Below are positions 1 through 64,000 of a stretch of 64,000 bases of DNA, in pieces. Each line of letters opens with the position of its first letter. Within the stretch, counting starts at the first letter, position 1. Below the pieces are notes generated by a model. That model saw nothing but the letters and a program-made list of their open reading frames with translations. It made no database searches and was not told where the DNA came from. The stretch comes from Candidatus Poseidoniia archaeon (GTDB taxonomy: Archaea; Thermoplasmatota; Poseidoniia; MGIII; CG-Epi1). Location: contig JASMLC010000003.1 of NCBI GenBank assembly GCA_030748895.1, positions 78,594-142,593 on the forward strand, read 5' to 3'. The position numbers and the translations under genes were made by a program.

Positions 1-1186
1 CGAGCAGCGACTCCGCCAGCTTGAAGCGCGCGCGCGCCGACTCGGGATGCGCGACCAGCGCGTTGGTGTACTGCCGCTCCGCCTCGCCCGTCATCCCGGC
101 GTTGACCAGGATTTTGCCTTTCTCCATCCAGTCCAGGTCACGCATGCGGTTGCGCGCCTGATTGTCCATCGCGCGCACCGCCTCGTCGTAGCACTGCAGC
201 GCGTGCCGGCTGTCGCCGCGCGCGCGGCTGCTGTCGCCCAGCGCGACCCAGCAGAGAACGTGCTGGCCGTCGGCCGCCAGACCAAGGTTCAGGATGCGGC
301 GCGCCTCGTCGGGGCGGCCGAGCGCCAGCAGGCAGCGCGCCAGCGCCTCGTGGTAATCGGAGTCTCCGTCCTCGAGCTCGAGCGCAGTCTCCAGGAACTC
401 GAGCCCCTCCTCGGGACGGCCGAGCCGCGCCAGCGCACGGCCCTTAGCCATCCAGGCGTAGTGGAATGTGGGATTCATTTCGAGCGCCTGCTCGTGGTAC
501 TCGATGGCCTCCTCGTAGCGGTCCAGGTGGTCCAGCGCGTTGCCGATGTTGTTGATGGCGATGACGTATTCCGGGTCGATATCGAGCGACTTCTGGTAGA
601 ACTCGATGGATAGCTCGTATTCGCCCTGGTTATACTGCACGTTGGCCAGGTTGTTCCACGCAATCTTGTCGCGCGGGTCCAGTTCGACTGCGCGCTGGTA
701 GTAATCCTTGGCATCCGCCAGCCGCCCCGAGAGCTGTAGCGTGTAGCCGTAGTTATACCACGCCACCGCGTAAGTCGGGTCGGCACGCATTGACTCGTCG
801 TAGCAGCGCAGCGCTTCGTTCCAGCGGTCGAGCATGAAGTTGGCGAAGCCGCGGTTGTTCCACGCTGGCGCGTTGCGCGGCTCCAGCTCCAGCGCTCGCG
901 CGTACGACTCGACCGCCTGCGCGTAGCGCTCCATCCGTTGCAGCGCGTCGCCGCGGCGTACGTGGTAGCGCGCGATATCGGGCGCCAGCTCGCACGCCTG
1001 CTGGAAGGCGTGCAGCGCCCGGGCGGGGTTGCGACGCGCCATCTCGGCCATGCCGATGCTGTTGTGGAGCGAAGGGTCCTCCGGCGCCAGGTCCACCGCC
1101 CTGCGGAAGCAACTAATCGCCTTGCGGAGCTTCCTTTCGCGGACCAGTGCCTCGCCCTGTTCCACCAGTTCGTTGACGTCGGGCAT
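1..1186 (-). CDS. TPR repeat protein. N-terminus at 1186; the C-terminus runs off the window start.
   Basis: Minus-strand translation from the ATG at 1186 gives MPDVNELVEQGEAL... followed by continuous TPR repeats (AWYNYG, AWNNLA, YNQGEYELSIEFYQKSLDIDP...) with no stop down to position 1. The ATG overlaps the TAA of the upstream TPR gene as TAATG. The track does not list this ORF because no stop lies in the window. Confidence 0.7.
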   Translation of the reverse strand, partial: MPDVNELVEQGEALVRERKLRKAISCFRRAVDLAPEDPSLHNSIGMAEMARRNPARALHAFQQACELAPDIARYHVRRGDALQRMERYAQAVESYARALELEPRNAPAWNNRGFANFMLDRWNEALRCYDESMRADPTYAVAWYNYGYTLQLSGRLADAKDYYQRAVELDPRDKIAWNNLANVQYNQGEYELSIEFYQKSLDIDPEYVIAINNIGNALDHLDRYEEAIEYHEQALEMNPTFHYAWMAKGRALARLGRPEEGLEFLETALELEDGDSDYHEALARCLLALGRPDEARRILNLGLAADGQHVLCWVALGDSSRARGDSRHALQCYDEAVRAMDNQARNRMRDLDWMEKGKILVNAGMTGEAERQYTNALVAHPESARARFKLAESLL

Positions 1187-2310
1187 TAACGTTCCAGGAT
1201 TAGCTCGATGCGCGCTATCGCCTTATGGGTATCCTTCATCAGCCGCTCCCACTCAGAGCCGTCGTGGTGTTCGTGGCCCGACTCGTGTGCCAGCGTGTTC
1301 TGGTAGCATTCGAGCGCCTCGCGGGGACGGTCGAGCAGCTCGAGCGCGTAGCCCTTGTTGTGCCACGCCCAGGCGTAATCCGCCTTCAGCTCGATGGCGC
1401 GCTCGTAGCACGGAATGGTCTCCTCGATACGGTTGAGCTGTCGCAGCGTCACGCCGCGGTTGTTCCACGCCGAGCGGTTTTTGGGGTTGAGCTCGGTCGC
1501 GCGGGTGAACGCCTGCAACGCCTCCTTCAGGTTCCCGACGCGGAATAGTCCCTTGCCGAGGTTGAACCAGCAGGTGGCGTAGCGCGGGTTGGCCGCCAAG
1601 GCCCGTCGGTAGCTCTCGATGGCGCGATGGTTGTAGCCGAGCCGCGAGAGCGCGACGCCGCGGTCGTTGTAGACCACCTCATCCTCGGCTTCGAGGCTCT
1701 GCTGCAGCGCCTCTGCCGCGGCGCCCGGCTCGTCGAGCTGGTCGTGCGCCAGCCCCTTCGCCTCGAGCGCCGCCGTATCGCGCGGACGCCGGGCGAGGAT
1801 AGCGTCAAAATCCTGCAAAGCGTCGTTGTAGCGCCCCAGCGCGTGGAGCAGCTTGCCGCGGCGGTAGAGCAGCTCGCGGTCCGGTTTCCCGCGCCCGTCG
1901 GCAGCGTTGAGCGTCGCCAACGCCGCCTCGCCGTCACCGAGCGCCTGTTGGGCACGCGCCTTCAGCACGTGCGCCGCAATGTAGCGCGGCCGGATTTCGA
2001 GCGACCGCCCGGCGCAAGCCAATGCTTCTTCAGGGTCGCCGAGCAGAAGCTGCGCCAGCGCGCGGTCCTTCCACATGATTTCCGAGTGCGAGACGCCGTC
2101 GTGAATCTGCTCCAGCTCTTCCAGCGCCGCCTCTGGCCGGCCGGCCGCGAGGTGCACTTTGCCGAGGTCGTGTCGTAGCCGCTTGCTCTCCGGCTTGGCG
2201 GCCAGCGCCTTCTCGAGCGTGCGGCGGGCACGGCGGTAGTGGCCCAGCTTGAGCTCGGCCAGCCCTTCCGCGCGCAGCTCGTCGGCGTGGTTGCTGTCGT
2301 CGATAGGCAC
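1186..2310 (-). CDS. TPR repeat protein
   Basis: ORF 1186..2559(-) carries many TPR units (AWFNLG, AWNNRG, AWHNKGYALELLDRPREALECYQ). The N-terminal ~80 aa of the track ORF are low-complexity and run past the divergent TATA box. A GTG at 2310 with a TATA about 25 nt upstream is the likely leaderless start. Confidence 0.75.
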   Translation of the reverse strand: MPIDDSNHADELRAEGLAELKLGHYRRARRTLEKALAAKPESKRLRHDLGKVHLAAGRPEAALEELEQIHDGVSHSEIMWKDRALAQLLLGDPEEALACAGRSLEIRPRYIAAHVLKARAQQALGDGEAALATLNAADGRGKPDRELLYRRGKLLHALGRYNDALQDFDAILARRPRDTAALEAKGLAHDQLDEPGAAAEALQQSLEAEDEVVYNDRGVALSRLGYNHRAIESYRRALAANPRYATCWFNLGKGLFRVGNLKEALQAFTRATELNPKNRSAWNNRGVTLRQLNRIEETIPCYERAIELKADYAWAWHNKGYALELLDRPREALECYQNTLAHESGHEHHDGSEWERLMKDTHKAIARIELILER

Positions 2311-2330
2311 GGCCCGCCAGCGGGGGGCAG

Positions 2331-2366
2331 TTAAAATCCGCTGCGCCGAACAGCGCTTTATAATCC
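2331..2366. promoter_or_regulatory. Divergent archaeal TATA boxes serving the TPR gene (-) and hutH (+), both apparently leaderless
   Basis: AT-rich ttaaaatcc and ctttataatcc islands in a ~70% GC background, each about 22-27 nt upstream of the GTG starts at 2310(-) and 2384(+). Confidence 0.4.
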
Positions 2367-2383
2367 GGGCGAGGTGGCCGCGC

Positions 2384-3904
2384 GTGAAAGTCGAGCTTGA
2401 CGGCAGTTCGCTCACGATTGGGCTACTTGCGGGAGTCGCGTGCGACGAGGCGAGCGTTGCGCTGGCGCCCGCGGCCCGGAAGCGCATCGCTGCCAGCCGC
2501 GCCATGCTGGAAGAGAAAATCGCCGCGCATGAAATCATGTACGGCATTACCACCGGCATCGGCGAGTTCTCCGAACATACGCTTTCCCCCAGGGAGTTGC
2601 GCGACTTCCAGCGCTTCCTGGTCTACTCGCACGCCGCCGGTATCGGCGAGCCGCTGCCGGCGGCGGTCGTGCGCGGCGCGATGTGCGGCCGCGCCAACGT
2701 CCACTGCCACGGCCATTCCGGGGGGCGCCCGGCGGTGACCGACGCGCTGGTCGGTGCGCTCAACGCGGGGGTGACGCCGGTCGCGTGCGAGAAAGGCTCG
2801 GTCGGCGCGTGCGGCGACCTGGCGCCGATGTCGCAGGTGGCGCTCTGCCTGATGGGCGAGGGAGAGGCGTTCTACCGCGGAGAGCGGATGGACGCCGCGG
2901 CAGCGCTGGCGAAGGCGGGGCTCGAGCCGCTGGCGCTCGAGGCACGCGACGGACTGGCGCTGATTAACGGCTCCAACGTGCTGACTGCGTGGGCGGCGCT
3001 GCTGCTCCACGATGCGCAGCACTGGTTCAGGCTGCACGACATCGCCGCAGCAATGACTCTCGAGGCGTTGCTCGCTAACCAGAAGCCGTACGACGCGCGG
3101 CTGCACGAACTGCGCGGCTTCCGCGGCGCACAGGAAGTGGCGGCCAACTTGCGCAAGCTAATGGCAGACAGCCCCATCCTGGCGGCGCACGGCGAGAAGG
3201 TACAGGACGCCTACTCGATGCGCTCGACACCGCAGGTAGCGGGCGCACTGCGCGACGCAGTGCGCCACGCCGTCGGCGAAGTGGAGACCGAATTGAACGG
3301 CGTCGGCGACAATCCCATATTCCTTACCGAGGAGAAGGAGGTGCTCACCGGCGCCAACTTCCAGGGCACGCCGGTCGCGCTGCCGCTGGAGATGGTCGCG
3401 ACCGGGCTCAGCATGATTGCCGTACTGAGCGAGCGGCGCCTGAACCGGCTCACCAACCCGGCGCTCTCGGCGGGGCTGCCGCCCTTCCTGGCCGAGAAGC
3501 CGGGGCTCCACTCGGGGATGATGCTGGCGCAGTACACCGCCGACGCGCTGATTGCCGAGGCGCGCATCCTGTCGCACCCCGCCGTCAACCAGTCCATCCC
3601 CGCTGCCGCCGACCAGGAGGACTTCGTCTCGATGGGGCTGACGACTATGCAGAAGACGCAGCAGATTCTGGATAACTGCTTCGGCGTGCTCGCCATCGAG
3701 ATGATGGCCGCCGCGCAGGCGCTCGACCTGCGTGGCGACGAGCCGGCGGCCGGCACCGCTGCCGCACGCGGCGTAATCCGCGAGCACGTATCGCATCTGG
3801 ACGAGGACCGGCCGCTCTACCGCGACCACAACCGGCTGGTGCCGCTGCTGCGCTCGCCCGATATCACCAGCGCGGTCGAGGCGGCCGTCGGTAAACTGGC
3901 CTAG
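2384..3904 (+). CDS. hutH: Histidine ammonia-lyase, MIO-dependent aromatic amino acid lyase family
   Basis: Full-length match to the HAL/PAL family: GITTGIGEF, GSVGACGDLAPMS (the MIO loop), NGSNVLTAWAAL, QDAYSMRSTPQVAG, NFQGTPVALPLE. In frame with track ORF 2249..3904. Start placed at the GTG at 2384, behind the TATA at 2357. Confidence 0.85.
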   Translation: MKVELDGSSLTIGLLAGVACDEASVALAPAARKRIAASRAMLEEKIAAHEIMYGITTGIGEFSEHTLSPRELRDFQRFLVYSHAAGIGEPLPAAVVRGAMCGRANVHCHGHSGGRPAVTDALVGALNAGVTPVACEKGSVGACGDLAPMSQVALCLMGEGEAFYRGERMDAAAALAKAGLEPLALEARDGLALINGSNVLTAWAALLLHDAQHWFRLHDIAAAMTLEALLANQKPYDARLHELRGFRGAQEVAANLRKLMADSPILAAHGEKVQDAYSMRSTPQVAGALRDAVRHAVGEVETELNGVGDNPIFLTEEKEVLTGANFQGTPVALPLEMVATGLSMIAVLSERRLNRLTNPALSAGLPPFLAEKPGLHSGMMLAQYTADALIAEARILSHPAVNQSIPAAADQEDFVSMGLTTMQKTQQILDNCFGVLAIEMMAAAQALDLRGDEPAAGTAAARGVIREHVSHLDEDRPLYRDHNRLVPLLRSPDITSAVEAAVGKLA

Positions 3905-5247
3905 AGCGCGGCGCGAACGCGCGAGAGCAGCTCCGCAATCTCGTCGGCCGCAATCACCAGCGGCAGCCGGAAGCGAATTGAGCTGGAGCCCGATTTGAGC
4001 GCCATCACCTTCTGCGCCGCCAGCGCCGCCATCAGCGCGTCGCGCTCCGCTGCCGAAGGCAGCGTGAAGGCGATGAGGCTGCCGACGCCGCGCACGTTGC
4101 TGAAGCCGCCAGTCTCGCGCGCGAGAGCACGCAGCCCTGCCAGCAGTTCGGCGCCCCGCACGGCGGCGTTCTCACCGAGGCTTTCGGCTTCGATGATGTC
4201 GAGGAAACGGTGGCAGCGCACCATGTCCATCAAGTTGCCACCGAAGGTCGAGTTGATACGGCCCGACATCTGGAAGACGTTGTCAGCGACCTCGTCGATG
4301 CGCTCGGAGCAGTAGATACCGCAAACCTGCGTCTTCTTGCCGAAGGCGACGATATCCGGGGCAACACCGTGGTGCTGCCAGAACCACGGCTTGCCCGAGC
4401 CCCAGAAGCCGGTCTGCACCTCGTCGTAAATCAGCAGCGCCTCGCGGGAGTCGGCGTAGCCCCGCAACGCCTCGAAGAACTCGGGGCGAAAGTGGTTGTC
4501 GCCGCCCTCGCCCTGTAGTGGCTCGAGGATTATGGCGGCAATGCGGTCGTCGTGCTGCGCGAAAGCGGCCTCGATTTCAGCGCAGGCGCGCGCCTCCTCG
4601 GCGGCGATGTCGTTCGCAATTCCGCCGTCAGGGCCGAACTCGATGGTCGGGTTGTGGACCCGCGGCCAGTCGAACTTGGGGAAGAGGCCAATCTTGTCGG
4701 GCACGGTGTTGGTGAGCGAGAGGGTGTAGCCGCTGCGGCCGTGGAACGCGTCGCGCAGGTGCAGTATTACGAGGTCGTTTACGTCCGCCTCGAGGTCGGT
4801 GCGCCCCAGCTTGCGCGCCTTCCAGTCGAACGCTACCTTCAGCGCGTTCTCGACTGCCAGCGCGCCGCCAGCAACCCAGAAGTGGTACGGAAAGCCCGGG
4901 GGAGTGGCGCGGGTTGCGAACGCCTCGACGAAGCCGGCCATTTCCCGGGTGTAGATGTCGGAGTTGGCCGGGTTGGCGGTGCCGACCGCGCGCACTTTCG
5001 CGAGGAATTCCGGCGCCTGTAGCATCGGGTGGTTGTACCCGACCGGCCATGAGGCGAAGCAGGTGAAGCAGTCCAGGAACTCCGACTCGGTGCGGGCGTC
5101 GTAGAGCCAGGCACCGTGCGAGCGCTCCAGGTCAAGCACGACGTCGTAGCCGTCAACCAGCTGGTACCGCCGCAGCACTTCGTGGACGTCGGTCGCCGCG
5201 ATACCGTGCGCAACTGTCGTGGCTGCTCCAGATGAGGACGCTTCCAT
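3901..5247 (-). CDS. lat: L-lysine 6-aminotransferase (lysine epsilon-aminotransferase), class III PLP aminotransferase
   Basis: Colinear similarity to M. tuberculosis LAT: VHEVL..LVDG.D.VLDL.RS.G.YL.DA, FHGRSGYTLSLTNT, FPKFDWPR, EPIQGEGGDNHFRPEFF, DEVQTG, VAFGKKTQVCG, NVF...R.NSTWGGNL. ATG at 5247 is 32 codons inside the track ORF. Confidence 0.85.
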   Translation of the reverse strand: MEASSSGAATTVAHGIAATDVHEVLRRYQLVDGYDVVLDLERSHGAWLYDARTESEFLDCFTCFASWPVGYNHPMLQAPEFLAKVRAVGTANPANSDIYTREMAGFVEAFATRATPPGFPYHFWVAGGALAVENALKVAFDWKARKLGRTDLEADVNDLVILHLRDAFHGRSGYTLSLTNTVPDKIGLFPKFDWPRVHNPTIEFGPDGGIANDIAAEEARACAEIEAAFAQHDDRIAAIILEPLQGEGGDNHFRPEFFEALRGYADSREALLIYDEVQTGFWGSGKPWFWQHHGVAPDIVAFGKKTQVCGIYCSERIDEVADNVFQMSGRINSTFGGNLMDMVRCHRFLDIIEAESLGENAAVRGAELLAGLRALARETGGFSNVRGVGSLIAFTLPSAAERDALMAALAAQKVMALKSGSSSIRFRLPLVIAADEIAELLSRVRAAL

Positions 5248-5278
5248 TGGGACCGGCCCGGCGGAGGCCTGATACGGT

Positions 5279-5680
5279 TTAAGCCTGACGGCTGCGCAGC
5301 TTGCGCGCCAGCGCCGGCAGCTCCTCGACGCAGCTGATATCACCGCGCGAAATCAGCGCCAGCTCGCGCCGCAGTTCCAGGTCGGGCCGCAAGTCGCTGG
5401 CGCGGCCGAGGTCGGCGAGCTTGCGCGCCAGCCGGCCGCCGGTGCGGTCCCAGTCGGTCAGGATAGCGAAGCGGCCGCGCGACCCCAGTTGCGTAACCAG
5501 CGCCTCGACAGTCTGTAGCACCGAGTTGCCGCTGTTGAGCGAAACCAGTTGCAATTCGCAGAACTGGGCCAGCGCGGCGATGTCGCGCTGGCCCTCGATG
5601 ATTACCGGTCCCGGGAACTCCACGATTTTTTCGAACCACTGCTCCAGCGCGGCGAGCCGCGCCTCCCGGTCGTGCATCAT
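5279..5680 (-). CDS. Small Toprim-domain protein (archaeal UPF0292-like)
   Basis: VIIEGQRDIAAL...AILTDWDRTGGRLARKL fits the Toprim E...DxD signature. 133 aa. Confidence 0.55.
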   Translation of the reverse strand: MMHDREARLAALEQWFEKIVEFPGPVIIEGQRDIAALAQFCELQLVSLNSGNSVLQTVEALVTQLGSRGRFAILTDWDRTGGRLARKLADLGRASDLRPDLELRRELALISRGDISCVEELPALARKLRSRQA

Positions 5681-5682
5681 CG

Positions 5683-5982
5683 CTATCGTGCCTCCAGCCG
5701 TGCCAGCAGCGCGTCACGCTCGAGCGGGATGGCAACCTGCTTCGAGCGCGAGCGGTGACCGCGCAGCAGTTCGGCGCTGCCGGGCTCCAGCTCCAGTTCG
5801 TGCTCCAGCAGCGCCAGCAGCGCCACGTTGGCGCGCCCGCTGTGGGCGGGCGCGCTGACCGCGACGGTGAATGCCCCGCGCCACTCGTCGAATTCCCCGA
5901 GGGCGTCGCGGCTGGCGCCGGGGACCACGCGCAGCGTGAGCAGCGTCCCACCCTCAATCGCCTGGAGCGCAGCCCCGGCCAT
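5683..5982 (-). CDS. DUF167 (YggU-like) protein
   Basis: LRVVPGASRDALGEFDEWRGAFTVAVSAPAHSGRANVALLALL..ELLRGHRSRSKQVAI has the family pattern (RV.PGA.R.....GAL.V.V.APP..GKAN.AL..FLA). Confidence 0.55.
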   Translation of the reverse strand: MAGAALQAIEGGTLLTLRVVPGASRDALGEFDEWRGAFTVAVSAPAHSGRANVALLALLEHELELEPGSAELLRGHRSRSKQVAIPLERDALLARLEAR

Positions 5983-6030
5983 TGGTCCTGAATGGGCCGC
6001 GCCTATTTAGCCGGGCAGGAATGGGCTGCG

Positions 6031-6744
6031 GTGATTCAGGTCCGGGGCCTTACGCGCTATTATGGAAAATTGTGTGCGGTGCGCGACGTCAGCTTCGAGG
6101 TCCACCGCGGTGAAGTCTTCGGGCTGCTCGGGAGCAATGGCGCCGGGAAGTCGACCACCATCAAGATGCTCTGCGGGCTGCTCAAGCCGACCCGCGGCAG
6201 CGTCAGCATCGCGGGGGTGGACATGGCACGCAAACCGCTGCAGGCCAAGGCGATGCTGGGGTACCTCCCCGAAAATCCGGTGCTCTACGACCGACTGACC
6301 GGGATGGAAATGCTCGAACTGGTGGGGGCGCTGCGCAAGCTCTCGCCCAAGCTACTGGCGCAGCGTGCGAAATACTACGGCGAGGCGCTGGGGCTGGGCG
6401 GCCAGATGCAGTCCGAGGTCGGCACCTACTCCAAGGGGATGCGGCAGAAGCTGGCGATTGCGATGACGCTGGTGCACGACCCCGAGGCGGTGCTGCTCGA
6501 CGAGCCGGCCGCCGGGCTCGACCCGCGCTACACGCGGCTGCTGAAGGAGTGGGTGCGCAACCTCTCGCAGGGCGGCCATACGGTGCTGCTCTCGACCCAC
6601 ATTACCGAGATGGCGGCGTCGCTCTGCGACCGCATCGCGGTCATCGACCATGGGCGGCTGCTCTCGGTCGGGACGGTGCCAGAGCTGCTAAGCTCGACCT
6701 CCAGCGCCACGCTCGAGGATGCTTTCATCCGGCTGGTGGGCTAG
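6031..6744 (+). CDS. ABC transporter ATP-binding protein. No permease gene is adjacent.
   Basis: Walker A GSNGAGKST, Q-loop, signature YSKGMRQKLAIA, Walker B LLDEPAAGLD, H-loop. An in-frame GTG at 6031 lies about 25 nt after the TATA cctatttag (6002-6010). Track start is 5992. Confidence 0.8.
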   Translation: MIQVRGLTRYYGKLCAVRDVSFEVHRGEVFGLLGSNGAGKSTTIKMLCGLLKPTRGSVSIAGVDMARKPLQAKAMLGYLPENPVLYDRLTGMEMLELVGALRKLSPKLLAQRAKYYGEALGLGGQMQSEVGTYSKGMRQKLAIAMTLVHDPEAVLLDEPAAGLDPRYTRLLKEWVRNLSQGGHTVLLSTHITEMAASLCDRIAVIDHGRLLSVGTVPELLSSTSSATLEDAFIRLVG

Positions 6745-7229
6745 AACTCCAGCGCCGGGTATTCCCGCGCAGCTACGCGCAGGATACGCTGCGCCCACGC
6801 CAGCTTGCGTCGCTTGAGCCGCCCCCGGCTGCGCCCCGAGTAGGGGCCGACGGTGTCGAAGCTGAAGCCCGCCAGCCGCACGCGGCGCGCGCCGAGGGCG
6901 AGCGCCGCCAGCGCGGCGCGGTCACCATCGGTGAAACCACCCCAGCACGCGACGCCCGGGGCAGGGCGCACCGCGGTCAGCGCCGCCGGACGCAGCCGCG
7001 GCAGCCATTCACCCAGCGCGGCGAGGTTGTCGCCGTGGCCGTGGACCACCAGCGCCGCGCCGCCAGCGACGGCCCAGCGCAGGTCGTCGCGGTAGCCGTC
7101 GAGGTCGCTCACCACCAGCGCCGGCACGCGGTCGCGCTCGCGGCAGGCGCGCACTGCGCCATCGGCGGCGACCAGCGCGCCGCGCGGAAGCGCCTCGCCC
7201 GGGCGCAGCCCCGCGCCCACGACGACCAC
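6741..7229 (-). CDS. mptE: MptE-like 6-hydroxymethyl-7,8-dihydropterin pyrophosphokinase (DUF115). The N-terminus probably extends to about 7373.
   Basis: VVVVGAG...VVSDLDGYRDDL...VVHGHGDNLAAL...LAGFSFD match DUF115/MptE. The same frame upstream reads LNLEWWWPLQARLEREFGHDPRRETVALRLLQRL, an MptE-like N-terminus with no stop but also no ATG, GTG or TTG. Confidence 0.6.
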   Translation of the reverse strand: MVVVGAGLRPGEALPRGALVAADGAVRACRERDRVPALVVSDLDGYRDDLRWAVAGGAALVVHGHGDNLAALGEWLPRLRPAALTAVRPAPGVACWGGFTDGDRAALAALALGARRVRLAGFSFDTVGPYSGRSRGRLKRRKLAWAQRILRVAAREYPALEF

Positions 7230-7369
7230 GCTGCGGCCCCCGAATCGCGGCAGCTCGCCTGACGGGCGTCCCAGCCGCTGCAGCAGCCGCAGCGCTACCG
7301 TTTCGCGTCGCGGGTCGTGACCGAACTCACGTTCAAGGCGCGCCTGCAGCGGCCACCACCACTCCAGGT

Positions 7370-10300
7370 TCAGAGCGGGTTGCCGTCTTCGTCGCAGGGA
7401 ACTTCTTCGCCCGAGTCGGGGTCGATGTAATAGAACGAGCCATCCTCGTCCTCGTAGATTTCGACCTCGTACTCCTCTTCGTCATCGCCCAGCTCGTCAT
7501 CGTAGTCGTCAGTAAAGCCGAAGTCCTCATCAGTGGAAGCCGCGGCACCGCTACCGCTCAGGAGGTCCATCAGGCTGCTCTCCTCCCGCGCCTCCTCGCG
7601 CGCGGTGCGGACAGACTCGATAGCCTCAATCTTGCGCTGGGTTGACTCGTATGCCTCGGTAATCTCAGTCAGCTTGGAGAACTGCTCGTCGCGCTCCATC
7701 TTGAGCACGTACGCCAGCTGTTCCTCAATCTGCCCCAGTTCGGTGCGAGTGTCGACCAGTCGGGTCAGCGTGCCGTGGAACCGGTTGGCGAGGAGCTCCA
7801 TGTCTGGCTCAGCCAGGTCAAGCTTGAGCTGTTCCTCTGCCGCAGTTTCGGCTGCCTCGGCAGCCTCGAGTTCGGCTAGCCGCTCTGTGGCGGCAATCTG
7901 CTGGGCCTTGACCAGGATTTCGTTGAAGGCCGAAAGGTGGGCCTCCAGCTTGGTCGCGACGCGGGATGCGTCGTAAGCTGCTACCTCGAGCAGTTCCTCG
8001 CGACCCTTGGAGGTCTCAAGGCGCTGTTCGACATCTGACAGACGGGCTCTTTCTTGCTTGTTCATACTTTCACCAGTAAATCCGCTCGTGCGGACGTTAT
8101 ACGCTGCAGCAGCCATCAGGAGGCCGAGAACCAGTCCGCCCACCAGGACGATGAAACTGCGGTTCCAATTATCTGCCACCATCACACTCTGGGCTTCCGC
8201 CACCACCACTTCCTGAGCCACAGTGGTAGTCACCGCGCCAGAGTTGTCAACTGCGGTGACCTGCACCTGATAGGTCCCGGGCGCCGCATAGGCGTGCTTC
8301 AGGTTCAGCGTGCTCTGACCAGTCAGGTCACTGCCGCTGAAGGAAATTTGCGAGCCATCGCCGAAGTCAACCACCAGCATCGCGATGCTGCCGTCGTCAT
8401 CGCTCGGGACTGCCAGAACAAACTCGACTGTGTGCTCCTCGACCACGCTGACGGTGTTGCCGTCAATCGTGATGCCCTCATCCTCGCTCACCGACGGTGC
8501 CGGGACCAAAGGCGCGCTGTTGGCTGCAGTTACCGCCGCGCTAAAGCTCGTGACCTGCCCGAGGCCATCGGTGGCGGTTAGCGAGATTGTGTAGTCACCT
8601 GCCGCCGCATAGGTGTAGTCCTGCGAGGCGCCGCCGTCAGCCATGCTGCTGCCGTCGCCAAAGTCCCAGTCAATCGTTAGCGCGCCGTCGGCGCCGCTCA
8701 GCGTAAAGGTGTGCGCGGAGCCAGCCAGGGTGCCGCCCGTGCTGAGCGACCAGCCTGAGGTGTCCTGCGGCAGGTTGGGAGTAATCGAAATCGCCTGCGA
8801 AGCGCCGGTGCCGTCAATCGACGGCGTGACCGTGAAGCCAGCGGAGCTCGCCGCGGTCGCGCCAGCCGGGACCATGACCGTCATCTGGACCGTCTGGAAG
8901 CCGCCCTTGGCGATGCGGAAGCTGGTCGTCGAGAAGCGCAGGTTGTCGTGGCCGGTGGTGACCACGATGGCGTAGTTGGTCGCGACGCTGCCGGTGTTGG
9001 TCACCGTGACGACCGTGGTCGCCGAGGTGCCGGGGTTGAGCAGGAAGCTGTCGTCAGCCGCGCTCACGCCCGCGCTACGCGCGTCGCTGGCGATGTCGAG
9101 CGTCGCGCTCGCGCTGTCATCGTCGGTGGCAACCGATATTGAGTAGCTGCTGCCAGCCGGAGTATCTTCGGGGACGCTAATCCAGACGCGGAAGTCGAAG
9201 CTGGCTCCCGCGGCGATTACACCGGTAGAGGTGGTATTCAGCGTCGCCCAGCCATTGGCCTCGCTGTTGCCGCTGATGTCGAAGCTGTAGCTCGCGTCGC
9301 CGTTACCGGTGCTGGTGACGGTGCCCGAAATCTGGAAAGAATCACCGGGATACGCTGCTGAAACTGCACCGAGCGAGATGCTCGAGCCAGTCACCAGCCC
9401 GGCGCTGCTGTCGGCCGAGTCGCTGTCGGAAGCGCCGCCGGTCGCGGTGAGCGTTACCGTGTCGCCCGCACCGTGCGCTGCGCCTGCGGGGACGTCGTGC
9501 GTGACCGTAACTAGCCGCACCTCGCCCATGCCGAGGCTCATCCCGCTGGAGGAAGCATCTGAAGCCCAGCTGCTGCTGGTCGAGATTGAGTAAGTATTGT
9601 CATAGTTGCCAGTATTCTGCACCGTGAAGGTGTGGGTCGTCGAACTGCCCGGTGCACCTTCCTGCGCGCTGGAGACTGCGGTAACTGCGACACCCTGCAC
9701 TAGCCCGACTGAGTAGCCCATGCTGTGCGAATCGGTCGCGGTGCCGTCGTTCTGCGAGGCGATATCGACGTCAAGCTGGTTCATAACGCCGTAGGTCAGG
9801 AAGGGGACGGTGATAGTGACGTCGAAGGTGGCCGAGCTGTTGTAGGCAACATCAACCGTCGCCGGGAAGCTAAGGTCCCAGCTTGCAAAGTTGCTGGCGC
9901 CGATGGTGTAAATGTCATCGGCATTGCCGCTGTTAGTAATCGTGAAGGTAACGGTGCGGTCACCCGGCGCGCCTGAGGTGTCAGCCGGCTCATCCATATC
10001 GGCGCCACCCACATAGTCGACGAAGAAGCTCGCAGTGCCGGCATCGCCGGTTGCGGGCACACCGAAACTATCGGTGGCACTGAAGGTAACAGTGCGAGTG
10101 CCACCACGGTCAATGAGGTCTGCCAGGTCAAGCGTGGCTGAATAGGTACCATCACTGTTGTCGTTGAGCGTGAGGATTCCATAGTGCTGGAGGTCGGCCG
10201 AAACTGTAAGTGAATCCCCATCGTCCTCGTTAATGTCACTGGCGCTGGCAGTGAAGGTGTAGGTGTCACCGGCACGTTCTGCAGTCCCGTTGGCCGTGAA

Positions 10301-11866
10301 GGCCGGCGCGTCGTTGACCGCAATCGAGCCGCCCGAAAGCTGTGCGGCGTCGTTGGCACCATTGTTGGCGTCGAAAGCCACGCTGTGGGAGCCCCATGCC
10401 ATAGTGCCATTGTAGGCGTACTCGGCGCCAGCAGCGTCAGCCGGGCTCTCCGAGTCGTTGGTCCGCGAGAGCGAGAAGGAGCTGCCACCGACAGTGACGG
10501 TAATGGTCGAGGCGTTAGTGCCGTTGTACTCGTGGTAGCGGACCGAGAAGTTGAAGTCATTGTTCTCACCGGCACTCGTCGGGGAAACCGAAGAGTCAGT
10601 CAGCCACGGAACATCTGTGCGTACCCAAACCGAGCCCGTCTCCACGTTAGAGGCGTCCATGCTGTCGTTCGAACTGGCAGCGAACACCGTCTTACCAGCT
10701 GCGAATACCTGGCTGTGCTCGTACTGCTCACCGTTGGTATAGTCACCATCACCACCTGCGGAAGCCGTCATGGTGACCTCGGTCCCGCTACAGCCATCAC
10801 TCAGGTCATCGTCACCGACACAGAGCGTAATCGAGCTGGGCGCCTGACCATTGACATCGGTGTAAGTAACGGTCACCGTAGCTGGATTAATCGGCAGCTG
10901 CACCGTTGAAGGCGTCGCCGCAATGGAGCTCAGGACCGGTTCGTCATTAACGCGAGGGCCATCGTAGGTATCGGAGGTTGCGTCGGCCTCCCCGTCAGAA
11001 CTAGTGAAGTAGAAGCTATGCATCCCCAAGCCAAGGTCGTCTGCCTGAGTGAACGAATGCTCGTAAACCTCACCATTAGTGAAATCTCCATCGTTACTGC
11101 TGGAGGAGGACATTACGTAAGCCGGAGTCTCGCCGTCAATGTGCAAAATCACCTCATCACCTGAAGGAGCGTCGCCGTCAAGGTCGGTGTAAGTGACCTG
11201 GAAGCCCACCGAGTCACTCGCGGAGATGGGCCAGTTGGACTCTCCCGGAGAAACCTGGCCGCCCGTGAGAGTCGGGGCGCGGTTCTGCTGGACCAGCGGA
11301 AGGCTCAGGTCCCATGCTTCCTCGTCTCCGACCTGACACTCCTCGGTGGGGCCGACGAGCCAGATACAGCTCATGCTGGCTATGTAGAAGGTGACGTCCC
11401 CATGGTGCTCTGAGGGTGCCCAAGCAAATTCCCACGACAAAGATTCGTCTCCGTCATCTTCGGAGTTGCTCATGATGTAGTCGTAACCATCCGAAGCGGT
11501 AACGAGGGTTGTATCACCCACCTCAATCGAGAAATTGCCGACTGAGTCGCCATTACCGTTGATAACCACCATCTCAAAACCGAACTTGTCGTGACCGCTG
11601 CCACTCACAACTACGTCGATGTCTACGTCCTCGCCGGGCACGTACTCTTCAACGCTGAGCGTTACGTCCAGCGAACTCTCACCATCGTTGGGATTAGCGT
11701 CGGTGTGGCATGCGGACGACGTGCAGTCACCATCGCCCGGCGCGCTGGAATAGCCTGGGTCAAGATCTCCGCCCTGATGTCCCTGCACATAACCTGCAGC
11801 GATGATGACTATCACCGTCACAATCATGATACCTGCCAATAGTTGTTCCGGCCGACGTGTCAGCAT
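7370..11866 (-). CDS. Giant acidic cell-surface protein: N-terminal signal anchor, reeler-like module, multiple PKD/Ig-like repeats, a C-terminal TM helix and a cytoplasmic acidic coiled-coil tail
   Basis: ATG at 11866 has a GGTG RBS 5 nt upstream. TM/signal MLTRRPEQLLAGIMIVTVIVIIAAGY. PKD signatures WDFGDGSSMADGG...YTYAAAGDYTISLTATD and VVDFGDGSQISFSG...HAYAAPGTYQVQVTAVD. Second TM SFIVLVGGLVLGLLMAAAAY, then an E/D-rich coiled coil ending DEDGSFYYIDPDSGEEVPCDEDGNPL. Rich in D, S, T and G. Confidence 0.8.
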   Translation of the reverse strand: MLTRRPEQLLAGIMIVTVIVIIAAGYVQGHQGGDLDPGYSSAPGDGDCTSSACHTDANPNDGESSLDVTLSVEEYVPGEDVDIDVVVSGSGHDKFGFEMVVINGNGDSVGNFSIEVGDTTLVTASDGYDYIMSNSEDDGDESLSWEFAWAPSEHHGDVTFYIASMSCIWLVGPTEECQVGDEEAWDLSLPLVQQNRAPTLTGGQVSPGESNWPISASDSVGFQVTYTDLDGDAPSGDEVILHIDGETPAYVMSSSSSNDGDFTNGEVYEHSFTQADDLGLGMHSFYFTSSDGEADATSDTYDGPRVNDEPVLSSIAATPSTVQLPINPATVTVTYTDVNGQAPSSITLCVGDDDLSDGCSGTEVTMTASAGGDGDYTNGEQYEHSQVFAAGKTVFAASSNDSMDASNVETGSVWVRTDVPWLTDSSVSPTSAGENNDFNFSVRYHEYNGTNASTITVTVGGSSFSLSRTNDSESPADAAGAEYAYNGTMAWGSHSVAFDANNGANDAAQLSGGSIAVNDAPAFTANGTAERAGDTYTFTASASDINEDDGDSLTVSADLQHYGILTLNDNSDGTYSATLDLADLIDRGGTRTVTFSATDSFGVPATGDAGTASFFVDYVGGADMDEPADTSGAPGDRTVTFTITNSGNADDIYTIGASNFASWDLSFPATVDVAYNSSATFDVTITVPFLTYGVMNQLDVDIASQNDGTATDSHSMGYSVGLVQGVAVTAVSSAQEGAPGSSTTHTFTVQNTGNYDNTYSISTSSSWASDASSSGMSLGMGEVRLVTVTHDVPAGAAHGAGDTVTLTATGGASDSDSADSSAGLVTGSSISLGAVSAAYPGDSFQISGTVTSTGNGDASYSFDISGNSEANGWATLNTTSTGVIAAGASFDFRVWISVPEDTPAGSSYSISVATDDDSASATLDIASDARSAGVSAADDSFLLNPGTSATTVVTVTNTGSVATNYAIVVTTGHDNLRFSTTSFRIAKGGFQTVQMTVMVPAGATAASSAGFTVTPSIDGTGASQAISITPNLPQDTSGWSLSTGGTLAGSAHTFTLSGADGALTIDWDFGDGSSMADGGASQDYTYAAAGDYTISLTATDGLGQVTSFSAAVTAANSAPLVPAPSVSEDEGITIDGNTVSVVEEHTVEFVLAVPSDDDGSIAMLVVDFGDGSQISFSGSDLTGQSTLNLKHAYAAPGTYQVQVTAVDNSGAVTTTVAQEVVVAEAQSVMVADNWNRSFIVLVGGLVLGLLMAAAAYNVRTSGFTGESMNKQERARLSDVEQRLETSKGREELLEVAAYDASRVATKLEAHLSAFNEILVKAQQIAATERLAELEAAEAAETAAEEQLKLDLAEPDMELLANRFHGTLTRLVDTRTELGQIEEQLAYVLKMERDEQFSKLTEITEAYESTQRKIEAIESVRTAREEAREESSLMDLLSGSGAAASTDEDFGFTDDYDDELGDDEEEYEVEIYEDEDGSFYYIDPDSGEEVPCDEDGNPL

Positions 11867-11947
11867 ATTTACACCTTTTTTGCGTGAGACGGAAGTCCTC
11901 CGTAATGGGCGGACTGACCTCTCTCGTAGCGCCTTCATACCCAAGGA

Positions 11948-11962
11948 CTTTATTTAAATTTA
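11948..11962. promoter_or_regulatory. TATA box (tttatttaaattta) for the giant surface-protein gene
   Basis: Strong AT island about 85 nt upstream of the 11866 start, consistent with an SD-bearing leader. A second TATA-like element, gataaatag, sits about 25 nt before the leaderless ATG at 12047 on the other strand. Confidence 0.4.
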
Positions 11963-12046
11963 CTTGTTCGGTAAAGCGTCTTCCCGGCGCGCAGGAAACA
12001 GGTGGCGGGGCAAGCGGATAAATAGCTCAGGGCTTGCGCCGCCGCC

Positions 12047-13396
12047 ATGCCCGAAACGTCCCGATTCCGGCTGGTCCTGCCCGGTCCGGCCCTCAGCCTG
12101 GCGGTCGCCGCCGATGGCTCGACCATCGTTGCGGGGGACCGCAATGGAAACCTCACCGTCTCCGACGGGGATGGGGCGCTGCTGTGGCAGCGCAAGCTGG
12201 GCGAAGGCATCCACGGCGTCGCAGTCTCGCGCGACGGGCAGCGGATTGTCTGCGGCAGCAAGGATTGCCAGCTACGGATGTTCACCCGCGCGGGCGAGCT
12301 CGAGTGGGAGCAGCCGCTCGGCAAGTCGGTCTGGTCTTTAGCGATGGACCCCGGCGGCAGCTTCCTCGCCACAGGTACCGGCGACTCGGTCGCGTTCTAC
12401 ACCGACGGCGGCATACTCGTGTGGGAATACGAGACCGCGCGCGCGATGGTCGGCGTCAGCATCTCGCGGGCCGGGTCGCGGATTATCGCCTGCGGAGATG
12501 AGCAGCTCTTCTGCCTCGATGGCGATGGGGCGTTGCTGTGGCAGAAGAAGCGCGGCGACTCGCTCTGGGACGCCGCCATCAGCGAGGATGGCGGTCGCGT
12601 CTTCCTCGGCGGCTGGGACCGCAAGGTGCACTGCCTTGATGGTAGCGGCGATGAGCGCTGGGAATACCTTACCGACGGTTACGTGCGCGCAGTCTGCCCG
12701 ACCGCCGACGGCGGGGTGCTGGCCGCCTCGCACGACGGTTGCATCTACCGGCTCTCACCGGCCGGCGACGCGCTGGCGGTGCGGAGGCCGGGCGGCGAGC
12801 TGACCTCGGTGGGCTGTAGCGCCAGCCTCGCACTGGCAGTCGCCGGCACCGGCACCGACGTCGTCGCCTACAGTATGGACGCGGCTGACACGGCCGCGCC
12901 GGCAGCGGCGCCAGCCCCGGCGGCGCAGCCCGAGGAGGACAACCTGTTCGGCTTCGGGATGTTCGGCGACATCGAGCCCGACACCAGCGGGCTGGGCGAC
13001 TACGTGCCCGGCACCGCCGCCACGCCACCGGCAATCGGCACCGCGGGTGAAGGCGGCGAATTCCGTGAATTCGCCGCCGAGATGGTCAAGGAGGATGTAC
13101 GCAACTACCTGCGGCTCGGGAACGTCGCCTGGCGGGGGGGCCGCTTCGCGCGCGCGGCCGAGCATTACGAGCGGGCGACGCAGGTCGCGCCGGACGAGCC
13201 GCGCGGCTGGCACAATCTGGCGGTCTGCCGCTACTACCTCGCGCGCAAGTCCAACCCGGACGACATCGAGGGAGCGGTACGGCAGGCTTACGAGCCGCTG
13301 CGCAGCGCCAACCGTAGCAATACACAGTACGGGCCGGCGCTCGCGACACTTGAGTATTTTGCCGAGCTGCTGAAGCTGGAAGAAGATAGCAAGTAA
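12047..13396 (+). CDS. PQQ-like beta-propeller repeat protein with an Ala/Pro-rich linker and a C-terminal TPR-like helical domain
   Basis: Repeated units such as GDRNGNLTVSDGDGALLWQRKLGEG, SKDCQLRMFTRAGELEWEQ, CGDEQLFCLDGDGALLWQKK and GGWDRKVHCLDGSGDERWEY follow the PQQ/WD-like propeller pattern. Followed by APAAAPAPAAQPEE and a helical tail. Confidence 0.65.
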   Translation: MPETSRFRLVLPGPALSLAVAADGSTIVAGDRNGNLTVSDGDGALLWQRKLGEGIHGVAVSRDGQRIVCGSKDCQLRMFTRAGELEWEQPLGKSVWSLAMDPGGSFLATGTGDSVAFYTDGGILVWEYETARAMVGVSISRAGSRIIACGDEQLFCLDGDGALLWQKKRGDSLWDAAISEDGGRVFLGGWDRKVHCLDGSGDERWEYLTDGYVRAVCPTADGGVLAASHDGCIYRLSPAGDALAVRRPGGELTSVGCSASLALAVAGTGTDVVAYSMDAADTAAPAAAPAPAAQPEEDNLFGFGMFGDIEPDTSGLGDYVPGTAATPPAIGTAGEGGEFREFAAEMVKEDVRNYLRLGNVAWRGGRFARAAEHYERATQVAPDEPRGWHNLAVCRYYLARKSNPDDIEGAVRQAYEPLRSANRSNTQYGPALATLEYFAELLKLEEDSK

Positions 13397-13398
13397 TT

Positions 13399-14466
13399 TC
13401 AGGTCAGCTCGACCACGGTCGCGAAGTAGTAGCTGTACTGGAGCGTCAGTACCCAGTCGTTGCCGCCGTCCAGATCCAGTATCAGGCCGACGGAGGGGGC
13501 GTTATGGCAGGTTACCGCCAGCGTCCAGTCGCCGCGGCCCTTGGCGCTGAAGTCGCCTCCCGCCAGCAGCTGCGCGTAGACATCGGCGCCCGATTCACCC
13601 TCTATCTCGCGCGCGGCTGGGATTGAGTCGAGGACCGTGAAGTTGACCGAGAGGTCGCCGCTAGTCGAGCGCGCCGTCTCGCGGGCGCCCCAGGCGCTGT
13701 TGCCCCGCAGCTCGAAATCATCGGGGAAGAGCCCCAGCGCATCCGCCGCTTCGTCCTCGCTCCACTCGAGGCGGAGTGTGACGCTGGTGACGTTGTAGGG
13801 CAGCGTCTCGAGCCATTCGGTCATGTCGCCCTCCGCGGTGTAGCCCGGGACGTTCACCGTGCGGGTGGTCTCGGTGAAGCCGATGCTGTAGTTGCGCAGC
13901 CGCACCTCGGCCCAGGTCGATGCCGTGGCGTTCAGCCCTTCGGCATCGGTGACGACCAGCGTGACCGAGTAGTTGCCGGGTGCCGAGTAGTTGTGGAACG
14001 GTCGCGCCCCCGAACCAAGCGCGCCGTCGCCGAAGTCCCACGCCCAGGCGAGGACGCCTTCGGGGTCGCTCGAGTTGGAGCCGTCGAACCGCAGCTGCTC
14101 GTGCACGCGTGCCGCCAGTCCGGGGCCGGCGTCGGCGGTCGGCGGCAGGTTGCGGTGCAGGATTTCGACGCTGGCGCTCGCCGCGCCGGTCGCGCCATCC
14201 GGGGCGACGGCAGTCAGCCGCACCGCGTAGGTGCCTTCGCCAGCGTAGGTGTGGGCTGGCGCCGCACCAACAATACCGTTGCCGTCGCCGAATTCCCAGT
14301 AATATTTCGTGCCGGATGGCTGCGGGCCGAGCAGACTGAATTGCGCCGGGTCGCCCTCGATAACACCTTCCGGCACCATAATCTCGACGTCCTCCAGCGT
14401 CCCCGGTCCGGCGTCGAGGCAGCCGGCGGCGAGCAGGAGGGCAGCGAGCAGCAGGGCAGGGCGCAC
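13399..14466 (-). CDS. Lipoprotein with two PKD domains
   Basis: Lipobox signal (M)RPALLLAALLLAAGC when started at the GTG at 14466. PKD motifs YWEFGDGNG...HTYAGEGTYAVRLTAV and WAWDFGDGALGSG...HNYSAPGNYSVTLVVTDAEG. Many N-x-S/T sequons. Confidence 0.7.
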   Translation of the reverse strand: MRPALLLAALLLAAGCLDAGPGTLEDVEIMVPEGVIEGDPAQFSLLGPQPSGTKYYWEFGDGNGIVGAAPAHTYAGEGTYAVRLTAVAPDGATGAASASVEILHRNLPPTADAGPGLAARVHEQLRFDGSNSSDPEGVLAWAWDFGDGALGSGARPFHNYSAPGNYSVTLVVTDAEGLNATASTWAEVRLRNYSIGFTETTRTVNVPGYTAEGDMTEWLETLPYNVTSVTLRLEWSEDEAADALGLFPDDFELRGNSAWGARETARSTSGDLSVNFTVLDSIPAAREIEGESGADVYAQLLAGGDFSAKGRGDWTLAVTCHNAPSVGLILDLDGGNDWVLTLQYSYYFATVVELT

Positions 14467-14548
14467 GCGGGCGCAGCCGCATGGCGTTAAAGGATTGTGC
14501 GCGACCATACCTATTTAGCACTCCAGCGGCGGTGGCGCGCCGATTTCA

Positions 14549-15262
14549 ATGCAGGCAGGCCACATGGCGTATGACCGCGCCATCACCGTATTCTCGCCCG
14601 ACGGGCGGCTCTTCCAGGTCGAATACGCCCGCGAAGCGGTCAAGCGCGGTACCACGACCGTTGGTATCAAGTTCAAGGATGGAGTAGTACTGATTGTCGA
14701 CAAACGGCTCAGCTCGAAGCTCATCGAGCCCGACTCGATTGAGAAAATGTTCAAGATTGACAACCATGTCGGCTGCGCCACTTCGGGGCTGGTCGCCGAC
14801 GCGCGGGCGCTGGTCGACCGCGCGCGGGTCGAGTGTCAGGTTAACGCCTTCAACTACGAGGAGAAAATCCCAGTCGAGGCGCTGGTCAAGAAGCTCTGTG
14901 ACTTCAAGCAGAGCTACACCCAGTACGGCGGCGTGCGGCCTTTCGGGACTGCGCTGCTGATGGCGGGCGTCGATGAGACGGGACCGCACCTCTACGAAAC
15001 CGACCCCTCGGGCGCGATGATGGCGTACAAGGCGGGCGGCATCGGTGCCGGGCGCAACGAAGTCATGGAAGTCTTCGAGGATAACTACAAGGAAGGGATG
15101 ACGCAGGCGCAGGCAATCGCCCTCGGCCTGAAGGCGCTGGCAGCAGCCAACGAACATAAGCTGAAGCCCGAAATCATCGAGATTGCGGTGGTCTCCGCCA
15201 AGCAGGAATTCCACACCCTTTCCAAGGCTGACGTGAAGAAGGCAGTCTCCAAAACCAAGTAA
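14549..15262 (+). CDS. psmA: Proteasome subunit alpha
   Basis: [34 protein letters not shown] is nearly identical to the Thermoplasma acidophilum PsmA N-terminus. A TATA (tatttag) lies about 30 nt upstream, so the transcript is probably leaderless. Confidence 0.95.
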
Positions 15263-15954
15263 TGGTATCGCTGGACGAGGCGGTAATTGCGCGCCTCGAA
15301 TCCGGCGGCCACAAGTTCGAAATCCTGATTGACCCCGAAGCGGCGCAGGCGTTCCGCGAAAATGGCGAAATTGACTGGGACGACGCGCTCGCGACCGAAG
15401 GCGTCTGGAGCGACTCGGCCAAGGGCGAACACGCTGGCGACGAAGCGGTGCAGGAAGTGTTCGGCACGCTCGAGCTTGAGGCGGTCTGCACTGCCATCCT
15501 CGAGCGAGGCGACATCCAGCTCACCGCGGCGCAGCGCAAGGAAATGGTCGAGCGGCGGCACAGGCAGCTAGTGGCGCACATCGCCTCGGCAGCGATGAAT
15601 CCGCAGACCGGCGCGCCACACCCGCCGCAGCGCATCGAAAATGCCTTGGCCGAAGCAAAGTTCGCGGTCGACCCGCTCGAAGCGCTCGAGCGGCAGGTCG
15701 AGCGCGCGGTGAAGGCACTGCGGCCGCTGCTGCCGATTTCGTTCGAGAAGATGCGTGTCGCCGTGCGGATTCCGGCGCAGCACGTCGGCCGCTGCTACGG
15801 CGAGATGAAGGCGCTCGCCAGCATCACGCAGGAGGAATACCAGTCGGACGGCAGCTGGATTGCGGTGCTTGAACTGGCGGCTGGCGCGCACGCCGACCTG
15901 CTCGACCGGCTCGGCTCGCTGACGCACGGCACCGCCGAGACGAAGCAGCTTTAG
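15262..15954 (+). CDS. sdo1: SBDS/Sdo1 ribosome maturation protein
   Basis: ARLESGGHKFEILIDPEAAQAFRENGEIDWDDAL...VWSDSAKGEHAGDEAVQEVFGT matches the SBDS N-terminal FYSH domain. TAATG overlap with psmA. Confidence 0.9.
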   Translation: MVSLDEAVIARLESGGHKFEILIDPEAAQAFRENGEIDWDDALATEGVWSDSAKGEHAGDEAVQEVFGTLELEAVCTAILERGDIQLTAAQRKEMVERRHRQLVAHIASAAMNPQTGAPHPPQRIENALAEAKFAVDPLEALERQVERAVKALRPLLPISFEKMRVAVRIPAQHVGRCYGEMKALASITQEEYQSDGSWIAVLELAAGAHADLLDRLGSLTHGTAETKQL

Positions 15955-16054
15955 CGCGAGGCGCGGGCGACGGGGACGGCGCAACAGGCCAAGCTTCAAA
16001 TACCGCACGAAGTCCGCGCCGACACACGCAAGGCAAAGAAAGGAGTGATTTCTT

Positions 16055-16726
16055 ATGACAAAATCTTCATCTAAACAAGCCAGCGGCAGGTCTGTCCTGC
16101 TGCCGGGCGACAAGCTGGAAGCCGACCAGAAGGCCGGTTCCGGAACCTTCCGCCGCGACGGAGAGGCGCACACCGCCGTGCTCGGCTTTTCGAGCGAGAG
16201 TTCCGGCTACACCAACGTCCAGCCGATAGCGGGGCGCTACAGCCCGCGCGTCGGCGACAAGGTCGTCGCGGTCTGTGTCGAGACCGGCCCTTCGCTCTGG
16301 CGCATGGACATCGGCGCGTTCCAGAACTCGATGCTGCACCACAGCGAGACTGACTGGAAGGTGGACTTCGGCGATACCGCCAGCTTCATCGGCATCGGTG
16401 ACGCGGCGCTGGCCGAGGTATACATGGTCGACGGCAGCGGCAGCCACCAGGTCACCCTGAAGAAGAACGACTGCCGCAAACTCTATGCCGGTACCATCGT
16501 CCATGTTGCGCCCACGTGCGTGAACCGCGTGATTGGCAAGCAGGGATCGATGATTACACTAATTCGCGAAAAGACGGGATGCCGCATCCAGGCCGGCCAG
16601 AACGGCTTAATCTGGATAGATGGCGAACCCGACCAGATTGCCCGCGCCCAGCAGGCAGTCGAGACTATTTCCCGCGAGGCAACTAGCAGCGGGCTGACGG
16701 AGAAAATCGAAAAACTACTGGAGTGA
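16055..16726 (+). CDS. rrp4: Exosome complex RNA-binding subunit Rrp4 (S1 + KH)
   Basis: VLLPGDKL..., S1-like [24 protein letters not shown]-like [45 protein letters not shown] 8 nt upstream. Confidence 0.9.
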
Positions 16727-16730
16727 AAAC

Positions 16731-17459
16731 ATGGCAGGCGGAGACAGCGATATCGAATTTATCAACAAGAAAGGCAAGCGGCTCGACGGTCGTAAGCCAG
16801 ACGAGTTGCGCGACGTACGCATCGAGGCCGGCGTGCTGAACCGCGCCGACGGGTCATGCTACCTGGAGTGGGGCAACAACAAGGTGTACGCCGGGGTTTT
16901 CGGCCCCATCGAGTGCCACCCGCGCCACAAGCAGCAGCAGGACCGCGCCATCGTTCAGGCGCGCTACACCATGGCGCCTTTCAGCGTCAACGACCGCAAG
17001 CGGCCCGGCTACGACCGCCGCTCGAGCGAGATTTCCTACATCGTTTCGCAGGCGCTGGAGCGCGTCGTGATGGTCGAGCAGTTCCCGCGTGCCGCCATCC
17101 GGGTGGACATGCAGGTCGTCGAGGCGCACGCCGGCACCCGCTGCGCGGCGCTGACGGCGGCATCGGTCGCGCTGGCTGACGCCGGCATCCCGATGCGCGA
17201 CATCATCCCGTCCTGCGCGGCGGGCAAGGTGAGCGACACCGTCGTGCTCGACCTGAACAAGGAAGAAGATAACTACGGGCAGGCGGACCTTCCGCTCGCC
17301 ATCGTGCCTTCGACGGGCGAAGTGGTGCTGCTCCAGCTGGACGGCCACCTGACTCCCGAGGAGTTCGAGCAGGCGCTCGACATGGCGTATAACGGCTGTA
17401 TGGACCTTTACGAAATCCAGCGGGCTGCACTTGCCAACCGCTACGGAGGCAACGCATGA
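16731..17459 (+). CDS. rrp41: Exosome complex exonuclease Rrp41 (RNase PH-like)
   Basis: [34 protein letters not shown]...[15 protein letters not shown] follows the RNase PH fold pattern. Lies within the superoperon. Confidence 0.9.
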
Positions 17460-18244
17460 GCTCTGCTACCGTAGCCAACCTGATGCGCGGGCACATCGAG
17501 AAGCTCGCCGCAGACGGCAAGCGCACCGACGGACGCGAGACCAACGAGTTCCGCGGCGTCAGCATCGAGACCGGACTCATCGGCACCGCCGAGGGGTCTT
17601 CGCGCGTCAGCCTGGGCGATACCACGGTGATGTGCGGCGTCAAGCTGCTGGTCGGCACGCCCTACCCCGATTCCCCGGGACGCGGCAGCATGACCACCAC
17701 CGCCGAGCTGGCGTGCCTCGCTTCGGAGCAGTTCGAGCCCGGGCCGCCGCGTGAGCCCGCTATCGAGCTGGCACGCGTCGTCGACCGTGGCATCCGCGAG
17801 TCGCAGATGATTGACTTCGAGGGTCTCTGCATCGAGCATGGTGCAAAGGTGTGGATTGTCTTCATCGACATGCACATCCTGGACCACGGCGGCAACCTGT
17901 TCGACTGCTGCACGCTTGCCGCCGCGTCAGCGCTTTCGAACGCGAAAATCCCCAACGTCCAGCACGGCATCGCCGACAAGGACGTCGACCTGCCCATCAG
18001 TTGCTGGCCCATCTCCTGCACCTTCGCCAAGCTCGGGGAAGCCATCGTGCTCGACCCGAACCACGACGAGGAGACGGTGATGAGCGCACGGCTGACCGTG
18101 GCGCACGATGAGAACGGCAACCTGCGGGCGATGCAGAAGGGCTACAGCGGCGCCTTCACCCCCGATGAAATCAAGGCTTCAGTCAAGACCGCGCGTACCG
18201 CCGATAAGGTTTTACGCAAGGCGCTGAAAGAGGCCACGAAATGA
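17456..18244 (+). CDS. rrp42: Exosome complex subunit Rrp42
   Basis: [41 protein letters not shown] is the RNase PH-like inactive-subunit pattern. ATGA overlap with rrp41. Confidence 0.9.
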
Positions 18245-18471
18245 GTCAGGGAACCCGTAAGGTTGGCAGCACCGGCCGCTTCGGCCCGCGCTACGGCGTC
18301 TCCGTCAGGCGACGCATCGGCTCGGTCGAGGCAAAGCAACGCAAATGGCACGACTGCCCCGAGTGCACCAAACCGCGCGTGCGGCGCGTCTCGACTGGCA
18401 TCTATCGCTGCCGCAGCTGCGGACTCGAGTTCGCCAGCGGCGCCTACTACCCGACTCCGGTGGAGAAGTAA
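18241..18471 (+). CDS. rpl37ae: Ribosomal protein L37ae (eL43)
   Basis: TRKVGSTGRFGPRYGVSVRRRIGSVEAKQRKWHDCPECTKPRVRRVSTGIYRCRSCGLEFASGAYYP: a C4 zinc ribbon matching eL43. Confidence 0.9.
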   Translation: MSQGTRKVGSTGRFGPRYGVSVRRRIGSVEAKQRKWHDCPECTKPRVRRVSTGIYRCRSCGLEFASGAYYPTPVEK

Positions 18472-18611
18472 TGGTCAACTACAAATGCTCGGTCTGCGGC
18501 ACTTCGCTCGAGATGGACCTTGAGACGCTCGGGCTGACCTGTCGCAAGTGCGGCAACAAGATTTTCTACAAGAAGCGCCCTTCGACCAAGAAGACAGTCA
18601 TATCTGACTGA
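18471..18611 (+). CDS. rpoP: DNA-directed RNA polymerase subunit P (Rpo12/RPC10 homolog)
   Basis: 46 aa: MVNYKCSVCGTSLEMDLETLGLTCRKCGNKIFYKKR, a C4 zinc ribbon. TAATG overlap with L37ae. In the conserved superoperon position. Confidence 0.75.
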   Translation: MVNYKCSVCGTSLEMDLETLGLTCRKCGNKIFYKKRPSTKKTVISD

Positions 18612-18841
18612 TGCGCGCGTCGCTCGACCTGCGCACCGGCCCCCGCACGGCGGCGGTCGCGGCTGCGCTCGCTCCCGAAGTCGAGGCGGGCGTCCCCAAA
18701 GTCAAGCTGGAGATGAGCAGCGCCGGCGAGCGACTGCGGCTCGAGCTCGAGGCCGAAGACCTTGTCAGCCTGCGCGCCGCGCTCAATTCCTTTTTAGGCT
18801 GGGCCGCCTGCGCGCAGCAGGTGGCTGAAAATGGCGACTGA
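18611..18841 (+). CDS. pcc1: KEOPS complex subunit Pcc1-like
   Basis: 76 aa. The LVSLRAALNSFLGWA motif resembles the Pcc1 LRAS.NS signature, in a small beta-alpha-beta-beta-alpha protein. TGATG overlap with rpoP. Confidence 0.5.
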   Translation: MRASLDLRTGPRTAAVAAALAPEVEAGVPKVKLEMSSAGERLRLELEAEDLVSLRAALNSFLGWAACAQQVAENGD

Positions 18842-19214
18842 CCCGATTCCCGACGACGTGCGGCAGCAGCTGGAGCAGTTCGAGCAGCTGCGGCAGCAGG
18901 CGCAGGCGCTGGCACAGCAGCAGTCGCAGGTCGAGATGGCGGTGCGCGAGGCGGTGCGCACGCTCGAGGAGCTGGATGAGGTCGCGGCCGATACGCCGCT
19001 CTACCGCGCCAGCGGCGCCATCATGGTGCGCGTCGACGACCTGAAGAAGCTGAAGAGCGACCTGAAGGAAGAGCAGGAGACGCTCGAGCTGCGGACGAAA
19101 ACGCTCAAAACGCAAATCGATAAGCTGAATACCCAGTTGCAGGAGATGCAGACACGGCTGACGCCGGTGCTACAGCGGCTGCAGGGTCCGGGTGGTCCCG
19201 GTGCCGGCTCCTGA
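18831..19214 (+). CDS. pfdB: Prefoldin subunit beta
   Basis: Coiled coil, beta hairpin, coiled coil: LEQFEQLRQQAQALAQQQSQVEMAV...LYRASGAIMVRVDDL...ELRTKTLKTQIDKLNTQLQEMQ. Terminal gene of the classical superoperon. Confidence 0.85.
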   Translation: MATDPIPDDVRQQLEQFEQLRQQAQALAQQQSQVEMAVREAVRTLEELDEVAADTPLYRASGAIMVRVDDLKKLKSDLKEEQETLELRTKTLKTQIDKLNTQLQEMQTRLTPVLQRLQGPGGPGAGS

Positions 19215-20163
19215 CCCTGCCGCGCTGGAGGCGGCGCTCGCGCGCGAGCTGCTGCTGCTGGTCCACCACCACGGTGACGCCGACTCGGTCGGCTGCGCCA
19301 TCGCGCTCGCGGAAGCGTTCCCCGGCGCGCGCATCTCCGCCACCGACGGGCTGAGCGCCGCCGGCAAGGTGATGGCAGAGCGGCTCGAGGTCGAAATCGA
19401 GCCCGGACCGCCCGCGAGCTGGGACGGCACCGTGGTCGTCATCGATACATCCAGCCCGGAGCACTGCGCGCCGCTGCCCACCTGCCGCAGCGTAGTGGTG
19501 ATTGACCATCACCAGACCGCGGGCGAATGGCCTGCGGGAACGTTGCTAATACACGAGCCGGAGGCGAAGAGCACCGCCGAAATCGTGACGCGCCTGATTC
19601 CGGAGCTGGGCATCGAGCTGACGCCGCAGATGGCGTTGCCGTTACTCGCCGGCGTCTACGCCGATACCGGCCACTTCCGCCACGCGACGCACGACAGCTT
19701 CGCGGCGGCGCAGGCGCTCACCGCCGCCGGCGGGGAGCCCCGTCAGGCGATGGTGCTGCTCGACCGCGTGCGGCCGCAGCAGCAGCGCACGACGTTCCTG
19801 AAGGCGGCGCAACGGCTCAAGTTTTCGCAAGAGGGCAAGTGGCTGCTGGCGACGACCCGCACCGGCTCGTTCGAGTCGGGGACGGCGCGGCTGATGGTGG
19901 CGCTGGGCGCCGACGTCGCGCTCGCCGCTTCGGGCAACAGGAAAGGGCAGGTGCGAATTTCGAGCCGTGCGTCGAGCGCGGCCATCGAGGCGGGGCTGAA
20001 CCTGGCGCAGCTGCTCGAGGCGCTGGCCGACGAGCAGTCCGGCTCGGCTGGTGGCCATCCGGGGGCGGCCGGCTTCCAGGCGCGGGGCGACCCCGACGCG
20101 CTGCTGGCGATGGCGCGGCGAGAGTGCATCGCGCAGCTGAAATCGCTAGCCGAAGGCGCTTAA
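19192..20163 (+). CDS. DHH/DHHA1 family phosphoesterase (NrnA-like nanoRNase / pAp phosphatase)
   Basis: DHH motifs LLLVHHHGDADSVGCAIAL and VVVIDHHQ. DHHA1 motif GGHPGAAGF. GTG start overlapping the pfdB stop. Confidence 0.8.
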   Translation: MVPVPAPDPAALEAALARELLLLVHHHGDADSVGCAIALAEAFPGARISATDGLSAAGKVMAERLEVEIEPGPPASWDGTVVVIDTSSPEHCAPLPTCRSVVVIDHHQTAGEWPAGTLLIHEPEAKSTAEIVTRLIPELGIELTPQMALPLLAGVYADTGHFRHATHDSFAAAQALTAAGGEPRQAMVLLDRVRPQQQRTTFLKAAQRLKFSQEGKWLLATTRTGSFESGTARLMVALGADVALAASGNRKGQVRISSRASSAAIEAGLNLAQLLEALADEQSGSAGGHPGAAGFQARGDPDALLAMARRECIAQLKSLAEGA

Positions 20164-20184
20164 CCGGGGGGCAGCTGGCGCAGG

Positions 20185-21438
20185 GTGCTGCCGCGAGGAC
20201 TATTCCGCATCTACGGTCTCGTGCTGGGCAACCTGCTGCTGCTGATGGGGGGGCAGCTGGCGTATCTCTATTTCGTCCCGCTGGAGCAGGACGGCACGCC
20301 GCTGCTGCTGCCCGCGGTGCCGCTGCTGCCCTACTTCATGCTCATCATGCTCTGCTCGGGCGCGCTCATCGTCGGGGCGCTGCTACAGAAGATGCCGCGG
20401 CCGCTGCTCTTCATCCCGTCGCGGAAGGGCGGCGGGCTGCCGCCCTTCCGCGGCTACTTCCTGCCGGGGCAGGGCGAGCGCTACTACCATCGCGAACTCC
20501 CCGAGGACGACCTGCCACTGCCCGAGATGGCGCCGCCCGAGGAGCTGGCGGAGCCGCCCTGGATTCAGCCCGTCCCGAGCCAGCCACTCGAGCTGCCGGC
20601 GGCGAAATGGCTGCTGCTCGGCTTCCTGATGGCGATTGCGCTGGGGGTCGCGGTGCTGGCCGAAAAGGGCGAATTCCTGTTGCTCTTTCCGCTGGCGTTC
20701 GTCGCCGCCTTCTCCTTCCCGGCGCTACTCTGGGTGAGCTATATCTACCGCCGCACGCACAGCGGGCCCGAGCCGCAGCGGATGGTGCTGATTGCGCTCT
20801 CGTGGGGCATGTTCGCGACGCTGCCGGCGAGCCTGCTGAACGATGCCGGCGGGCGGCTGCTGGGCGCCGACCCGATGCTGATGCTCGAGGGCGGCGCGCT
20901 CGGCCGGGCCGAAATCCTGCTGGTGACGGTAGTCGCGCCGCTGGTCGAGGAGGCGCTAAAGCCGCTCGGCCTGCTGTTCGTGATGAGCCGGCTGCGGACG
21001 CCGTACGAGGGGGTGCTCTACGGCGCCGCGTGCGGGATGGGGTTCGCGATGATGGAGAACATGCTGTACGACCTGCTGGTGCTGATATGGTACGGCGCCG
21101 ACGCCTGGACCATCAACGCCTTCGCGCGCGGCGTCGGCTCGACCGTGCTGCACGCGGTCGGCCCGGCGCTGGTCGGCTTCGCGCTGGCGCTGTCGCGCAA
21201 CGGCGACTGGCCGGCGAACCGGGTCGTGCCGGCCGCCTATCTCGGCGGTGTCATCATCCACGGCGCCTGGAACGGCGCCGCGACGCTGCCGTTCATCTTC
21301 CCCGACGACCCGCAGATGGCGACCAACTCGTGGGTCGCGCTGGGGCTGGTACTGGTCGCCTGCCTGCTGCTGGTGCGCGAGCTGCTCCGCCGCGGGCTGG
21401 CGTATGACGAGCCGCAGCCGCCGCAGCCTGAACCCTGA
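20185..21438 (+). CDS. PrsW-family intramembrane metalloprotease
   Basis: Polytopic protein carrying the PrsW motifs VVAPLVEEALKPLG, GMGFAMMENMLY and HAVGPALVGFALA. Confidence 0.75.
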   Translation: MLPRGLFRIYGLVLGNLLLLMGGQLAYLYFVPLEQDGTPLLLPAVPLLPYFMLIMLCSGALIVGALLQKMPRPLLFIPSRKGGGLPPFRGYFLPGQGERYYHRELPEDDLPLPEMAPPEELAEPPWIQPVPSQPLELPAAKWLLLGFLMAIALGVAVLAEKGEFLLLFPLAFVAAFSFPALLWVSYIYRRTHSGPEPQRMVLIALSWGMFATLPASLLNDAGGRLLGADPMLMLEGGALGRAEILLVTVVAPLVEEALKPLGLLFVMSRLRTPYEGVLYGAACGMGFAMMENMLYDLLVLIWYGADAWTINAFARGVGSTVLHAVGPALVGFALALSRNGDWPANRVVPAAYLGGVIIHGAWNGAATLPFIFPDDPQMATNSWVALGLVLVACLLLVRELLRRGLAYDEPQPPQPEP

Positions 21439-21463
21439 TATAGTGCCGGTAAATGCAGCCCAG

Positions 21464-21582
21464 CCCGCCTTAGCTCAGACTGGCTAGAGCGGCCGGCTGT
21501 AGGGGTTAAACCTGAAGTCCCGTGAGAACGGGAGGCCGCAGATACCGGCAGGTCCCCGGTTCAAATCCGGGAGGCGGGACCA
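21464..21582 (+). tRNA. tRNA-Tyr (anticodon GTA) with a 41-nt intron at the canonical 37/38 position. CCA is encoded.
   Basis: Manual fold: acceptor CCCGCCT/AGGCGGG (C1-G72), discriminator A73, D-stem GCTC/GAGC, anticodon stem GCCGG/CCGGC, loop CUGUAG with GUA at 34-36, intron 21503..21543, T-arm CCCGG-TTCAAAT-CCGGG. TATA-like tgatatagtg 20-30 nt upstream and a T-tract downstream. Confidence 0.85.
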
Positions 21583-21610
21583 GTTCTACTTTTATAGCGG
21601 TCGTCGAGAA

Positions 21611-22345
21611 CTATTCGGCCGTCACGCCGCCATCGACCGCGACAATCGACCCGGTGGTCCAGCCCGCTTCCGGGCCGCAAAGGTGCAGCGCCATCGCGGC
21701 GATTTCTGCCGGCTGGCCCATGCACCCCATCGGCTGCACGCCCTCCATTTCGGCGCGGTCTTCGGTCCCGGCGTCAATGCGGTCGGTCGCCATCGGCGTC
21801 TCGACCACCGCGGGGCAGATGCAGTTGACACGCACGCGCGGCGCCAGCTCAAGCGCCATCGCGCGCGTCAGGTTCACGAGCCCGCCCTTAGCGGCGCAGT
21901 AGGCGGCCGCGTCGGGGATGCCGCGCAGGCCGAGCGTCGAGCCGATGTTCAGGATGCAGCCGCCGTCCGGCACCAGCGGCAGCAGCGCCCGCGATACGAG
22001 CCACGGCCCCTTCAGGTTGGTGTCGACAACCGTGTCCCAGTCCGCTTCGCTGGTCGTCGTGGCAGAGCCCGGCAGGAACAGCCCAGCGTTGTTGACGACT
22101 ATATCGACCCGCTCGAACTCCGCTTCGAGCCATTTCGCCAGCGTCGCGACGCTGTCGCGGTCAGAGACGTCGGCGACCATCCACTGCGCCCCGCAGGCGG
22201 CCACGGTTTCGCGCAGTGGCGCGTCGCGCCGGCCGCAGATGGCGACGCGCGCGCCTTCCGCGGCGAACCGCTCGGCGATGGCGCGGCCGATGCCGGTGCC
22301 GCCGCCGGTCACGAGCGCGACCTTGCCGTCGAGCGTTCCGCCCAT
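21611..22345 (-). CDS. SDR family oxidoreductase (FabG-like short-chain dehydrogenase)
   Basis: TGGGTGIGRAIA Rossmann motif, NNAG, and the S...Y..AK catalytic triad (YCAAKGG). Confidence 0.9.
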   Translation of the reverse strand: MGGTLDGKVALVTGGGTGIGRAIAERFAAEGARVAICGRRDAPLRETVAACGAQWMVADVSDRDSVATLAKWLEAEFERVDIVVNNAGLFLPGSATTTSEADWDTVVDTNLKGPWLVSRALLPLVPDGGCILNIGSTLGLRGIPDAAAYCAAKGGLVNLTRAMALELAPRVRVNCICPAVVETPMATDRIDAGTEDRAEMEGVQPMGCMGQPAEIAAMALHLCGPEAGWTTGSIVAVDGGVTAE

Positions 22346-22439
22346 GCTGCGCCAGCGCGCCCTGTCATAAAGGCGGCGCGGCGAACTCGCCGCACCGCCG
22401 TGCGGGACAAGGTTAATCCCCGGCGCAGGCTGGCGGAGT

Positions 22440-23690
22440 GTGCGATTCCTGCTGTTGGCAACGCTGCTCGGGCTGGCGCTGCTGGCGCTCGCGCCGCAGG
22501 CCGAGGCGCTCGAGCGGCTGCACAGCTACTACGAGCTGCGCGACGACACCGAGGCGCTGGCGGCGCAGTACCCTGAACTGGCAGTCTACAGCGAGCACGG
22601 CAGCAGCGCCGGGCCGCTCGGGCTCGCCATCTTTTCGGTCGACGTCGCGCTGAACATTACCACGCTCCCCGAGGCGGAGCTGGCGGCGCTGCCGACCTTC
22701 TACATCGACGGCGCGCACCACGGCAATGAAGGCATGTCCTCCGAAGCGGCGTTCCTGTTCCTGCAGGACGTGCTCGAGCGGTCGACGGCCGACCCCGCCT
22801 ACCTGGCGGGCAAGCGGCTGGTGGTGACGCCTATCATGAATACCGACGGCCACCTGCAGGACTGCCGCAACAACTGGAACGGCGTCGACCTGAACCGCAA
22901 CTACCCCTGGATGTGGGGCGCCTACGGCACCAGCGACACCCGCGGCTCCTGCCCCGCGTCGGGCACCTACCGTGGTCCCAGCGCCGGGAGCGAGGGTGAG
23001 ACGCAGGACAACATGGCGCTGATGCGCAGCCTGAACGTCTACGCCTACTTCTCGGGCCACACCGGCTCCAACGACATCGTGCTGCCGTGGAAGATTACCG
23101 GCGATTTCGCGGTGCCAATTGCCGACTGGGCGCTCTACGAACGCTTCCTGAACGAGTCGGCCAACGTCTCGGGGCTCTCCTACCGCGACCCGTCGGGCGC
23201 CGGCGAATCGATTGCGTGGGGCTACGGCGCCCGCGGCGCCATCAGCCTGATTGTCGAAGTTACCACCCTGCAGTGGTCGCCCATCGAGGATTCGACGCTG
23301 CGGCAGGAGCTGGCGAACGAGCTGCTGATGTACGACATGGCGTGGGAAAATCTGCTGAAACTGGGCGGCCGCCCGGTGGTCGTCGCCACCGGCCCCGGTG
23401 AAATCACGGTGCGCAACGACGGCTGGGGCGCCGCCTACAATCTCTCGGCCGGCGGCATTATCCTTGCGCGACTGGAGCCGGGCGAGACCGCCACGGTCGA
23501 CTGGCACGACTCGCAGCTGCGCTACGAGCGCATCCTGCGCAGCGCGGAGCGCGACGTGGACGCCGACGGGGTGGTGCTGCTCGAAGTCGGCACGCCGCTT
23601 CCAGATATCCCGAACCAGCCGGCGCCGGCGGTCTCGCTGCTGACCGCGCTGGCGGCGGTCGGGCTCGCCGCCGCGGGGCGGCGGCGATAG
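22440..23690 (+). CDS. Secreted M14-family zinc carboxypeptidase with a C-terminal TM/RRR anchor
   Basis: Signal peptide MRFLLLATLLGLALLALAPQAEA. Zn-binding-like GAHHGNEG. Carboxypeptidase-like core. C-terminus PAPAVSLLTALAAVGLAAAGRRR. Confidence 0.7.
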   Translation: MRFLLLATLLGLALLALAPQAEALERLHSYYELRDDTEALAAQYPELAVYSEHGSSAGPLGLAIFSVDVALNITTLPEAELAALPTFYIDGAHHGNEGMSSEAAFLFLQDVLERSTADPAYLAGKRLVVTPIMNTDGHLQDCRNNWNGVDLNRNYPWMWGAYGTSDTRGSCPASGTYRGPSAGSEGETQDNMALMRSLNVYAYFSGHTGSNDIVLPWKITGDFAVPIADWALYERFLNESANVSGLSYRDPSGAGESIAWGYGARGAISLIVEVTTLQWSPIEDSTLRQELANELLMYDMAWENLLKLGGRPVVVATGPGEITVRNDGWGAAYNLSAGGIILARLEPGETATVDWHDSQLRYERILRSAERDVDADGVVLLEVGTPLPDIPNQPAPAVSLLTALAAVGLAAAGRRR

Positions 23691-23804
23691 CGCAACCTCT
23701 CTGGCCTCGCCCTGCTCGGCCAGCGGTTGCTGACTGCGCTGGCGGCGGCGACGTTAGCGCAGCGCGCCGTCAGCCTTTTTGACCCCCTGCCCTGCGGCCG
23801 CTGC

Positions 23805-24590
23805 ATGCCTATCGAGACACGCGACGAAGGGACGGTGCGAGTCATCACGCTCAACCGGCCCGCGAAGCTGAACGCGCTGACACTGGAAATGGCGATTGAT
23901 ATCTGCAACGCGGTCGAAGCCGCGGCGGCCGACGCGTCGGTGCGCTGCCTGCTGCTGACCGGCAGCGGCCGCGCCTTCTCGAGCGGCGGTGACGTCGACG
24001 AGATGGGCGAGCACCTGCCGCGCGCGGGCGAGCTGTTCTACCAGCTGACCGACCAGCTGCACGACACTGTCAGCGCGATGCTGACGATGCGAAAGCCGGT
24101 CGTCACCGCCATCAACGGCATCGTCGCCGGCGGCGCTATCGGCATAGCGCTGGCGGGCGATGTGCGCATCGCCGCCGAGTCGGCGCAGTTGCTCTCGGCG
24201 CACCTCAAGCGCGGCTTCGTCCCGGCGGGCGGCGCGACCTACCTGCTGCCGCGTCTCATCGGCCTCAGCCGCACGCAGGCGCTCTTCTTCGGCGGGCGCA
24301 CCCTCACCAGCGCCGAGATGCGCGAGTGGGGGCTGGTGCACCACCTAGTCCCCGACGGGGAGCTGGCGGAGTTCGCGATGGCGGAGGCGCAGCGGCTCGC
24401 CGCCGGGCCGACGCAGGCGATGGGCGAAACCAAGCGGCTGCTGGCGGCGGCCGACAACCTCACCGCCGAGGAGCAGCTCGAGCTGGAGAGCGAGCGCAAC
24501 CGCGATTCAGGCAACGAAGGCGACGCGGTCGAGGGCATCACCGCCTTCCTCGAGAAGCGCGAGCCGGAGTTCGGCCGCGCAGAAAATTAA
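23805..24590 (+). CDS. Enoyl-CoA hydratase/isomerase (crotonase family)
   Basis: VITLNRPAKLNAL, LTGSGRAFSSGGDV, AINGIVAGGAIGIAL, FLEKREPEF. ATG at 23805 inside track ORF 23727..24590. Confidence 0.85.
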   Translation: MPIETRDEGTVRVITLNRPAKLNALTLEMAIDICNAVEAAAADASVRCLLLTGSGRAFSSGGDVDEMGEHLPRAGELFYQLTDQLHDTVSAMLTMRKPVVTAINGIVAGGAIGIALAGDVRIAAESAQLLSAHLKRGFVPAGGATYLLPRLIGLSRTQALFFGGRTLTSAEMREWGLVHHLVPDGELAEFAMAEAQRLAAGPTQAMGETKRLLAAADNLTAEEQLELESERNRDSGNEGDAVEGITAFLEKREPEFGRAEN

Positions 24591-24604
24591 ACTTCTATAG
24601 TCGC

Positions 24605-24680
24605 TGGCGGGCCCGGGGGGATTTGAACCCCCGTATCTGGGTCCGAAGCCCAGCAGGATTCCGGACTACCTCACGGGCCC
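24605..24680 (-). tRNA. tRNA-Arg (anticodon TCG). CCA is encoded.
   Basis: Manual fold of the reverse complement: acceptor GGGCCCG/CGGGCCC, anticodon stem CTGGG/CCCAG, loop CUUCGGA (UCG at 34-36, G37), T-arm GGGGG-TTCAAAT-CCCCC, discriminator G, CCA. Confidence 0.8.
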
Positions 24681-24703
24681 GGGCGCGGATTATGGGGGGT
24701 GCT

Positions 24704-25324
24704 TTAGGCTTGGGGGAGGCGCGCCACGACCCCCGCGACGCGCGGCAGCTCAATGACCGCCAGCACGCGCTGCCGCTCCGCGCACGCCTCGCGCAGTCGT
24801 TGCGCCATCTCCGTCTCGCGGCCGCGCTCGACGGCGGCGTAGCCGCTGAGGCCGCACAGGTGGCGGTCCATTTCGAGCGCGAGTTCCTGCGGCGTCCCGG
24901 CTTCGAAGCCGCGTTTGCGGAGCCGCTTCTCGAGCCGGTCGCAGCGGAACCACTGCCAGGTCGAGACCGATTCCGTGAACAGCGCTGTGAACTCCTCCTC
25001 GGGCAGGTCGAGTGGCTCCACGGGGACGCCGGCGTCATCGGCCAGCGATAGTGCGCGGCGGAGGGCGGGCGGCGGAAGGCGCACGCCGGCGGCGCCCGCC
25101 ACCTGGCGCAGCGCCAAGCCATATAATTCCTCCCAGCCCGAGATGTCGAACGGCTCGCCGTCCCACTCGCGCAGCCCCGCCACTTCGCCGGGGCTGACGG
25201 CCAGCGCCAGCGCCTCTGGCTTCGCAGAGGCCCACGCCGCCTCCAGCTCCGGCAGCTCGCTCGCGAGCCCCTTGACGGTCGGGAAGATGGCGAGCGCGCA
25301 GTCGCCCAGCTTGAGCCGCTCCAT
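24704..25324 (-). CDS. Hypothetical protein, possibly a degenerate TraB/GumN-family protein
   Basis: The C-terminal VERGRETEMAQRLREA...RVLAVIELPRVAGVVARL resembles the TraB ERDRYMA...VVGAGH region. The N-terminal GTAHVS motif is not conserved. Confidence 0.3.
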   Translation of the reverse strand: MERLKLGDCALAIFPTVKGLASELPELEAAWASAKPEALALAVSPGEVAGLREWDGEPFDISGWEELYGLALRQVAGAAGVRLPPPALRRALSLADDAGVPVEPLDLPEEEFTALFTESVSTWQWFRCDRLEKRLRKRGFEAGTPQELALEMDRHLCGLSGYAAVERGRETEMAQRLREACAERQRVLAVIELPRVAGVVARLPQA

Positions 25325-25401
25325 CGCCCGCGCAAGCGCGCAGCGCTAAAAGATGCGGCTATCCATCAGGGGCGGCGGGTCGCCTGACGGGGATTCGCGG
25401 T

Positions 25402-25521
25402 TCAGCCCAGCTTCGCGCTACAGCTGTGGGCGCTGCGGCAATCACGGCAAAGCATCGCTGAACAGCCGCGGCAAGCGGTGAGGGCGGGCGCGCCACACTC
25501 GGCGCAGAGGCCGGCTCGCAT
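25402..25521 (-). CDS. 39-aa Cys-rich zinc-ribbon micro-protein (putative)
   Basis: MRAGLCAECGAPALTACRGCSAMLCRDCRSAHSCSAKLG. An ATG about 22 nt downstream of a TATA-like ctaaatta on the minus strand. Below the track's 60-aa cutoff; coordinates are within about 2 nt. Confidence 0.3.
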   Translation of the reverse strand: MRAGLCAECGAPALTACRGCSAMLCRDCRSAHSCSAKLG

Positions 25522-25537
25522 GAGGGGCGAGGCGCAA

Positions 25538-25549
25538 ACCCTAATTTAG
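25538..25549. promoter_or_regulatory. Palindromic bidirectional TATA element (ccctaatttagc)
   Basis: The only AT island in the gap. About 22 nt from the minus-strand micro-ORF ATG and about 25 nt from the plus-strand GTG at 25570. Confidence 0.35.
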
Positions 25550-25569
25550 CATGGAGGCTGCCGCGCTCC

Positions 25570-25866
25570 GTGTTCAGGGCGAAGAGGATTACCGTGTTCC
25601 TGCCGGGCGACGGCGAGACGCAGGTCTTCGAGAAAGTGAAGTTCCAGTCGAACCCCGAGGTGGGGGTGCTGGCGGTTTTCCCCGGCGAAGGCAAGGAGGC
25701 GCTGGTCTTCTCCGGCCTGAGCTTCCGCATCGAGATGGACGAGAAAGGCGCCAAGGAGTCGTTCGAGATGGCCGAGAAGGCGCACTCGGTCTCGCGCGAG
25801 CAGATGAAGCAGATGTTCGAGCGCGAGTCGGGGCAGGGCGACCGCTTCAGCTCCAGCTTCGGGTAG
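25570..25866 (+). CDS. Small hypothetical protein co-transcribed with the HAD phosphatase
   Basis: 98-aa ORF 2 nt upstream of the HAD gene. No recognisable motif. Start is a GTG at 25570 or 25594. Confidence 0.45.
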   Translation: MFRAKRITVFLPGDGETQVFEKVKFQSNPEVGVLAVFPGEGKEALVFSGLSFRIEMDEKGAKESFEMAEKAHSVSREQMKQMFERESGQGDRFSSSFG

Positions 25867-25868
25867 CC

Positions 25869-26510
25869 ATGGCGCTGAAGCTCGTCGTCTTCGACATGGA
25901 CGGAACGCTGCTGCGCCCCAAGTCGTCGTGGGGGCTGCTGCACGACCATTTCGGCACCGACAATTCCGAGATGCTCGCGCGCTACCTGCGGCACGAGGTG
26001 AGCGACACCGAGTTCGTCGCCACCGACCTTGCGCTCTGGGCCGCCGCCAACGGCGGCCCGGTTGATGCGGCGACGGTCAACGCCGCGCTCGACCGCGCCG
26101 AACTGCTGCCGGGCGCTGCCGAGGCGGTCGCCGGCCTGCACACGACGGGAATCGCGACTGCGATTATCTCGGGCGGCATCGATTATCTCGCCCAAAAGCT
26201 GGCGGCGGAGTGGGGCATGGCGGAAGCGCACGCCAACCCGCTGTTTGACTCGCCCGCGGGGCTGCAGGGCGATATTCGCGTCAGCGGCCACGCCAAGGCG
26301 CCGGTGATGCGCGGCGTGATGGCGCGCCATCACGCCGCGCGCGACGAGGTAGCGGCGGTCGGCGACACGGTGGTTGACCTGGACCTGTTCGCACTCGCGG
26401 GGACCAGCGTCGCAGTCAACACCGACGACGAGCAGGTCATCGCGGCGGCGACGCACCACCTGCCCGACGAGTCACTCGACGGTTTGCTGGAATTATTGCT
26501 TCCGCGTTAG
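25869..26510 (+). CDS. HAD-superfamily hydrolase (phosphoserine phosphatase-like)
   Basis: Motif I VVFDMDGTL. Motif IV GDTVVDLD. 213 aa from the ATG at 25869. Confidence 0.75.
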   Translation: MALKLVVFDMDGTLLRPKSSWGLLHDHFGTDNSEMLARYLRHEVSDTEFVATDLALWAAANGGPVDAATVNAALDRAELLPGAAEAVAGLHTTGIATAIISGGIDYLAQKLAAEWGMAEAHANPLFDSPAGLQGDIRVSGHAKAPVMRGVMARHHAARDEVAAVGDTVVDLDLFALAGTSVAVNTDDEQVIAAATHHLPDESLDGLLELLLPR

Positions 26511-27872
26511 TAGCGCGCCCAGCAACGCCGCCGCGGCCGCGACCAGCGCCAGCCGGTCCAGTCCTGGTGAGGGCGAGATGGCCCAGAGCGCGAGGCTGAA
26601 GCCGGCGAAGAGCAGCGCGCTCTGCTGCACCACGGCGCGGCGCGACTGTCCCACCTGCAGCATCAGCACCAGCACCAGCGTGAAAGTGAGCGACGCGAGG
26701 CGGAACGGCGCCGCGTAGCCGAGCAGCGTCCAGAGGCTGGTGCCGAGCAGCGGCCCGATGGCACGCGACAGTGCGCCCAGCGACTGGCTCAGTCCCAGCA
26801 CTGTCCCCTGCTCCTGCGGCCCCACCGCGCGCGAAATCAGCGCGTTGAGCGTCGGCTGGATGAAGCCACTGCCGAGCGAGAAAATCGTCGTTGCCAGCGC
26901 AACGCCTTCGAGCGTCGTCGTGTAGGGAATATAGCCCATACCGAGCAGCATCAACAACGCCCCCGCGCGCGAGGTCCATGCTTCGCCGCAGCGGCGCACC
27001 GCGGGGCCGACGAGGCCGCCCTGCGTCACGATGCTGACGCCGCCCATGTAGGCGAACAATACCCCGGATAGCCGCACCGGCAGCCCGATGCGCTCCTTCG
27101 AGAACTCGACGAAGGTGCCGAAGATGATTGAGAACGCCAGCAGGTAGAGCGTGAAGATAACCAGCAGCAGTCCCAGCCGCGGCTGGCGCAGGTAGGCGAG
27201 CGTCTCGCGCAGCGCTTCCCCCGGCGAGACGCGCGGCCGCACCATGTGGTCTGACGGGAGCGACTCGGGCAGCCAGCGCCAGGCGCAGAAGAGGTTCAGC
27301 AGCGCCAGCCCCGACCCGAAAAACGCCGGCAGCCAGAAGCCCCACTGCCCCAGCAGCCCGCCCAGCGCCGGCCCGCAGACAAAACCCAGCCCGAAGGCGA
27401 CGCCGAGCATCCCCATCCCCTGCGCGCGCTCCTCGGGCGGCGTCACGTCCGCCACGTAGGCGTACGCGGCGGCGTAGTTGGCGCTCATCACCCCCAGCAT
27501 GATGCGCGACAGGAACAGCACCCCCAGCAGGAGGCGGTTGTCGTCGCTCAATCCCAGCGCCGGGTCGGCCAGCCCGAACACCGCGTAGGCGACCGCCGCA
27601 CCACCGAGGCCGAGCATGATGACCGGCCGGCGGCCGATACGGTCGCTCAGCCGCCCCCACGCCGGAAGGCAGACGAACTGCGCCAGCGAGAAGGCGGTAA
27701 TCAGCAGGCCGACGGTGAGGATTGTACCGCCCAGTTCGGCCACGATGTAATTCAGCAACGGGATGAACATCGCGAACCCCGCAAGGTCGATGAACATCGT
27801 CAGCATCAGGATGTGGAGCGGCTTCACCGGCCCCGCAGGCGAGGGGGTGATATCAGGATGCTGCGCCGGCAA
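26493..27872 (-). CDS. MFS transporter
   Basis: 12-TM topology with MFS signature regions (GRLSDRIGRRPVI, tandem 6+6 helices). Confidence 0.85.
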   Translation of the reverse strand: MPAQHPDITPSPAGPVKPLHILMLTMFIDLAGFAMFIPLLNYIVAELGGTILTVGLLITAFSLAQFVCLPAWGRLSDRIGRRPVIMLGLGGAAVAYAVFGLADPALGLSDDNRLLLGVLFLSRIMLGVMSANYAAAYAYVADVTPPEERAQGMGMLGVAFGLGFVCGPALGGLLGQWGFWLPAFFGSGLALLNLFCAWRWLPESLPSDHMVRPRVSPGEALRETLAYLRQPRLGLLLVIFTLYLLAFSIIFGTFVEFSKERIGLPVRLSGVLFAYMGGVSIVTQGGLVGPAVRRCGEAWTSRAGALLMLLGMGYIPYTTTLEGVALATTIFSLGSGFIQPTLNALISRAVGPQEQGTVLGLSQSLGALSRAIGPLLGTSLWTLLGYAAPFRLASLTFTLVLVLMLQVGQSRRAVVQQSALLFAGFSLALWAISPSPGLDRLALVAAAAALLGALLTRKQ

Positions 27873-27939
27873 AACCGGCGGGATAGAACTTGCTTATATC
27901 CCCATGCGCCCTACCGCGCTCCCCGGGAAGAGGATTATC

Positions 27940-30900
27940 ATGCGCCAACATCTCAGAAATGCACTCGCCGTACTTGCGTCTGTAATCCTGTTTTCACTGG
28001 CGGCCACGACCGTAACGGGCGAGGGGGTGGACCTGACAATTACTTCCCTGGACTACACGAACGACTTTGAGACGGGAGATCCCGTTACCATCGTCCAGAG
28101 CGGGCGGGATGCTGGCACTGTATACAAATACAATTTTTACGACGATGATGATGATAACTGTGGTGAGCAGCGGTGTATCCCCGAGAACTGGTATGCGAAG
28201 AATTTTGACGACGCAATCTGGGATTCAGGAGCCGCACCATTCGGCAATAATGATCAGGCCGGCGCCAGTCCGGGCACGATGTGGCAAACAGAGGATGATC
28301 TGAATGACCACGTCATAATTCGCCATCACTTTACTTACAATGATGAGTATGATGCAATCAGTGCAACCCTGAACCTGGCCTACAATAACTACTATGTCGC
28401 CTACCTGAACGGGAACCTTATTCGAGACTGCTATTCTTACCAAAACAACAACAATTGTTATCAAGGCGACGCTGCATACTGGAACAATGAACTGACCTAT
28501 GACGGAGGCTCCCAGTCAGGGCCTAATCAAGATTGGCTAGTCGAAGGTGACAACGTACTTGCCATACTAGGGAGAGATAGTACTTGGGGTGGGGACCCTG
28601 ATCAGTGGCTTGATGTCGAACTCGTGGTCAACGTCCAGTCCTGGAGGGAAAAACCGATTATCCTCGGTGATGACCTGTGGCTGAGGGTGATTACTTCCAA
28701 CGTGGGAAACGAAACCGCTGAGAACTTCAGTGTCACGCTGGAAATCGAGGGTGAGGAGCTGGGGAATACTACCATAACTGAACTGGCACCTAATGCTACG
28801 GCTGAAAGTGTGTTCTACTGGACTCCGGAGGCGCTCGGAGACTTTAATCTCATGGCTTTTGCTGATGCTGGGCAAGATGTTGGGGAAAGCGATGAGAACA
28901 ACAATACCCTGAATCGCACAATACATATTGGGTTCTATGCGTACAATCTTACTGTGGAATCAAACCATGTTGTAGGAAATGTTACAGAGATTTTCAGGTA
29001 CAATCTAACTGTCACTAACGAAGGCGACGTGGAAGACAATTTCACCCTCTCAGCCTCAGGTATTTTCTACAATTGGGATTGGACCCTTACGCCCAGCGTA
29101 CTTCACCTGCAACCCGGAGAGGGCGGGAATGCGACTCTTGAAATAGTTCCGGACAGAGAGACGTTGGCTGGGAATTACTCCGTGTTCATGAGTGCCAGGT
29201 CTCAGTACTATAGTGAATTCAGGGAGAGCGTAGTCCTGAGTGGCCGGGATAACGAGACAGAATGGTGGTGGGCCCATTCCAATAGCAGTAACACGCGACT
29301 CTACTATTGCACGGACAATGATGAACCCGACGACCCAGATTATGAATGCGATATCAGCTGGACCGAACTGGACTTCGACTATGATGACAACTGGACCCTT
29401 GACCCGGCACCCTTCGGAGATACCGACATAGGCAATGTAGACAACAACACGGTCTGGCAAGGCAACAGTTACGCCTACTTCCGCCATATATTCACTATCG
29501 ATAATATCTCGGCTTACGAAGGGGGCAGCCTGAGCCTGAATACTGCGGCAAACAACTACGGGACCTACTACCTGAACAGCCAGATAGTGTTCAATGACAT
29601 GCGGCAGGGTCAGGGACACACCGCGAATTACTGGAACGATGAAACCCTGTTTGGACCCGAACTCCTGCAGGAGGGCGAAAATATCCTGGCGTCAGTAGTC
29701 CGGGAAACTGGAAACACCCAGTGGTTTGATGAGGAAGTGGTGGCTGTTTTCTCCCAATCCGCAGCCTGGGATTTCGTTCCGCTACCACTGGAACTGGAAA
29801 TGGAGGTACTGCCGACCTATAATTTCTCGCTCTCGGCTCCCATTAGCAACAAGCAGATTCCGGACGACACTAACTACACCTTTCAAGTCTGGATTACCAA
29901 TCTGGGAAACATCGGAGATACCTATGAGATGGTAGTCACACTAAACGACACCTACAACTTCACAATTCTTAACTACACCACCACTGAAATGCACAGCGTT
30001 GTTGGAGAGGGGGCAATAGGTTACATTAATGTCACCATGCGCGACCTTATCGAGGAAGACGCGCGTGGCGGTTTCAATGTTACTGTAATTTCGCGCAACT
30101 CGACCGAACAACTCACTAAATGGATTGAGCTGACTGCAAGGCTCTATATCGTGCCTGACACACTGCGTCCTGTTACGGAGGCTATAACAGATCCACTCGT
30201 CAACTCGACCTCGTTCCAGGTAGGGTGGGAAGTAGCCGAATGGTATCGCCTCGATGAGGTGCTCGGCAACGACACCTTGGTGGTAACCGTCGAATACCGG
30301 CGCGACAACGGCAGCGGCGGCTGGGAGGAGTGGCAGGTGTGGCAGGTCTTCACGGCCGAGGACGAGGACAATCCGCTCGGCAGCGGGAGCGGAACCTTCT
30401 CGCTGGGTGAGGACGGCCGCAGCTTCCAGTTCCGGGCAACCGGCCTCGACGACGACGGGCTGCTGGAGGACAAGACGGGACGCAATGACACCGAGACGCT
30501 GGTCGACACGACCCCGCCGACGGTCGCCGTTTCTAGCGACCCGGCCGGCGCGCTGCTCAGCACCGACTATCTCGAGCTGAGCTGGGAGAGCAGCACCAGC
30601 GACCTTGCTGGCTACGACCTGCAACATTCGTTTGACGGCGGCGCGTGGGAAACGCTGCTGGCCGACTCGCTCGCGACGCGCTACGACTACTACGTCACGG
30701 CCGACGGTAGCCACGCCTTCCGCGTCATCGCGAGCGATGACGCGGGCAACCGCGACGTGCCCGACACGCCCCAAATCAGCATGGTCATCGACACCGCAGC
30801 CCCGACGGGGAGGCTCGCGTCGCTGGAGCCGCTGACCGGCGCGCTGGCGGTGACGTTGCTGCCATCGCAGGACAACGCCAGCAGCTACAACCTGAGCTAC

Positions 30901-31917
30901 GCGCGGATTGCCGAGGAACAGCTGCTGACCGCCATCTGGGCGTGGCAGGAGCTCGGCAGCTGGAACGCAACGCAGTCGCACGACTTCGACGTCGTCGACG
31001 GCTACGCCTACTACTTCCGCTACACGCCGGTCGACGCGGCGGGCAACGTCGCCGACCGCGACTCCCTCAGCGCAACTTACAGCGGCGACGGAAACCCGGG
31101 CCAGTCGTTCCCACTGCTGCTCCCCGCTATCATCCAGCAGGGCGACCTGCAACTCACCGTGCACGCTGGCCTGACGGAACTGGCGCGCAGCAACGCGCCG
31201 GGGATGGTTCTCAGCAACCAATTCTACTACGACACGGCGACCGCCACCATCCAATTCGGGAACGGCGCGAGCGGCTACCTGCCGACCGAGGGGGAGTCTA
31301 TTACCATCGCCTGGAGCGGCTACGACGCCGCGACGCTGGTTGACCGCACCCCGCCCTCCGCCCCGCGCAGCTTCGAGCTGACGCTGGCGGTCGGGGGGAC
31401 GACGGCGCAGCTGCGGTTCCTCTATTCAGCCTCGGACGACGTGGTCGAGTATCGCATCATCCGCAAGGATTCGCCCAACGCTACCGGCGACCTGCTCACG
31501 ACACTCGCCCACAGCGAGGGGTACCTGACGTACGTCGACCAGCCGCCGGGCGAACAGCTCTGGATTTACCGTGTCATAGCGGTCGACCGCAGGGGGCAGC
31601 TCTCGCCAGCGGTCGAGGCGACGGTCGATCTGACACCAGCGGTGCAGCCACTGACGGACGGCGACGATGAAGCGGGGCTGCCGCTGATGACGCTGCTGGC
31701 GGGCGCGGCGCTGGTGCTGGGCGGTGGAGCGGCGGCCTGGTGGTTCACCCGGCCGCCGCCCGTGGCCATCGCGCCGGTGCTGACGAGTGTCGCGTCGCCT
31801 TTCACCGCCGCCGGGGCAGAACTGGCGTGCGACGGATGCGGAACCGTCTTCGCCCCCGACGAGGGGGAGACGCTACACTGCCCCGGCTGCGGGCAGGTCG
31901 GGCCACCCCCTTCCTGA
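27940..31917 (+). CDS. Giant exported adhesin-like protein: signal peptide, two galactose-binding-like jellyroll domains, CARDB-like and NPCBM/DUF11-like repeats, two FN3-like domains, a TM helix and a C-terminal cytoplasmic CxxC...CxxC zinc ribbon
   Basis: ATG at 27940 with GAGGA 8 nt upstream. Signal MRQHLRNALAVLASVILFSLAATTVTG. Jellyroll signatures ATLNLAYNNYYVAYLNGNLI...GDNVLAILGRDSTWGG and SLSLNTAANNYGTYYLNSQIVF...GENILASVVRETGN. CARDB-like ...ENFSVTLEIEGEELGNTTITELAPNATAESVFYWTP...DENNNTL. FN3-like TTPPTVAVSS... and DRTPPSAPRSF.... TM LPLMTLLAGAALVLGGGAAAWWF. Zinc ribbon CDGCGTVFAPDEGETLHCPGCG. Dozens of N-x-S/T sequons. Confidence 0.85.
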   Translation: MRQHLRNALAVLASVILFSLAATTVTGEGVDLTITSLDYTNDFETGDPVTIVQSGRDAGTVYKYNFYDDDDDNCGEQRCIPENWYAKNFDDAIWDSGAAPFGNNDQAGASPGTMWQTEDDLNDHVIIRHHFTYNDEYDAISATLNLAYNNYYVAYLNGNLIRDCYSYQNNNNCYQGDAAYWNNELTYDGGSQSGPNQDWLVEGDNVLAILGRDSTWGGDPDQWLDVELVVNVQSWREKPIILGDDLWLRVITSNVGNETAENFSVTLEIEGEELGNTTITELAPNATAESVFYWTPEALGDFNLMAFADAGQDVGESDENNNTLNRTIHIGFYAYNLTVESNHVVGNVTEIFRYNLTVTNEGDVEDNFTLSASGIFYNWDWTLTPSVLHLQPGEGGNATLEIVPDRETLAGNYSVFMSARSQYYSEFRESVVLSGRDNETEWWWAHSNSSNTRLYYCTDNDEPDDPDYECDISWTELDFDYDDNWTLDPAPFGDTDIGNVDNNTVWQGNSYAYFRHIFTIDNISAYEGGSLSLNTAANNYGTYYLNSQIVFNDMRQGQGHTANYWNDETLFGPELLQEGENILASVVRETGNTQWFDEEVVAVFSQSAAWDFVPLPLELEMEVLPTYNFSLSAPISNKQIPDDTNYTFQVWITNLGNIGDTYEMVVTLNDTYNFTILNYTTTEMHSVVGEGAIGYINVTMRDLIEEDARGGFNVTVISRNSTEQLTKWIELTARLYIVPDTLRPVTEAITDPLVNSTSFQVGWEVAEWYRLDEVLGNDTLVVTVEYRRDNGSGGWEEWQVWQVFTAEDEDNPLGSGSGTFSLGEDGRSFQFRATGLDDDGLLEDKTGRNDTETLVDTTPPTVAVSSDPAGALLSTDYLELSWESSTSDLAGYDLQHSFDGGAWETLLADSLATRYDYYVTADGSHAFRVIASDDAGNRDVPDTPQISMVIDTAAPTGRLASLEPLTGALAVTLLPSQDNASSYNLSYARIAEEQLLTAIWAWQELGSWNATQSHDFDVVDGYAYYFRYTPVDAAGNVADRDSLSATYSGDGNPGQSFPLLLPAIIQQGDLQLTVHAGLTELARSNAPGMVLSNQFYYDTATATIQFGNGASGYLPTEGESITIAWSGYDAATLVDRTPPSAPRSFELTLAVGGTTAQLRFLYSASDDVVEYRIIRKDSPNATGDLLTTLAHSEGYLTYVDQPPGEQLWIYRVIAVDRRGQLSPAVEATVDLTPAVQPLTDGDDEAGLPLMTLLAGAALVLGGGAAAWWFTRPPPVAIAPVLTSVASPFTAAGAELACDGCGTVFAPDEGETLHCPGCGQVGPPPS

Positions 31918-31976
31918 AGCGCTGACGCAATCTTATAAAGCGCATTACAACATACGGTAGACAACCGGAGGTTGAT

Positions 31977-32636
31977 ATGTCGCTGGAAGAAATCGATGAC
32001 CTGTTCTACCTACTCGAAAACCCGACGCGGCGGCGCATCCTGAAGCTGCTCTCCCGCGAGCGGCTCTACCCGCTGCAGCTGTCGCGCGAAATTGACGTCA
32101 GCCAGCAGGCGGTGGTCAAGCACCTGCGCATCCTCGAGGAGCACGGCATGGTCGCTTCGCGCGACGAACCGAGCGACAGGGGGCCCAACCGGCGCGTCTA
32201 CCGCGCTTCGCGCTCGGTCTCGCTGCATATCGACGTTGGGCCGACGACTTTCCGTGAGCAGGCGGCACCGATGGCCGAGGATGCCAAACTGAGCGCCGAG
32301 CAGCTGCGCATCCGCAGCGCTATCTCCGAGGCGCGCAATATGGAGCCGAGCGCCCGCATGGACCTGCTGGCGCGCGTCGGCGAGGATTTGCGCCACTCGC
32401 TGCATGCCCACGAGCAGGAGCGGCAGCAGCTGCTGGCGCTAATCAGCGAGTTGAACCGCGAAGTGGGGCGCTGCAGCCGCAAGGCGGACTGCAGCTACGA
32501 CGAGCGGCGGATGCTGCACCACATGCTCCAGAACCCGAGCTACACCATCGAGGGCGCTGCCGCCGCGCTGGGGCTGCGCGAAGCCGAGGTACGGCTGCTG
32601 CTGACGGGGCTAGAGCAGCGCGGGCTCGCCCGCTGA
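31977..32636 (+). CDS. ArsR-family winged-helix transcriptional regulator with a C-terminal coiled-coil/helical extension
   Basis: LENPTRRRILKLLSRERLYPLQLSREIDVSQQAVVKHLRILEEHGMV is a canonical ArsR/SmtB HTH. GGAGGT RBS 6 nt upstream. Confidence 0.7.
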   Translation: MSLEEIDDLFYLLENPTRRRILKLLSRERLYPLQLSREIDVSQQAVVKHLRILEEHGMVASRDEPSDRGPNRRVYRASRSVSLHIDVGPTTFREQAAPMAEDAKLSAEQLRIRSAISEARNMEPSARMDLLARVGEDLRHSLHAHEQERQQLLALISELNREVGRCSRKADCSYDERRMLHHMLQNPSYTIEGAAAALGLREAEVRLLLTGLEQRGLAR

Positions 32637-32664
32637 ACATTAAATAGGGGAACTAAATCGACGG

Positions 32665-33165
32665 ATGATGCGAATTCTCTACGGCACGCTGGTGCTGTTA
32701 CTCGTCGCCACGGCGGCCCACGGCGAGGCAACCTACCGCGTCGACGGACTGCCGCTCGACTACGCCCTCGGCGCGACCTACGAGGTCACGCTGACGGTGA
32801 GCGACCCCGACGCGGTGACGGGGGTCACAATCACGACCACTAACGGCTCGCTCTCCGCCGCGGATGAGTTCGGCGAAGGCGAGGCACACGACCTGCAATT
32901 CGGCGCGGACGACGGCTGGAGCTTCTTCTGGCAGGCGCCCGCCGACGTACACGAACTGGGCAAGGGCGAGGCGGAATTCAGCGTCACTTTCGCCGGCGAG
33001 GATGACTCGACCTGGGCCAGCTACGAAACGGTCGTGCGGCCGCCGCCAATCCACGCCGAGGATGAGGAAGCGACGCCCGTTTGGGCGCTGCAACTGGCAT
33101 GGGGCGGCGTCGCGCTGACTGGGATCCTGGCACTGGCTGCGGCATTCGTGCTGCGGCGCGGCTGA
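32665..33165 (+). CDS. Small exported protein with a C-terminal TM anchor
   Basis: Signal peptide MMRILYGTLVLLLVATAAHGEA. Acidic beta-rich body. C-terminal TM WGGVALTGILALAAAFVLRRG. Confidence 0.5.
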   Translation: MMRILYGTLVLLLVATAAHGEATYRVDGLPLDYALGATYEVTLTVSDPDAVTGVTITTTNGSLSAADEFGEGEAHDLQFGADDGWSFFWQAPADVHELGKGEAEFSVTFAGEDDSTWASYETVVRPPPIHAEDEEATPVWALQLAWGGVALTGILALAAAFVLRRG

Positions 33166-33251
33166 AGCGGCTATCGTCGGAGACGCGGGCGCAACGTATA
33201 TATCGGGCGACAAACGTCCCTGATACCTGCCTACGGGCAGAGGACATAACC

Positions 33252-33752
33252 ATGAAACGCAGAATTGTGAACGATGAGCAGGCGGTTTCACCTGTGATTG
33301 CGGTCATCCTGATGGTCGCAATTACGGTCGTGCTAGCCGCTGTGCTGTATGTGTGGGCCTCCAGCTTCCTGGGTGGCACCACTAAGAACGCGCCGACCGG
33401 CAGCACCATGGCAACCAAGACCTCAGGGAACGTCTGGATCGTAGAAATGATCAAGCTGAACCCGCAAGTCTCGGTGAACTCGGTCCACTGGTACCTGCTG
33501 GACATCCAGGGCAACACTGTCAGTGATGGCCTGGTATCGGCAGTCTACGGCTATTATGCCGGTGAGGGCAAGGGCGTCATCTTCGTCGACAACGACTTCG
33601 ATGGTAAGCTGAGCCCGGGCGACAAGTTCGAGGTCCACCCCGGTGAATCCGGCTCAGACCTCGAGAACACGAACTCGGTAGACGACTACAAGTTCCGTCT
33701 CAAGTTCGAGCCCACCGGCGACACCATCGGCTACGACACCCCGCTGTCATAG
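33252..33752 (+). CDS. Archaeal type IV pilin (class III signal peptide, DUF1628-type N-terminus)
   Basis: MKRRIVNDEQA|VSPVIAVILMVAITVVLAAVLYVW matches the prepilin-peptidase (PibD/FlaK) processing consensus K/R...G/A|VSPVI plus a hydrophobic helix. Confidence 0.8.
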   Translation: MKRRIVNDEQAVSPVIAVILMVAITVVLAAVLYVWASSFLGGTTKNAPTGSTMATKTSGNVWIVEMIKLNPQVSVNSVHWYLLDIQGNTVSDGLVSAVYGYYAGEGKGVIFVDNDFDGKLSPGDKFEVHPGESGSDLENTNSVDDYKFRLKFEPTGDTIGYDTPLS

Positions 33753-33777
33753 ACCTGACGGGCTGAACAGCCAAACA

Positions 33778-33798
33778 GGGGCGGCCCACAGCCGCCCC
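33778..33798 (+). terminator. GC hairpin (8-bp stem GGGGCGGC/GCCGCCCC, 5-nt loop) after the pilin gene. A second hairpin lies at 33814..33837 and a T5 tract at 33854..33858.
   Basis: A perfect inverted repeat read directly in the sequence, 26 nt after the pilin stop, followed by a T-tract (archaeal termination signal). Confidence 0.4.
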
Positions 33799-33863
33799 AC
33801 CCCTGCCGCAAGCGGCGCTAGCTGTGCTAGTAGCGCCGCCCGGCAGACCCCATTTTTACAACT

Positions 33864-34421
33864 TCAGCTCAGCTCGAAGTGTGCACACTCTAATCGTACC
33901 GCTCCCTGCGAGAGCTGGCTGACGTACCGCACGCAGTGCAGGTCGCCCGCGCCGAGCCGCGCCAGCAACAGCGCACCGGTCTCGCGCTCGCAAATTGCCT
34001 GCGCCCCGTCAGCGAAGCTGAAGATGTGGAAGCCACCGTGGACCGCTTGCGGCTGGCGCGTCAGATCGAGGGCGAGCAGTAGCCGCTCGCCCTCCCCCTC
34101 CGCGTCGTGCAGCAGCGAGTAGTCGCCCGGACCGTAGCACTCGTGGCGGCAGTCGCCCAACGCCCAGCGCGCGCCGGTCGCCTGCGCCAGCCATTCCGCC
34201 AGCGGCGGCGAGCGCCAGAAATCGGCCAGCTGCGGCGGCCCGGTCGCGCGGACCGCGAAACCGGGCCACTCCTCGCGCGTGAGTTTTCCGGCGGGCGGCA
34301 GCTCCGGGAGTTCGGTGAGGAAGCCGGAGAGCTGCACGACGCGCTCGCGCGCCAGCTGCTCGCTGACCGCAGCGAGCGCCTCGGAGTCGCACCACGCGGA
34401 GGCGATGGGGGCTTCAGCCAT
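33864..34421 (-). CDS. 2OG-Fe(II) oxygenase-like protein (paralog of the upstream gene, more divergent)
   Basis: Candidate HxD LLHDAEG and distal His GGFHIFSF. Same size, and overlaps the upstream 2OG oxygenase gene by 8 nt. Confidence 0.45.
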   Translation of the reverse strand: MAEAPIASAWCDSEALAAVSEQLARERVVQLSGFLTELPELPPAGKLTREEWPGFAVRATGPPQLADFWRSPPLAEWLAQATGARWALGDCRHECYGPGDYSLLHDAEGEGERLLLALDLTRQPQAVHGGFHIFSFADGAQAICERETGALLLARLGAGDLHCVRYVSQLSQGAVRLECAHFELS

Positions 34422-34977
34422 GGTACCACCCCGTCACCGTCAACCGCTGCACCTCGCCAACGACCTCTGCAACTTGGTGCCACGAACGCGGTGAGACGCG
34501 GAACAGCACCAGCGAATTGAACTCGGGGACAATACGCTTCACGGCGCGGCCGGCGATGTCGCCGGCCGCGTCAAACAGCTCGAGCGCGCCGCCGTCCTGC
34601 TCGCGCAGCCCGCGCGTCAGGTGCAGCGACCAGGCGACCTGCCGCCCCTCGACGCGGTCGTCGTGCGGCAGCAGGAAGTCGCCCTGCGCGTAGACGTAGG
34701 CGGCGAGGTCGAGGCTACGCAGCGGGGGCGTGGAGAACGCCGTCGCGACCCGGGCGCGCCAGGCGGGGTCGCCCAGTGTGCTGCGCAGCCCCTCCAGTTG
34801 CGGGGCTGCGCCCAGTTCGCGCGTCGAGGAGTAGCTGAACAAATCGGCCTCGCCCGGTTCAAAAACTTGCTCAGTGAGCCACTCCAGCTCCCCCGCAACG
34901 GCGTCGAGGTCGAGGAAGTCGTGGACGACCGCGTGCGGGAACGGCGCCGGAATTACCTCAATTTCATGACTGCGCAT
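34414..34977 (-). CDS. 2-oxoglutarate/Fe(II)-dependent oxygenase (prolyl-hydroxylase-like)
   Basis: DFLLPHDD (HxD), NSLVLFRVSPRSWHQV (distal His plus the RxS 2OG-binding motif). ATG at 34977; the upstream part of track ORF 34414..35508 is an out-of-frame artefact. Confidence 0.7.
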   Translation of the reverse strand: MRSHEIEVIPAPFPHAVVHDFLDLDAVAGELEWLTEQVFEPGEADLFSYSSTRELGAAPQLEGLRSTLGDPAWRARVATAFSTPPLRSLDLAAYVYAQGDFLLPHDDRVEGRQVAWSLHLTRGLREQDGGALELFDAAGDIAGRAVKRIVPEFNSLVLFRVSPRSWHQVAEVVGEVQRLTVTGWYHG

Positions 34978-35857
34978 CGAACCACCCGCGCATGCCGCGC
35001 ACCGACCCCAGATGGGTGCCGGTCTGGTGCGGCCCCATTGCCAGCTCGGTTTGCGCCAGCCGGGGCCGCGCCGCCAGTAGCCGCGCTGTCGTCGCAACGG
35101 CATCCTCGCCAGCGGATACGCCGTCGGCGACGAGCGCCATCCATGTCTCGAATTCGTCGCGTACTTGCGCGATAGCCGCGCCGCCAGCGGCAGGGCGCGG
35201 GCCGAAGTGGGTGTAGTGCAGCCATTCCGCGTCGAGCGCCGCCAGTGCGTCGAGCGACTTGAGCGCCAGCGCATGGTCGTAGCGCGGCGGCGTGACCGGG
35301 AACGCGCAGTCCAGTTCGGGATACCAGAGCCCCAGCGCATCGCCGACGAAAACCTCGCGGTCGGCGACCCACGCGACATGGTGCGGTGCGTGGCCCGGCG
35401 TGTGCAATGCCCTGAGCTGCGTCGCGCCGAGGTCAACGACGTCGCCGTCCTCGACGGCGGCGACACTGTCCCGCGGGACAGGGAGCGGCTCACCGTACAG
35501 TTCTGCAATCTCCCCCAGGAAAACGCGGCTGCCCTCCCAGAGCCGCTGCGGGTCGATTACGTGCTTCTGCGCCTTCGGGTGAACTAGCGCACGCGCGTTC
35601 GGCAGCTCGCGCAGCAGGTGGCCACCGGCGCCGAAGTGGTCGAGGTGGATATGCGTCGGCAGCACCCAGTCAACATCTTCCGGCGTGAGGCCAGTAGCTG
35701 CAATGCCCTCCATGAGGCGCTCCAGTGCGCAGGCGGGGCCGGTCTCGATTATAGCATTTTTCTCGTCGAGCCATATATAAATAGTGATGAAGCCGGGAAC
35801 GCCATTCGGCTGAAGGTCGAACCAGAACAGGTGCTCTGAGTGGCGGTGCAGTTCCAC
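34964..35857 (-). CDS. MBL-fold metallo-hydrolase
   Basis: THIHLDHFGAGG (HxHxDH) and downstream His/Asp ligands (HTPGHAPHH). Confidence 0.85.
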   Translation of the reverse strand: MELHRHSEHLFWFDLQPNGVPGFITIYIWLDEKNAIIETGPACALERLMEGIAATGLTPEDVDWVLPTHIHLDHFGAGGHLLRELPNARALVHPKAQKHVIDPQRLWEGSRVFLGEIAELYGEPLPVPRDSVAAVEDGDVVDLGATQLRALHTPGHAPHHVAWVADREVFVGDALGLWYPELDCAFPVTPPRYDHALALKSLDALAALDAEWLHYTHFGPRPAAGGAAIAQVRDEFETWMALVADGVSAGEDAVATTARLLAARPRLAQTELAMGPHQTGTHLGSVRGMRGWFDAQS

Positions 35858-35934
35858 GCGCCCGCAGCGGTGGAGGGGTAAAACTACGCCGTCGGCCTTA
35901 AACCGGGGGCGCCAATCGCGTGGCCCGTTGAGTC

Positions 35935-37530
35935 ATGAAGTATATCATTGTGACTGGCGGTGTCCTTTCCGGACTGGGAAAGGGCGTAACCTCTTCCTCG
36001 ATTGGCGTGCTGCTACAGCGTGCCGGGTACCGTGTTACCGCGGTCAAGATGGACCCCTACCTGAACTGCGACGCGGGGACCATGAATCCTTACGAACATG
36101 GCGAAGTATTCGTCATGACCGATGGTTCCGAGGTCGACCTCGACCTCGGCAACTATGAGCGATTCCTCAACTGCAACCTCACCGCAGCGCACAATATCAC
36201 GACCGGAAAGGTGTTCCGCTCCGTAATCGAAAAGGAGCGTCGCGGCGACTATCTGGGGCAGACCGTCCAGATTATCCCGCACGTCGTACACGAAATCGTC
36301 GATTCGATGCGCGGCGCTGCCGAGAGCGCCTCGGCCGATATCTGCCTCGTTGAGCTTGGGGGAACGGTGGGCGACATCGAATCGATGCCGTTCATGGAGG
36401 CGGTGCGGCAGCTCCACCGCGAAGAGGGGCACGAGAACGTGATGTTCATCCACACTACACTGGTACCGGTGATTGGCGCTGTTGGCGAGCAAAAGACCAA
36501 GCCGACACAGCACTCGGTCAAGGAACTGCAGGGGCTCGGCATCCGGCCTGACGTTATTGTCGGCCGCTCGACCGACCCGCTCGAGCCGGATATCGCGGCC
36601 AAGATTGCCTTTTTCGCCGACATTCCTCCCGAGAACGTGGTTTCGGCACCCGACGCTGAGTCAATCTACCATGTCCCGATGCACTTCGTCGACCAGCAGG
36701 TTCCGCAGCTCATTGAGGAACGGCTGGGGCTGAAGCGCCGCGAGCCCGACATGACGCAGTGGCAGGACTTCGCCGAACGCGTCAGCAACGGCACGCGCGA
36801 AGTGGAAATCGCACTGATTGGCAAGTATACCGACCTGAAGGACTCCTACATTTCGCATGAGGAAACGCTGCGCTACGCCGGTGCGCTGGAGGATTGCCGC
36901 GTCCGCATCCGCTGGCTCGAGGCGCCCGACCTCGAAGAAGCCGGGAACGCCGCGGCACTGGAGGGCGTCAACGGCGTCGTCGTGCCGGGTGGCTTCGGCA
37001 ACCGCGGTGCCGAAGGCAAAATCATGGCGGCGCAATGGGCGCGTGAGAACGGCGTGCCCTACCTCGGTGTCTGCTTCGGTTTCCAGCTGGCAGTCATCGA
37101 ATTCTGCCGCCACGTCCTCGACCTTGAAAAGGCAAATTCCAGCGAGCTTGACCCGGATTCGGCCCACCATGTCGTGGACCTGCTTCCCGAGCAACACGAG
37201 GTGACCGAGATGGGCGCCACGATGCGGCTGGGAGACCACGATGTGGCGCTCGACAAAGGCGTCGCGAGCGAGCTTTACGGCAGCGACTCAATCCAGGAGC
37301 GGCATCGCCATCGCTTCGAAATCAATCCAGACTACATCGAGCGCATCGAGGCGGCAGGAATGCGATTCACAGGTCGCGACACCTCGGGCCGCCGCATGGA
37401 AGTGCTGGAATTGCAGGGGCATCCCTACTTCCTGGCATCGCAGTTCCACCCTGAGTTCAAGTCGCGTCCCGACGCGCCTTCGCCGCTGCATCTGGGACTG
37501 GTGCGCGCAGCGCTCGAGTATACAGCATAA
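35935..37530 (+). CDS. pyrG: CTP synthase
   Basis: [17 protein letters not shown] at the N-terminus. GATase domain GVCFGFQ with the H/E catalytic residues. 531 aa. Confidence 0.95.
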
Positions 37531-37560
37531 GTTTATAACTAGCCAGAGCCCCTCGGGGGC

Positions 37561-37854
37561 ATGTCCGAAGAGGATAGAGAATACCCTGAATTTACCGCCC
37601 CGGCGCCTACGGCTGAGAGCGACGGGCCTAATGTAGGCGTTATCCTTGCCGCTGTTTCTGGCTTGCTGGTAGTGGTTGGCTTCTATTTCGGATTCACCAG
37701 CCTGCAGGCGATGGGCGAAGGACTGGTAGCTGCCGACATGGATGCACAGCAGGGGCAACTCATGCTGGGCTACCTGCTGATTACGGGTGGCATATTCCTA
37801 GCGGCGCTGCTCTCGCTGGGCGGCGTTATCCGCGGCTTTTTCTCCAGCGACTAG
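37561..37854 (+). CDS. Small two-TM membrane protein
   Basis: Acidic N-terminus followed by two hydrophobic helices (VILAAVSGLLVVVGFYFGF, LGYLLITGGIFLAALLSLGGV). Confidence 0.4.
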   Translation: MSEEDREYPEFTAPAPTAESDGPNVGVILAAVSGLLVVVGFYFGFTSLQAMGEGLVAADMDAQQGQLMLGYLLITGGIFLAALLSLGGVIRGFFSSD

Positions 37855-38231
37855 ACCGTTACTGTCCGGGTCAGTTTGAGGTCCAGCAGGCCATCGCTTA
37901 GCAGGACTGTGTAGCTGAAGGTGGTCGAGCTACCGTCGGTGCTGCTTGAATCCAGCTTCAGCACCAGCGCATAGCCGTGTGCCGCAAAACTGTTCTCGAA
38001 CTCCCCTGATGCTGTAGCGAATGCCGCCTCGGCAGTCGCGCCGCCATCCAGCTCGGCGTCCAGCGCCGGCGGCAGGTGTGCGTCGAGCATTGTCAGTAGC
38101 GGTGCCGGGTCGTGCCGCTCGCCCTGGTACCGGCCCAGATTGGCCGAGTGGGAAACCGAAATCGAGATAGTGAGCAACGTCAGCGTCATCAGCAGGCCAG
38201 CTATCATCAGCATCTGGCCGCGGTTGTTCAT
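37851..38231 (-). CDS. Pilin-like protein with a class III signal peptide (minor pilin)
   Basis: MNNRGQ|MLMIAGLLMTLTLLTISISV is a class-III-like processing site. Last gene of the pilus operon. Confidence 0.5.
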   Translation of the reverse strand: MNNRGQMLMIAGLLMTLTLLTISISVSHSANLGRYQGERHDPAPLLTMLDAHLPPALDAELDGGATAEAAFATASGEFENSFAAHGYALVLKLDSSSTDGSSTTFSYTVLLSDGLLDLKLTRTVTV

Positions 38232-38668
38232 GCTGTCCCCCGCGGGCCATACCAGAGGCTCAGTTCAAGCTCCCACAGTTCGGAACCGGCCCAGACCAGC
38301 CGGAAGGCGATGCTCACTGTCCCTTCTGGCGTGCCGCGCTCGACCAGCGCCTCACTGCTCCCACCATGCGTCCCCGTCAGGCGATAGCTCGCCGCCGCCG
38401 GCAGCCCACCGTCCAGGTACAACTGCAACGCGCTGCTGTTATCCTCGCTGAGCCAGGTCGCGAGCGTCGATTCGCCTGCGCCAGTCTGCCACTCATCAAG
38501 CACCTGCAACAGCTGCATCCCCTGATGGTGCAAGTTGTCGTCGCCAACCCGGGTCGCATCGCTGGCTGGCAAGCTGATAACCGCGACGTTGACCGCCGAG
38601 GTGAAGAGCGTCGCGACCAGCAGGACCTCCAGCACGTGCATCTGCGCCGCGCGGCCGGGCAACTTCAT
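38228..38668 (-). CDS. Pilin-like protein (minor pilin)
   Basis: N-terminal MKLPGRAAQMHVLEVLLVATLFTSAVNVAV is a hydrophobic helix after a basic segment. Operon context. Confidence 0.45.
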   Translation of the reverse strand: MKLPGRAAQMHVLEVLLVATLFTSAVNVAVISLPASDATRVGDDNLHHQGMQLLQVLDEWQTGAGESTLATWLSEDNSSALQLYLDGGLPAAASYRLTGTHGGSSEALVERGTPEGTVSIAFRLVWAGSELWELELSLWYGPRGTA

Positions 38669-38669
38669 T

Positions 38670-39857
38670 TCAGGCGACAGTACCTGGACTGATGACCGAA
38701 GTAGCGATTCCCATCATTTCGAAGATCAGCCAGCCGATGAAGAGCAACATCGAGGAACGGTTGAACGCCGAGTAGAGCCTGCCAGTGGACATGAAACCGG
38801 CCGCCATGCCGTTGCCAATGCTCTGGACAATTATGCTGTAGAGGAAGATTGTCGAAATCCAGACTTCGTTCAGGTTGCGCACCTGTAGGTTACCGATAGA
38901 CATCGAACCTTCTGCGCCGGTGGCAGAGGCGGAATCGGCAATCGCCGGGACGAAAGTGTTGGCCAGGACAAGGATAATAATCAGGTAGACCAGAAACGAA
39001 GTGTAAACCACCATGATATAGCTGGTAACTTCCTGCGCTCGCTCAGTCTCGAGCGCCTTGATTTCCTTGGCATCATACGAGGCGGCGAGCAGGATGTCCG
39101 AAATGCGGCCTCCCGCACGGTTGGCCTCATCAACCATGCGGACCGCCCGAGTCACGATTGGTGATCGGACTCGCTCGGTGAACATCCCCAGCACCTCACC
39201 GAAAGAAATTCCCCATGAAATCTGAGTCGACATCTTGTGCACTTCGTCGTTGAGGTTTCCATACTCTCCCCGCGCCAGCGTCTGGATAGCAACGGTCATG
39301 CTGAGACCACCCTTCCAGTACTCAGCCAGATCGCGCAGGAAGTCGGGGAATTTCTCCTCGACCCGCGCCCGAAGCTTGTCTTCACGCCAGCCCCATATGC
39401 CATAAGGCAGCATTAGCGCAATCAGTGCGAAAACGTAGTAGTCAAGGGTCGAAATTTCAGGATAGTGTCGATACCAGGTTATGGCTTCTACATCCTCATC
39501 GATACCGCTAATCAGAGGGTCAGCGTCACGGCTCTCGTTCTTGGCAATCGAAGGGAGGCCATACATATTGGGCGTAATCGTGAAGGGGCCATCGTTCATG
39601 GCCTCCGGATTGTCGAACTGCGAGTCACCGTCGAAATCGGTGACGTGCGTTGTCAGGTCGGCCTGGTGGTTCAACTGCCCCAGCGCGATGAGCGCGCCAC
39701 CCATCATCAGCGAGAGGAAGACAACGACATAGGCCGTAATGTCAGTCTTGCCCCCCTTCACCTCGAGCCACTTTTGCGCCAGGCGGTAGGTCATCCAGCG
39801 CCGCTTCTTGCCGGTCCGCTCATCGCGGTAGACCCGTTTCTCGAGATTACCAGCCAT
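38670..39857 (-). CDS. Type IV pilus assembly membrane protein, TadC/FlaJ-like (single T2SF domain)
   Basis: T2SSF-like region DFLRDLAEYWKGGLSMTVAIQTLARG...RAVRMVDEANRAGGRISDILLAAS flanked by TM helices. Confidence 0.75.
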   Translation of the reverse strand: MAGNLEKRVYRDERTGKKRRWMTYRLAQKWLEVKGGKTDITAYVVVFLSLMMGGALIALGQLNHQADLTTHVTDFDGDSQFDNPEAMNDGPFTITPNMYGLPSIAKNESRDADPLISGIDEDVEAITWYRHYPEISTLDYYVFALIALMLPYGIWGWREDKLRARVEEKFPDFLRDLAEYWKGGLSMTVAIQTLARGEYGNLNDEVHKMSTQISWGISFGEVLGMFTERVRSPIVTRAVRMVDEANRAGGRISDILLAASYDAKEIKALETERAQEVTSYIMVVYTSFLVYLIIILVLANTFVPAIADSASATGAEGSMSIGNLQVRNLNEVWISTIFLYSIIVQSIGNGMAAGFMSTGRLYSAFNRSSMLLFIGWLIFEMMGIATSVISPGTVA

Positions 39858-40798
39858 TAATCGATTGCGACCTCATTGCTCAGTGAGAGGAAAATATAGG
39901 CGAAGAAAATCTGGATTATCGGGAACATCAGGAAGACCATTATGTAGAGGTGCTCTTCCTCCAGTTTCATCCCGGACCCGGAAACCCAGAAAGTAATCAC
40001 GGCCATAATCATCGCGAAAATTGGCAGTGCCACCGCCATCACCACATACGCTTCCGCAAAGAGTGCCATCTGCTGGATGACGCTCTTCACATGCACCCGG
40101 TTGGCCTGAGCGTAGTATTCTGCCCGGTTCAGGAAGTAGAGCTTCAGGTTACCGCCCGAGGTAAGCGTGCCAACAATTCCCTGCAGGAACTCGGCAAACC
40201 GTTCCGAGGGCGACCGTTCGACGCCCTCCTTGAGTGTCGTCACCAGGTCACGGCCCATGAATTCGATGGAGTGGTAAATCCAGGCGGCGTCGCGCGAAAT
40301 CTCGCCATAGATATCCTCGTTACGGGCGAGCGACTTGAAAATCATCGCCGGCGTTGCGTTAGCCGCCGCCATCGCTGCCGTGTAGCTGGCGGCGAAGGGC
40401 AGCTTGCGGTCCATATCCGTAGCGCGCGAGCCGACTCTCAGCCCGGGCTCGAGCCAGTTCACCATCGCTATCAGCAGCGGCAGCACGATAACCAGCACCA
40501 GCGCCAGAACGGCCTGTATAAATTCCGAGACGATAATCGGCTCACCGTTCGGGCCGGTCATCTGCGCCAGGAATGGCACGCCGACGGCAATGAACGCAAA
40601 CACCAGTACCAGTCCGGCGATAAATGTAACTAGAACCTGCATCGCGGCGTGGGCAACATAGCCTTCGGGCAGCAGCGGAATGCGTGCCTTCACGAGCTGT
40701 TGCTTGAGCTTGTAGGAATCCTTGGTCAGCAAGCGACCCAGCCAGCCGAAAAGGAGCAGGCTGAGCGACTGCAGACCGCTTAGAACCACCGGTGCCAC
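39857..40798 (-). CDS. Type IV pilus assembly membrane protein, TadB/FlaJ-like (single T2SF domain)
   Basis: T2SSF-like region FAEFLQGIVGTLTSGGNLKLYFLNRAEYYAQANR plus TM helices. Stop/start overlap with the next gene. Confidence 0.75.
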   Translation of the reverse strand: MAPVVLSGLQSLSLLLFGWLGRLLTKDSYKLKQQLVKARIPLLPEGYVAHAAMQVLVTFIAGLVLVFAFIAVGVPFLAQMTGPNGEPIIVSEFIQAVLALVLVIVLPLLIAMVNWLEPGLRVGSRATDMDRKLPFAASYTAAMAAANATPAMIFKSLARNEDIYGEISRDAAWIYHSIEFMGRDLVTTLKEGVERSPSERFAEFLQGIVGTLTSGGNLKLYFLNRAEYYAQANRVHVKSVIQQMALFAEAYVVMAVALPIFAMIMAVITFWVSGSGMKLEEEHLYIMVFLMFPIIQIFFAYIFLSLSNEVAID

Positions 40799-43056
40799 CA
40801 GCGCGGATTGGCCGAGCGCTCAACACGCTTCGCCAGTTCAGCCTGCAGCTTGGTCGTAGCCTTGGCCTGCCGGGCCTCTTCCTTGGCTGCTGCGCTCGCC
40901 TGCTTGTCCGGGCTGGAGGCGAGCTTGACCTGCCGCGCCTCGGCCCCGACACGGGCAGATAGCTCACGGTTACACGACTTCAGTAGCCGGCCCGCTTCGC
41001 GCACGGACAGGCTGGAAACATCTCCAAGCCCGAGCTGCGCCGCGGCAGGCGTCAGCTGTCGCAGCGGGGCGTAGCGGGCCTGTGCCTTCAGCATATCACG
41101 CTCGAGATAGGCGTCCGACTTGGCGCGTCGGGTCGCCTCCTTTGCCTCAAGCTTGGCGCGCTTGCCTTCATCGTCAGTTGCGGCCGCCCGGGCATCGGCC
41201 TTCGCACGAGCCGCTTCTTCCTTGGCTAATCGCTTCTGGAACTTCTGCTGCACCTTGGCCGGGAACTCGGTGATATCGACACCCTCCTCGGCCGCGCCAG
41301 CACCACTCAAGTCAAGGTCACGGTCCTTCATCTTGCGGCGACGTTTGCGGCCGCCCACCTGCAGGTCAGCGTAAACCTGGCGCATCACGTCCTCGGGGTG
41401 TACGTAATACTCGGCCACTACACGGGCAAAGTCGCGATAGTCCCGGATACTCTTCTTGAGGCACCACTCAATGACCAGCTGCCGCCGCTTGATTTCATCC
41501 ATGATTTCAACGCGGTTCAGGTTAGCTTTCATCATGATTTTCTCAAGCACGTAGGACTTGCCGGTGAAGACGAACTCGTCGGTGGCGTTGTCCCAGCGGA
41601 AAGCCTCGTTGGTCAGCAACTCGTGCGAATGGGGATCAATACCGATAATCTCGACGATGTTCTTGTTGCGCCGCACGCGCTTCCCACCAACGCGGGTCTG
41701 AATCTGGATTGAAATCGCGTCAAGCGATGGAATCAGCACGCGCGGAATCTCAATCGGCTTGTTCTCAAGCCGGTGCACCAGACTCTGGATTGAATCGGCG
41801 TGGAAGGTGGAATAGGTAGTGTGCCCCGTCGCCATGGCCTGGAACAGCACATAAGCCTCTGCGCCACGAATTTCTCCCACAATGATGTATTCCGGCCGCT
41901 CACGCAGCGCTGCTCGCAGCAGGTCGTACATGTCGACCACTCCCGCCGCCTTGACGCCCGCCATGGCGGATTCACCACCGAAACCCTCGCGGGTACAGCC
42001 GGGAATCCAGTTGGGATGCGGCAGGTTCAGCTCACGCGTTTCCTCAATACTCACAATCTTGTGCTGCCACGGCAGGAAGAGCGAGCATGCGTTGAGCGAA
42101 GTGGTCTTGCCGGAAGCAGTACCACCGACAAACAGCATCGACATGCCGTATTGCATCGCGAGCCAGAAGAAGGCAATCTGCATCGAGGAGAAGGTCTTGA
42201 ACTCTAGCAGGTCCACCGGCGTGAACGGTTCGTCACGGAAACGCCGGATGGTAAAGGTCGAACCTTTCGTGGAGACCTCACGGCCCAGCGTCATGACGAT
42301 ACGCGAGCCGTCCATCAACGTTGCGTCGAGCAGCGGTTCAGCAATCGAGATGTGCTTACCGCAGCGTTGTGCCATGCGGATGATGTATCGCTCCAGCTCG
42401 AATTCGTCAGACCAGAGGACATTGGTCCGCAGCGACTCGAAGCGCCGGTGGTAGACGAACACCTCGACGCCGGGGCCGTCGCAGGAAACATCCTCGATGT
42501 TCGGGTCGTGCATCATGGTATCAATCATGCCGTAGCCCACCAGGTCACGCTCGATGTAGTAGTGGATTTTCTCGCGGTTGCTCTTGCGGCTCGGAAGCCG
42601 GTACGCGTCGAGGATGTCGTCAACCGCCTGATGCAGGAACTCGTCCTGCCCCTCCTCGAGGGTCTCGCGGCTGATGTTGAGCGCTCGCTGGAGCACTGAC
42701 TGGATAGTGTCCAGATCCTGCTTCTCCTGCTCGCTCGCCTTGGGTTCGACAACGTAGTAGAATCGTGAATAGTCACGCTTGTCGAACAGGATTCTGACAT
42801 AGGAGAAGGGTGGCCTTACGGGGTAGGTGTCGAGTTCCTCGAAATCCTCGCCCAGCTCGATGTCGTCCATGACGAGGTCGTGGATGACGCCTGCCTTCTC
42901 GGCCGCCTTGCGGGCCTGCTCCTGCTGCTTGCGTTCCTTGCGCAAGCGCCGTTTTTCACGCCATGAAAGCTGGCTCTCGTCGACCGTTTCCTCGGACGGC
43001 GATAGCATACCAAGAGGGTCTGATTCCGTGTCAATCGAGTCGCCGGCAGCTCCCAT
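40780..43056 (-). CDS. FlaI/ArlI/TadA-family secretion ATPase with an acidic N-terminal extension and a charged coiled-coil C-terminal extension of about 200 aa
   Basis: Walker A GGTASGKTT, Asp box, Walker B and His box (EIRGAEAYVLFQAMATGHTTYSTFHA). The core is about 520 aa and the protein 758 aa. The K/R/E/A-rich tail ends NPRWWHRWF. Confidence 0.85.
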   Translation of the reverse strand: MGAAGDSIDTESDPLGMLSPSEETVDESQLSWREKRRLRKERKQQEQARKAAEKAGVIHDLVMDDIELGEDFEELDTYPVRPPFSYVRILFDKRDYSRFYYVVEPKASEQEKQDLDTIQSVLQRALNISRETLEEGQDEFLHQAVDDILDAYRLPSRKSNREKIHYYIERDLVGYGMIDTMMHDPNIEDVSCDGPGVEVFVYHRRFESLRTNVLWSDEFELERYIIRMAQRCGKHISIAEPLLDATLMDGSRIVMTLGREVSTKGSTFTIRRFRDEPFTPVDLLEFKTFSSMQIAFFWLAMQYGMSMLFVGGTASGKTTSLNACSLFLPWQHKIVSIEETRELNLPHPNWIPGCTREGFGGESAMAGVKAAGVVDMYDLLRAALRERPEYIIVGEIRGAEAYVLFQAMATGHTTYSTFHADSIQSLVHRLENKPIEIPRVLIPSLDAISIQIQTRVGGKRVRRNKNIVEIIGIDPHSHELLTNEAFRWDNATDEFVFTGKSYVLEKIMMKANLNRVEIMDEIKRRQLVIEWCLKKSIRDYRDFARVVAEYYVHPEDVMRQVYADLQVGGRKRRRKMKDRDLDLSGAGAAEEGVDITEFPAKVQQKFQKRLAKEEAARAKADARAAATDDEGKRAKLEAKEATRRAKSDAYLERDMLKAQARYAPLRQLTPAAAQLGLGDVSSLSVREAGRLLKSCNRELSARVGAEARQVKLASSPDKQASAAAKEEARQAKATTKLQAELAKRVERSANPRWWHRWF

Positions 43057-43066
43057 TCTTACTCGT

Positions 43067-43522
43067 CTATCCTGCGGTCAGGGTGACCACTTGAGATGTT
43101 GCGTCATACTGCACGACTATATAAGAAGTGCTAGAGTACACTTTCCCATCTATAGCCGTGGCGGGCGCAAGCGGAAAATCCGCTGTGTATCGACCCCCCA
43201 CAGGAGCCTTGCTGACCACTTTCAGGCCGGTCTCGGTACCGATTATCGTGTAGAGCACGCCGTGCTCCTCGGTGGCGGCGGGAATACTCAGAGTGGCGTC
43301 AATTCCGGGATAGGCACGGACCATCGCGAGCAGCTCCTCAACCAGTTGCTGCAGTCGCACGCCCACCTGTTCCACCTCTTCCTGTGCCGTGAAGGTATGG
43401 TTGCCCTTCAGTACGTCGGCGACCGCCACGGTCACCGACGACAGCAGCAGTACTGCCAGCAACGAGGTGTAGATGAACCCTATTTCCTGCGCGCCTGACT
43501 CAGCGCAATCCAAACGATACAT
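43067..43522 (-). CDS. Pilin-like protein (minor pilin)
   Basis: N-terminal ...SGAQEIGFIYTSLLAVLLLSSVTVAV is a class-III-like hydrophobic helix. 151 aa. Operon context. Confidence 0.45.
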   Translation of the reverse strand: MYRLDCAESGAQEIGFIYTSLLAVLLLSSVTVAVADVLKGNHTFTAQEEVEQVGVRLQQLVEELLAMVRAYPGIDATLSIPAATEEHGVLYTIIGTETGLKVVSKAPVGGRYTADFPLAPATAIDGKVYSSTSYIVVQYDATSQVVTLTAG

Positions 43523-44492
43523 GCACCGTCCTCTCCATCAGGCGTAGGTCCAGCGAGGTCACCTGCGTCAGGTATACCTCGTCATGCTGTAGGTCACGGC
43601 TGAATCCCCACAGGGACTGGAAGAAGCCGTAGGTTGCATACTGCGCGTCGCCTTTCACGACGATTCGCAAGCTGTAAGCCGCAATGCTCCCGGAATCGCT
43701 GCCGCCCTGGTTGCGCAGCGAGAAGTCAAAGTTGGAGGGGCCAGTCATACTGCGCATCTGCGAGCCACTGTTGTTGTAGGTAACGAGGTAAAGTGACAGC
43801 GCATCCACGTTTCCGCTGCCGCGCACCAGCGGGCGGTCCTCGAAGTAGTATCCGCCACCCGGCTCATGCGACAGTACCCCGCCGTTGAACAATCGCATCT
43901 GGAACTGCCCTGCCGTCGAGCGGTACTTGTAGGAGAGGACATCCTGCATGTAGTAGCGGAACTCGCCGATGGCGGTACCGTTGGCGGCAGCAGCGGTACC
44001 GGTCACGCCCGCCACGATGGGGGGCAGCGGTCCCAGCCGGTTGCCGTCGGTGTCACCGCTCCAGACAGTCCCGTTGGGGTAGGTGATGGTGACCGTCAGC
44101 GTCGCCACGGTTTCGGTCAGGTCCTCGACGCGCAGGATTGTGGCGCCCGCTTCCACGTTGCGCGCCGAAAGCTGCGCCCAGGAGACGGTGCTCCAGCAGA
44201 GCAGCAGGTCTTCCTGCGCCTTCTTCAGCGTGAAACTGCCCGAGCCGAGCGAGACGGTCGAGGTGCGCGAGGCGCCCTCACCCTGTAGCAGCACCTGGTC
44301 CATGTCAGCGTCCAGATTGAGCAGGTTGGAGCGCGTCGTCGCATACTGCGCCCACGCCTCATTGTTCTGGATTTGCGGGATGCCCCACGCCAGCATGGTA
44401 CCTACGATGGTGACCATCATTACCATAATCAGGATGGTGCCGATAATCTGGCTTACACCATCCTCGTCGCGAGGCAGGAGCTGGCGCTTCAC
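43500..44492 (-). CDS. Archaeal type IV pilin (major pilin/adhesin candidate, 330 aa)
   Basis: MKRQLLPRDEDG|VSQIIGTILIMVMMVTIVGTMLAW is a class III signal peptide. First gene of the locus. A TATA (ttttatag) lies about 50 nt upstream on the minus strand. Confidence 0.7.
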   Translation of the reverse strand: MKRQLLPRDEDGVSQIIGTILIMVMMVTIVGTMLAWGIPQIQNNEAWAQYATTRSNLLNLDADMDQVLLQGEGASRTSTVSLGSGSFTLKKAQEDLLLCWSTVSWAQLSARNVEAGATILRVEDLTETVATLTVTITYPNGTVWSGDTDGNRLGPLPPIVAGVTGTAAAANGTAIGEFRYYMQDVLSYKYRSTAGQFQMRLFNGGVLSHEPGGGYYFEDRPLVRGSGNVDALSLYLVTYNNSGSQMRSMTGPSNFDFSLRNQGGSDSGSIAAYSLRIVVKGDAQYATYGFFQSLWGFSRDLQHDEVYLTQVTSLDLRLMERTVHVSFGLR

Positions 44493-44552
44493 GCCTTCGC
44501 CACGCGGTGGGGGACTAAAAAGCGTGCGTGCCGAACAGCGCTATAAAAGTCG

Positions 44553-45470
44553 CTACTGCGCCTCGAGCCAGCGCTCGGCGTCTATCGCCGCCATGCAACC
44601 CATTCCGGCCGCGGTTATTGCCTGCCGGTAGCGTGTGTCGACGACGTCGCCCGCCGCGAATACGCCCTCCACGGAAGTCATGGAGTGCTGCTTCCAGAGC
44701 AGGTAGCCCGAATCATCTGTCTCCAGCTGCCCGCCGAGGAAGCTGGTAATCGGCTTATGGCCGATGGCGATGAACGCCCCGCCGCAGGCGAGGTCCTCCT
44801 CGCTGTCGTCAGCGGTCGAGCGCAGTCGCGCGCCGCGGAAGTCACCCTCCTCGCCGAGCCAGCCGGTGACCGTGCGGTTCAGCTTCCAGGCGATGCGCGG
44901 ATTGTCGCGGGCGCGCTGCCCCATAATTTGCGACGCGCGCAGCCCCTCGCGGCGGTGGACAATCGTCACTTTCGGGCAGAAACGGGTCAGAAAGGTCGCC
45001 TCCTCCATCGCTGAGTCGCCGCCGCCGACAACCATGACTTCCTTGTCGCGAAAGAAGGCGCCGTCGCAGGTGGCGCAGGTCGAAATCCCGCGCCCCTTGT
45101 GCACTTCCTCGTTCTCGACGTCGAGCCAGATGGCCTCGGCGCCAGTCGCAATGACGAGCGCCTCCATCTCCCACGATTTGTCGCCGCTGGTGACCCCGAA
45201 CGGCCGTCGCGAGAGGTCGACAGAGTCAACGTTGCGGTCAAGGATGCGGGTGCCGAAGCGCTCCGCCTGCGCACGCAGCTGCACCATCATCTCGGGACCC
45301 TGGATTCCCTCGGGGTAGCCGGGGTAATTCTCGACCTCATTGGTGAGCATTAGCTGCCCGCCGCTAGCGTAGCCGGCGAAAAGCAACGGCTCGAGCATCG
45401 CCCGCGATGCGTATAGTCCGGCAGTATAGCCGGCCGGTCCCGACCCGATAATAATCAGCTTCTCGGCCAT
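44553..45470 (-). CDS. trxB: Thioredoxin-disulfide reductase
   Basis: FAD motif GSGPAGYTAG. Redox-active CATC. NADPH site GGGDSAMEEA. Confidence 0.9.
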   Translation of the reverse strand: MAEKLIIIGSGPAGYTAGLYASRAMLEPLLFAGYASGGQLMLTNEVENYPGYPEGIQGPEMMVQLRAQAERFGTRILDRNVDSVDLSRRPFGVTSGDKSWEMEALVIATGAEAIWLDVENEEVHKGRGISTCATCDGAFFRDKEVMVVGGGDSAMEEATFLTRFCPKVTIVHRREGLRASQIMGQRARDNPRIAWKLNRTVTGWLGEEGDFRGARLRSTADDSEEDLACGGAFIAIGHKPITSFLGGQLETDDSGYLLWKQHSMTSVEGVFAAGDVVDTRYRQAITAAGMGCMAAIDAERWLEAQ

Positions 45471-45502
45471 TGCAGCGCCAGTCGGGCCGGCGGGTTAAGG
45501 GT

Positions 45503-46243
45503 TCACCCGAAATGGCGCGCGCTGACGATGAAACCGGTATGCCCCAGCATGCGGTGCTGCGGCCGTAGCGCTTGTGGTTTTGGCTCCCAGTCGCGCTGCA
45601 AATTTTCCACGACGCGTAGCTCGCCCCACCCTTCGAGTGCCGCCAGCAGTTGCGCCACCTGTCCAGTGCTCGGGAGGTACGCCACCAGCCGCCCGCCAGC
45701 AACGAGCGCCGTGGCGGCCCAGCCGACCAGTTCCCACGGCTGCGGCAGGTCCAGCGCAACCGCGTCGCACTCGCGGGTCGCGGTGCCGGGCTCCAGCACT
45801 TCCGGGATTACCTCGACCAGCGCTGCGTGCGGGCTGCCGGCGAGGTTGCGCTCGAGCACCTTCCGGTGCGCCGGGCGCGGCTCGAAACTCACAACATTCC
45901 CGTCGGAGGCGACCGCGCGCGCCAGCGCCAGCGTCAGCCCGCCCGAGCCGCCACCGGCCTCGACGACCGCGTCGCCCGGCTCAAGGGCCAGCGCCCACGT
46001 TATCCACGCGAGGTCGCGCGGCAGGATTACCTGCGGACCGCGCGCCAGGTTCGCCTCGAGGTCGGGCAGCGTCGGCTCGAACAGCCGCGCCGGGGTGCCG
46101 ACCAGGTCAAACTCCTCCCCGATGGGCGCATCGCGCAGTACCGCAGACCGGAAGCTGCCCAGCCCGGGCAAGTCCTGCCTCTCGGCATCGAGGTTTACAA
46201 GGTGCGTTTTTCCCTGCGCCAGCAGCAGCCGCCACTTCGCCAT
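45503..46243 (-). CDS. trmI: tRNA (adenine57/58-N1)-methyltransferase TrmI (GCD14 family)
   Basis: SAM motif VVEAGGGSGGLTLALA. Family-specific ILPRDLAWITWALALEPGD. Confidence 0.8.
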   Translation of the reverse strand: MAKWRLLLAQGKTHLVNLDAERQDLPGLGSFRSAVLRDAPIGEEFDLVGTPARLFEPTLPDLEANLARGPQVILPRDLAWITWALALEPGDAVVEAGGGSGGLTLALARAVASDGNVVSFEPRPAHRKVLERNLAGSPHAALVEVIPEVLEPGTATRECDAVALDLPQPWELVGWAATALVAGGRLVAYLPSTGQVAQLLAALEGWGELRVVENLQRDWEPKPQALRPQHRMLGHTGFIVSARHFG

Positions 46244-46264
46244 GCGGGGTCAGCTGCCACGGTA

Positions 46265-47608
46265 TTAGAGCCCTAGCTGCACGGCGACCTGCTCGTCGGC
46301 CGCAGCAAGGAATTGCTCTTCCGCGTCGAGGGAGACTGTCGCGCCCGCCGCGATGGCGTGGCCGCCGCCGATGCCGCCGCACTTGCCGGCGGACTGCGAC
46401 ATTACCTCGGCCAGATTGAGCCCGCGCTCAATGAGCTCCGGCGTCGCGCGCGAGGAGATTATCAGCTCGCCGTCGCGCGGCGAAAGGCCGATGGCGGGCA
46501 GCGAGCGGTCGAGGAAGTAGCCCAGCGCCAGCCCGCAAATCGTGCCCTTCAGCGCCGGCTCGCTGGTGCTGAAGTGCTGGATGGCGTTGCGCCGCTCGAA
46601 CTTCGCCGTACCGAGCAGCGCGAGCAACTGCTCGCGCTGCTCCAGCTCATGCGCCCCCGCACGGCCACGCGCCGCCGCCGAGCCGAGCAGCAGCGCAATC
46701 CCGGTCGAGGTGTCATCCTGCCGGCCGCTGGCATCGACCAGCGACGCCAGTTCAGAGACGGTACAGCCCCACCCCGGCAACTGATAGCTGGGCGCGAAAA
46801 GCTGCTCGCACTGCTCGCTCCCGGCGCCCTGCTCGAGCAGCTTCAGCGTCAGCCAGTCCGCCAGCCGCGCCGCCTTCTCGCCCGCGAGGCTATCGGGCGC
46901 CGCGGCAGGGTCGAGGCCGATTTCGCGCAGCGCCTCTTCGGCCGCAGTGGGCTGCCCGGAGACGCCGACGAGGTACGGCTCGAGCGACCCCTCCAGCGCC
47001 TCGGCCAGGCTCGCACCGTGGAGCGGAAGTTGCTGCTTTTCTTTTAAATAATTATCTTCAGTAGCCATATTAGCGATTTCGAGGTTCCAACCCTTCCATC
47101 CACCAATCATCTGGCGGTCGCCGCAGGCTCCCGCCAGCGCGATGGGGGCGAGGTCACGGTTCGCCTCGTCCAGCGTTAGCGCCAGCGCGAAGGCGACACT
47201 CGCGGCGGACGCCTCGCGGTTGCCGTCAACCCCTGCCTTGTGGGCATTCAGCTCGAGGACGTTGCCAGGGACCTCGCCCTGCGGCAGGTGGTGGTCAACC
47301 ACCAAAGCGGGCGCCTCAAGCTGCGCCAGCAGGTCCATGTAGCCCGATCCGAGGTCGGTGAAGAGCACTAGCGCGGGCGCCTCGCGGTTCAGCCGCTCGA
47401 TGACGTCGGGCGCCAGCGAGAGGACATTGCTGAGGTGGAACCGCTTCCCGAGCCGCAGTAGCGCCTGCACCAGGATGGCTGACGAGGTGAGGCCGTCGCA
47501 GTCGTAATGGCCGATGATACGCACCGGCTGTCCGGTTTCCCGCAAGCGGTCGGCGAGTGGATGTGCCGCTTCCATCAACGGCTGCGGCATCGCCGCGGCG
47601 GGATTCAC
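46265..47608 (-). CDS. RecJ-like DHH/DHHA1 phosphoesterase (archaeal RecJ/GAN-type)
   Basis: DHH motifs IIGHYDCDGLTSSAIL and LVVDHH. DHHA1 motif GGGHAIAAGA. 447 aa. Confidence 0.75.
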   Translation of the reverse strand: MNPAAAMPQPLMEAAHPLADRLRETGQPVRIIGHYDCDGLTSSAILVQALLRLGKRFHLSNVLSLAPDVIERLNREAPALVLFTDLGSGYMDLLAQLEAPALVVDHHLPQGEVPGNVLELNAHKAGVDGNREASAASVAFALALTLDEANRDLAPIALAGACGDRQMIGGWKGWNLEIANMATEDNYLKEKQQLPLHGASLAEALEGSLEPYLVGVSGQPTAAEEALREIGLDPAAAPDSLAGEKAARLADWLTLKLLEQGAGSEQCEQLFAPSYQLPGWGCTVSELASLVDASGRQDDTSTGIALLLGSAAARGRAGAHELEQREQLLALLGTAKFERRNAIQHFSTSEPALKGTICGLALGYFLDRSLPAIGLSPRDGELIISSRATPELIERGLNLAEVMSQSAGKCGGIGGGHAIAAGATVSLDAEEQFLAAADEQVAVQLGL

Positions 47609-48057
47609 CCGACCAGCAGCTTGGCGTTGGCGAGCGTGTATTTCCAGTCGTCCGGCAACACGCTGTTGCGCTTGTAGTAGCGCACCAGCCGCAGTATCTT
47701 TGACTCCGTAAGCTGTAGCGCCCGCCGGTTGTGGACATCCTTGGTATTGGCCTCAAGGTGTTCGCCCAGCCGCACCGCCTTGCGCATCAGGTTCGCCAGG
47801 TCCTCAGGGATATCGGGTGCCAGGCCGGCGTCGCGCACCATGGCCGCGACCGCCTTGCCAGTCGCCAGCTTGACGCTGGGGGTGCCGTGTGAATCGCGTA
47901 GCCGCGTGCCGATTTCGGCCGTCGAAAGCCCCTCTTTCGAGAGCTTGCCTACCAGCTCCTCGACCTCTTTCGGTTCGGGAGCCCAGGCTGGGTGCTCGCT
48001 GCGGGGCAGCGCGCTGGAGCCGGAACGGCCTTTCCGTCGGGCATAGATTCGTGCCAT
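47605..48057 (-). CDS. rps15: Ribosomal protein S15 (uS15, archaeal long form)
   Basis: MARIYARRKGRSGS at the N-terminus and the conserved C-terminal RRALQLTESKILRLVRYYKR. Confidence 0.9.
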   Translation of the reverse strand: MARIYARRKGRSGSSALPRSEHPAWAPEPKEVEELVGKLSKEGLSTAEIGTRLRDSHGTPSVKLATGKAVAAMVRDAGLAPDIPEDLANLMRKAVRLGEHLEANTKDVHNRRALQLTESKILRLVRYYKRNSVLPDDWKYTLANAKLLVG

Positions 48058-48097
48058 AGCTGGAATGTGGGCGGCAGTTAGCCCTCTATTAAAAGAC

Positions 48098-49735
48098 TCA
48101 CACAGCGTAGCCGTAACTCCAGTAGAAAGCGAGCTCGTCGCCAGCGTAGATGCGATAGCAGAACCAGTCTAGCCAGCGGTAGTGGGTGCTGCTGACGATG
48201 GACTCGGGAATGCTGGCGCTGCCGGCTGCCTCGGGAAAGGCGAGGTTCACCAGCGAGAGACTGCGGTCAGCCGAGATGTTCTCGTTGAACTCGTTCCGGT
48301 TTTCCCACGTCCAGAGATGGTCGTGCTGCTCCGTGAAGAGCACGCGCCAGCCAAGGTATTCCAGCTCCATCGCGGCCGAGTCGATAACGCCCTGCGCCAG
48401 CGCATCGGCGTCGCGCGTTGCGACCATCTCCGAATAGGCGTCGACCCGTCGAGTGCGCTTAATGTCGTTGGCCTCGAATAGTTCGCCGTCGGCGTGCGCG
48501 CTGCCCCAGAATGCGGCGGCGATGGTCGGCTCGCGCACATGGTAGCTGTAGCCAGTCTCCGGCCGCTCCATGTGGTCGATGCGGTCGCGCAGGTCGACCG
48601 CGGCCGAGACTCCCGACAGCACGAATAGCGCCGCCACCAGCGCCGCCCGGCCATGACGGGATGGCAGTTCACGCAGCAGCATCTCGGCGCCCGGGCCGAC
48701 CAGCAGCAGCATCCCGGCCAGTAGCAGATAGACAAGGTAGATGCGGTCGAGGGCGACGTAGGCGCCGAGCGCCAGCCACGCCAGCGCCAGCCAGATACCC
48801 AGCGCCGGGCGCCCCTGCTGAAGCGTGCCGCCAGCGCCGAGCAGCGCCAGCAGCAGCAGCGGCCCACCGAGCAAGCCATAATGCACCGCGAGGTTGGCGA
48901 ACCGCACCGGCAGCGTTTCGCCCTCGAAAAGATAGACGCTGAAGAGGCCCTCCGACGGAGCGTAGAGCGTGCCGCCGAGGTAGGAGAGGTAGGCGAGGTA
49001 AATGCCAAGCCCGGCACAGAAGGCGACACCCTGCCGCGCGGCGCGCTCGCGGTCGAGCGCGCCCGCCTGCCAGCGACTGAGCGCCGCCGCGAGCGCGAAC
49101 GCCAGCAGGAAGCCCGGCAGCAGCAGCCCCATGCGGTGGACCGCCGGCAGCGCCAGCCCCAGCGCCAGCGCCAGCGCGGCGAGCCGCTCCGGATGGCGGC
49201 CGTAGCGACGATGCTGGCTGCGTAGCAGCGCCCAGAGGAAGAGCGGCAGCAGCACTACCAGCAGGTAGCGCAGCGAAAGTCGCCAGAGTGCGAAGGTGAT
49301 GAAGCGCGGCGCGACCGCGAACGAGAGCGCCGCCAGCCAGCGTGCCGACGGCGAGACGCCCAGTTCGCCCGCCAGCAGCCACATCCCGGCGACGCCGAGC
49401 AGCGATATGGCGAGCGAGAGCACCAGCGACGACCCTTCGAAACCGAGGCCCGTGGTTTCCTCGAAGGCGGCGGTCAGCGCCAGGTGGCCTCCCGGGGAGG
49501 TGCCGGGGTAGAGCCCGAAATACGCCGCGGGATGGAGCAGCCACTCCATTGCGCCGGCATCGCGCAGCGACGCAACCTGCACGAAATACTCGAAGCTGTC
49601 GCTGCCGGTCGGGCGAGGCGTCAGGGGCCAGCGTAGCAGCAGCGTCACCGCCATCAGGAGTGCGCCCGCAACCCGGGGGAGAGGCCGGCCCATGGCGGTG
49701 CAGCCAGCGCGTGCTAAAAGCGGCTGCTGCGCCAC
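48098..49735 (-). CDS. Large polytopic membrane protein (putative GT-C-like glycosyltransferase; function uncertain)
   Basis: At least 10 predicted TM helices followed by a soluble C-terminal domain of about 150 aa. No AglB WWDYG motif. Confidence 0.5.
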   Translation of the reverse strand: MAQQPLLARAGCTAMGRPLPRVAGALLMAVTLLLRWPLTPRPTGSDSFEYFVQVASLRDAGAMEWLLHPAAYFGLYPGTSPGGHLALTAAFEETTGLGFEGSSLVLSLAISLLGVAGMWLLAGELGVSPSARWLAALSFAVAPRFITFALWRLSLRYLLVVLLPLFLWALLRSQHRRYGRHPERLAALALALGLALPAVHRMGLLLPGFLLAFALAAALSRWQAGALDRERAARQGVAFCAGLGIYLAYLSYLGGTLYAPSEGLFSVYLFEGETLPVRFANLAVHYGLLGGPLLLLALLGAGGTLQQGRPALGIWLALAWLALGAYVALDRIYLVYLLLAGMLLLVGPGAEMLLRELPSRHGRAALVAALFVLSGVSAAVDLRDRIDHMERPETGYSYHVREPTIAAAFWGSAHADGELFEANDIKRTRRVDAYSEMVATRDADALAQGVIDSAAMELEYLGWRVLFTEQHDHLWTWENRNEFNENISADRSLSLVNLAFPEAAGSASIPESIVSSTHYRWLDWFCYRIYAGDELAFYWSYGYAV

Positions 49736-49824
49736 GCAGCCTTTCAGTCACCAGCGCTGCAACGCTTCTCAATATCATTATATAGGGTAAGCCGTCCTCA
49801 CAGGCGACCTGACCGGAGGTTACG

Positions 49825-50520
49825 GTGGCTCTTCGAAAAAGACGTAATTTCGGACTGATTTTCGCATTGCTTTCAGCCGCACTCCTGACGGGCGGAAGCG
49901 CATTCGGGTATTCCGGAGGCGGTGACGCCGGCGGCGATGACTGGGCTGCTGACGTGATGCTCCATGGTTGCAACTGCCACAATCCCGACCAGAGCGGAAC
50001 TGGCCTCTGGTCGCTCGAGAACTTCCCGGCGCGCTACGAACCGGGAGCGACTTACAACCTGACGCTCACGATTGCAGACAGCGGCGTCAGTGACGCTGCC
50101 GACCCGGCAGCGGCGGGCGGCTTCCTGATGCGCGTCACCAACGGCAGCTTCGAGGGCGGCACCGATTTCTGGGTGAACGACGATAGTCGCATGCTCTCGC
50201 ACAACGCCGATTCGGATGACCAGCGCAACTGGACTGTGGCGTGGACTGCGCCCGAGGAGGGCAGCGGCGACGCAGTGCTGACCGTCTACTTCAACGTCGT
50301 CAACGGTGAGAACGGCAACGATCCCGGCGACGGCTGGACCCGGCTCGTAGCAGTCTCGCTCGGGACGCCGCAGGCGCTGGAGGACGAAGTGGGTATCCAC
50401 GAACTGGGGGTCAGCCTGAAACAGTACTGGATTGGGCTTATCGGTATCGGCATCACGATGGTCTTCGTGCTGCTGGCGTACATCGTACTACGAGGGGGGA
50501 GCGCCAATTACCGGGGTTAA
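49825..50520 (+). CDS. Exported reeler-like beta-sandwich protein with a C-terminal TM anchor. First gene of the Rieske/cyt b operon.
   Basis: GTG start with GGAGGT 5 nt upstream and a TATA (cattatatagg) further upstream. Signal LIFALLSAALLTGGSAFG. Motif HGCNCH...Y.PG.TY.L.L...GF.M.V.NG...W.VAW.AP.EGSGD.V.F. C-terminal TM IGLIGIGITMVFVLLAYIVL. Confidence 0.6.
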   Translation: MALRKRRNFGLIFALLSAALLTGGSAFGYSGGGDAGGDDWAADVMLHGCNCHNPDQSGTGLWSLENFPARYEPGATYNLTLTIADSGVSDAADPAAAGGFLMRVTNGSFEGGTDFWVNDDSRMLSHNADSDDQRNWTVAWTAPEEGSGDAVLTVYFNVVNGENGNDPGDGWTRLVAVSLGTPQALEDEVGIHELGVSLKQYWIGLIGIGITMVFVLLAYIVLRGGSANYRG

Positions 50521-50536
50521 CGAAATCCTCGAGCAG

Positions 50537-50872
50537 GTGGCTCGCGGCGAGCTGACGCAGGCGGACGCGCAGAAGCTGCTCGGCACCCGCGGTGACGAGC
50601 AGCTCGGCGCCATCCGGCACGAGACGCCGGCGCCGGAGCAGCTCTCGATTTTTGCAATTATCATGCTGCTGATGGTGGTGCAACTGCTCTACGACGCGCT
50701 CTTCATCTACGGACTGCTCGAGGGGTGGGACCAGACTTTCCTCTCGTTCATCATCGGAATGGCGATGCTGACGTTCGGGCTGATGCTCGACCTCTACCGC
50801 CGCAGCTTCCTGCCCGACGTACTTGAGACCAAGCGCCGCCGCGACAAGGTCGTGCCGCGGCTGGAGCGATAG
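50537..50872 (+). CDS. Small two-TM membrane protein (start uncertain)
   Basis: The ORF continues in frame behind the reeler gene. GTG at 50537 or ATG near 50660. Hydrophobic helices IFAIIMLLMVVQLLYDALFIY and FLSFIIGMAMLTFGLML. Confidence 0.35.
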   Translation: MARGELTQADAQKLLGTRGDEQLGAIRHETPAPEQLSIFAIIMLLMVVQLLYDALFIYGLLEGWDQTFLSFIIGMAMLTFGLMLDLYRRSFLPDVLETKRRRDKVVPRLER

Positions 50873-51547
50873 ATGGCGGTCACGCGACGCGACTTCCTGA
50901 AAGGCGCGCTGGCGCTTGCCGGCAGCGGCCTTGGCGGTGCGCTGGCAGTGCCGGGACTCAAGACGCTGCTGCCGCCACCGGTAACGCACTGCAACCCAGA
51001 CGAGGTGCATGACACGCTGCTCTACAAGGAGCGGGAGCCGGGAACGTGGTACGAGCCGATGGCGGGCAACGTGGCGCGCAAGGAGGACTTCGCGCTGAAC
51101 CAGTCGGCAATGGTAACCTGGGCGCCGAAGGAACTGGAAGCGGAGCTGGGGAGCTGCGAAGCCGTGCTGACGCTGGTGAAGGTCCCGACCGAGGATTCGA
51201 TGGCCGAATGGGGTATCCCTGATGACAGTGGCAACACGATGATGATGGCGTACAACACCTACAAGTGCCCGCACCTCTGCTGCAAGCCTGTTTTCAAGGA
51301 CGAGGGCATCGGCATCAGCGGAGATTCGTACGAGAATATGTTCCTCTGCCCGTGCCACCTGAGCCGCTTTGACCCGCTCTCGATTGTCGAGAACATCGAT
51401 GAGAAAGGACGGCCGGTAATGGTCGCTGAACTGGTCGAGGGGCCGTCGCCATATGGGTTACCGATTGTGCCAATCATCGAACGTGACGGCGGACTGGTGG
51501 GGAGAACAGATAAGCTGGAATGGCTGAAATATTGTGGACAGGGATGA
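50873..51547 (+). CDS. Rieske [2Fe-2S] iron-sulfur protein with a Tat signal
   Basis: Twin-arginine MAVTRRDFLKGALALAG. Rieske boxes CPHLCC and CPCHLSRF. Confidence 0.9.
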   Translation: MAVTRRDFLKGALALAGSGLGGALAVPGLKTLLPPPVTHCNPDEVHDTLLYKEREPGTWYEPMAGNVARKEDFALNQSAMVTWAPKELEAELGSCEAVLTLVKVPTEDSMAEWGIPDDSGNTMMMAYNTYKCPHLCCKPVFKDEGIGISGDSYENMFLCPCHLSRFDPLSIVENIDEKGRPVMVAELVEGPSPYGLPIVPIIERDGGLVGRTDKLEWLKYCGQG

Positions 51548-52491
51548 GAACTATAACAGCGGCTGCAACCGCCCTGGCGCTGCTCGCGCTGGCCGGGAGC
51601 GCCCGCGCCGAGACACCTCTGCTGGAGGAGTTCATGCGCGAGTACACCTTCCTGCTGATATTCCTCTCACTGGTCGGGGCGGTAGCCGGCTTCGTCTTCC
51701 TGTGGGCGACCGGGGCGCTGCCGCAGGTGCTGCTGCTGACCTGGGTCTGGCTCGATGAGCGGTTCGCATTACGGCGCTACGCCAGCCTGGCGCGGCGCGA
51801 ATACTACTCGGTGGTCTTCACGCTGCTCCCGGCGAGCGGTCGCACCTTCCCGCAGTCGCACACCGAACGGTACAACGTCAAGGCGGTCTGGTACTGGTAT
51901 CCCTTCTACTGCCTCGGCGGGCTCTCATTTCTGGCATTCATCATCCTGACGATTACCGGCATCTACCTCGGCTTTTACTATGTCCCTGACGGGGATTTTG
52001 TTGAGGACCCTGCGACCGGCGAGATGACTTCCGGCGCATATGAATCGATGGAGCTGATTATGACTGAGGTGAGTTTCGGCTACATCATGCGCGCGGTGCA
52101 CCACTGGGCGGCGCACTTCATGGTCGCTGCGGTATTCCTGCACATGATGCGGGTCTACTTCGTGGGGGCGTACCGCAACCCGCGCGAGCTGAACTGGATA
52201 CTCGGTTCAATCCTGCTGCTGGTGACCATTTTCTTCGGCTACACCGGCTACCTGCTGCCGTGGGACGAGCTGGGCTTCGCCGCCGGCTCAATCGGCCTCG
52301 AGATGGCGACCTCGATTCCGCAGATGGGGCCGCTGATAGCGCAAATCGTCTTCGGCGGGACACAGCTCACCGGCGCGACCGTGCTGCGGATGTACTGGCT
52401 GCACGTCTTCGTGCTGCCGGCGGTCGGCATCGCGCTGATGATACTGCACATGGCCATAGTCTGGATACAGGGGGAGGCGGAGCCGCACTAA
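51544..52491 (+). CDS. Cytochrome b, N-terminal (b6-like) heme-binding subunit
   Basis: ATGA overlap with the Rieske stop. Cyt b signatures W.DERFALRRY, GGLSF.AFIILTITGIYLGFYYVPDG, RAVHHWAAHFMVAAVFLHMMR, TGYLLPWD (PEWY-like). Confidence 0.85.
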   Translation: MRTITAAATALALLALAGSARAETPLLEEFMREYTFLLIFLSLVGAVAGFVFLWATGALPQVLLLTWVWLDERFALRRYASLARREYYSVVFTLLPASGRTFPQSHTERYNVKAVWYWYPFYCLGGLSFLAFIILTITGIYLGFYYVPDGDFVEDPATGEMTSGAYESMELIMTEVSFGYIMRAVHHWAAHFMVAAVFLHMMRVYFVGAYRNPRELNWILGSILLLVTIFFGYTGYLLPWDELGFAAGSIGLEMATSIPQMGPLIAQIVFGGTQLTGATVLRMYWLHVFVLPAVGIALMILHMAIVWIQGEAEPH

Positions 52492-53549
52492 TGGACGATA
52501 TCGAGACACTGATTAGTGAGTACCAGCAGGAACGGCAGGCCGATGATGCGGTGGAGCGCATCGGGCGCAAGACCGAGTTCACGGGTGAAACCCCGCGGCA
52601 GGCCCACTCGGCGCTTGAGGCGTCACACACCAAGGGCGAGCCGCTCTATCCACACGAATTGCTGCGCGACAGCGTGCTCACGCTCTATGTCACCTCGGCA
52701 CTCTTTTTCCTGTCGGCTTTCGTCCCGCCGCCGCTGCACAAAGCGGCCGACCCGGCCGCCGCGACCGCTTTCCCGCCGCCGCTGCCTGACTGGTACCTAC
52801 TCTGGGCGTTCGGCTGCCTGAAGGTGGCGTGGGATATCGAGTTCACGATTTTCGGCCACCACTTCTTCCTGATGACTGCCAAGGTGTGGGGAACGCTGGT
52901 GCAGGGGCTTATCGTGGGACTGGTCGTCGCGGTGCCATTCATCGACCGCGCTCTGGGATATCTCATCGACCCCGGGCCCAAAGAGGGAATTATGGACGTC
53001 CTGAACAGCGGCCACGCGCGACGACCCATCGAGGACCCCGTCCGCGCCGCAATCGGCGTCTGGGGCATTGCCTTCGTCGTGATGCTTTCCATCTACTCCA
53101 TCAACGCCAACATCGCGCTCTACTACCCCGCCATCACGACATCCGTGCTGGCGCAGGTGACGCTGTGGGGGCCGCTCGCGTGCGGCGGGCTGACCTATCT
53201 CTGGCTCGACCGGCGCCGCGCCGAAGGGGCGCGGCCGCTCAGCGACGAGGAGCGCTTCGAGCTCTACCGCGACGGGATTGCCAGCCGCCGCATGCAGCGC
53301 ATCTACGAGTTCAAGCTCAACCGCTGCTACCAGTGCGGCCTCTGCGACGACATCTGCCCGGTGCGCACCAACGAGGGCGAGGAGGAGCTGAACATTATCT
53401 TCAACACTTTCCAGAACGAGCACGACGGCGTCGCGAAATGGTCGTGCATCACCTGCGGGATGTGCACCGCCATCTGCCCGCAGAACATCGAATACGTGGA
53501 TTACGTCCTCGAGCAGCGCGCAATAGCGCTGCAAGGAGCCGCAACATGA
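52491..53549 (+). CDS. Cytochrome b C-terminal (subunit IV-like) domain fused to a 2x[4Fe-4S] ferredoxin domain
   Basis: TAATG overlap. PetD-like PPLPDWYLLWAFGCLK plus TM helices, then CYQCGLCDDICP and CITCGMCTAICP. Confidence 0.8.
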   Translation: MDDIETLISEYQQERQADDAVERIGRKTEFTGETPRQAHSALEASHTKGEPLYPHELLRDSVLTLYVTSALFFLSAFVPPPLHKAADPAAATAFPPPLPDWYLLWAFGCLKVAWDIEFTIFGHHFFLMTAKVWGTLVQGLIVGLVVAVPFIDRALGYLIDPGPKEGIMDVLNSGHARRPIEDPVRAAIGVWGIAFVVMLSIYSINANIALYYPAITTSVLAQVTLWGPLACGGLTYLWLDRRRAEGARPLSDEERFELYRDGIASRRMQRIYEFKLNRCYQCGLCDDICPVRTNEGEEELNIIFNTFQNEHDGVAKWSCITCGMCTAICPQNIEYVDYVLEQRAIALQGAAT

Positions 53550-54430
53550 GTCGCACCGAACCCTACGCCCGCACCATCCCGCACCCGCTCTTCGAGCGCA
53601 TGATAATCAACGACGCCGGTACGCCCGACGAGGCGCCGTGGCAGCCCGAGCGGCAGCACGAATACGGCTACTTCCCCGGTTGCGTCGACTTCATGGATGT
53701 CGAAGTCAAGTTTTCGCACCTCAACAAGGGCGACGCCGACCACGCCTCGATTGCCGCCGCGGCTATCAAGCTGATGAACGCCGCCGGTATCGACCCGCTG
53801 ATTCTCGACATGAACTCGTTCAAGTGCTGCGGGCACGACCCGCTCTGGCAAGGCCAACTGGAGGTCTTCGACGAATTGAAGGCGCACAACCTGCGGCGCA
53901 TGCAGGAGAGTGGCATCCGCACGCTGGTCGTCACCTGCGCTGAAGGCTACCGCACCTTCGCGGTCGACTACGACCTGCCCGGCCAAGGCATCCAGGTCGA
54001 GCACATCACGCAGACGTTGCGCGGGCGCGGGTTGAAGTTCAAGTCGCCCGAACCGGTGCGCGTCACCTTCCATGACCCGTGCCGCCTCGGCCGCATGATG
54101 GGCGAATACGACGCGCCGCGCGACCTTATCCAATTGGTGGACGGCGCCGAGATGGTCGAGCTGGAGAACAGCCGCGAGAAGGCGCTCTGCTGCGGCGTTT
54201 CGTCGATGATGTATTGCAATGACGCGACCAAGGCGGTGCGCAAGAAACGGCTCGATCAGGGCACCGACGCCGAAATCCAGGTGATGCTGGGCGGCTGTCC
54301 CAAGTGCTACATGCACATGCAGTGCATGCTCAACGAAGAGCGCATGGACCCCGGCGAGCACAACCACGCGTTCGAGATGCTGGACCTGATGCAGTTCCTC
54401 TCCGCCTGCCTCGTCGAGGAAGCCGCCTGA
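53546..54430 (+). CDS. HdrB/GlpC-like CCG-domain (Cys-rich) protein
   Basis: Two CCG domains: FPGC...CCGHD and HDPCRLGR...CCGVSS, plus GGCPKCYMHMQC. GGAG RBS. ATGA overlap with the upstream gene. Confidence 0.8.
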   Translation: MSRTEPYARTIPHPLFERMIINDAGTPDEAPWQPERQHEYGYFPGCVDFMDVEVKFSHLNKGDADHASIAAAAIKLMNAAGIDPLILDMNSFKCCGHDPLWQGQLEVFDELKAHNLRRMQESGIRTLVVTCAEGYRTFAVDYDLPGQGIQVEHITQTLRGRGLKFKSPEPVRVTFHDPCRLGRMMGEYDAPRDLIQLVDGAEMVELENSREKALCCGVSSMMYCNDATKAVRKKRLDQGTDAEIQVMLGGCPKCYMHMQCMLNEERMDPGEHNHAFEMLDLMQFLSACLVEEAA

Positions 54431-55269
54431 TGGCTGGCATCGACCGACAATACCTTTCCGCCTGGAAGCAGGCCGCGACGCACGACGGCGACAGCGAGCC
54501 GGTGCAAATCTGGACGGAGGATGGCAGCTACGGCGGCCTCGACTCGGGCAAGCTGGGAATCTGGGGCACCGTCGTCGGCGTCGATTTCGACATGTGCATC
54601 GCCGACGGGGCGTGCATCGACGCCTGCCCGGTCGACGTCTACGAGTGGCTCGAGACGCCGGGCCACGCCGCGTCGGACAGGAAGGCATTCATGGTGCGCG
54701 AGCCGGACTGCATCGTCTGTCGTGCCTGTGAGGAAGCGTGCCCAGTTGATGCGGTACTCATCACTGCTCCGGGCGACGTCGAGGCTGCGATAGCGGGCGC
54801 GGACACCGCATCCGCCCCGGCCGTTGCGGAAGCGGCCGTCACTGAGAGCGAAGCCCCGGCCGAAGCCGCCGTAGCGGCCGAACCGACGAACGCGGCGCTG
54901 GCGTGGGAGCCGAAGTCCGACGGCTGGCTACAGCGCGTGAAGGCGTCGCTGGTGGACGCCGACCTGCCCGATACCGGACTGGCGAAGGCGAAGCCGCTCT
55001 TCAAGGAGCTGCGCAAGGAAAGGCTCGATTCACTTACGCGCGGCAAGGAGTTCATGGCGCTGGTGCACAACGAGAAGTGCATCGGCTGCACGCAGTGCGT
55101 CTACTTCTGCAACTTCGCATCTATTGACATGATTGGATGGGAGCTAGAGACTCGCACCGGCGCGTTCGAATCGAAAAAGGCACTGATTGTCGAGGATACC
55201 TGCACCGGCTGCACCCTCTGCGTCTTTGCCTGCCCCGTCGAAGCAATCACGATGGAAGCGCGGGCGTGA
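54430..55269 (+). CDS. Polyferredoxin (four CxxCxxCxxxCP [4Fe-4S] motifs) with a central acidic Ala/Glu/Pro linker
   Basis: CIADGACIDACP, CIVCRACEEACP, CIGCTQCVYFCN and CTGCTLCVFACP. TGATG overlap with the HdrB-like gene. Confidence 0.8.
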   Translation: MAGIDRQYLSAWKQAATHDGDSEPVQIWTEDGSYGGLDSGKLGIWGTVVGVDFDMCIADGACIDACPVDVYEWLETPGHAASDRKAFMVREPDCIVCRACEEACPVDAVLITAPGDVEAAIAGADTASAPAVAEAAVTESEAPAEAAVAAEPTNAALAWEPKSDGWLQRVKASLVDADLPDTGLAKAKPLFKELRKERLDSLTRGKEFMALVHNEKCIGCTQCVYFCNFASIDMIGWELETRTGAFESKKALIVEDTCTGCTLCVFACPVEAITMEARA

Positions 55270-55751
55270 GCCCCGCTGCGTCAGATAACCTGAAGCTGCG
55301 CTACTCCATCATCGCTACGACCTGGCTACTAGTAGTATGGCTTGCGCTAATCGCAACGCGCTCAGGTGATCCCGGCTTTGGGCAGGTCTCGTTCATCTTG
55401 CTCGGCGCACTCATTACCTGGGTCGTGTTGCGCGCCTGGCCACCTCCAATGGTCGAGCCGCCCCCGGCCAAAATCGAAATCGAGACGCCGCTCGACGCCC
55501 CGGAGGGAGGCATCAGCGAGAACGGCTACCGGCGGCTGACCTGGGCGACGATGATACTCGCCACCGGCTGCGTCGCGGTCTTCCTGGAGTGGCTGATACA
55601 GGCGCGCTTCGCCGCCGCGCTGGGGATGCTGCTGCTCGGCAGCGTCATCGCGGTGCTGCCGCTCGTCATCCCGGTGCGCGAGACCGAGGCGACCATTCGG
55701 CGCCTTGCGAAGCGCAAGCGGCGCAAGGCGTGGCGCCGGCGCGAGCAATAG
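55266..55751 (+). CDS. Small membrane subunit (3-4 TM) with a basic C-terminal tail
   Basis: GTGA overlap with the polyferredoxin stop. Helices IATTWLLVVWLALIA, VSFILLGALITWVVL, ATMILATGCVAVFLEWLI and LGMLLLGSVIAVLPLVI, then KRKRRKAWRRREQ. Confidence 0.5.
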   Translation: MSPAASDNLKLRYSIIATTWLLVVWLALIATRSGDPGFGQVSFILLGALITWVVLRAWPPPMVEPPPAKIEIETPLDAPEGGISENGYRRLTWATMILATGCVAVFLEWLIQARFAAALGMLLLGSVIAVLPLVIPVRETEATIRRLAKRKRRKAWRRREQ

Positions 55752-55779
55752 CCCTAATCACTCGGCCCGCTGGCGCGCC

Positions 55780-56955
55780 ATGCAGGAGCTGCTGGAAAGG
55801 GCACTCGCCACGCTGGTCCCGTCTGACGCGGAGCAGGCTGCCGTCGCGACGCTCTGCGACTCGCTGCTGGCGCGCGCCCGCAAGGCGGCGCCGGACGGCG
55901 TCGAGCCGCGGCTGGTCGGCTCGGTCGCGAAGGGGACCTGGCTTCCCGGCGCCGACATCGACCTGTTTCTCTGCTTCCCCACCGGCGCGGACCTGAAGGT
56001 GGAAGGGCTGGCGCTGGCGCGCGCGGTGCTGCCCGACGGCGCGGAATTGTACGCGCAGCACCCCTACCTGCGCGGCTCCGTTGAGGGGCGGGAGGTCGAC
56101 GCAGTGCCCTGCTTCGCCATCAGCGACCCGTCGCAGCTGGCGTCAGCGGTCGACCGCACGGTGTTCCACACCGCGTGGGTGCACAAGCATCTCAGCGACA
56201 CGCAGCGCGACGACGTGCGGCTCGCGAAGCGCTTTCTGGCGGTCGCGGGCGCCTACGGGGCGGCGGCGGCTGTCGGTGGCTTTTCAGGTTATCTGGTCGA
56301 GGTGCTGGTGCATCGCGCCGGTGACTTCCCCGCCTTCGTGGAGGATGTCGCCGGCTGGCGGCCGCCGGTCGCGCTCGGCACAGTTCCCGGAGCGCCGGAA
56401 GCGGAAATCACGCTCCCCGACCCCGTCGACCCCGGCCGCAACGTCGCCGCCGGCGTGATGCGTGACGGGCTGGCGCGCGCGGTGCTGGCGGCACGGCGGT
56501 TCCTGGCGGTGCCGACTGCGGAGGCCTTCGTCCTCGAGAGTGGCGAGCGCAAACCACTCGGCTGCGTCACGACGGTTGTGCTGGCGCACCCCGGCGGGGT
56601 CGAGGAGACCGCGCTGCCGCACATCCAGCGGCAGGGGCGCAAGCTGGTGCGCGCGCTAGAGCCGTTCGGCGTGCTCGGCAGCCACTGCTCGCTCGGCGAC
56701 GAGGGGTTCATCGTGCTGGAAACCGCGACGGTGGAGCTGCCCGAACGGCAGCTCCACCGCGGTCCAGCGGCGTGGGACGCGGGCGCGTTCGAGTTTCTCG
56801 AACGCTACCCCGGTGCGGTGCTGCGCGACGGCCGCTTCTGGGCGCTGAAACCGCCGCGCCATGCGGATATCGCCAGCGCGGTGCAATCGCTGCTGCCGGG
56901 GGCGCGCGTGGTGGAAGGGCTCGCCGACGGGGCGGAGCCGTTGCCGGCCGCCTGA
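55780..56955 (+). CDS. cca: CCA-adding tRNA nucleotidyltransferase (archaeal class I)
   Basis: Nucleotidyltransferase motif GSVAKGTWLPGADIDLFL. Archaeal Cca body of about 392 aa. Confidence 0.8.
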   Translation: MQELLERALATLVPSDAEQAAVATLCDSLLARARKAAPDGVEPRLVGSVAKGTWLPGADIDLFLCFPTGADLKVEGLALARAVLPDGAELYAQHPYLRGSVEGREVDAVPCFAISDPSQLASAVDRTVFHTAWVHKHLSDTQRDDVRLAKRFLAVAGAYGAAAAVGGFSGYLVEVLVHRAGDFPAFVEDVAGWRPPVALGTVPGAPEAEITLPDPVDPGRNVAAGVMRDGLARAVLAARRFLAVPTAEAFVLESGERKPLGCVTTVVLAHPGGVEETALPHIQRQGRKLVRALEPFGVLGSHCSLGDEGFIVLETATVELPERQLHRGPAAWDAGAFEFLERYPGAVLRDGRFWALKPPRHADIASAVQSLLPGARVVEGLADGAEPLPAA

Positions 56956-56999
56956 CGGGGGGCGCGAACCGACTTAACCGGCGTCCGCCTCCGCAACGC

Positions 57000-57767
57000 A
57001 TGGGCGAAAAGGTCATAGTCATGCGCGAAGGGCATATCGGTCGCGTCACGGTCAACCGGCCCGACCAGCTCAACGCGATGAACGCGGCGGTGCGGGCGGC
57101 AATCGCCGCTGCCTTCGAGAAGTTCGGCGCCGACCCTGAAGTGCGCGCGATTATCCTCGCCGGCGCGGGCGAGAAATCGTTCATCGCCGGCGCTGACCTC
57201 GGCGAGTTTGCCGCCAGCGGCGAGCTCGACCCGGAGCGGATGCGCGACGAGTGGCGCATGACCGACGTCGCCGCCAATTGCCCGACGCCGATTATCGCGA
57301 TGGTTGACGGCTTCTGCCTCGGCGGCGGGATGGAGCTGGCGATGGCGTGCGACCTGCGGGTGGCGAGCGACCGCTCGCGCTTCGGGCAGCCGGAAATCAA
57401 CCTCGGCATCCTCCCCGGTGCGGGCGGCACCCAGCGGTTGCCGCGGCTCGCCGGCGAAGGACGCGCGCTGGAGCTGATGCTCACCGGCCGCATGATTCCG
57501 GCCGAGGAAGCGGAGCGCTACGGCATCGTCAATTTCACCTGGCCGGCGGAGGAACTCGAGGCGCGGACGGTCGAACTGGCGGAACAGATTGCGTCGAAAC
57601 CGGCGTTCGCCGCCGAGCGAATCAAGCGCGCAACGCGCAGTGGGCTGCCACTAGCGGAGGGGCTGCGGAACGAGCAGGAGCTATTCACCGAGTGCTTCAA
57701 CTCCCCCGACGGGAAAGAGGGCGTCGCCGCCTTCCTCGAGAAGCGCAAGCCGCGCTTCAACCGCTGA
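57000..57767 (+). CDS. Enoyl-CoA hydratase/isomerase (second crotonase paralog)
   Basis: VTVNRPDQLNAM, LAGAGEKSFIAGADL, DGFCLGGGMELAMACD, FLEKRKPRF. Confidence 0.85.
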   Translation: MGEKVIVMREGHIGRVTVNRPDQLNAMNAAVRAAIAAAFEKFGADPEVRAIILAGAGEKSFIAGADLGEFAASGELDPERMRDEWRMTDVAANCPTPIIAMVDGFCLGGGMELAMACDLRVASDRSRFGQPEINLGILPGAGGTQRLPRLAGEGRALELMLTGRMIPAEEAERYGIVNFTWPAEELEARTVELAEQIASKPAFAAERIKRATRSGLPLAEGLRNEQELFTECFNSPDGKEGVAAFLEKRKPRFNR

Positions 57768-57769
57768 CC

Positions 57770-58450
57770 GTGGCAAAACCGCACGGCCGCGAGTCGCTGG
57801 CAAAGCGCGCGGTGCGGGCGCGAACCGTGCTGGCGGGGTTGCGGCGCGAATACCCGCAGGCGGAGTGTGCGCTGCTCCACCGCGACCCGCTGCAGCTGCT
57901 GGTCGCCACTATCCTCTCCGCGCAATGCACCGACGAGCGGGTGAACCTGGTCACGCCGCCACTGTTCCGCAAGTATCCCGATGTGGCGGCGTTCGCCGCC
58001 GCCGACTTCACGGAGCTGGGCGAGGTCATCCACTCGACCGGCTTCTTCAACGCCAAGGCGCGGCATATCATCGGCGCCTGCAAGGGCATCATCGAGCGCC
58101 ACGCCGGCGAAGTGCCGCGCACACTTGACGCGCTGGTGGCGCTGCCGGGCGTCGGGCGCAAGACCGCGTCGGTCGTGCTGGGCGTCGCGTGGGACGTAGC
58201 CGAGGGCGTCGTCGTGGACACGCACGTCCACAGACTGACGCGGCGGCTGGGTCTGTCGCGCGGCAACAGCCCGGAAGCGGTCGAGCGCGACCTGATGACG
58301 CTGCTGCCGCACAGGGAGTGGATTGAGTGGTCGGACCGGCTCATCTGGCACGGCCGGCGGGTCTGCGACGCACGCCGGCCGCGCTGCTCGGGCTGCTTCG
58401 CCGAGGGCATCTGCCCGCAGGTCGGCGTGACGCGCCGGGCACAGGTATAA
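57770..58450 (+). CDS. nth: Endonuclease III
   Basis: LVATILSAQCTD. HhH-GPD LPGVGRKTASVVL. [4Fe-4S] loop C..RRPRCSGC...C. GTG start at 57770. Confidence 0.85.
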   Translation: MAKPHGRESLAKRAVRARTVLAGLRREYPQAECALLHRDPLQLLVATILSAQCTDERVNLVTPPLFRKYPDVAAFAAADFTELGEVIHSTGFFNAKARHIIGACKGIIERHAGEVPRTLDALVALPGVGRKTASVVLGVAWDVAEGVVVDTHVHRLTRRLGLSRGNSPEAVERDLMTLLPHREWIEWSDRLIWHGRRVCDARRPRCSGCFAEGICPQVGVTRRAQV

Positions 58451-58474
58451 CTGCGCCACCCCGCTGCCGGCGGG

Positions 58475-58909
58475 ATGGCTGACTGGGACGGACGTTTCCT
58501 CGGGCTGGCGGCGCACATCGCCGGCTGGAGCAAGGACCCCTCGACACAAGTGGGGTGCGTTATCGTCGGCCCCGACCGCGAGGTGCGCAGCACCGGTTTC
58601 AACGGGCTGCCGCGCGGCATCGCCGATACCCGCGAACGGCTGGATGACCGCGAGCTGAAATATCCGCTAATCTGCCACGCCGAGGAGAACGCCATCATGC
58701 ACGCGGCGCGCATCGGCATCTCGCTCAAGGGGTGCACCGTCTACGTCACGTGGCCACCCTGCACCCGCTGCGCGCGGTCGCTGATACAGGCGGGCGTCAG
58801 CGAAGCAGTCTATCCCGCCAGCGCCGAAGTGCCCGAGCGCTGGGCCAATGACTTTGCGCTCGCCAGCGATATGCTGGCCGAGGCGGGCGTCACGTTGCGT
58901 GGCGCTTAA
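58475..58909 (+). CDS. dCMP/CMP deaminase (zinc-dependent)
   Basis: CHAEENAI (HAE) and PCTRC (PCxxC) zinc ligands. Confidence 0.85.
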   Translation: MADWDGRFLGLAAHIAGWSKDPSTQVGCVIVGPDREVRSTGFNGLPRGIADTRERLDDRELKYPLICHAEENAIMHAARIGISLKGCTVYVTWPPCTRCARSLIQAGVSEAVYPASAEVPERWANDFALASDMLAEAGVTLRGA

Positions 58910-59829
58910 TCCTTCCCGAGCAGTTCCTCGATGCGCTTCAGGTGCTCGACGCCGGTATCGTCCTGGATGTTCTGCGTAATCAGGTCGCGCACGCGTCCCG
59001 GGTCGGGGACGCCGTAGAGTGAGTCGCGCGGGTCAGCGGTCGCGCGGCGCGCTGAGCGGCGGCTGCCGCCAGCCAGCCCGGCGGCGAAGCCTTTCGCTTC
59101 GCCGCCCACTGCGGCAATCATGAGCGCCTCGTCCGTCCCGGTTCCCAGCCCGGAGCCGGTCACCGGCACGACGGTGCCGAAGCCGAAGATACGGCCAAAC
59201 AGGCTCTGCGAGAGCTTGATGTCCTCGATATGGTTGTAGCGCACCTGCCGCTCGTTCTTGCTCAATCCGAGGAAATCCTGGTGCATCGCGATGCGGATGT
59301 CGGTCAGGTAGTAAGTGAAGCTGCGGCGATACTGGTTGACAATCACCATCCCGCCTCCGCCGACCAGCAGCGTCAGCAGCGGGATGAACCATGTGCCGAA
59401 CTCCATCGTGTCGCCGTCGGCCTCGCCGATTTTCCAGAAGTGCAGCACCATCGCCCCGATGCCGAACAGTGCCAGCCCGCCGTAAAGCCGGAAAATGTCG
59501 CGGCCGCCGTTCTCGAGGAAGAGGTAGCGCGCCGCGAAGCCGATAGCCAGCAGCGCCAGCGACCAGATGATGGCCGCGGCGACGACTTCGTTGACGCCGG
59601 GGATGGCGTTGAGGAAGCCGTAGAACGGCACCTGGCTGAACCAGTCCTGGCTGAAGAAGCGGTGGATGACGAAGCCCCACACCAGCAACAGCAGGAAGAC
59701 GAAATAGAGGTGCAGGAACGAGAGCGGGTGTGGCTGCACCTTGAGTTTCATCTCCTCGTTGCGCATCAGGGTGAAGCGGGCCATCATCCCGGATTGCTTC
59801 ACGGAGCATATAAGATTAAATGTAGCCAA
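58906..59829 (-). CDS. Membrane protein with a bacterial-type PH domain (YdbT/DUF304-like)
   Basis: TM helices followed by the bPH_2-like region SFTYYLTDIRIAMHQ...IEDIKLSQSLFGRIFGFGTV. Confidence 0.55.
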   Translation of the reverse strand: MATFNLICSVKQSGMMARFTLMRNEEMKLKVQPHPLSFLHLYFVFLLLLVWGFVIHRFFSQDWFSQVPFYGFLNAIPGVNEVVAAAIIWSLALLAIGFAARYLFLENGGRDIFRLYGGLALFGIGAMVLHFWKIGEADGDTMEFGTWFIPLLTLLVGGGGMVIVNQYRRSFTYYLTDIRIAMHQDFLGLSKNERQVRYNHIEDIKLSQSLFGRIFGFGTVVPVTGSGLGTGTDEALMIAAVGGEAKGFAAGLAGGSRRSARRATADPRDSLYGVPDPGRVRDLITQNIQDDTGVEHLKRIEELLGKD

Positions 59830-59837
59830 AAGCTGGG

Positions 59838-60380
59838 TTGCGCCCCATGAAGAACTGCGGCACCTGCGGAGCCCCCGTTGCCGATGCGATCGAGAAGTGC
59901 TTCAAGTGCGGTTCGCCCATCAAGGCCGCGAAAGACGGCCCGAAGCTGATGCGCAAGTTCACGAAGGGGAAGACCGTGAAGCGCGTCAGCGGCAAGCCGC
60001 TCCGCAAGCGACCCCGCAAGGCGGTCCGCAAGCGCAAGGCGACCGCCGAGGAGCAGCAGCTGAAGAAGTTGGCCGGCGGCGACGAAGGGGCAGTCGCTGC
60101 ACGCATCCTGCGGGAGCTAATCGACGAGGGGGCCATCGGCAAGGCGAAGGCCGCCTCGGCTGAGAAACTGGTTGGCAAACTGGGCGGCTCGCTACCGCCG
60201 TCGCGACCGAAGCCGGCGCCCGAGCCGGAACCGGCCGCGAAGCCCGAGCCAGAGCCCGCGTCGGAAGCGGCCGACCCGAAACTGGCGCGGCTGAAGGAGC
60301 TAGGCGCGCTGCGCGACTCGGGCGTCCTGACCGAGGCGGAGTTCGCGACGCTCAAGCAGCAGATAATTTCGGGGGAGTAG
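59838..60380 (+). CDS. Zinc-ribbon protein with a basic linker and a C-terminal SHOCT domain
   Basis: CGTCGAP...CFKCGSP (CxxC...CxxC), then a K/R-rich and PEPEP linker, then KLARLKELGALRDSGVLTEAEFATLKQQII (SHOCT-like). Confidence 0.55.
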   Translation: MRPMKNCGTCGAPVADAIEKCFKCGSPIKAAKDGPKLMRKFTKGKTVKRVSGKPLRKRPRKAVRKRKATAEEQQLKKLAGGDEGAVAARILRELIDEGAIGKAKAASAEKLVGKLGGSLPPSRPKPAPEPEPAAKPEPEPASEAADPKLARLKELGALRDSGVLTEAEFATLKQQIISGE

Positions 60381-61227
60381 CGACCGCCCAGATGCCTGCC
60401 AGCACCGCCGCGCCGCCCAGCAGTTCGGGCCAGCCGGGCTGCTCCCCAAAGATGGCGAGCGCCAGCAGCCCGGAGCCGACCGGCTCCGCCAGCAGCGTCA
60501 CGGTCACGACGAACGCCGGCAGGTAACCGAGCGCCCAGTTCTGCAGCGTATGCCCGAGGAGCGTCGGCACCAGCGCCATCAGCCCGAAGAGCAGGTATTC
60601 GCGCTGCGGCAATCCCTGCCACGCATCCCCGGCGGCGAAGACCGCGCTCCAGAGCGCCAGTGCACTGAAGGTGTAGACCACGAGTGCGTAGTCGGCCAGC
60701 CCGACCGTCTGCCGCAGCGAGCGGCCGCCAAGGTAGTAGGCACCGGCGAGTAGCCCCGAGGCCAGCGCCAGCGCGTTGCCGTGCAGCGTCCCGGGGTCCT
60801 GCAGCAGGTCGCCGCCGAGCAACAGCAGCATCCCGGCCAGCGCCAGCGCCATTCCGCGCTGCGCCTGCCGCGAGAGCGTCTCGCCGAGGAGGACTGCCCC
60901 GACAGCAGCGACGAAAACGGGATGGCAGGTCGCCAGTAGTACCGCCGCGGCGACCGAAGTCGCCTTCACCGCGGCGAAGAAAAAGCCGAAGTGCGCGCCG
61001 AGCAACAGGCCGATAATGGCCATGCTCGCCAGCTCGCGGCGCGTCAGCCGGCGCAGCCCGGCAGCGCGATTCCAGAGCAGCGGCGGCAGGAACAACAGCG
61101 TCGCGAACGCCTGCCGGTGGGCGGCGGCGACCAGCGGGCTGCTCTCGCTCCAGCGGATGAAGATGGCCGAGAGCGAAATCGCGACCATCGCGACCCCCAG
61201 CGCGAGATGCGGCAGCCGCTCCTTCAT
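60352..61227 (-). CDS. EamA/DMT-family transporter
   Basis: 10-TM topology with two EamA repeats. Confidence 0.85.
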   Translation of the reverse strand: MKERLPHLALGVAMVAISLSAIFIRWSESSPLVAAAHRQAFATLLFLPPLLWNRAAGLRRLTRRELASMAIIGLLLGAHFGFFFAAVKATSVAAAVLLATCHPVFVAAVGAVLLGETLSRQAQRGMALALAGMLLLLGGDLLQDPGTLHGNALALASGLLAGAYYLGGRSLRQTVGLADYALVVYTFSALALWSAVFAAGDAWQGLPQREYLLFGLMALVPTLLGHTLQNWALGYLPAFVVTVTLLAEPVGSGLLALAIFGEQPGWPELLGGAAVLAGIWAVATPPKLSAA

Positions 61228-62549
61228 GCCATCTCCATTTTAAATATTGGTCGTCGAGAATTTTTTGTTACCGCCATCAGCCGTGCCGGCCGTACCAGGT
61301 GCCGTCGTGCCGACGCGGGCGGGTCATACCAGCCCGGCTCCAGCGCGGCCGCGAGCGGTTCCGGCGCCGGTGCCGGTACCCGGGTACCGCAAGGGCGGCA
61401 GCGGTAGCCCGCGCCGCGGCCGGCCGAGTGGGTGCGCGCGCCGCACTCGGGGCAGGCGGGGTTGGGCGGCTTGTGCTGCCGGGGCGCGAGCGCGACGACG
61501 CGCAGCTTCTCCAGCTTCAGCACCCCCGCCTCGACGCTGCCGCACACCTCAAGTTCGTCGCCCGGAGCAAGCCGGTCAACGACCTGCCGGAAATCGCCCG
61601 ACGGCTCGAAGGCGGCGCACTCCAGTTCGCCGCCTTCGTGCGCGAAGCCGAAGAATCGGTGGCCGCCGCGGCGCGACTGCGGCGGCCCGCTGACGGTGCC
61701 GCTGAGCCGCACGCTCGCCTCGCCTCCGGCCGGCAGCGTGTCGCCGTAGTGGTCGTCAGTGGCCTGATTGGTCTGCCACAGCAACCAGCGCTCGGGCTGC
61801 TCGAGGCCGAGCGTGACGCAGCCAGCGGTGAGCGGTGCGGGCTCGAGCCCGCGCAAGCCCCAGAGAACGGGGCAGGGCGAGTGCGGCACCATCGCCGGGC
61901 TCCCGTCGGGGTCGCGGCAGCCGAACGCCCCTTCGACCGCGGCGACGGCGGCGACCGATTCCGCCGAGATTTCTCGCGGCGAACCCCAGCGGCTGCGCTC
62001 GCGGTAGCCGAGCAGCTCCCAGCTACAACTGGCGCCGCTGCGGGGCGACCACGCCAGCGCGCAGGCGGCGCCCGCGAGCCCGCGGCCGCCGTTAAGCCCG
62101 GCGTGCGCCGTGCCTTCGAGCGCCTCGCGCAGCTCGTCTTCGCGCACGATGGAGCGCACGCCCTGCCAGTACATCTTCTCCGATGGCCGCGCTGCGGTGA
62201 CGATGACCCCCGGCTGCGCCGAGCGCCGCGCCTCGGTGCGCACGACGGCGAGCACGCGCTCGAGCAGCGCCTCGGCGTCCAGCGCGGCCGGTGCCGCGTC
62301 GGCGTGCGCGATTAGCGTCCCGCCGGGAAGCTCGCCGATTCGTGTCGGCTCCCCCGCGCCGCGGCCGAACGCGAGCGCGACGGCGCCGTTGCCGCGCGTC
62401 TTCCACGGGACGTTGGGGTTGAGCCGCACCAGTCGCGGTGGCCCAATCAGGTCGTAGTCGGGCAGCAATTCCTCGATAACCCGCAAGGCGACCCACGTAG
62501 TGCAGCCGCCGTTGAGCGAGTCGGTGTCGTCGATGCCGACGTGGAGCAT
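61224..62549 (-). CDS. tiaS: tRNA(Ile2) 2-agmatinylcytidine synthetase
   Basis: N-terminal MLHVGIDDTDSLNGGCTT matches the TiaS start (M.IGIDDTDS..GMCTT). C-terminal zinc ribbon CPECG...CRPCG. Confidence 0.8.
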   Translation of the reverse strand: MLHVGIDDTDSLNGGCTTWVALRVIEELLPDYDLIGPPRLVRLNPNVPWKTRGNGAVALAFGRGAGEPTRIGELPGGTLIAHADAAPAALDAEALLERVLAVVRTEARRSAQPGVIVTAARPSEKMYWQGVRSIVREDELREALEGTAHAGLNGGRGLAGAACALAWSPRSGASCSWELLGYRERSRWGSPREISAESVAAVAAVEGAFGCRDPDGSPAMVPHSPCPVLWGLRGLEPAPLTAGCVTLGLEQPERWLLWQTNQATDDHYGDTLPAGGEASVRLSGTVSGPPQSRRGGHRFFGFAHEGGELECAAFEPSGDFRQVVDRLAPGDELEVCGSVEAGVLKLEKLRVVALAPRQHKPPNPACPECGARTHSAGRGAGYRCRPCGTRVPAPAPEPLAAALEPGWYDPPASARRHLVRPARLMAVTKNSRRPIFKMEMA

Positions 62550-63034
62550 CAGTCGCGCGCCAGTCCCTGCCGCGCCTCGTCCAGGAACGGCGCGACGTCG
62601 ACGCCCGCGTCGGCCGCCAGCAACAGCGCCTCGGTCGCGGGGCGAATGCCGTAATGCGCTTTCTGCCCCCGATTCACCTTGCGGATGACCTCGCGCTGCG
62701 ATTCGCCGGTCGCCTCCGCGACCGCGGCGACGACGCGATGGAACAGGTCGGGCGCCGCTTGGGTGGGCGGTGTTGCAGCGGCGGGCTCCGGCTCTTCGGC
62801 AGCGGCCTCGGGTGCCTCCGCCTCGGCCGGCGCGTCGCCCTCCGCGACGAGCCGCAGCTGTTCGCCCGCCTCCGCCAGCAGCCCGCTCGCGAGCGCCGCC
62901 TCGATAGCGTCGGCGGCAGCGGTGGGCGACATCAGGTGCAGCGAGAACGCCAGCTCCTGCACCAGCTCTTCGCGGCGCAGCTTTTCGGCGCCGCGGGAGC
63001 GGAAGGCGGCGGCGACCAGCTCGAGCTTAGCCAA
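62549..63034 (-). CDS. Hypothetical protein (Ala/Glu/Pro-rich linker, conserved C-terminal RKVNRGQKAHYGI region)
   Basis: ORF with ATGA overlap to tiaS. No family recognised with confidence. Confidence 0.45.
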   Translation of the reverse strand: MAKLELVAAAFRSRGAEKLRREELVQELAFSLHLMSPTAAADAIEAALASGLLAEAGEQLRLVAEGDAPAEAEAPEAAAEEPEPAAATPPTQAAPDLFHRVVAAVAEATGESQREVIRKVNRGQKAHYGIRPATEALLLAADAGVDVAPFLDEARQGLARD

Positions 63035-63599
63035 GGCGGAACACCTCGCCGGCCCAGTTCGGCGGATGGCCGTCGGCGAGCATCGCGACGTCGAGCCGCA
63101 CGCTGCCGGCGAGCCCGGCCGGGATGAAGGGGAAGCTGCCGTCGAGGCTGTTGACCATCACGCGCGGGACTTTGCGGCGCACTATCTGGCGCAGCAGCTC
63201 GACGATGTCACCGCGGAAATCGGCGTGCGCGGCGACCGGCTCTTCGGCCCAGTCAAGGCTCACCATCTCCAGCTCGGCGTAAGACAGGGCTTCGTCCAGC
63301 TCGCCCCAGCCGCGCAGCGACCGCAGCGGCACGATGACGCTGCCGCGGTCGGCCATGATGGCGTCGATGACGTCCTCGCCCCACGCCATCCCGGAGTCGA
63401 CCAGCGTCTCGCGCTTCGGGTTCAGCGGCATCGCGCCCGGTGCGGGGCGGTTCTTCAGGATGCCGCGCATATCCCACACCAGCAGCGGCTCCTCGCCGTC
63501 GAACTCGAGCGGGCCGTCGGCGCGGCCGGTCGCCAGCCGTTCGCCGTCCCACGCGACGCTGGCACGCCGGCCGCCGAGGTAAGCAATCGCGTCTGCCAC
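63027..63599 (-). CDS. Hypothetical protein
   Basis: 190-aa ORF with coding-like composition, overlapping the downstream gene by 8 nt. No motif recognised. Confidence 0.45.
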   Translation of the reverse strand: MADAIAYLGGRRASVAWDGERLATGRADGPLEFDGEEPLLVWDMRGILKNRPAPGAMPLNPKRETLVDSGMAWGEDVIDAIMADRGSVIVPLRSLRGWGELDEALSYAELEMVSLDWAEEPVAAHADFRGDIVELLRQIVRRKVPRVMVNSLDGSFPFIPAGLAGSVRLDVAMLADGHPPNWAGEVFRLG

Positions 63600-63688
63600 G
63601 GCGCGGCAGCGCTCCGCCGCTTTAGAGGCTCGCGCCAGCGTGCCGCCGTGCGGGGCGGCCTCGCCGGCGGCCTCAGCAAACCAGCATA

Positions 63689-64000
63689 CTACAGGTCGAG
63701 AATCACCCGCAGCCGCGCCGGCGGCCCCGGCGCGACCAGCAGGTCGTGGTACGAAATCGCCTTCACCTCGACGCCGTAGCCGTCGCGCTCCGCGTCCCAG
63801 ATGGCGCCGTGCAGCGTCGTCGCCAGCCGCCCCGACGCGAGCGTAACCTCGGCCGCGCCCGGCAGGAAGCCGTCGCCGTCGAACTCAACCAGCAGCCGCG
63901 ACAGGAAGCGCACCAGCAGCTGCTCGCGCGATTTTGCCTCGACCGTGAAAGCGCGCTGCCGCTCCGCAGGCGGCAGCGCGCTACCGGTTATGACTTCGAC
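63689..64000 (-). CDS. Archease (RtcB cofactor), C-terminal part. The 5' end lies beyond the window.
   Basis: LLVRFLSRLLVEFDGDGFL...TLHGAIWDAERDGYGVEVKAISYHDLLV...RVILDL matches the archease C-terminal consensus (LL..FL.ELL...., HG...GTEVKAVTYH.L.V). The frame stays open upstream to the window edge. Confidence 0.6.
   Translation of the reverse strand, partial: VEVITGSALPPAERQRAFTVEAKSREQLLVRFLSRLLVEFDGDGFLPGAAEVTLASGRLATTLHGAIWDAERDGYGVEVKAISYHDLLVAPGPPARLRVILDL

Follow-up and report, generated by a model that had tools for sequence, protein, structure and literature searches.

An archaeal operon joining a b6f-type Rieske/cytochrome b core to iron-sulfur proteins may encode a Q-cycle complex with a cytoplasmic electron input port

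In a deep-sea Marine Group III (MGIII) archaeon, eight co-directional genes, here g1 to g8, occupy positions 49825-55751 of the window, the stretch of 64,000 nucleotides that was analysed (Candidatus Poseidoniia archaeon, GCA_030748895.1 JASMLC010000003.1:78594-142593), and combine a split Rieske/cytochrome b core with a set of iron-sulfur proteins (Table 1). Judging from the sequence, we consider it about an even call that the eight genes specify one membrane complex that runs a Q cycle and has a cytoplasmic input port of the ferredoxin/flavodoxin type at its quinone-reduction site. If so, complex III and a ferredoxin:quinone reductase would be combined in one machine, at ~2 H+ per electron. 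This arrangement has so far received only passing mention, with no study devoted to it. Diamond et al. (2022) stated in one sentence that hdrD-like and rnfB-like genes adjoin complex III of Angelarchaeales and suggested ferredoxin entry, with no mention of the subunit IV fusion and no analysis or experiment (PMC9038741), and Tully (2019) described an orphan RnfB in MGII (PMC6336850). The claim of an earlier note on this DNA that such a device was "not described as such" therefore falls just short, because of that sentence and that RnfB. No characterised archaeal bc complex has the g1-to-g8 set as its standard subunits.

Table 1. Genes and upstream signals of the operon, in window positions.
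Feature	Position	Strand	Evidence
TATA-box-like ATTATATA	49777..49784	+	read directly in sequence, 5' of g1
GGAGGT	49815-49820	+	read in sequence; after the ATTATATA box, just 5' of the g1 start
g1, reeler-like/choice-of-anchor V beta-sandwich, exported	49825..50520	+	NCBIfam choice-of-anchor V, 7.6e-20
g2, small two-helix membrane protein, DUF7318	50537..50872	+	Pfam PF24002, 8.8e-14
g3, Tat-exported Rieske [2Fe-2S] protein	50873..51547	+	Tat motif, Rieske boxes, TIGR01416 3.3e-9, TAT_signal
g4, cytochrome b6-type N-half	51544..52491	+	Pfam Cytochrome_B 2.9e-37; best PDB matches cytochrome b6, 3.8e-40
g5, subunit IV/cytochrome b C-half with cytoplasmic 2x[4Fe-4S] HdrC-like domain	52491..53549	+	QcrB C-half match, 1.2e-9
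g6, cytoplasmic two-CCG (non-cubane cluster) protein, HdrB/EtfD-like	53546..54430	+	Pfam CCG 3.8e-20, two stretches
g7, polyferredoxin	54430..55269	+	four cluster motifs; PDB 2vkr/1xer, 2e-27
g8, small four-helix membrane protein with basic C-terminal tail	55266..55751	+	four hydrophobic helices

The genes are tightly coupled, with gaps of 16 nt (g1/g2) and 0 nt (g2/g3) followed by ATGA (g3/g4), TAATG (g4/g5), ATGA (g5/g6), TGATG (g6/g7), and GTGA (g7/g8) junctions, each as the earlier note had read it. The ATTATATA box is a putative promoter. For g2, a GTG start at 50537 is preferred, with TTG at 50432 as an alternative. A gene-neighbourhood search found the order g1 to g8, together with both flanking genes, in ~40 independent MGIII metagenome-assembled or single-amplified genomes (MAGs/SAGs; g5 identity of 59-93%), so the arrangement is not due to chance. 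Other Thermoplasmatota repeat this template, with gene order invariant across distant members, although in one relative, L053, the Fer4 fusion comes with no CCG gene. The domain calls that the earlier note had made for g1 to g8 all stand.

By its motifs, the Q-cycle core is intact and lacks none of the four His ligands, PDWY, the two Rieske boxes, or the Tat signal. In g4, a signal-like peptide and one additional helix precede the b6-type part, in which the four His ligands lie within 52099-52143 and 52402-52449. The heme-cn motif CLGG (51910-51921) is part of an FYCLGG that aligns to the identical residues around heme-cn Cys35 of cyanobacterial b6. The window clade keeps this Cys, but SLGG replaces CLGG in 30 of the 45 cytochrome b sequences, all 30 being among the 39 from MGIII, and heme cn is thus not essential to the mechanism proposed here. 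The Rieske protein g3 has an exact Tat motif (TRRDFLK) and both boxes, CPHLCC (51266-51283) and CPCHLS (51347-51364), with a sub-threshold Pfam Rieske match (0.054).

The C-half, g5, matches Pfam Cytochrom_B_C weakly (0.028); PDWY serves as its Qo motif (52785-52796), and CxxCxxCxxxCP is found in two full copies (53325-53360 and 53445-53480); PDWY and all eight Cys are invariant (n = 60 sequences). Fusion of subunit IV to the Fer4 domain is invariant among homologues, and in several lineages of other Thermoplasmatota subunit IV, Fer4, and CCG form one polypeptide of 570-932 aa. A frameshift artefact is ruled out by this conservation and by the single polypeptides of the relatives, and the fusion noticed earlier is genuine. 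An AF2 model, in which the Fer4 domain has low confidence, places four transmembrane helices at residues 54-77, 130-159, 183-202, and 217-247. In complexes of solved structure, the start of subunit IV faces the n side. Given the four helices, this n-side start, and the lack of signals, the cofactor-bearing Fer4 domain, g6, and g7 are predicted to be cytoplasmic.

On the opposite side, g1 has an N-terminal signal or anchor, a transmembrane helix toward the C terminus, an invariant G-C-x-C-H motif (49966-49980), an invariant His126, and, after the C-terminal helix, an invariant cytoplasmic tail (RGGSxxYRG). No cofactor motif was recognised in its sequence. The Pfam Reeler score is weak (0.038), but comparison by fold also points to a reeler domain; the reeler-like fold that had been proposed stands, and its echo of eukaryotic reeler-DOMON-b561 proteins is an analogy only. 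We regard g1 as a candidate for the protein that partners Rieske on the p side. A DUF7318 protein occupies the g2 position in distant loci too; we know of no characterised function for this family.

The polyferredoxin g7 (279 aa) consists of an N-terminal 7Fe domain (54526-54768) homologous to the Zn-ferredoxin of Sulfolobus/Acidianus (2e-27), which we take to be the physiological ferredoxin of aerobic archaea, an Ala/Glu-rich linker, and a C-terminal 2x[4Fe-4S] domain (55078-55236). It had been read as a four-cluster protein, and four motifs are there; because the first, CxxDxxCxxxCP, is of the [3Fe-4S] type, g7 is a 7Fe plus 8Fe protein and not one with four [4Fe-4S] clusters. In 17 orthologous MGIII loci, Flavodoxin_1 substitutes for the g7 N-domain, and the two domains are mutually exclusive. 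The last gene, g8, had no family match in Pfam or NCBIfam; it is syntenic across MGIII, with only ~30% identity in distant clades.

In g6, CCG domain 2 (54071-54307) has its five Cys complete, and domain 1 (53672-53947) has C46, C94, C95, C131, and then G134. Over 42 sequences, domain 1 has four of five Cys in every one from MGIII, and the missing Cys differs between clades; 31 sequences have the pattern C, C-S/T, CxxC, as in the linear [3Fe-4S] site of EtfD. All ten CCG cysteines are present in the distant relatives L042-L044. Among solved structures, EtfD (9ojn_A, 2.1e-16) is the closest relative of g6, and the two align ligand for ligand. EtfD is an electron wire in an aerobic mycobacterium, its CCG clusters relaying electrons to heme and menaquinone (PMC13083937), and the CCG clusters of EMO likewise form a non-catalytic relay on which ETF docks, according to the abstract of a preprint (bioRxiv 2026.08.18.745454). 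Hdr-type disulfide chemistry is unlikely, because domain 1 is one Cys short throughout MGIII, and g6 is probably an electron wire by analogy with these relatives.

In the mechanism that we propose, g3 outside, g4 with two b hemes (and, in the window clade, the heme-cn cysteine), and g5 with its PDWY would form a split, b6f-type quinol-oxidising core. The two cubane clusters on the C terminus of subunit IV, g6, and g7 would form an iron-sulfur wire on the n side, the outermost domain of g7 being a captured 7Fe ferredoxin, with flavodoxin in other MGIII clades. Ferredoxin- or flavodoxin-dependent enzymes (e.g., 2-oxoacid:ferredoxin oxidoreductases), or possibly ETF, would donate low-potential electrons, which would enter at g7, pass via g6 to the clusters of g5 and on to heme bH/cn, and reduce quinone at the n-side site. 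Quinol would be re-oxidised at Qo, one electron going to the Rieske protein, an outer acceptor (g1 is a candidate), and a terminal oxidase, and the other back across the membrane.

Among characterised CCG proteins, the closest ones have ETF, not ferredoxin, as their proven donor. It is possible, if unlikely, that g6 docks ETF, as EtfD and EMO do, or a GlcD/LldD-type flavoprotein, so that the oxidation of organic acids or beta-oxidation would feed the quinone pool, leaving g7 as an internal relay or second entry only. Such a port fits the closeness of EtfD to g6, the docking of ETF on CCG clusters, seen in EMO and modelled with AlphaFold3 for EtfD, and the description of the sister group MGII as degrading proteins and fatty acids (PMC6336850). 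It would leave unexplained, however, why g7 has a genuine ferredoxin as its outermost domain and why flavodoxin can replace it, and the operon and its conserved flanks hold no etf or dehydrogenase gene. A membrane-bound thiol/disulfide oxidoreductase analogous to HdrDE/DsrMK, with a bc-type cytochrome in place of HdrE/DsrM and CCG clusters that reduce or form a disulfide/trisulfide on a small thiol or carrier protein, is very unlikely. Fer4 plus two CCG domains is the HdrD/DsrK architecture, and L042-L044 keep their ten cysteines; against this stand the clade-dependent loss of a Cys in MGIII, the non-catalytic clusters of the solved aerobic relatives, and the absence of any DsrC-like or thiol-cofactor gene in the neighbourhood. 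The thiol/disulfide-reactive site of the earlier note is thus improbable, with domain 1 at four of five Cys and EtfD, the nearest solved relative of g6, a wire only.

Quite unlikely, in our view, is electron output, in which quinol oxidation at Qo bifurcates and the low-potential electron crosses via bL/bH, exits through the iron-sulfur wire, and reduces a cytoplasmic acceptor (ferredoxin/flavodoxin or a disulfide) in place of quinone, making a quinone-based bifurcating or reverse-flow device. The architecture is symmetric as to direction and the Qo machinery is complete; a similar role has been proposed for anammox Rieske/cytb complexes with cytoplasmic oxidoreductase subunits (PMC5600118). 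Some relatives have FAD/NAD-binding and FlpD/MvhD-like proteins in place of the polyferredoxin, and the HdrA-like FAD, Fer4, and FlpD/MvhD proteins that relatives carry are typical of bifurcating Hdr/Qmo systems, which can operate both ways. Yet an electron that goes from p to n and from there uphill to the level of ferredoxin should, from established bioenergetics, move against the membrane potential, CCG domain 1 is degenerate, and MGII is described as an aerobic heterotroph (PMC6336850), a kind of cell expected to generate reduced ferredoxin and to need its re-oxidation, not a source of more. Bifurcation or reverse flow, as the earlier note had suggested, is thus the less likely direction thermodynamically, and the tethered 7Fe domain and flavodoxin swap fit a low-potential input port better than an output. 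That two unrelated enzymes, an ordinary Rieske/cytb (g1-g5) and a soluble iron-sulfur pair (g6-g7), merely share an operon is hardly credible: every homologue has the ferredoxin domain covalently joined to subunit IV, several lineages carry the CCG domains on that same chain, and gene order is invariant across distant Thermoplasmatota. Coupled junctions throughout, synteny in ~40 genomes, the recurring template, and these fusions instead point to one complex and no artefact; also supported is the earlier proposal of a single transcription unit for a Rieske/cytochrome b complex that would be physically wired to an HdrD-like (ferredoxin plus CCG) module.

Compared with known systems, the core shares with cytochrome b6f and the b6c-type complexes of Firmicutes and heliobacteria the b6/subunit IV split point, b6-type His spacing, the heme-cn motif (FYCLGG as in cyanobacterial b6), the P(E/D)WY Qo motif, and a Tat-Rieske. 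It differs from them in the extra N-terminal helix of cytochrome b, the loss of the heme-cn Cys in most MGIII clades, the fourth helix and fused 2x[4Fe-4S] domain of subunit IV, the cytoplasmic CCG and polyferredoxin subunits, and a reeler-like GCxCH protein (g1) in place of cytochrome f or c1. EtfD (Rv0338c family)/EMO and HdrDE also carry two cubane and two CCG-bound clusters on a membrane b-cytochrome that works with (mena)quinone, and in EtfD/EMO too the distal CCG site is variable and the proximal one conserved. They use a NarI/HdrE-type 5-helix cytochrome, with no Rieske protein or Q cycle, and ETF or methanophenazine as donors, whereas the window has a bc/b6f-type cytochrome and an iron-sulfur module split over g5 and g6. 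The anammox (Kuenenia) Rieske/cytb complexes, with NAD(P)-binding Fe-S subunits in the cytoplasm, are a precedent in that they anchor a cytoplasmic oxidoreductase on a short cytochrome b (PMC5600118), but their FAD/NAD(P) oxidoreductase, multihaem c, and HAO-like subunits are unrelated; the operon has no NAD(P) domain. In QmoABC, QmoC is an HdrC-like dicluster fused to a membrane b-cytochrome, and the relative L050 adds HdrA-like FAD, Fer4, and FlpD/MvhD proteins; the membrane part of QmoC is HdrE-like, however, Qmo lacks Rieske and CCG proteins, and the window operon lacks HdrA and MvhD.

Among archaea, the haloarchaeal halocyanin-Rieske/split cytochrome b cluster (Baymann et al. 2012, PMC3509893) likewise has a split cytochrome b (4+4 helices), neighbouring genes for small hypothetical membrane proteins, and a p-side electron carrier gene first. 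That carrier is halocyanin, and neither Fe-S or CCG genes nor a heme-cn Cys figure in the description of the cluster; the window operon has the n-side module and, within its own clade, that Cys as well. The Angelarchaeales complex III-like locus (PMC9038741), whose type was recovered in this analysis as L056 (RBG_16_68_13), is evidently the same system, with a cytochrome b N-half, subunit IV-Fer4, a CCG protein (the hdrD-like gene), and a small Fer4 protein (the rnfB-like gene); it differs in having a plastocyanin-like protein in the place of g1 and a single dicluster protein of 164 aa where the window has the 7Fe+8Fe polyferredoxin.

ORF calling and a reading of the junctions showed that eight co-directional genes (g1 to g8) form one tight operon, and the junction types claimed in the earlier note were all borne out (see the table). 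Upstream of g1, the TATA-like sequence ATTATATA and a GGAGGT motif can be read from the DNA, which is high-GC archaeal DNA (window GC, ∼66%). A sigma-70 promoter and terminator scan yielded nothing above shuffled sequence; the sigma-70 model is not applicable to archaea. The flanks are housekeeping in nature, with a GT-C glycosyltransferase-like membrane protein, the CCA-adding enzyme, and ribosomal protein S15 (named from sequence alone). The mechanical ORF call of the downstream CCA-adding enzyme starts at a TTG that lies inside the last part of g8; the conserved protein begins near ATG 55780 (MQELLER...), which leaves a true gap of ∼28 nt after g8.

Features of the operon, the rest of the window, and homologous loci from other genomes (L numbers)
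Feature	Position	Strand	Assignment	Junction to next gene
Operon g1-g8	49825-55751	+	Eight ORFs fill the interval	
g1, reeler-like		+	Choice-of-anchor V 7.6e-20; Pfam Reeler 0.038 only (profile search)	16-nt gap
g2		+	DUF7318 8.8e-14 (profile search)	0-nt gap
g3, Rieske		+	Tat signal and Rieske boxes; divergent by HMM	ATGA
g4, cytochrome b6 N-half		+	Cytochrome_B 2.9e-37 (Pfam)	TAATG
g5, subunit IV-Fer4		+	Cytochrom_B_C weak; QcrB C-half 1.2e-9 and 1.5e-6; Fer4 dicluster 1.7e-9	ATGA
g6, CCG protein		+	CCG 3.8e-20, two stretches	TGATG
g7, polyferredoxin		+	Two dicluster domains	GTGA
g8, small membrane protein		+	No family match; four hydrophobic helices	
CLGG in g4	51910-51921	+	CxGG motif	
g6 residues 94-134	53822-53947	+	Apparent ligand swap	
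Overlap, CCA-adding enzyme call and g8	55705-55780		TTG at 55705	
Second choice-of-anchor V/reeler-like protein	32665-33165	+	166 aa, C-terminal TM helix	
Very large ORF	27763-31917	+	1384 aa, CARDB	
Very large ORF	7370-11944	-	1524 aa, PKD and Ig-like domains	
Lower-GC stretch	28001-30000		GC 0.50 versus ∼0.67 elsewhere	
Type IV pilus/archaellum-like cluster	37851-44492	-	T2SSE ATPase with PilB3 C-domain (758 aa), two T2SSF membrane proteins, DUF7289 pilin-like protein, small prepilin-like ORFs	
Flavodoxin-headed g7, example	L026:9996-10985		Flavodoxin_1	
Cytochrome b N-half with Big_5 extension	L043:5228-7840, L044:1169-3799, L050:6426-8924, L054:898-3174		450-650-residue exported extension, four Big_5 Ig-like repeats	
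HdrA-like replacement of polyferredoxin	L050:10909-14074, L043:9431-11218, L044:5903-7459		FAD/NAD-binding, Fer4, and FlpD/MvhD-domain proteins	
Variant with c-type cytochrome	L053:595-4498		c-type cytochrome first, subunit IV-Fer4 fusion kept, CCG gene absent, then UbiA-family gene	

A scan with g5 peptides against one genome per GTDB species recovered 48 loci, on which synteny was read by tblastn of all eight proteins and both flanking genes. The complete g1-g8 order was found wherever the contig was long enough, in ∼40 Marine Group III (MGIII) loci with g5 identities of 59 to 93%; the top genome matches of g5 were MGIII/Poseidoniia metagenome-assembled genomes (MAGs) and single-cell genomes (SAGs). 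In an exhaustive phmmer search against 1.84 billion cluster representatives, the g5 family proved small (12 representatives at E < 1e-30 and 47 at E < 1e-10) and comprised two kinds of protein, namely, Cytochrom_B_C plus Fer4 (336 to 458 aa) and a single chain of Cytochrom_B_C, Fer4, and two CCG domains (570 to 932 aa). That subunit IV, Fer4, and CCG occur naturally in one chain argues, by the Rosetta-stone principle, for joint action of g5 and g6. By their source names, the relatives belong to uncultured Thermoplasmata/Thermoplasmatota, RBG_16_68_13 included, and their neighborhoods share one template: a protein on the outer (p) side, DUF7318, Rieske protein, cytochrome b N-half, and subunit IV-Fer4 with or without CCG, followed by a CCG protein, a ferredoxin-like protein, and a small ORF. 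One locus has a c-type cytochrome as its p-side protein and no CCG gene (L053 in the table). In three others, the polyferredoxin is replaced by a Qmo/HdrA-like cytoplasmic add-on upon the same Rieske/cytochrome b-CCG core.

A frameshift or assembly artefact as the origin of the g5 fusion, which the earlier note had set as a test beforehand, is ruled out, as over 100 protein clusters and at least 40 independent MAGs/SAGs contain the fusion at full length; the CCG domains that it had predicted in g6 were likewise found with Pfam. The reading that these genes are a standard annotated subunit set is ruled out by the source names, which are limited to "ferredoxin," "PreA subunit," "4Fe-4S dicluster protein," and "cytochrome b(C-terminal)/b6." The subunit set matches no characterized archaeal bc complex, as had been proposed, and none of the three refuting conditions named in the earlier note holds in full.

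The membrane core has the hallmarks of a Q-cycle enzyme. The four His ligands of hemes bL and bH on helices B and D are present in g4, within HHWAAHFMVAAVFLH and HVFVLPAVGIALMILH, which are conserved in 45 sequences; their spacing is of the b6 type, and the best PDB alignments of g4 are to cyanobacterial and chloroplast cytochrome b6 (3.8e-40). The g3 protein carries both Rieske boxes (CPHLCC and CPCHLS) and a Tat signal (TRRDFLK); its scores lie under the curated cutoffs of the family HMMs, indicating a divergent Rieske protein. The PDWY motif of the quinol-oxidation (Qo) site in g5 is invariant across 60 aligned homologues. In the alignment, FYCLGG of g4 is identical to the segment of Mastigocladus laminosus b6 in which Cys35 carries heme cn, so that g4 has the CxGG motif of b6f-type cytochromes and attachment of heme cn is predicted, with Cys123 of g4 as the candidate residue. 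The cysteine occurs in 13 of the 45 cytochrome b sequences (the window clade, CG-Bathy1-type loci, and distant Thermoplasmata), and SLGG stands in its place in 30, all from MGIII; the two with neither motif are both non-MGIII. This polymorphism may reflect iron or heme economy in surface clades.

At its N terminus, g4 has a signal-like peptide and an extra helix; in distant relatives, a large exported domain of Big_5 repeats occupies the same position (four such loci are listed in the table), of which the peptide and helix look like a remnant. The extensions in L043 and L044 contain C-x5-C-H near their start. The nearest described core is the haloarchaeal cluster of halocyanin, Rieske protein, and split cytochrome b (4+4 helices, with hypothetical genes alongside), which, unlike the window operon, lacks the heme-cn cysteine and any Fe-S or CCG genes (Baymann et al., PMC3509893).

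Subunit IV starts on the cytoplasmic (n) side in solved complexes. Since the AF2 model of g5 has four transmembrane (TM) helices, its fused ferredoxin domain is placed in the cytoplasm, and the same location must hold for g6 and g7, which have no signal. The g5 C terminus holds two complete CxxCxxCxxxCP motifs and resembles HdrC, QmoC, and NuoI; with HdrC matches of 1.5e-8 (NCBIfam) and 7e-6 (PDB 7bkb_C), it qualifies as an HdrC-like two-cubane domain. For g6, the only sequence relative in the PDB is mycobacterial EtfD (9ojn_A, 2.1e-16), an ETF:menaquinone oxidoreductase in which two cubane clusters, a noncubane [4Fe-4S] cluster, and a linear [3Fe-4S] cluster wire ETF to a b heme and menaquinone, the CCG clusters being buried and noncatalytic (PMC13083937). 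KCCG of g6 aligns with EtfD C538-T539 (CC/CS across homologues) and TCAEG with C581-P-H-C584 (CAE[G/C] across homologues).

The five cysteines of CCG domain 2 are kept across 42 g6 homologues (C179, C215, C216, C251, and C254 in the window). CCG domain 1 reads C, CC, C, G in the seven sequences of the window clade (C46, C94, C95, C131, and G134) and C, C-S/T, CxxC, the EtfD linear-cluster pattern, in 31 other MGIII sequences; all five cysteines are present only in three distant loci. Within g6 residues 94 to 134, this amounts to an apparent ligand swap, CC...CAEG in the window clade versus CS/CT...CAEC in other MGIII, with four cysteines in both. Because domain 1 is incomplete, the MGIII proteins lack the two complete CCG motifs of a heterodisulfide reductase (Hdr) active site. 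The variation agrees with a preprint on the ETF:menaquinone oxidoreductase EMO, according to which the proximal cluster is shared, the distal one is variable, and the clusters in EMO relay electrons rather than catalyze (bioRxiv 2026.08.18.745454). The CCG domain of EMO has been assembled in Escherichia coli. The window system shares with EtfD/EMO the cubane and CCG domains, the conserved proximal site, and the variable distal site; the membrane part differs, and the five-helix heme-b domain found in the same protein there is not found here. HdrDE differs in having a NarI/HdrE-type b-cytochrome anchor, versus the bc/b6f-type cytochrome b and subunit IV of the window. No etf genes were found in the operon or its flanks.

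Over residues 33 to 113, g7 aligns with Acidianus and Sulfolobus Zn-containing 7Fe ferredoxins (2vkr and 1xer; 2e-27 and 2e-28), with both core motifs, CxxDxxCxxxCP and CxxCxxCxxxCP, present. Of the Zn ligands of Sulfolobus tokodaii ferredoxin (His16, His19, His34, and Asp76), two are replaced in the alignment (LGIHGT to LGIWGT and KKADPV to RKAFMV). An Ala/Glu-rich linker connects this domain to a 2x[4Fe-4S] domain. In 17 MGIII loci (among them L014, L015, L020, L021, L023-L032, L038, and L040), including CG-Epi1 and the AG-343-J07 single-cell genome, Flavodoxin_1 replaces the ferredoxin domain (Pfam 7.5e-27 and 4.1e-28), and the linker and C-terminal 2x[4Fe-4S] domain are unchanged; the cytochrome b of every flavodoxin-variant locus reads SLGG. 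The window and 19 loci retain the ferredoxin domain, and no locus has both forms. Interchange of ferredoxin and flavodoxin is classic for soluble low-potential carriers under iron scarcity, and its occurrence here indicates that the tethered, swappable N-domain of g7 is the low-potential port of the complex.

On the p side, g1 consists of an N-terminal signal/anchor, a Gly-rich linker, a short helix, a G-C-x-C-H segment, a beta-sandwich, a C-terminal TM helix, and a cytoplasmic tail in which RGGSxxYRG is invariant. All of 43 sequences keep C49, C51, H52, and H126, and the counterparts of g1 in distant lineages have GCxCH as well (two copies of GCYCH in L050, GCFCH in L051). A hypothetical protein from a "Candidatus Poseidoniia archaeon" MAG matches g1 at 100% identity, and one from Marine Group III CG-Bathy2 does so at 87%. 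The g1 protein has a Reeler/choice-of-anchor V beta-sandwich: the AF2 model (pLDDT 66.5) matched only reeler domains in Foldseek (E 1e-6), and the alignment profile found no match among PDB sequences at E ≤ 10. LHGC was rejected as a lipobox, as it lies ∼20 residues past the hydrophobic region. No recognized cofactor motif was found in g1, and the operon holds no c-type cytochrome or cupredoxin gene. In relatives, the gene at the g1 position encodes a c-type cytochrome in L053 and a weakly plastocyanin-like protein in L056, so that g1 is, by position, a candidate acceptor of Rieske electrons. Cytochrome f combines a CxxCH heme-c motif close to the N terminus of the mature protein with a large beta-sandwich domain and is anchored by a C-terminal TM segment; the resemblance of g1 to it is a lead, not a finding. 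The L056 first gene agrees with the plastocyanin-like protein reported upstream of a Rieske gene by Diamond et al. 2022 (PMC9038741). A paralogue of g1 elsewhere in the window (28% identity, E 1e-10) lacks the N-terminal GCxCH segment.

The system combines a Rieske/cytochrome b complex bearing a module on its n side with a wire of the EtfD/HdrD type, placed on a new anchor. Its Q-cycle core is complete, an Fe-S domain is covalently attached on the cytoplasmic side, and an EtfD-like CCG subunit and a ferredoxin- or flavodoxin-headed subunit are tightly coupled to it genetically and conserved; it is highly probable that these form one complex carrying a cytoplasmic Fe-S module. We give about even chances to the full mechanistic statement, ferredoxin-type input to the n-side quinone site of a Q-cycle complex. 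Electrons from ferredoxin- or flavodoxin-dependent enzymes, or from ETF, would enter at g7 and, by way of g6 and the clusters of g5, reach heme bH/cn and then quinone at the n-side site; upon Qo oxidation, one electron would leave outward through the Rieske protein, and the other would be recycled. With the cytoplasm supplying one electron per Qo turnover, the quinone would be catalytic, and about two protons would be moved per ferredoxin electron arriving at the outer acceptor. The same scheme has long been proposed for ferredoxin-driven cyclic flow through b6f.

The opposite direction, in which quinol would drive the reduction of ferredoxin or a disulfide, draws some plausibility from the HdrA/FlpD-type add-ons in some relatives, but we rank it lower, since both the membrane potential and the difference in redox potential would oppose it. 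The earlier note had read the operon as a quinol-oxidizing unit wired to a thiol/disulfide- or organic-acid-reactive module; the wiring, a cytoplasmic Fe-S/CCG module on a Rieske/cytochrome b core, stands, and the chemistry and direction are probably wrong. Ferredoxin-type input can be extended to a joint reading, in which a tethered ferredoxin/flavodoxin feeds EtfD-like clusters and then heme cn/bH and the quinone-reduction (Qi) site of an archaeal b6-type cytochrome, with g1 as an unrecognized class of p-side redox subunit; taken whole, this is unlikely. Under it, the complex would be the natural hard-wired form of the long-debated ferredoxin:quinone reductase activity of b6f, and g1, in which GCxCH is invariant, might be either a metal protein or one that binds heme through a single Cys, with a structure resembling that of cytochrome f.

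The system has been barely noticed so far and is uncharacterized, and its hosts are abundant marine archaea. L056 (RBG_16_68_13), which sits between A-type ATPase and Nuo genes, is the same locus type as that of Diamond et al. (PMC9038741), who noted hdrD-like and rnfB-like genes beside complex III in Angelarchaeales and suggested that ferredoxin electrons enter there. The literature searched held no description of the subunit IV-ferredoxin fusion, the EtfD-like nature of the CCG protein, the ferredoxin/flavodoxin swap, the heme-cn cysteine in these archaea, or the GCxCH protein; nothing relevant on a combination of Rieske protein, HdrD, and cytochrome b6; and no publication joining Marine Group III with Rieske protein and cytochrome b. 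Nor is the module described in the papers on Lutacidiplasmatales and Yaplasmales. For the sister group MGII, cytochrome b and Rieske protein without a canonical complex III, and RnfB without the remaining Rnf, have been reported; the orphan RnfB is left unexplained, and the complex III has been called "MGII-specific" (Tully 2019, PMC6336850). The present system would account for ferredoxin reoxidation and for the true working of complex III in MGIII and probably MGII, abundant ocean heterotrophs.

It would also be a natural test case for the contested injection of ferredoxin electrons at the n side (heme cn/Qi) of b6f-type complexes. Anammox Rieske/cytochrome b complexes with cytoplasmic oxidoreductase subunits have been reviewed and their arrangement proposed as ancestral (Dibrova et al. 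2017, PMC5600118); the MGIII system would be a living example of that proposal, an early cytochrome bc with a cytoplasmic oxidoreductase on a short cytochrome b, and it joins a Rieske/cytochrome b Q-cycle core with an Hdr/EtfD CCG wire, families thought to be anchored differently in the membrane. Within a respiratory complex, the exchange of a ferredoxin for a flavodoxin domain could serve as a marker of iron economy among surface-ocean archaea.

Elsewhere in the window, two very large ORFs, probably encoding surface proteins, lie in regions of markedly lower GC and were perhaps horizontally acquired or are compositionally constrained. A type IV pilus/archaellum-like gene cluster is also present (see the table).

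What the first reader, a model, noticed from the sequence alone, without database searches (positions are those of the whole stretch)
49825..50520. Paralogous reeler-like beta-sandwich module shared by the operon-leader protein and the giant surface protein
The exported protein at 49825 and the N-terminus of the 1499-aa surface protein (roughly 11650-11250 on the minus strand) align colinearly:
- CNCH / ACH, then Y.PG with alternating hydrophobics
- GFLMRVTNG / GFEMVVINGNG
- WTVAWTAPEEGSGDAVLTV / WEFAWAPSEHHGDVTFYI

This matches the reeler-domain pattern (CH...Y.PG...GF.lqa..G...W..AP...G.V.F) as recalled; the naming is an inference. Reeler domains in eukaryotes are coupled to DOMON/cyt b561 ferric-reductase modules. 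Finding one at the head of a Rieske/cyt b operon, and another on a surface adhesin, hints at an extracellular redox or metal-handling function.
Basis: inference. Interest (0 to 1): 0.55.

Follow-up and report, generated by a model that had tools for sequence, protein, structure and literature searches.

The report
Reeler-like subunit of archaeal respiratory complex
A small exported, membrane-anchored protein with a reelin-N-like fold and an invariant Cys-x-Cys-His motif heads a Rieske/cytochrome b operon in uncultured marine group III archaea, where it probably fills the place of the missing cytochrome c1/f; a diverged copy of the same module caps a giant surface protein.

Summary
Gene A (49825-50520) and the N-terminus of the giant protein both pass the curated cut-off of NCBIfam NF041895, the "choice-of-anchor V" domain. 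They align colinearly (hhalign E 3e-6).

"Reeler-like" also holds:
- The only solved folds matching a confident model are F-spondin reeler domains.
- The family profile hits only spondin among PDB sequences.
- 15 of 77 relatives hit Pfam Reeler.

The domain is therefore a catalogued family of unknown function. What appears undescribed is its context:
- A-DUF7318-Rieske-cytochrome b is fixed in all 40 marine group III genome loci and in two other lineages.
- A and DUF7318 are one polypeptide in Thermoplasmata, next to a Tat-exported molybdoenzyme.
- The domain is fused to oxidase subunit I in another marine archaeon.
- It is fused to a blue-copper domain in one further protein.

C-x-C-H and His126 are near-invariant in 136 family representatives.

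Best reading: a membrane-anchored outer-face subunit that accepts electrons from the Rieske centre, like cytochrome c1/f. The cofactor is unknown (unusual haem c, or copper). The redox role is inferred, not shown. Moderately high interest.

The parts
49825..50520 (+). Gene A: 231-aa exported, C-terminally anchored choice-of-anchor V / Reeler-like protein; first gene of the operon
   Evidence: ORF. NF041895 71.5 bits. 73 orthologue clusters, all Poseidoniia / Marine Group III. GGAGGT 5 nt upstream of the GTG.
49825..49908 (+). Signal peptide (residues 1-28, ...SAFG|YSGGG). Sec-type: the RR in this copy is not conserved in orthologues
   Evidence: Alignment A1. N-termini of 136 family members show a hydrophobic core followed by a conserved x-P-x-G-G/GAP-like motif. 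The cleavage site itself is inferred.
49909..50370 (+). Reeler-like beta-sandwich ectodomain (residues 29-182): N-terminal helix plus 8 strands
   Evidence: AF2 model pLDDT 91.5, pTM 0.88. Foldseek ranks 1-8 are F-spondin reeler domains. Profile hit to Spondin-1.
49969..49980 (+). C49-N-C51-H52, the family's hallmark Cys-x-Cys-His motif (candidate cofactor site)
   Evidence: Invariant in 19 orthologues. C49, C51 and H52 are 136/136 in diverse representatives by HMM alignment. 129 of 136 are CX1CH; six of the other seven have CX2 or CX4-CX7 spacing.
50200..50202 (+). His126 (S-H-N; family consensus T-H-T), second conserved histidine
   Evidence: 132/136 His and 4/136 Gln. Gln in both choice-V proteins of locus L054.
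50371..50517 (+). Juxtamembrane segment, TM helix and cytoplasmic tail (GTPQ..IHELGV..QYWIGL..TM..RGGSANYRG), almost invariant among orthologues
   Evidence: The same motif is in P0155 and P0261, which are 33% identical to gene A over the full-length A6 alignment. This implies specific packing in a complex rather than a generic anchor (inference).
50432..50872 (+). Gene B: DUF7318 two-TM protein. Start uncertain here: the codon that is ATG/GTG in relatives (50501) reads GCG; alternatives are TTG 50432 or GTG 50537
   Evidence: Pfam PF24002 E 1e-13. Sequence. Relatives start MPITEVNEIL/MHITEVNEIL. Fused to an A-like protein in P0261.
50873..51547 (+). Divergent Rieske iron-sulfur protein with Tat signal (CPHLCC ... 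CPCHLSRF)
   Evidence: Motifs. Tat signal and TIGR01416 E 3e-9. No Pfam Rieske hit at E<0.01.
51520..52491 (+). Cytochrome b, N-terminal (b6-like) part
   Evidence: PF00033 and PF13631, E about 1e-37.
52491..53549 (+). Membrane protein at the subunit-IV (cytochrome b C-terminal) position, fused to a 2x[4Fe-4S] ferredoxin domain
   Evidence: Fer4 families. Its L054 orthologue carries Cytochrom_B_C, Fer4 and CCG in one protein.
53546..54430 (+). CCG-domain (HdrD/GlpC-like) protein
   Evidence: PF02754 E 4e-20.
54430..55269 (+). Poly-ferredoxin (4Fe-4S) protein, last gene of the conserved block
   Evidence: Fer4 families. Conserved order in 40 loci.
7370..11866 (-). Giant surface protein (about 1498 aa): signal/anchor, choice-V module, Ig/PKD/CARDB-like repeats, TM helix, acidic coiled-coil tail
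11369..11809 (-). Diverged choice-of-anchor V / Reeler-like module at the tip of the giant protein: CX4CH (C-TSSA-C-H at 11705-11725); His126, Pro68 and Tyr77 equivalents lost
   Evidence: NF041895 63.6 bits. hhalign E 3.4e-6. Column comparison.
32665..33165 (+). Third, truncated paralogue (166 aa): signal peptide, C-terminal two thirds of the domain without CxCH, TM anchor
   Evidence: Family HMM E 1.5e-11. Sequence. NF041895 30.8 bits, below cut-off.

Best explanation
Gene A encodes a Sec-exported protein. Its ectodomain is a prokaryotic Reeler-fold domain (NCBIfam choice-of-anchor V), held at the outer face of the membrane by a conserved C-terminal helix. Together with the two-helix DUF7318 protein (gene B) it is a fixed subunit of a Rieske / split-cytochrome-b quinol-oxidising complex of marine group III archaea.

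I propose that it occupies the position that cytochrome c1, cytochrome f or Sulfolobus CbsA hold in other bc-type complexes. It would take the electron from the exported Rieske cluster and pass it towards the CuA site of the terminal oxidase. The redox cofactor would be held by the near-invariant Cys49-x-Cys51-His52 / His126 constellation: either an atypically attached haem c, or copper.

Shown: family membership, fold, operon fixation, and the fusions. Inferred: that it is a stoichiometric subunit, that it carries a cofactor, and the direction of electron flow.

The copy on the giant surface protein is a diverged paralogue that has lost His126. It is probably a non-redox tip domain.
For: 1. 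Membership and fold. NF041895 71.5 bits. AF2 pLDDT 91.5, with the best solved matches all F-spondin reeler domains.

2. Operon fixation. A-B-Rieske-cyt b-(subunit IV+Fer4)-CCG-Fer4 stands in the same order in 40/40 MGIII genome loci, down to 41-45% identity of A. The same block recurs in two further lineages, L054 and L053. Gene junctions abut or overlap.

3. Rosetta-stone fusion. P0261 (Thermoplasmata) aligns in one HSP with concatenated window A+B: 29% identity over 291 aa, E 2e-35. It sits beside a Tat-signal Mo-bisPGD oxidoreductase and another choice-V gene.

4. Oxidase link. P0244 is choice-V + TM + COX1 in a COX3-COX2-COX1 operon. The COX2 CuA motif is intact, and a second choice-V+TM gene follows. 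The protein is seen on more than 100 contigs.

5. P0143 fuses the domain to a plastocyanin/halocyanin domain.

6. Conservation fit for a cofactor site. C49, C51 and H52 are 136/136. H126 is 132/136, the rest Gln. D169 is 133, N157 is 125. The CH dyad is fixed while the first Cys spacing varies from X1 to X7, as in variant haem-c motifs.

7. The juxtamembrane/TM/tail segment is almost invariant among orthologues and recognisable in P0155 and P0261, unlike the generic sorting signals of other family members.

8. In L054 a CcmF haem lyase (WGGYWAWD) and a DsbD/CcdA-type protein lie divergently next to the operon. None of the 17 genes of that 20-kb locus has CXXCH. Apart from the Rieske box II CTCH, the only such motif is CYCH, in the two choice-V proteins.

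9. The layout parallels cytochrome f: signal peptide, about 20 residues with a helix, C..CH, beta sandwich, C-terminal anchor. Cytochrome f is Foldseek rank 10 (E 2.3e-4, TMq 0.57).

10. The Rieske box II reads CPCHLSRF, the 'S-F' mid-high potential class of PMC4122944. Such a centre needs a fairly high-potential acceptor.
Against: - No cofactor can be seen computationally, and no biochemical data exist for any family member.
- To my knowledge CXCH is not a known haem-c attachment motif.
- No cytochrome c maturation gene was found in the window or within 8-10 kb of the MGIII operons I held, about 1 Mb in all and mostly redundant. The CcmF neighbourhood is seen in one lineage only, and that lineage has Gln in place of His126.
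- Many family members are single genes or N-terminal modules of large adhesin-like proteins, with no respiratory neighbours.
- The eukaryotic Reeler domain has no established cofactor (bioRxiv 10.1101/2023.09.01.555970).
- Similarity to cytochrome f is not significant by sequence (hhalign probability 2%).
Confidence: 0.5

Rival explanations
1. Non-redox structural or docking subunit. The Reeler-like ectodomain only stabilises the complex, tethers it to the S-layer or pseudo-periplasm, or forms the landing platform for a separate mobile carrier such as a blue copper protein. The Cys pair is a structural disulfide and the histidines are structural.
For: - The reeler domains of F-spondin and reelin are binding modules with no established cofactor, and the function of the domain in CYBDOM proteins is stated as unknown.
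- Many family members are tips of adhesin-like proteins or stand-alone anchored proteins.
- The conserved N-x-V-N-G-x-G...G-D-x-W segment looks like a structural Ca-type loop (inference).
- The variable C-Xn-C spacing (X1 to X7) also fits a disulfide-closed loop.
Against: - An i/i+2 disulfide is unusual, and the strictly invariant His directly after the second Cys is not explained by structure alone.
- The domain was recruited independently next to four different extracytoplasmic redox modules: Rieske/cyt b, COX1, Mo enzyme and cupredoxin. That is more than a scaffold needs.
- No blue-copper gene lies in or near the MGIII operon.
Confidence: 0.25
2. Maturation factor rather than electron carrier. 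The domain would be a membrane-anchored Cu(I) chaperone or thiol-disulfide oxidoreductase in the manner of Sco1 (CxxxC + His) or Cox11 (CFCF in an Ig-like fold). It would use C-x-C-H to metallate CuA/CuB, or to form the disulfide of the exported Rieske domain.
For: - A two-Cys + His ligand set on a membrane-anchored beta-sandwich resembles Sco/Cox11 chemistry (established knowledge, recalled).
- The domain is fused to COX1, with a second copy in the same cox operon.
- Rieske proteins need a disulfide next to their own CxCH box.
Against: - No sequence or fold match to Sco, Cox11 or PCuAC: nothing in Pfam at E<1 apart from Reeler, and none among the top 50 Foldseek hits.
- Assembly factors are rarely the translationally coupled first gene of a structural operon kept in 40/40 loci with a complex-specific TM helix.
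- Copper delivery does not explain the Rieske/cyt b or Mo-enzyme contexts.
Confidence: 0.12
3. Generic surface ligand-binding or adhesion module with no functional tie to the operon. Gene A would merely be co-transcribed, and like the giant protein's module it would bind an external ligand such as a glycan, metal chelate or particle.
For: - The same module sits on a 1498-aa adhesin-like protein in this window.
- Family members carry T9SS, PGF-CTERM or MYXO-CTERM sorting signals and FN3, PKD or CARDB repeats.
Against: - The A-B fusion protein, the fusion to COX1, the fixed operon position across lineages more than 60% diverged, and the conserved complex-type TM segment all argue for physical integration.
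Confidence: 0.08

Closest known systems
NCBIfam NF041895, choice-of-anchor V domain (with NF041894 MXAN_6652 family)
   Same: Both window modules score above the curated cut-off. The layout is the same: signal peptide, conserved mature N-terminus, G-C-x-C-H, about 150-aa beta sandwich, C-terminal anchor.
   Different: The family has a name but no known function. Gene A replaces the interchangeable sorting signal with a conserved complex-specific TM helix and tail, and is embedded in a respiratory operon.
Reeler domain (Pfam PF02014; F-spondin reeler structures 3COO, 2ZOT, 2ZOU; FRRS1/SDR2 and insect CG8399 CYBDOM ferric reductases)
   Same: It is the best and only clear structural match, and the only PDB sequence match of the family profile. 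Motifs are colinear (P..Y.PG.tY.vTL, GF, W..W.AP..G.v.F). It is an extracellular N-terminal position, and in CYBDOM proteins it stands next to haem domains.
   Different: Below the Pfam threshold for the window proteins. C-x-C-H stands in place of the eukaryotic C..M.P.H (the latter recalled from memory). There is no mid-domain cysteine, so the Reeler disulfide cannot form. No DOMON or b561 partner is present.
Cytochrome f (b6f) and cytochrome c1 (bc1)
   Same: Third, outer-face subunit encoded with Rieske and cytochrome b. It has a signal peptide, a Cys...Cys-His motif about 20 residues into the mature chain after a helix, a beta-sandwich body (cytochrome f) and a single C-terminal TM anchor. 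There is a weak Foldseek hit to cytochrome f.
   Different: The motif is CXCH, not CXXCH. There is no significant sequence relationship. Haem binding is untested. Cytochrome c1 is all-helical.
Sulfolobus CbsA-CbsB-SoxL2-SoxN (cytochrome b558/566 operon)
   Same: Same gene logic, as recalled and as named in PMC4122944: exported, C-terminally anchored beta-rich protein, then a small hydrophobic protein, then Rieske, then cytochrome b, in an archaeon without cytochrome c1.
   Different: CbsA is a larger, glycosylated b-type haem protein. No homology was tested or seen here.
Carrier domains fused to oxidases (cytochrome c in caa3 subunit II; halocyanin-CbaD fusion of haloarchaea, PMC8305020)
   Same: A small outer-face domain fused to an oxidase subunit in organisms that also use it in or near complex III. 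P0244 shows this pattern for the choice-V domain.
   Different: The fusion partner is subunit I, at its N-terminus through an extra TM helix. The redox nature of the domain is unproven.
Sco1 / Cox11 copper chaperones
   Same: Membrane-anchored extracytoplasmic domain with a two-Cys (+His) motif, encoded in cox operons.
   Different: Different folds and families: no Pfam hit and no Foldseek hit in the top 50. These do not occur in Rieske/cyt b operons.

Membership tests
NCBIfam NF041895 choice-of-anchor V domain | HMM score at or above the curated cut-off of 42 bits | tested here: met
   Gene A 71.5 bits. Giant-protein N-terminus 63.6 bits. The third copy at 32665-33165 scores only 30.8 bits, which is not met.
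NCBIfam NF041895 choice-of-anchor V domain | N-terminal domain after a signal peptide, followed by a C-terminal membrane or wall anchor of varying type | tested here: met
   Signal peptide and C-terminal TM helix in gene A. Relatives carry PGF-CTERM, T9SS or MYXO-CTERM signals or plain TM tails.
NCBIfam NF041895 choice-of-anchor V domain | Hallmark residues G-C-x-C-H, T-H-T, W..W.AP, N.VNG..GD.W (derived here from 136 representatives) | tested here: met
   All present in gene A. The giant-protein copy has CX4CH and lacks His126, Pro68 and Tyr77.
Pfam Reeler PF02014 | HMM score at or above the gathering threshold of 21 bits | tested here: not met
   15.0 bits (gene A) and 16.7 bits (giant protein). 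15 of 77 family relatives do hit at E<0.01, the best at 3e-7.
Pfam Reeler PF02014 | Reeler beta-sandwich fold | tested here: met
   Foldseek ranks 1-8 are F-spondin reeler domains: E 1e-6 to 8e-6, TM 0.47-0.61. The first, lower-quality model gave the same result.
Pfam Reeler PF02014 | Disulfide between the N-terminal Cys and a mid-domain Cys (feature recalled from the F-spondin structures) | tested here: not met
   The ectodomain of gene A has only C49 and C51. No conserved mid-domain Cys exists in the family.
DOMON / DM13 | Pfam or NCBIfam hit | tested here: not met
   No hit at E<=1 in either protein.
Cytochrome f / c-type cytochromes | CXXCH (or a known variant) haem-attachment motif | tested here: not met
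   Gene A has CXCH. Among 136 relatives, 129 have CX1CH and only one has CX2CH. The giant protein has CX4CH, a spacing known from some multihaem cytochromes (recalled).
Cytochrome f / c-type cytochromes | Sequence or profile homology to cytochrome f | tested here: not met
Cytochrome f is absent from the profile search of PDB sequences. Only a weak Foldseek hit, E 2.3e-4.
Cytochrome f / c-type cytochromes | Covalently bound haem; cytochrome c maturation system in the genome | not testable with these tools
   CcmF and DsbD/CcdA lie next to the orthologous operon in L054 only. None was found in the MGIII sequence held. Whole MGIII genomes could not be scanned.
Third subunit of a Rieske/cytochrome b complex (functional class) | Encoded in a conserved operon with Rieske and cytochrome b; outer-face domain with a membrane anchor | tested here: met
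   40/40 MGIII loci plus L054 and L053. Topology from the signal peptide and C-terminal TM helix.
Third subunit of a Rieske/cytochrome b complex (functional class) | Physical presence in the complex and electron transfer from the Rieske centre | not testable with these tools
   Supported only indirectly, by the A-B fusion and the conserved TM segment.
Cupredoxin (halocyanin / plastocyanin) | Pfam Copper-bind hit with C-terminal Cys..His..Met ligand loop | tested here: not met
   No hit. The Cys/His residues are N-terminal. A true cupredoxin domain occurs as a separate domain in P0143.
Sulfolobus CbsA (cytochrome b558/566) | Sequence homology to CbsA | not tested
The resemblance is in gene order only (and recall).

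The most novel reading that the evidence does not exclude
The choice-of-anchor V / Reeler fold is a previously unrecognised class of extracytoplasmic redox protein. A haem would be attached through an unprecedented Cys-x-Cys-His motif, or a Cys2His2 copper site would be formed. This would make it an archaeal counterpart of cytochrome f/c1 in the Rieske/cyt b complex, and a built-in electron donor on the haem-copper oxidase of the abundant marine Thermoplasmatota. By extension, the unexplained Reeler domain of eukaryotic CYBDOM ferric reductases (FRRS1/SDR2) would be a metal or redox site rather than an adhesion module.
Probability: 0.2. Interest if true: 0.85.

Novelty: new variant of a known kind. 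Interest (0 to 1): 0.62.

Why it matters
Archaea outside the few lineages with cytochrome c1 have Rieske/cytochrome b complexes whose electron-accepting subunit is unknown or differs by lineage. Marine group II and III archaea are among the most abundant planktonic archaea and are uncultured, so their respiratory chain is known only from gene lists.

A conserved outer-face subunit recurs here with the Rieske/cyt b complex, with the oxidase, with a blue-copper domain and with an exported molybdoenzyme. That makes it a concrete, testable candidate for the missing link between complex III and complex IV in these organisms.

It would also give a first functional handle on two things:
- A large catalogued domain family of unknown function (1373 clusters at 50% identity).
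- The eukaryotic Reeler domain in ferric-reductase-type proteins.

If the domain proves cofactor-free, the finding reduces to a lineage-specific structural subunit. That is useful for annotation but not surprising.

Tried and rejected
- **DOMON, DM13, cupredoxin, Sco, Cox11, PCuAC.** No Pfam or NCBIfam hits. Rejected as family assignments.
- **Rieske-like [2Fe-2S] on C-x-C-H + His.** Considered because CxCH is also Rieske box II. Rejected as unlikely: the signal peptides are Sec-type, the RR in this copy is not conserved, and many members are surface-exposed.
- **Homology to cytochrome f.** hhalign probability 2%. Kept only as an analogy.
- **The 205-aa gene upstream of the Thermoplasmata A-B fusion.** I guessed it was a Rieske protein (an arsenite-oxidase-like pair). 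Translation showed another choice-V protein.
- **Cytochrome c maturation genes.** A WWD-motif scan and tblastn with the L054 CcmF and DsbD found none in the window or in any MGIII locus held.
- **Blue-copper or cox genes.** None in the window or near the MGIII operon.
- **Homologue search with the giant protein's module.** Only 3 near-identical hits.
- **Homologue search with DUF7318.** Only close relatives. One more distant locus (L041) was too short to help.
- **Metagenome scan with a mixed alignment.** It returned almost only MGIII again.
- **Literature searches.** Searches on choice-of-anchor, DUF7318, reeler with haem or copper, and CXCH found no prior description of this association.
Full report
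**What is at the coordinates**

The window has 65% G+C. Its closest database matches are MAGs of Candidatus Poseidoniia / Marine Group III euryarchaeota.

Gene A (49825-50520, +) encodes 231 aa. GGAGGT lies 5 nt before its GTG start, and an ATTATATA box lies about 45 nt upstream. The protein consists of:
- a hydrophobic signal peptide (...SAFG|YSGGG);
- an ectodomain of about 150 residues;
- a C-terminal TM helix with a short basic tail.

The giant protein is ORF 7370-11944 (-). Its likely ATG is at 11866, giving about 1498 aa. It begins with a signal/anchor and the related module (ORF residues 46-192, nt 11369-11809). Ig/PKD/CARDB-like repeats follow, then a TM helix and an acidic coiled-coil tail. 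Everything else quoted is present.

**Is the paralogy real?**

Yes.
- BLASTP gives 25% identity over 118 aa, E 0.003.
- A profile of gene A orthologues aligns colinearly with the giant-protein module over 98 columns: hhalign probability 87.7%, E 3.4e-6.
- Both proteins independently exceed the 42-bit curated cut-off of NCBIfam NF041895, the 'choice-of-anchor V domain' (71.5 and 63.6 bits).

A family HMM also picked up a third copy at 32665-33165 (+). It has a signal peptide, the C-terminal two thirds of the domain and a TM anchor. It lacks the CxCH-bearing N-terminal part and scores below the cut-off at 30.8 bits.

**Is it reeler-like?**

Yes, at superfamily level.
- Pfam Reeler is the only Pfam hit of gene A, and it also hits the giant protein. 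Both are below the gathering score (15.0 and 16.7 bits against 21).
- Among 77 diverse family members, all of which hit NF041895, 15 hit Pfam Reeler at E<0.01. The best is 3e-7.
- An 89-sequence family profile searched against all PDB sequences finds only Spondin-1 reeler domains (E 0.016-0.028). The alignment is colinear through P..Y.PG.tY.vTL, the GtF region and W..W.AP..G.v.
- The first AF2 model, built from 19 orthologues, was mediocre (pLDDT 63.9). The domain-only model with the deep alignment is confident (pLDDT 91.5, pTM 0.88).
- With both models the eight best Foldseek matches in the PDB are the F-spondin reeler structures 3COO, 2ZOT and 2ZOU (E 1e-6 to 8e-6, TM 0.47-0.61). Unrelated Ig-like folds start at about 1.6e-4.
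- UniRef already labels orthologues 'Reelin domain-containing', and NCBI labels them 'choice-of-anchor V domain-containing'.

So the domain is catalogued, but no function is attached to it. I found no paper on it.

**The family signature**

An exhaustive profile search found 1373 clusters (at 50% identity) at E<=1e-3. In 136 representatives of at least 150 aa the following hold:
- Invariant: G48-C49-x-C51-H52, Pro68 and Gly99.
- His126 is 132/136, and Gln in the other four.
- Trp136 and Trp140 are 135/136.
- Asp169 is 133/136, Asn157 is 125/136, and Asn160 is 116/136 with Asp in 19 more.
- A G-G / G-A-P-like motif sits directly after the signal peptide.
- 129 of 136 have Cys-X1-Cys-His. Six of the other seven keep the CH dyad with spacings of X2 or X4-X7.

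The ectodomain contains no other cysteine. The giant-protein copy has CX4CH and has lost the equivalents of His126, Pro68 and Tyr77.

**Genomic context, the informative part**

Downstream of gene A lie, in order:
1. a DUF7318 two-helix protein (gene B);
2. a Tat-signal Rieske protein (CPHLCC...CPCHLSRF), too divergent for Pfam Rieske but hitting TIGR01416;
3. a b6-type cytochrome b;
4. a membrane protein at the subunit-IV position, fused to two [4Fe-4S] motifs;
5. a CCG (HdrD-like) protein;
6. a poly-ferredoxin.

The junctions abut or overlap. This exact order is kept in all 40 MGIII genome loci recovered, where gene A falls to 41-45% identity while cytochrome b stays above 70%.

Beyond MGIII, the contexts are:

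1. *Locus L054 (P0155).* This protein is 33-35% identical to gene A by tblastn and has the same juxtamembrane IHxxGV..YWxG..RxGS segment. Its locus reads choice-V(258 aa)-A-B-Rieske-cytochrome b-(subunit IV+Fer4+CCG)-FAD protein-Fer4.
2. *Locus L053.* It reads choice-V(346)-choice-V(499)-DUF7318-Rieske-like.
3. *P0261 from Thermoplasmata.* This is a natural fusion of A and B. It aligns in a single HSP with the concatenated window proteins (29% identity over 291 aa, E 2e-35). It lies between another choice-V+TM gene and a Tat-signal molybdopterin oxidoreductase.
4. *P0244, seen on more than 100 contigs of marine Euryarchaeota.* This is choice-V + TM helix + haem-copper oxidase subunit I, inside a COX3-COX2-COX1 operon. 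Its COX2 keeps the CuA ligands, and a second choice-V+TM gene follows.
5. *P0143.* It joins the domain to three CARDB domains and a plastocyanin/halocyanin domain.

Four other members examined are solitary genes with no respiratory neighbours: P0143 itself, P0106, P0110 and P0113. Many bacterial members are N-terminal modules of adhesin-like proteins with T9SS or other sorting signals.

**Interpretation**

Four observations point the same way:
- the fixed first-gene position;
- the fusion with gene B;
- a juxtamembrane/TM/tail segment that is nearly invariant among orthologues and recognisable across lineages;
- repeated recruitment next to extracytoplasmic redox modules.

Together they indicate that A+B is a physical membrane-anchored subunit of the Rieske/cytochrome b complex. 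It sits where cytochrome c1, cytochrome f or Sulfolobus CbsA sit.

Archaea of this kind are thought to use copper proteins rather than class I cytochromes c between the Rieske centre and the oxidase (PMC4122944; PMC8305020). The choice-V domain occurs in complex III, is fused to the oxidase, and is fused to a cupredoxin. That distribution mirrors how cytochrome c and halocyanin domains are distributed elsewhere.

I therefore commit to an electron-carrier role, using a cofactor bound at Cys49-x-Cys51-His52/His126. The Rieske signature 'S-F' after CPCH predicts a mid-to-high potential centre, which needs a fairly high-potential acceptor.

**Which cofactor?**

This is unresolved.

For haem c:
- The CH dyad is fixed while the first-Cys spacing varies, the pattern seen in variant haem-c motifs.
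- The layout resembles cytochrome f: signal peptide, conserved mature N-terminus, helix, C..CH about 20 residues in, beta sandwich, C-terminal anchor.
- Cytochrome f is Foldseek rank 10 (E 2.3e-4, TMq 0.57).
- In L054 a CcmF haem lyase (WGGYWAWD) and a DsbD/CcdA protein lie divergently beside the operon. No gene in that 20-kb locus has CXXCH. Apart from the Rieske box II CTCH, the only such motif is CYCH, in the two choice-V proteins.

Against haem c:
- To my knowledge CXCH is not a known attachment motif.
- The cytochrome f similarity is insignificant by sequence.
- The CcmF link is seen in one lineage only, and that lineage has Gln for His126.
- I found no ccm genes in the MGIII DNA held.

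Copper on a 2 Cys + 2 His set is equally compatible with Sec export, and with a His-to-Gln exchange. An Fe-S cluster is unlikely because the signal peptides are not Tat-type.

**Rivals**

- *Cofactor-free structural or docking subunit.* This is the main alternative, because solved reeler domains are binding modules and many relatives look like adhesin tips.
- *Sco/Cox11-like copper chaperone or thiol oxidoreductase.* This fits the cox context and the C-x-C chemistry. It does not fit the Rieske/cyt b and Mo-enzyme contexts or the structural-subunit features.
- *Co-transcribed adhesin.* The fusions contradict this.

**Novelty and verdict**

The domain family and its reelin-like nature are already in databases.

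I could not find any prior description of the following:
- the conserved A-DUF7318-Rieske-cytochrome b module;
- the A-B fusion;
- the oxidase and cupredoxin fusions;
- the near-absolute C-x-C-H/His signature.

Together these nominate a new kind of third subunit for archaeal bc-type complexes. I rate it a new variant of a known kind, with moderately high interest. The redox function is inferred and easily testable.

Noticed in passing
window 32665-33165 (+): Third, truncated choice-V paralogue of 166 aa. It has a signal peptide, a domain lacking the CxCH N-terminal part, and a TM anchor. It lies between a TrmB-like regulator gene (31977-32636) and a gene with an archaeal pilin-like N-terminus (33081-33752).
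   Followed up: partly
window 52491-55269 (+): The bc-type operon is unusual on the cytoplasmic side. A subunit-IV-position membrane protein is fused to two [4Fe-4S] motifs, followed by a CCG (HdrD-like) protein and a poly-ferredoxin. In L054 the first two are one 626-aa protein, followed by an FAD oxidoreductase, a ferredoxin and an FlpD/MvhD-like gene. This suggests a Rieske/cyt b core wired to an Hdr-like cytoplasmic module.
   Followed up: partly
window 50501-50503 and 50432-50537: The codon that is the ATG/GTG start of DUF7318 in relatives (MPITEVNEIL...) reads GCG in this window. Gene B here must start at TTG 50432 or GTG 50537, or the assembly carries an error.
   Followed up: partly
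window 50873-51547 (+): The Rieske protein is so divergent that Pfam Rieske gives no hit at E<0.01. Only the motifs CPHLCC / CPCHLSRF, a Tat signal and a sub-threshold TIGR01416 hit identify it.
   Followed up: partly
window 48098-49735 (-): A 545-aa polytopic membrane protein with a weak GT-C glycosyltransferase hit is transcribed divergently from gene A. A homologue matches upstream of gene A in 35 of the 40 MGIII loci. It is possibly a glycosyltransferase acting on the exported subunits.
   Followed up: no
window 27763-31917 (+): A second giant (1384-aa) exported protein, rich in N-x-S/T sequons, with a C-terminal TM helix and a Cys-rich tail. It has no choice-V module.
   Followed up: no
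L054:1786-8453 (-): DsbD/CcdA-like (560 aa), PQQ-propeller/Big-domain protein (823 aa) and CcmF (764 aa) are arranged divergently beside the orthologous choice-V/Rieske/cyt b operon, in a locus without any CXXCH protein.
   Followed up: partly
L054:11886-14384 (+): In this lineage cytochrome b carries an N-terminal extension of about 590 aa with a Big_5 (bacterial Ig-like) domain.
   Followed up: no
P0098 (3662 aa, on a 2.2-Mb contig): A giant protein with 14 matched stretches of the choice-V profile. The best-scoring stretch starts at profile position 39, after the CxCH motif. It looks like a tandem array of the domain.
   Followed up: no
L045:6403-7365 (-) and L045:13000-14346 (-): Next to the Thermoplasmata A-B fusion / molybdoenzyme cluster lie a tetrapyrrole-methylase-family gene and MobA/MobB-like genes. 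The MobA/MobB-like genes fit Mo-bisPGD cofactor supply; whether the methylase bears on haem synthesis is unknown.
   Followed up: no
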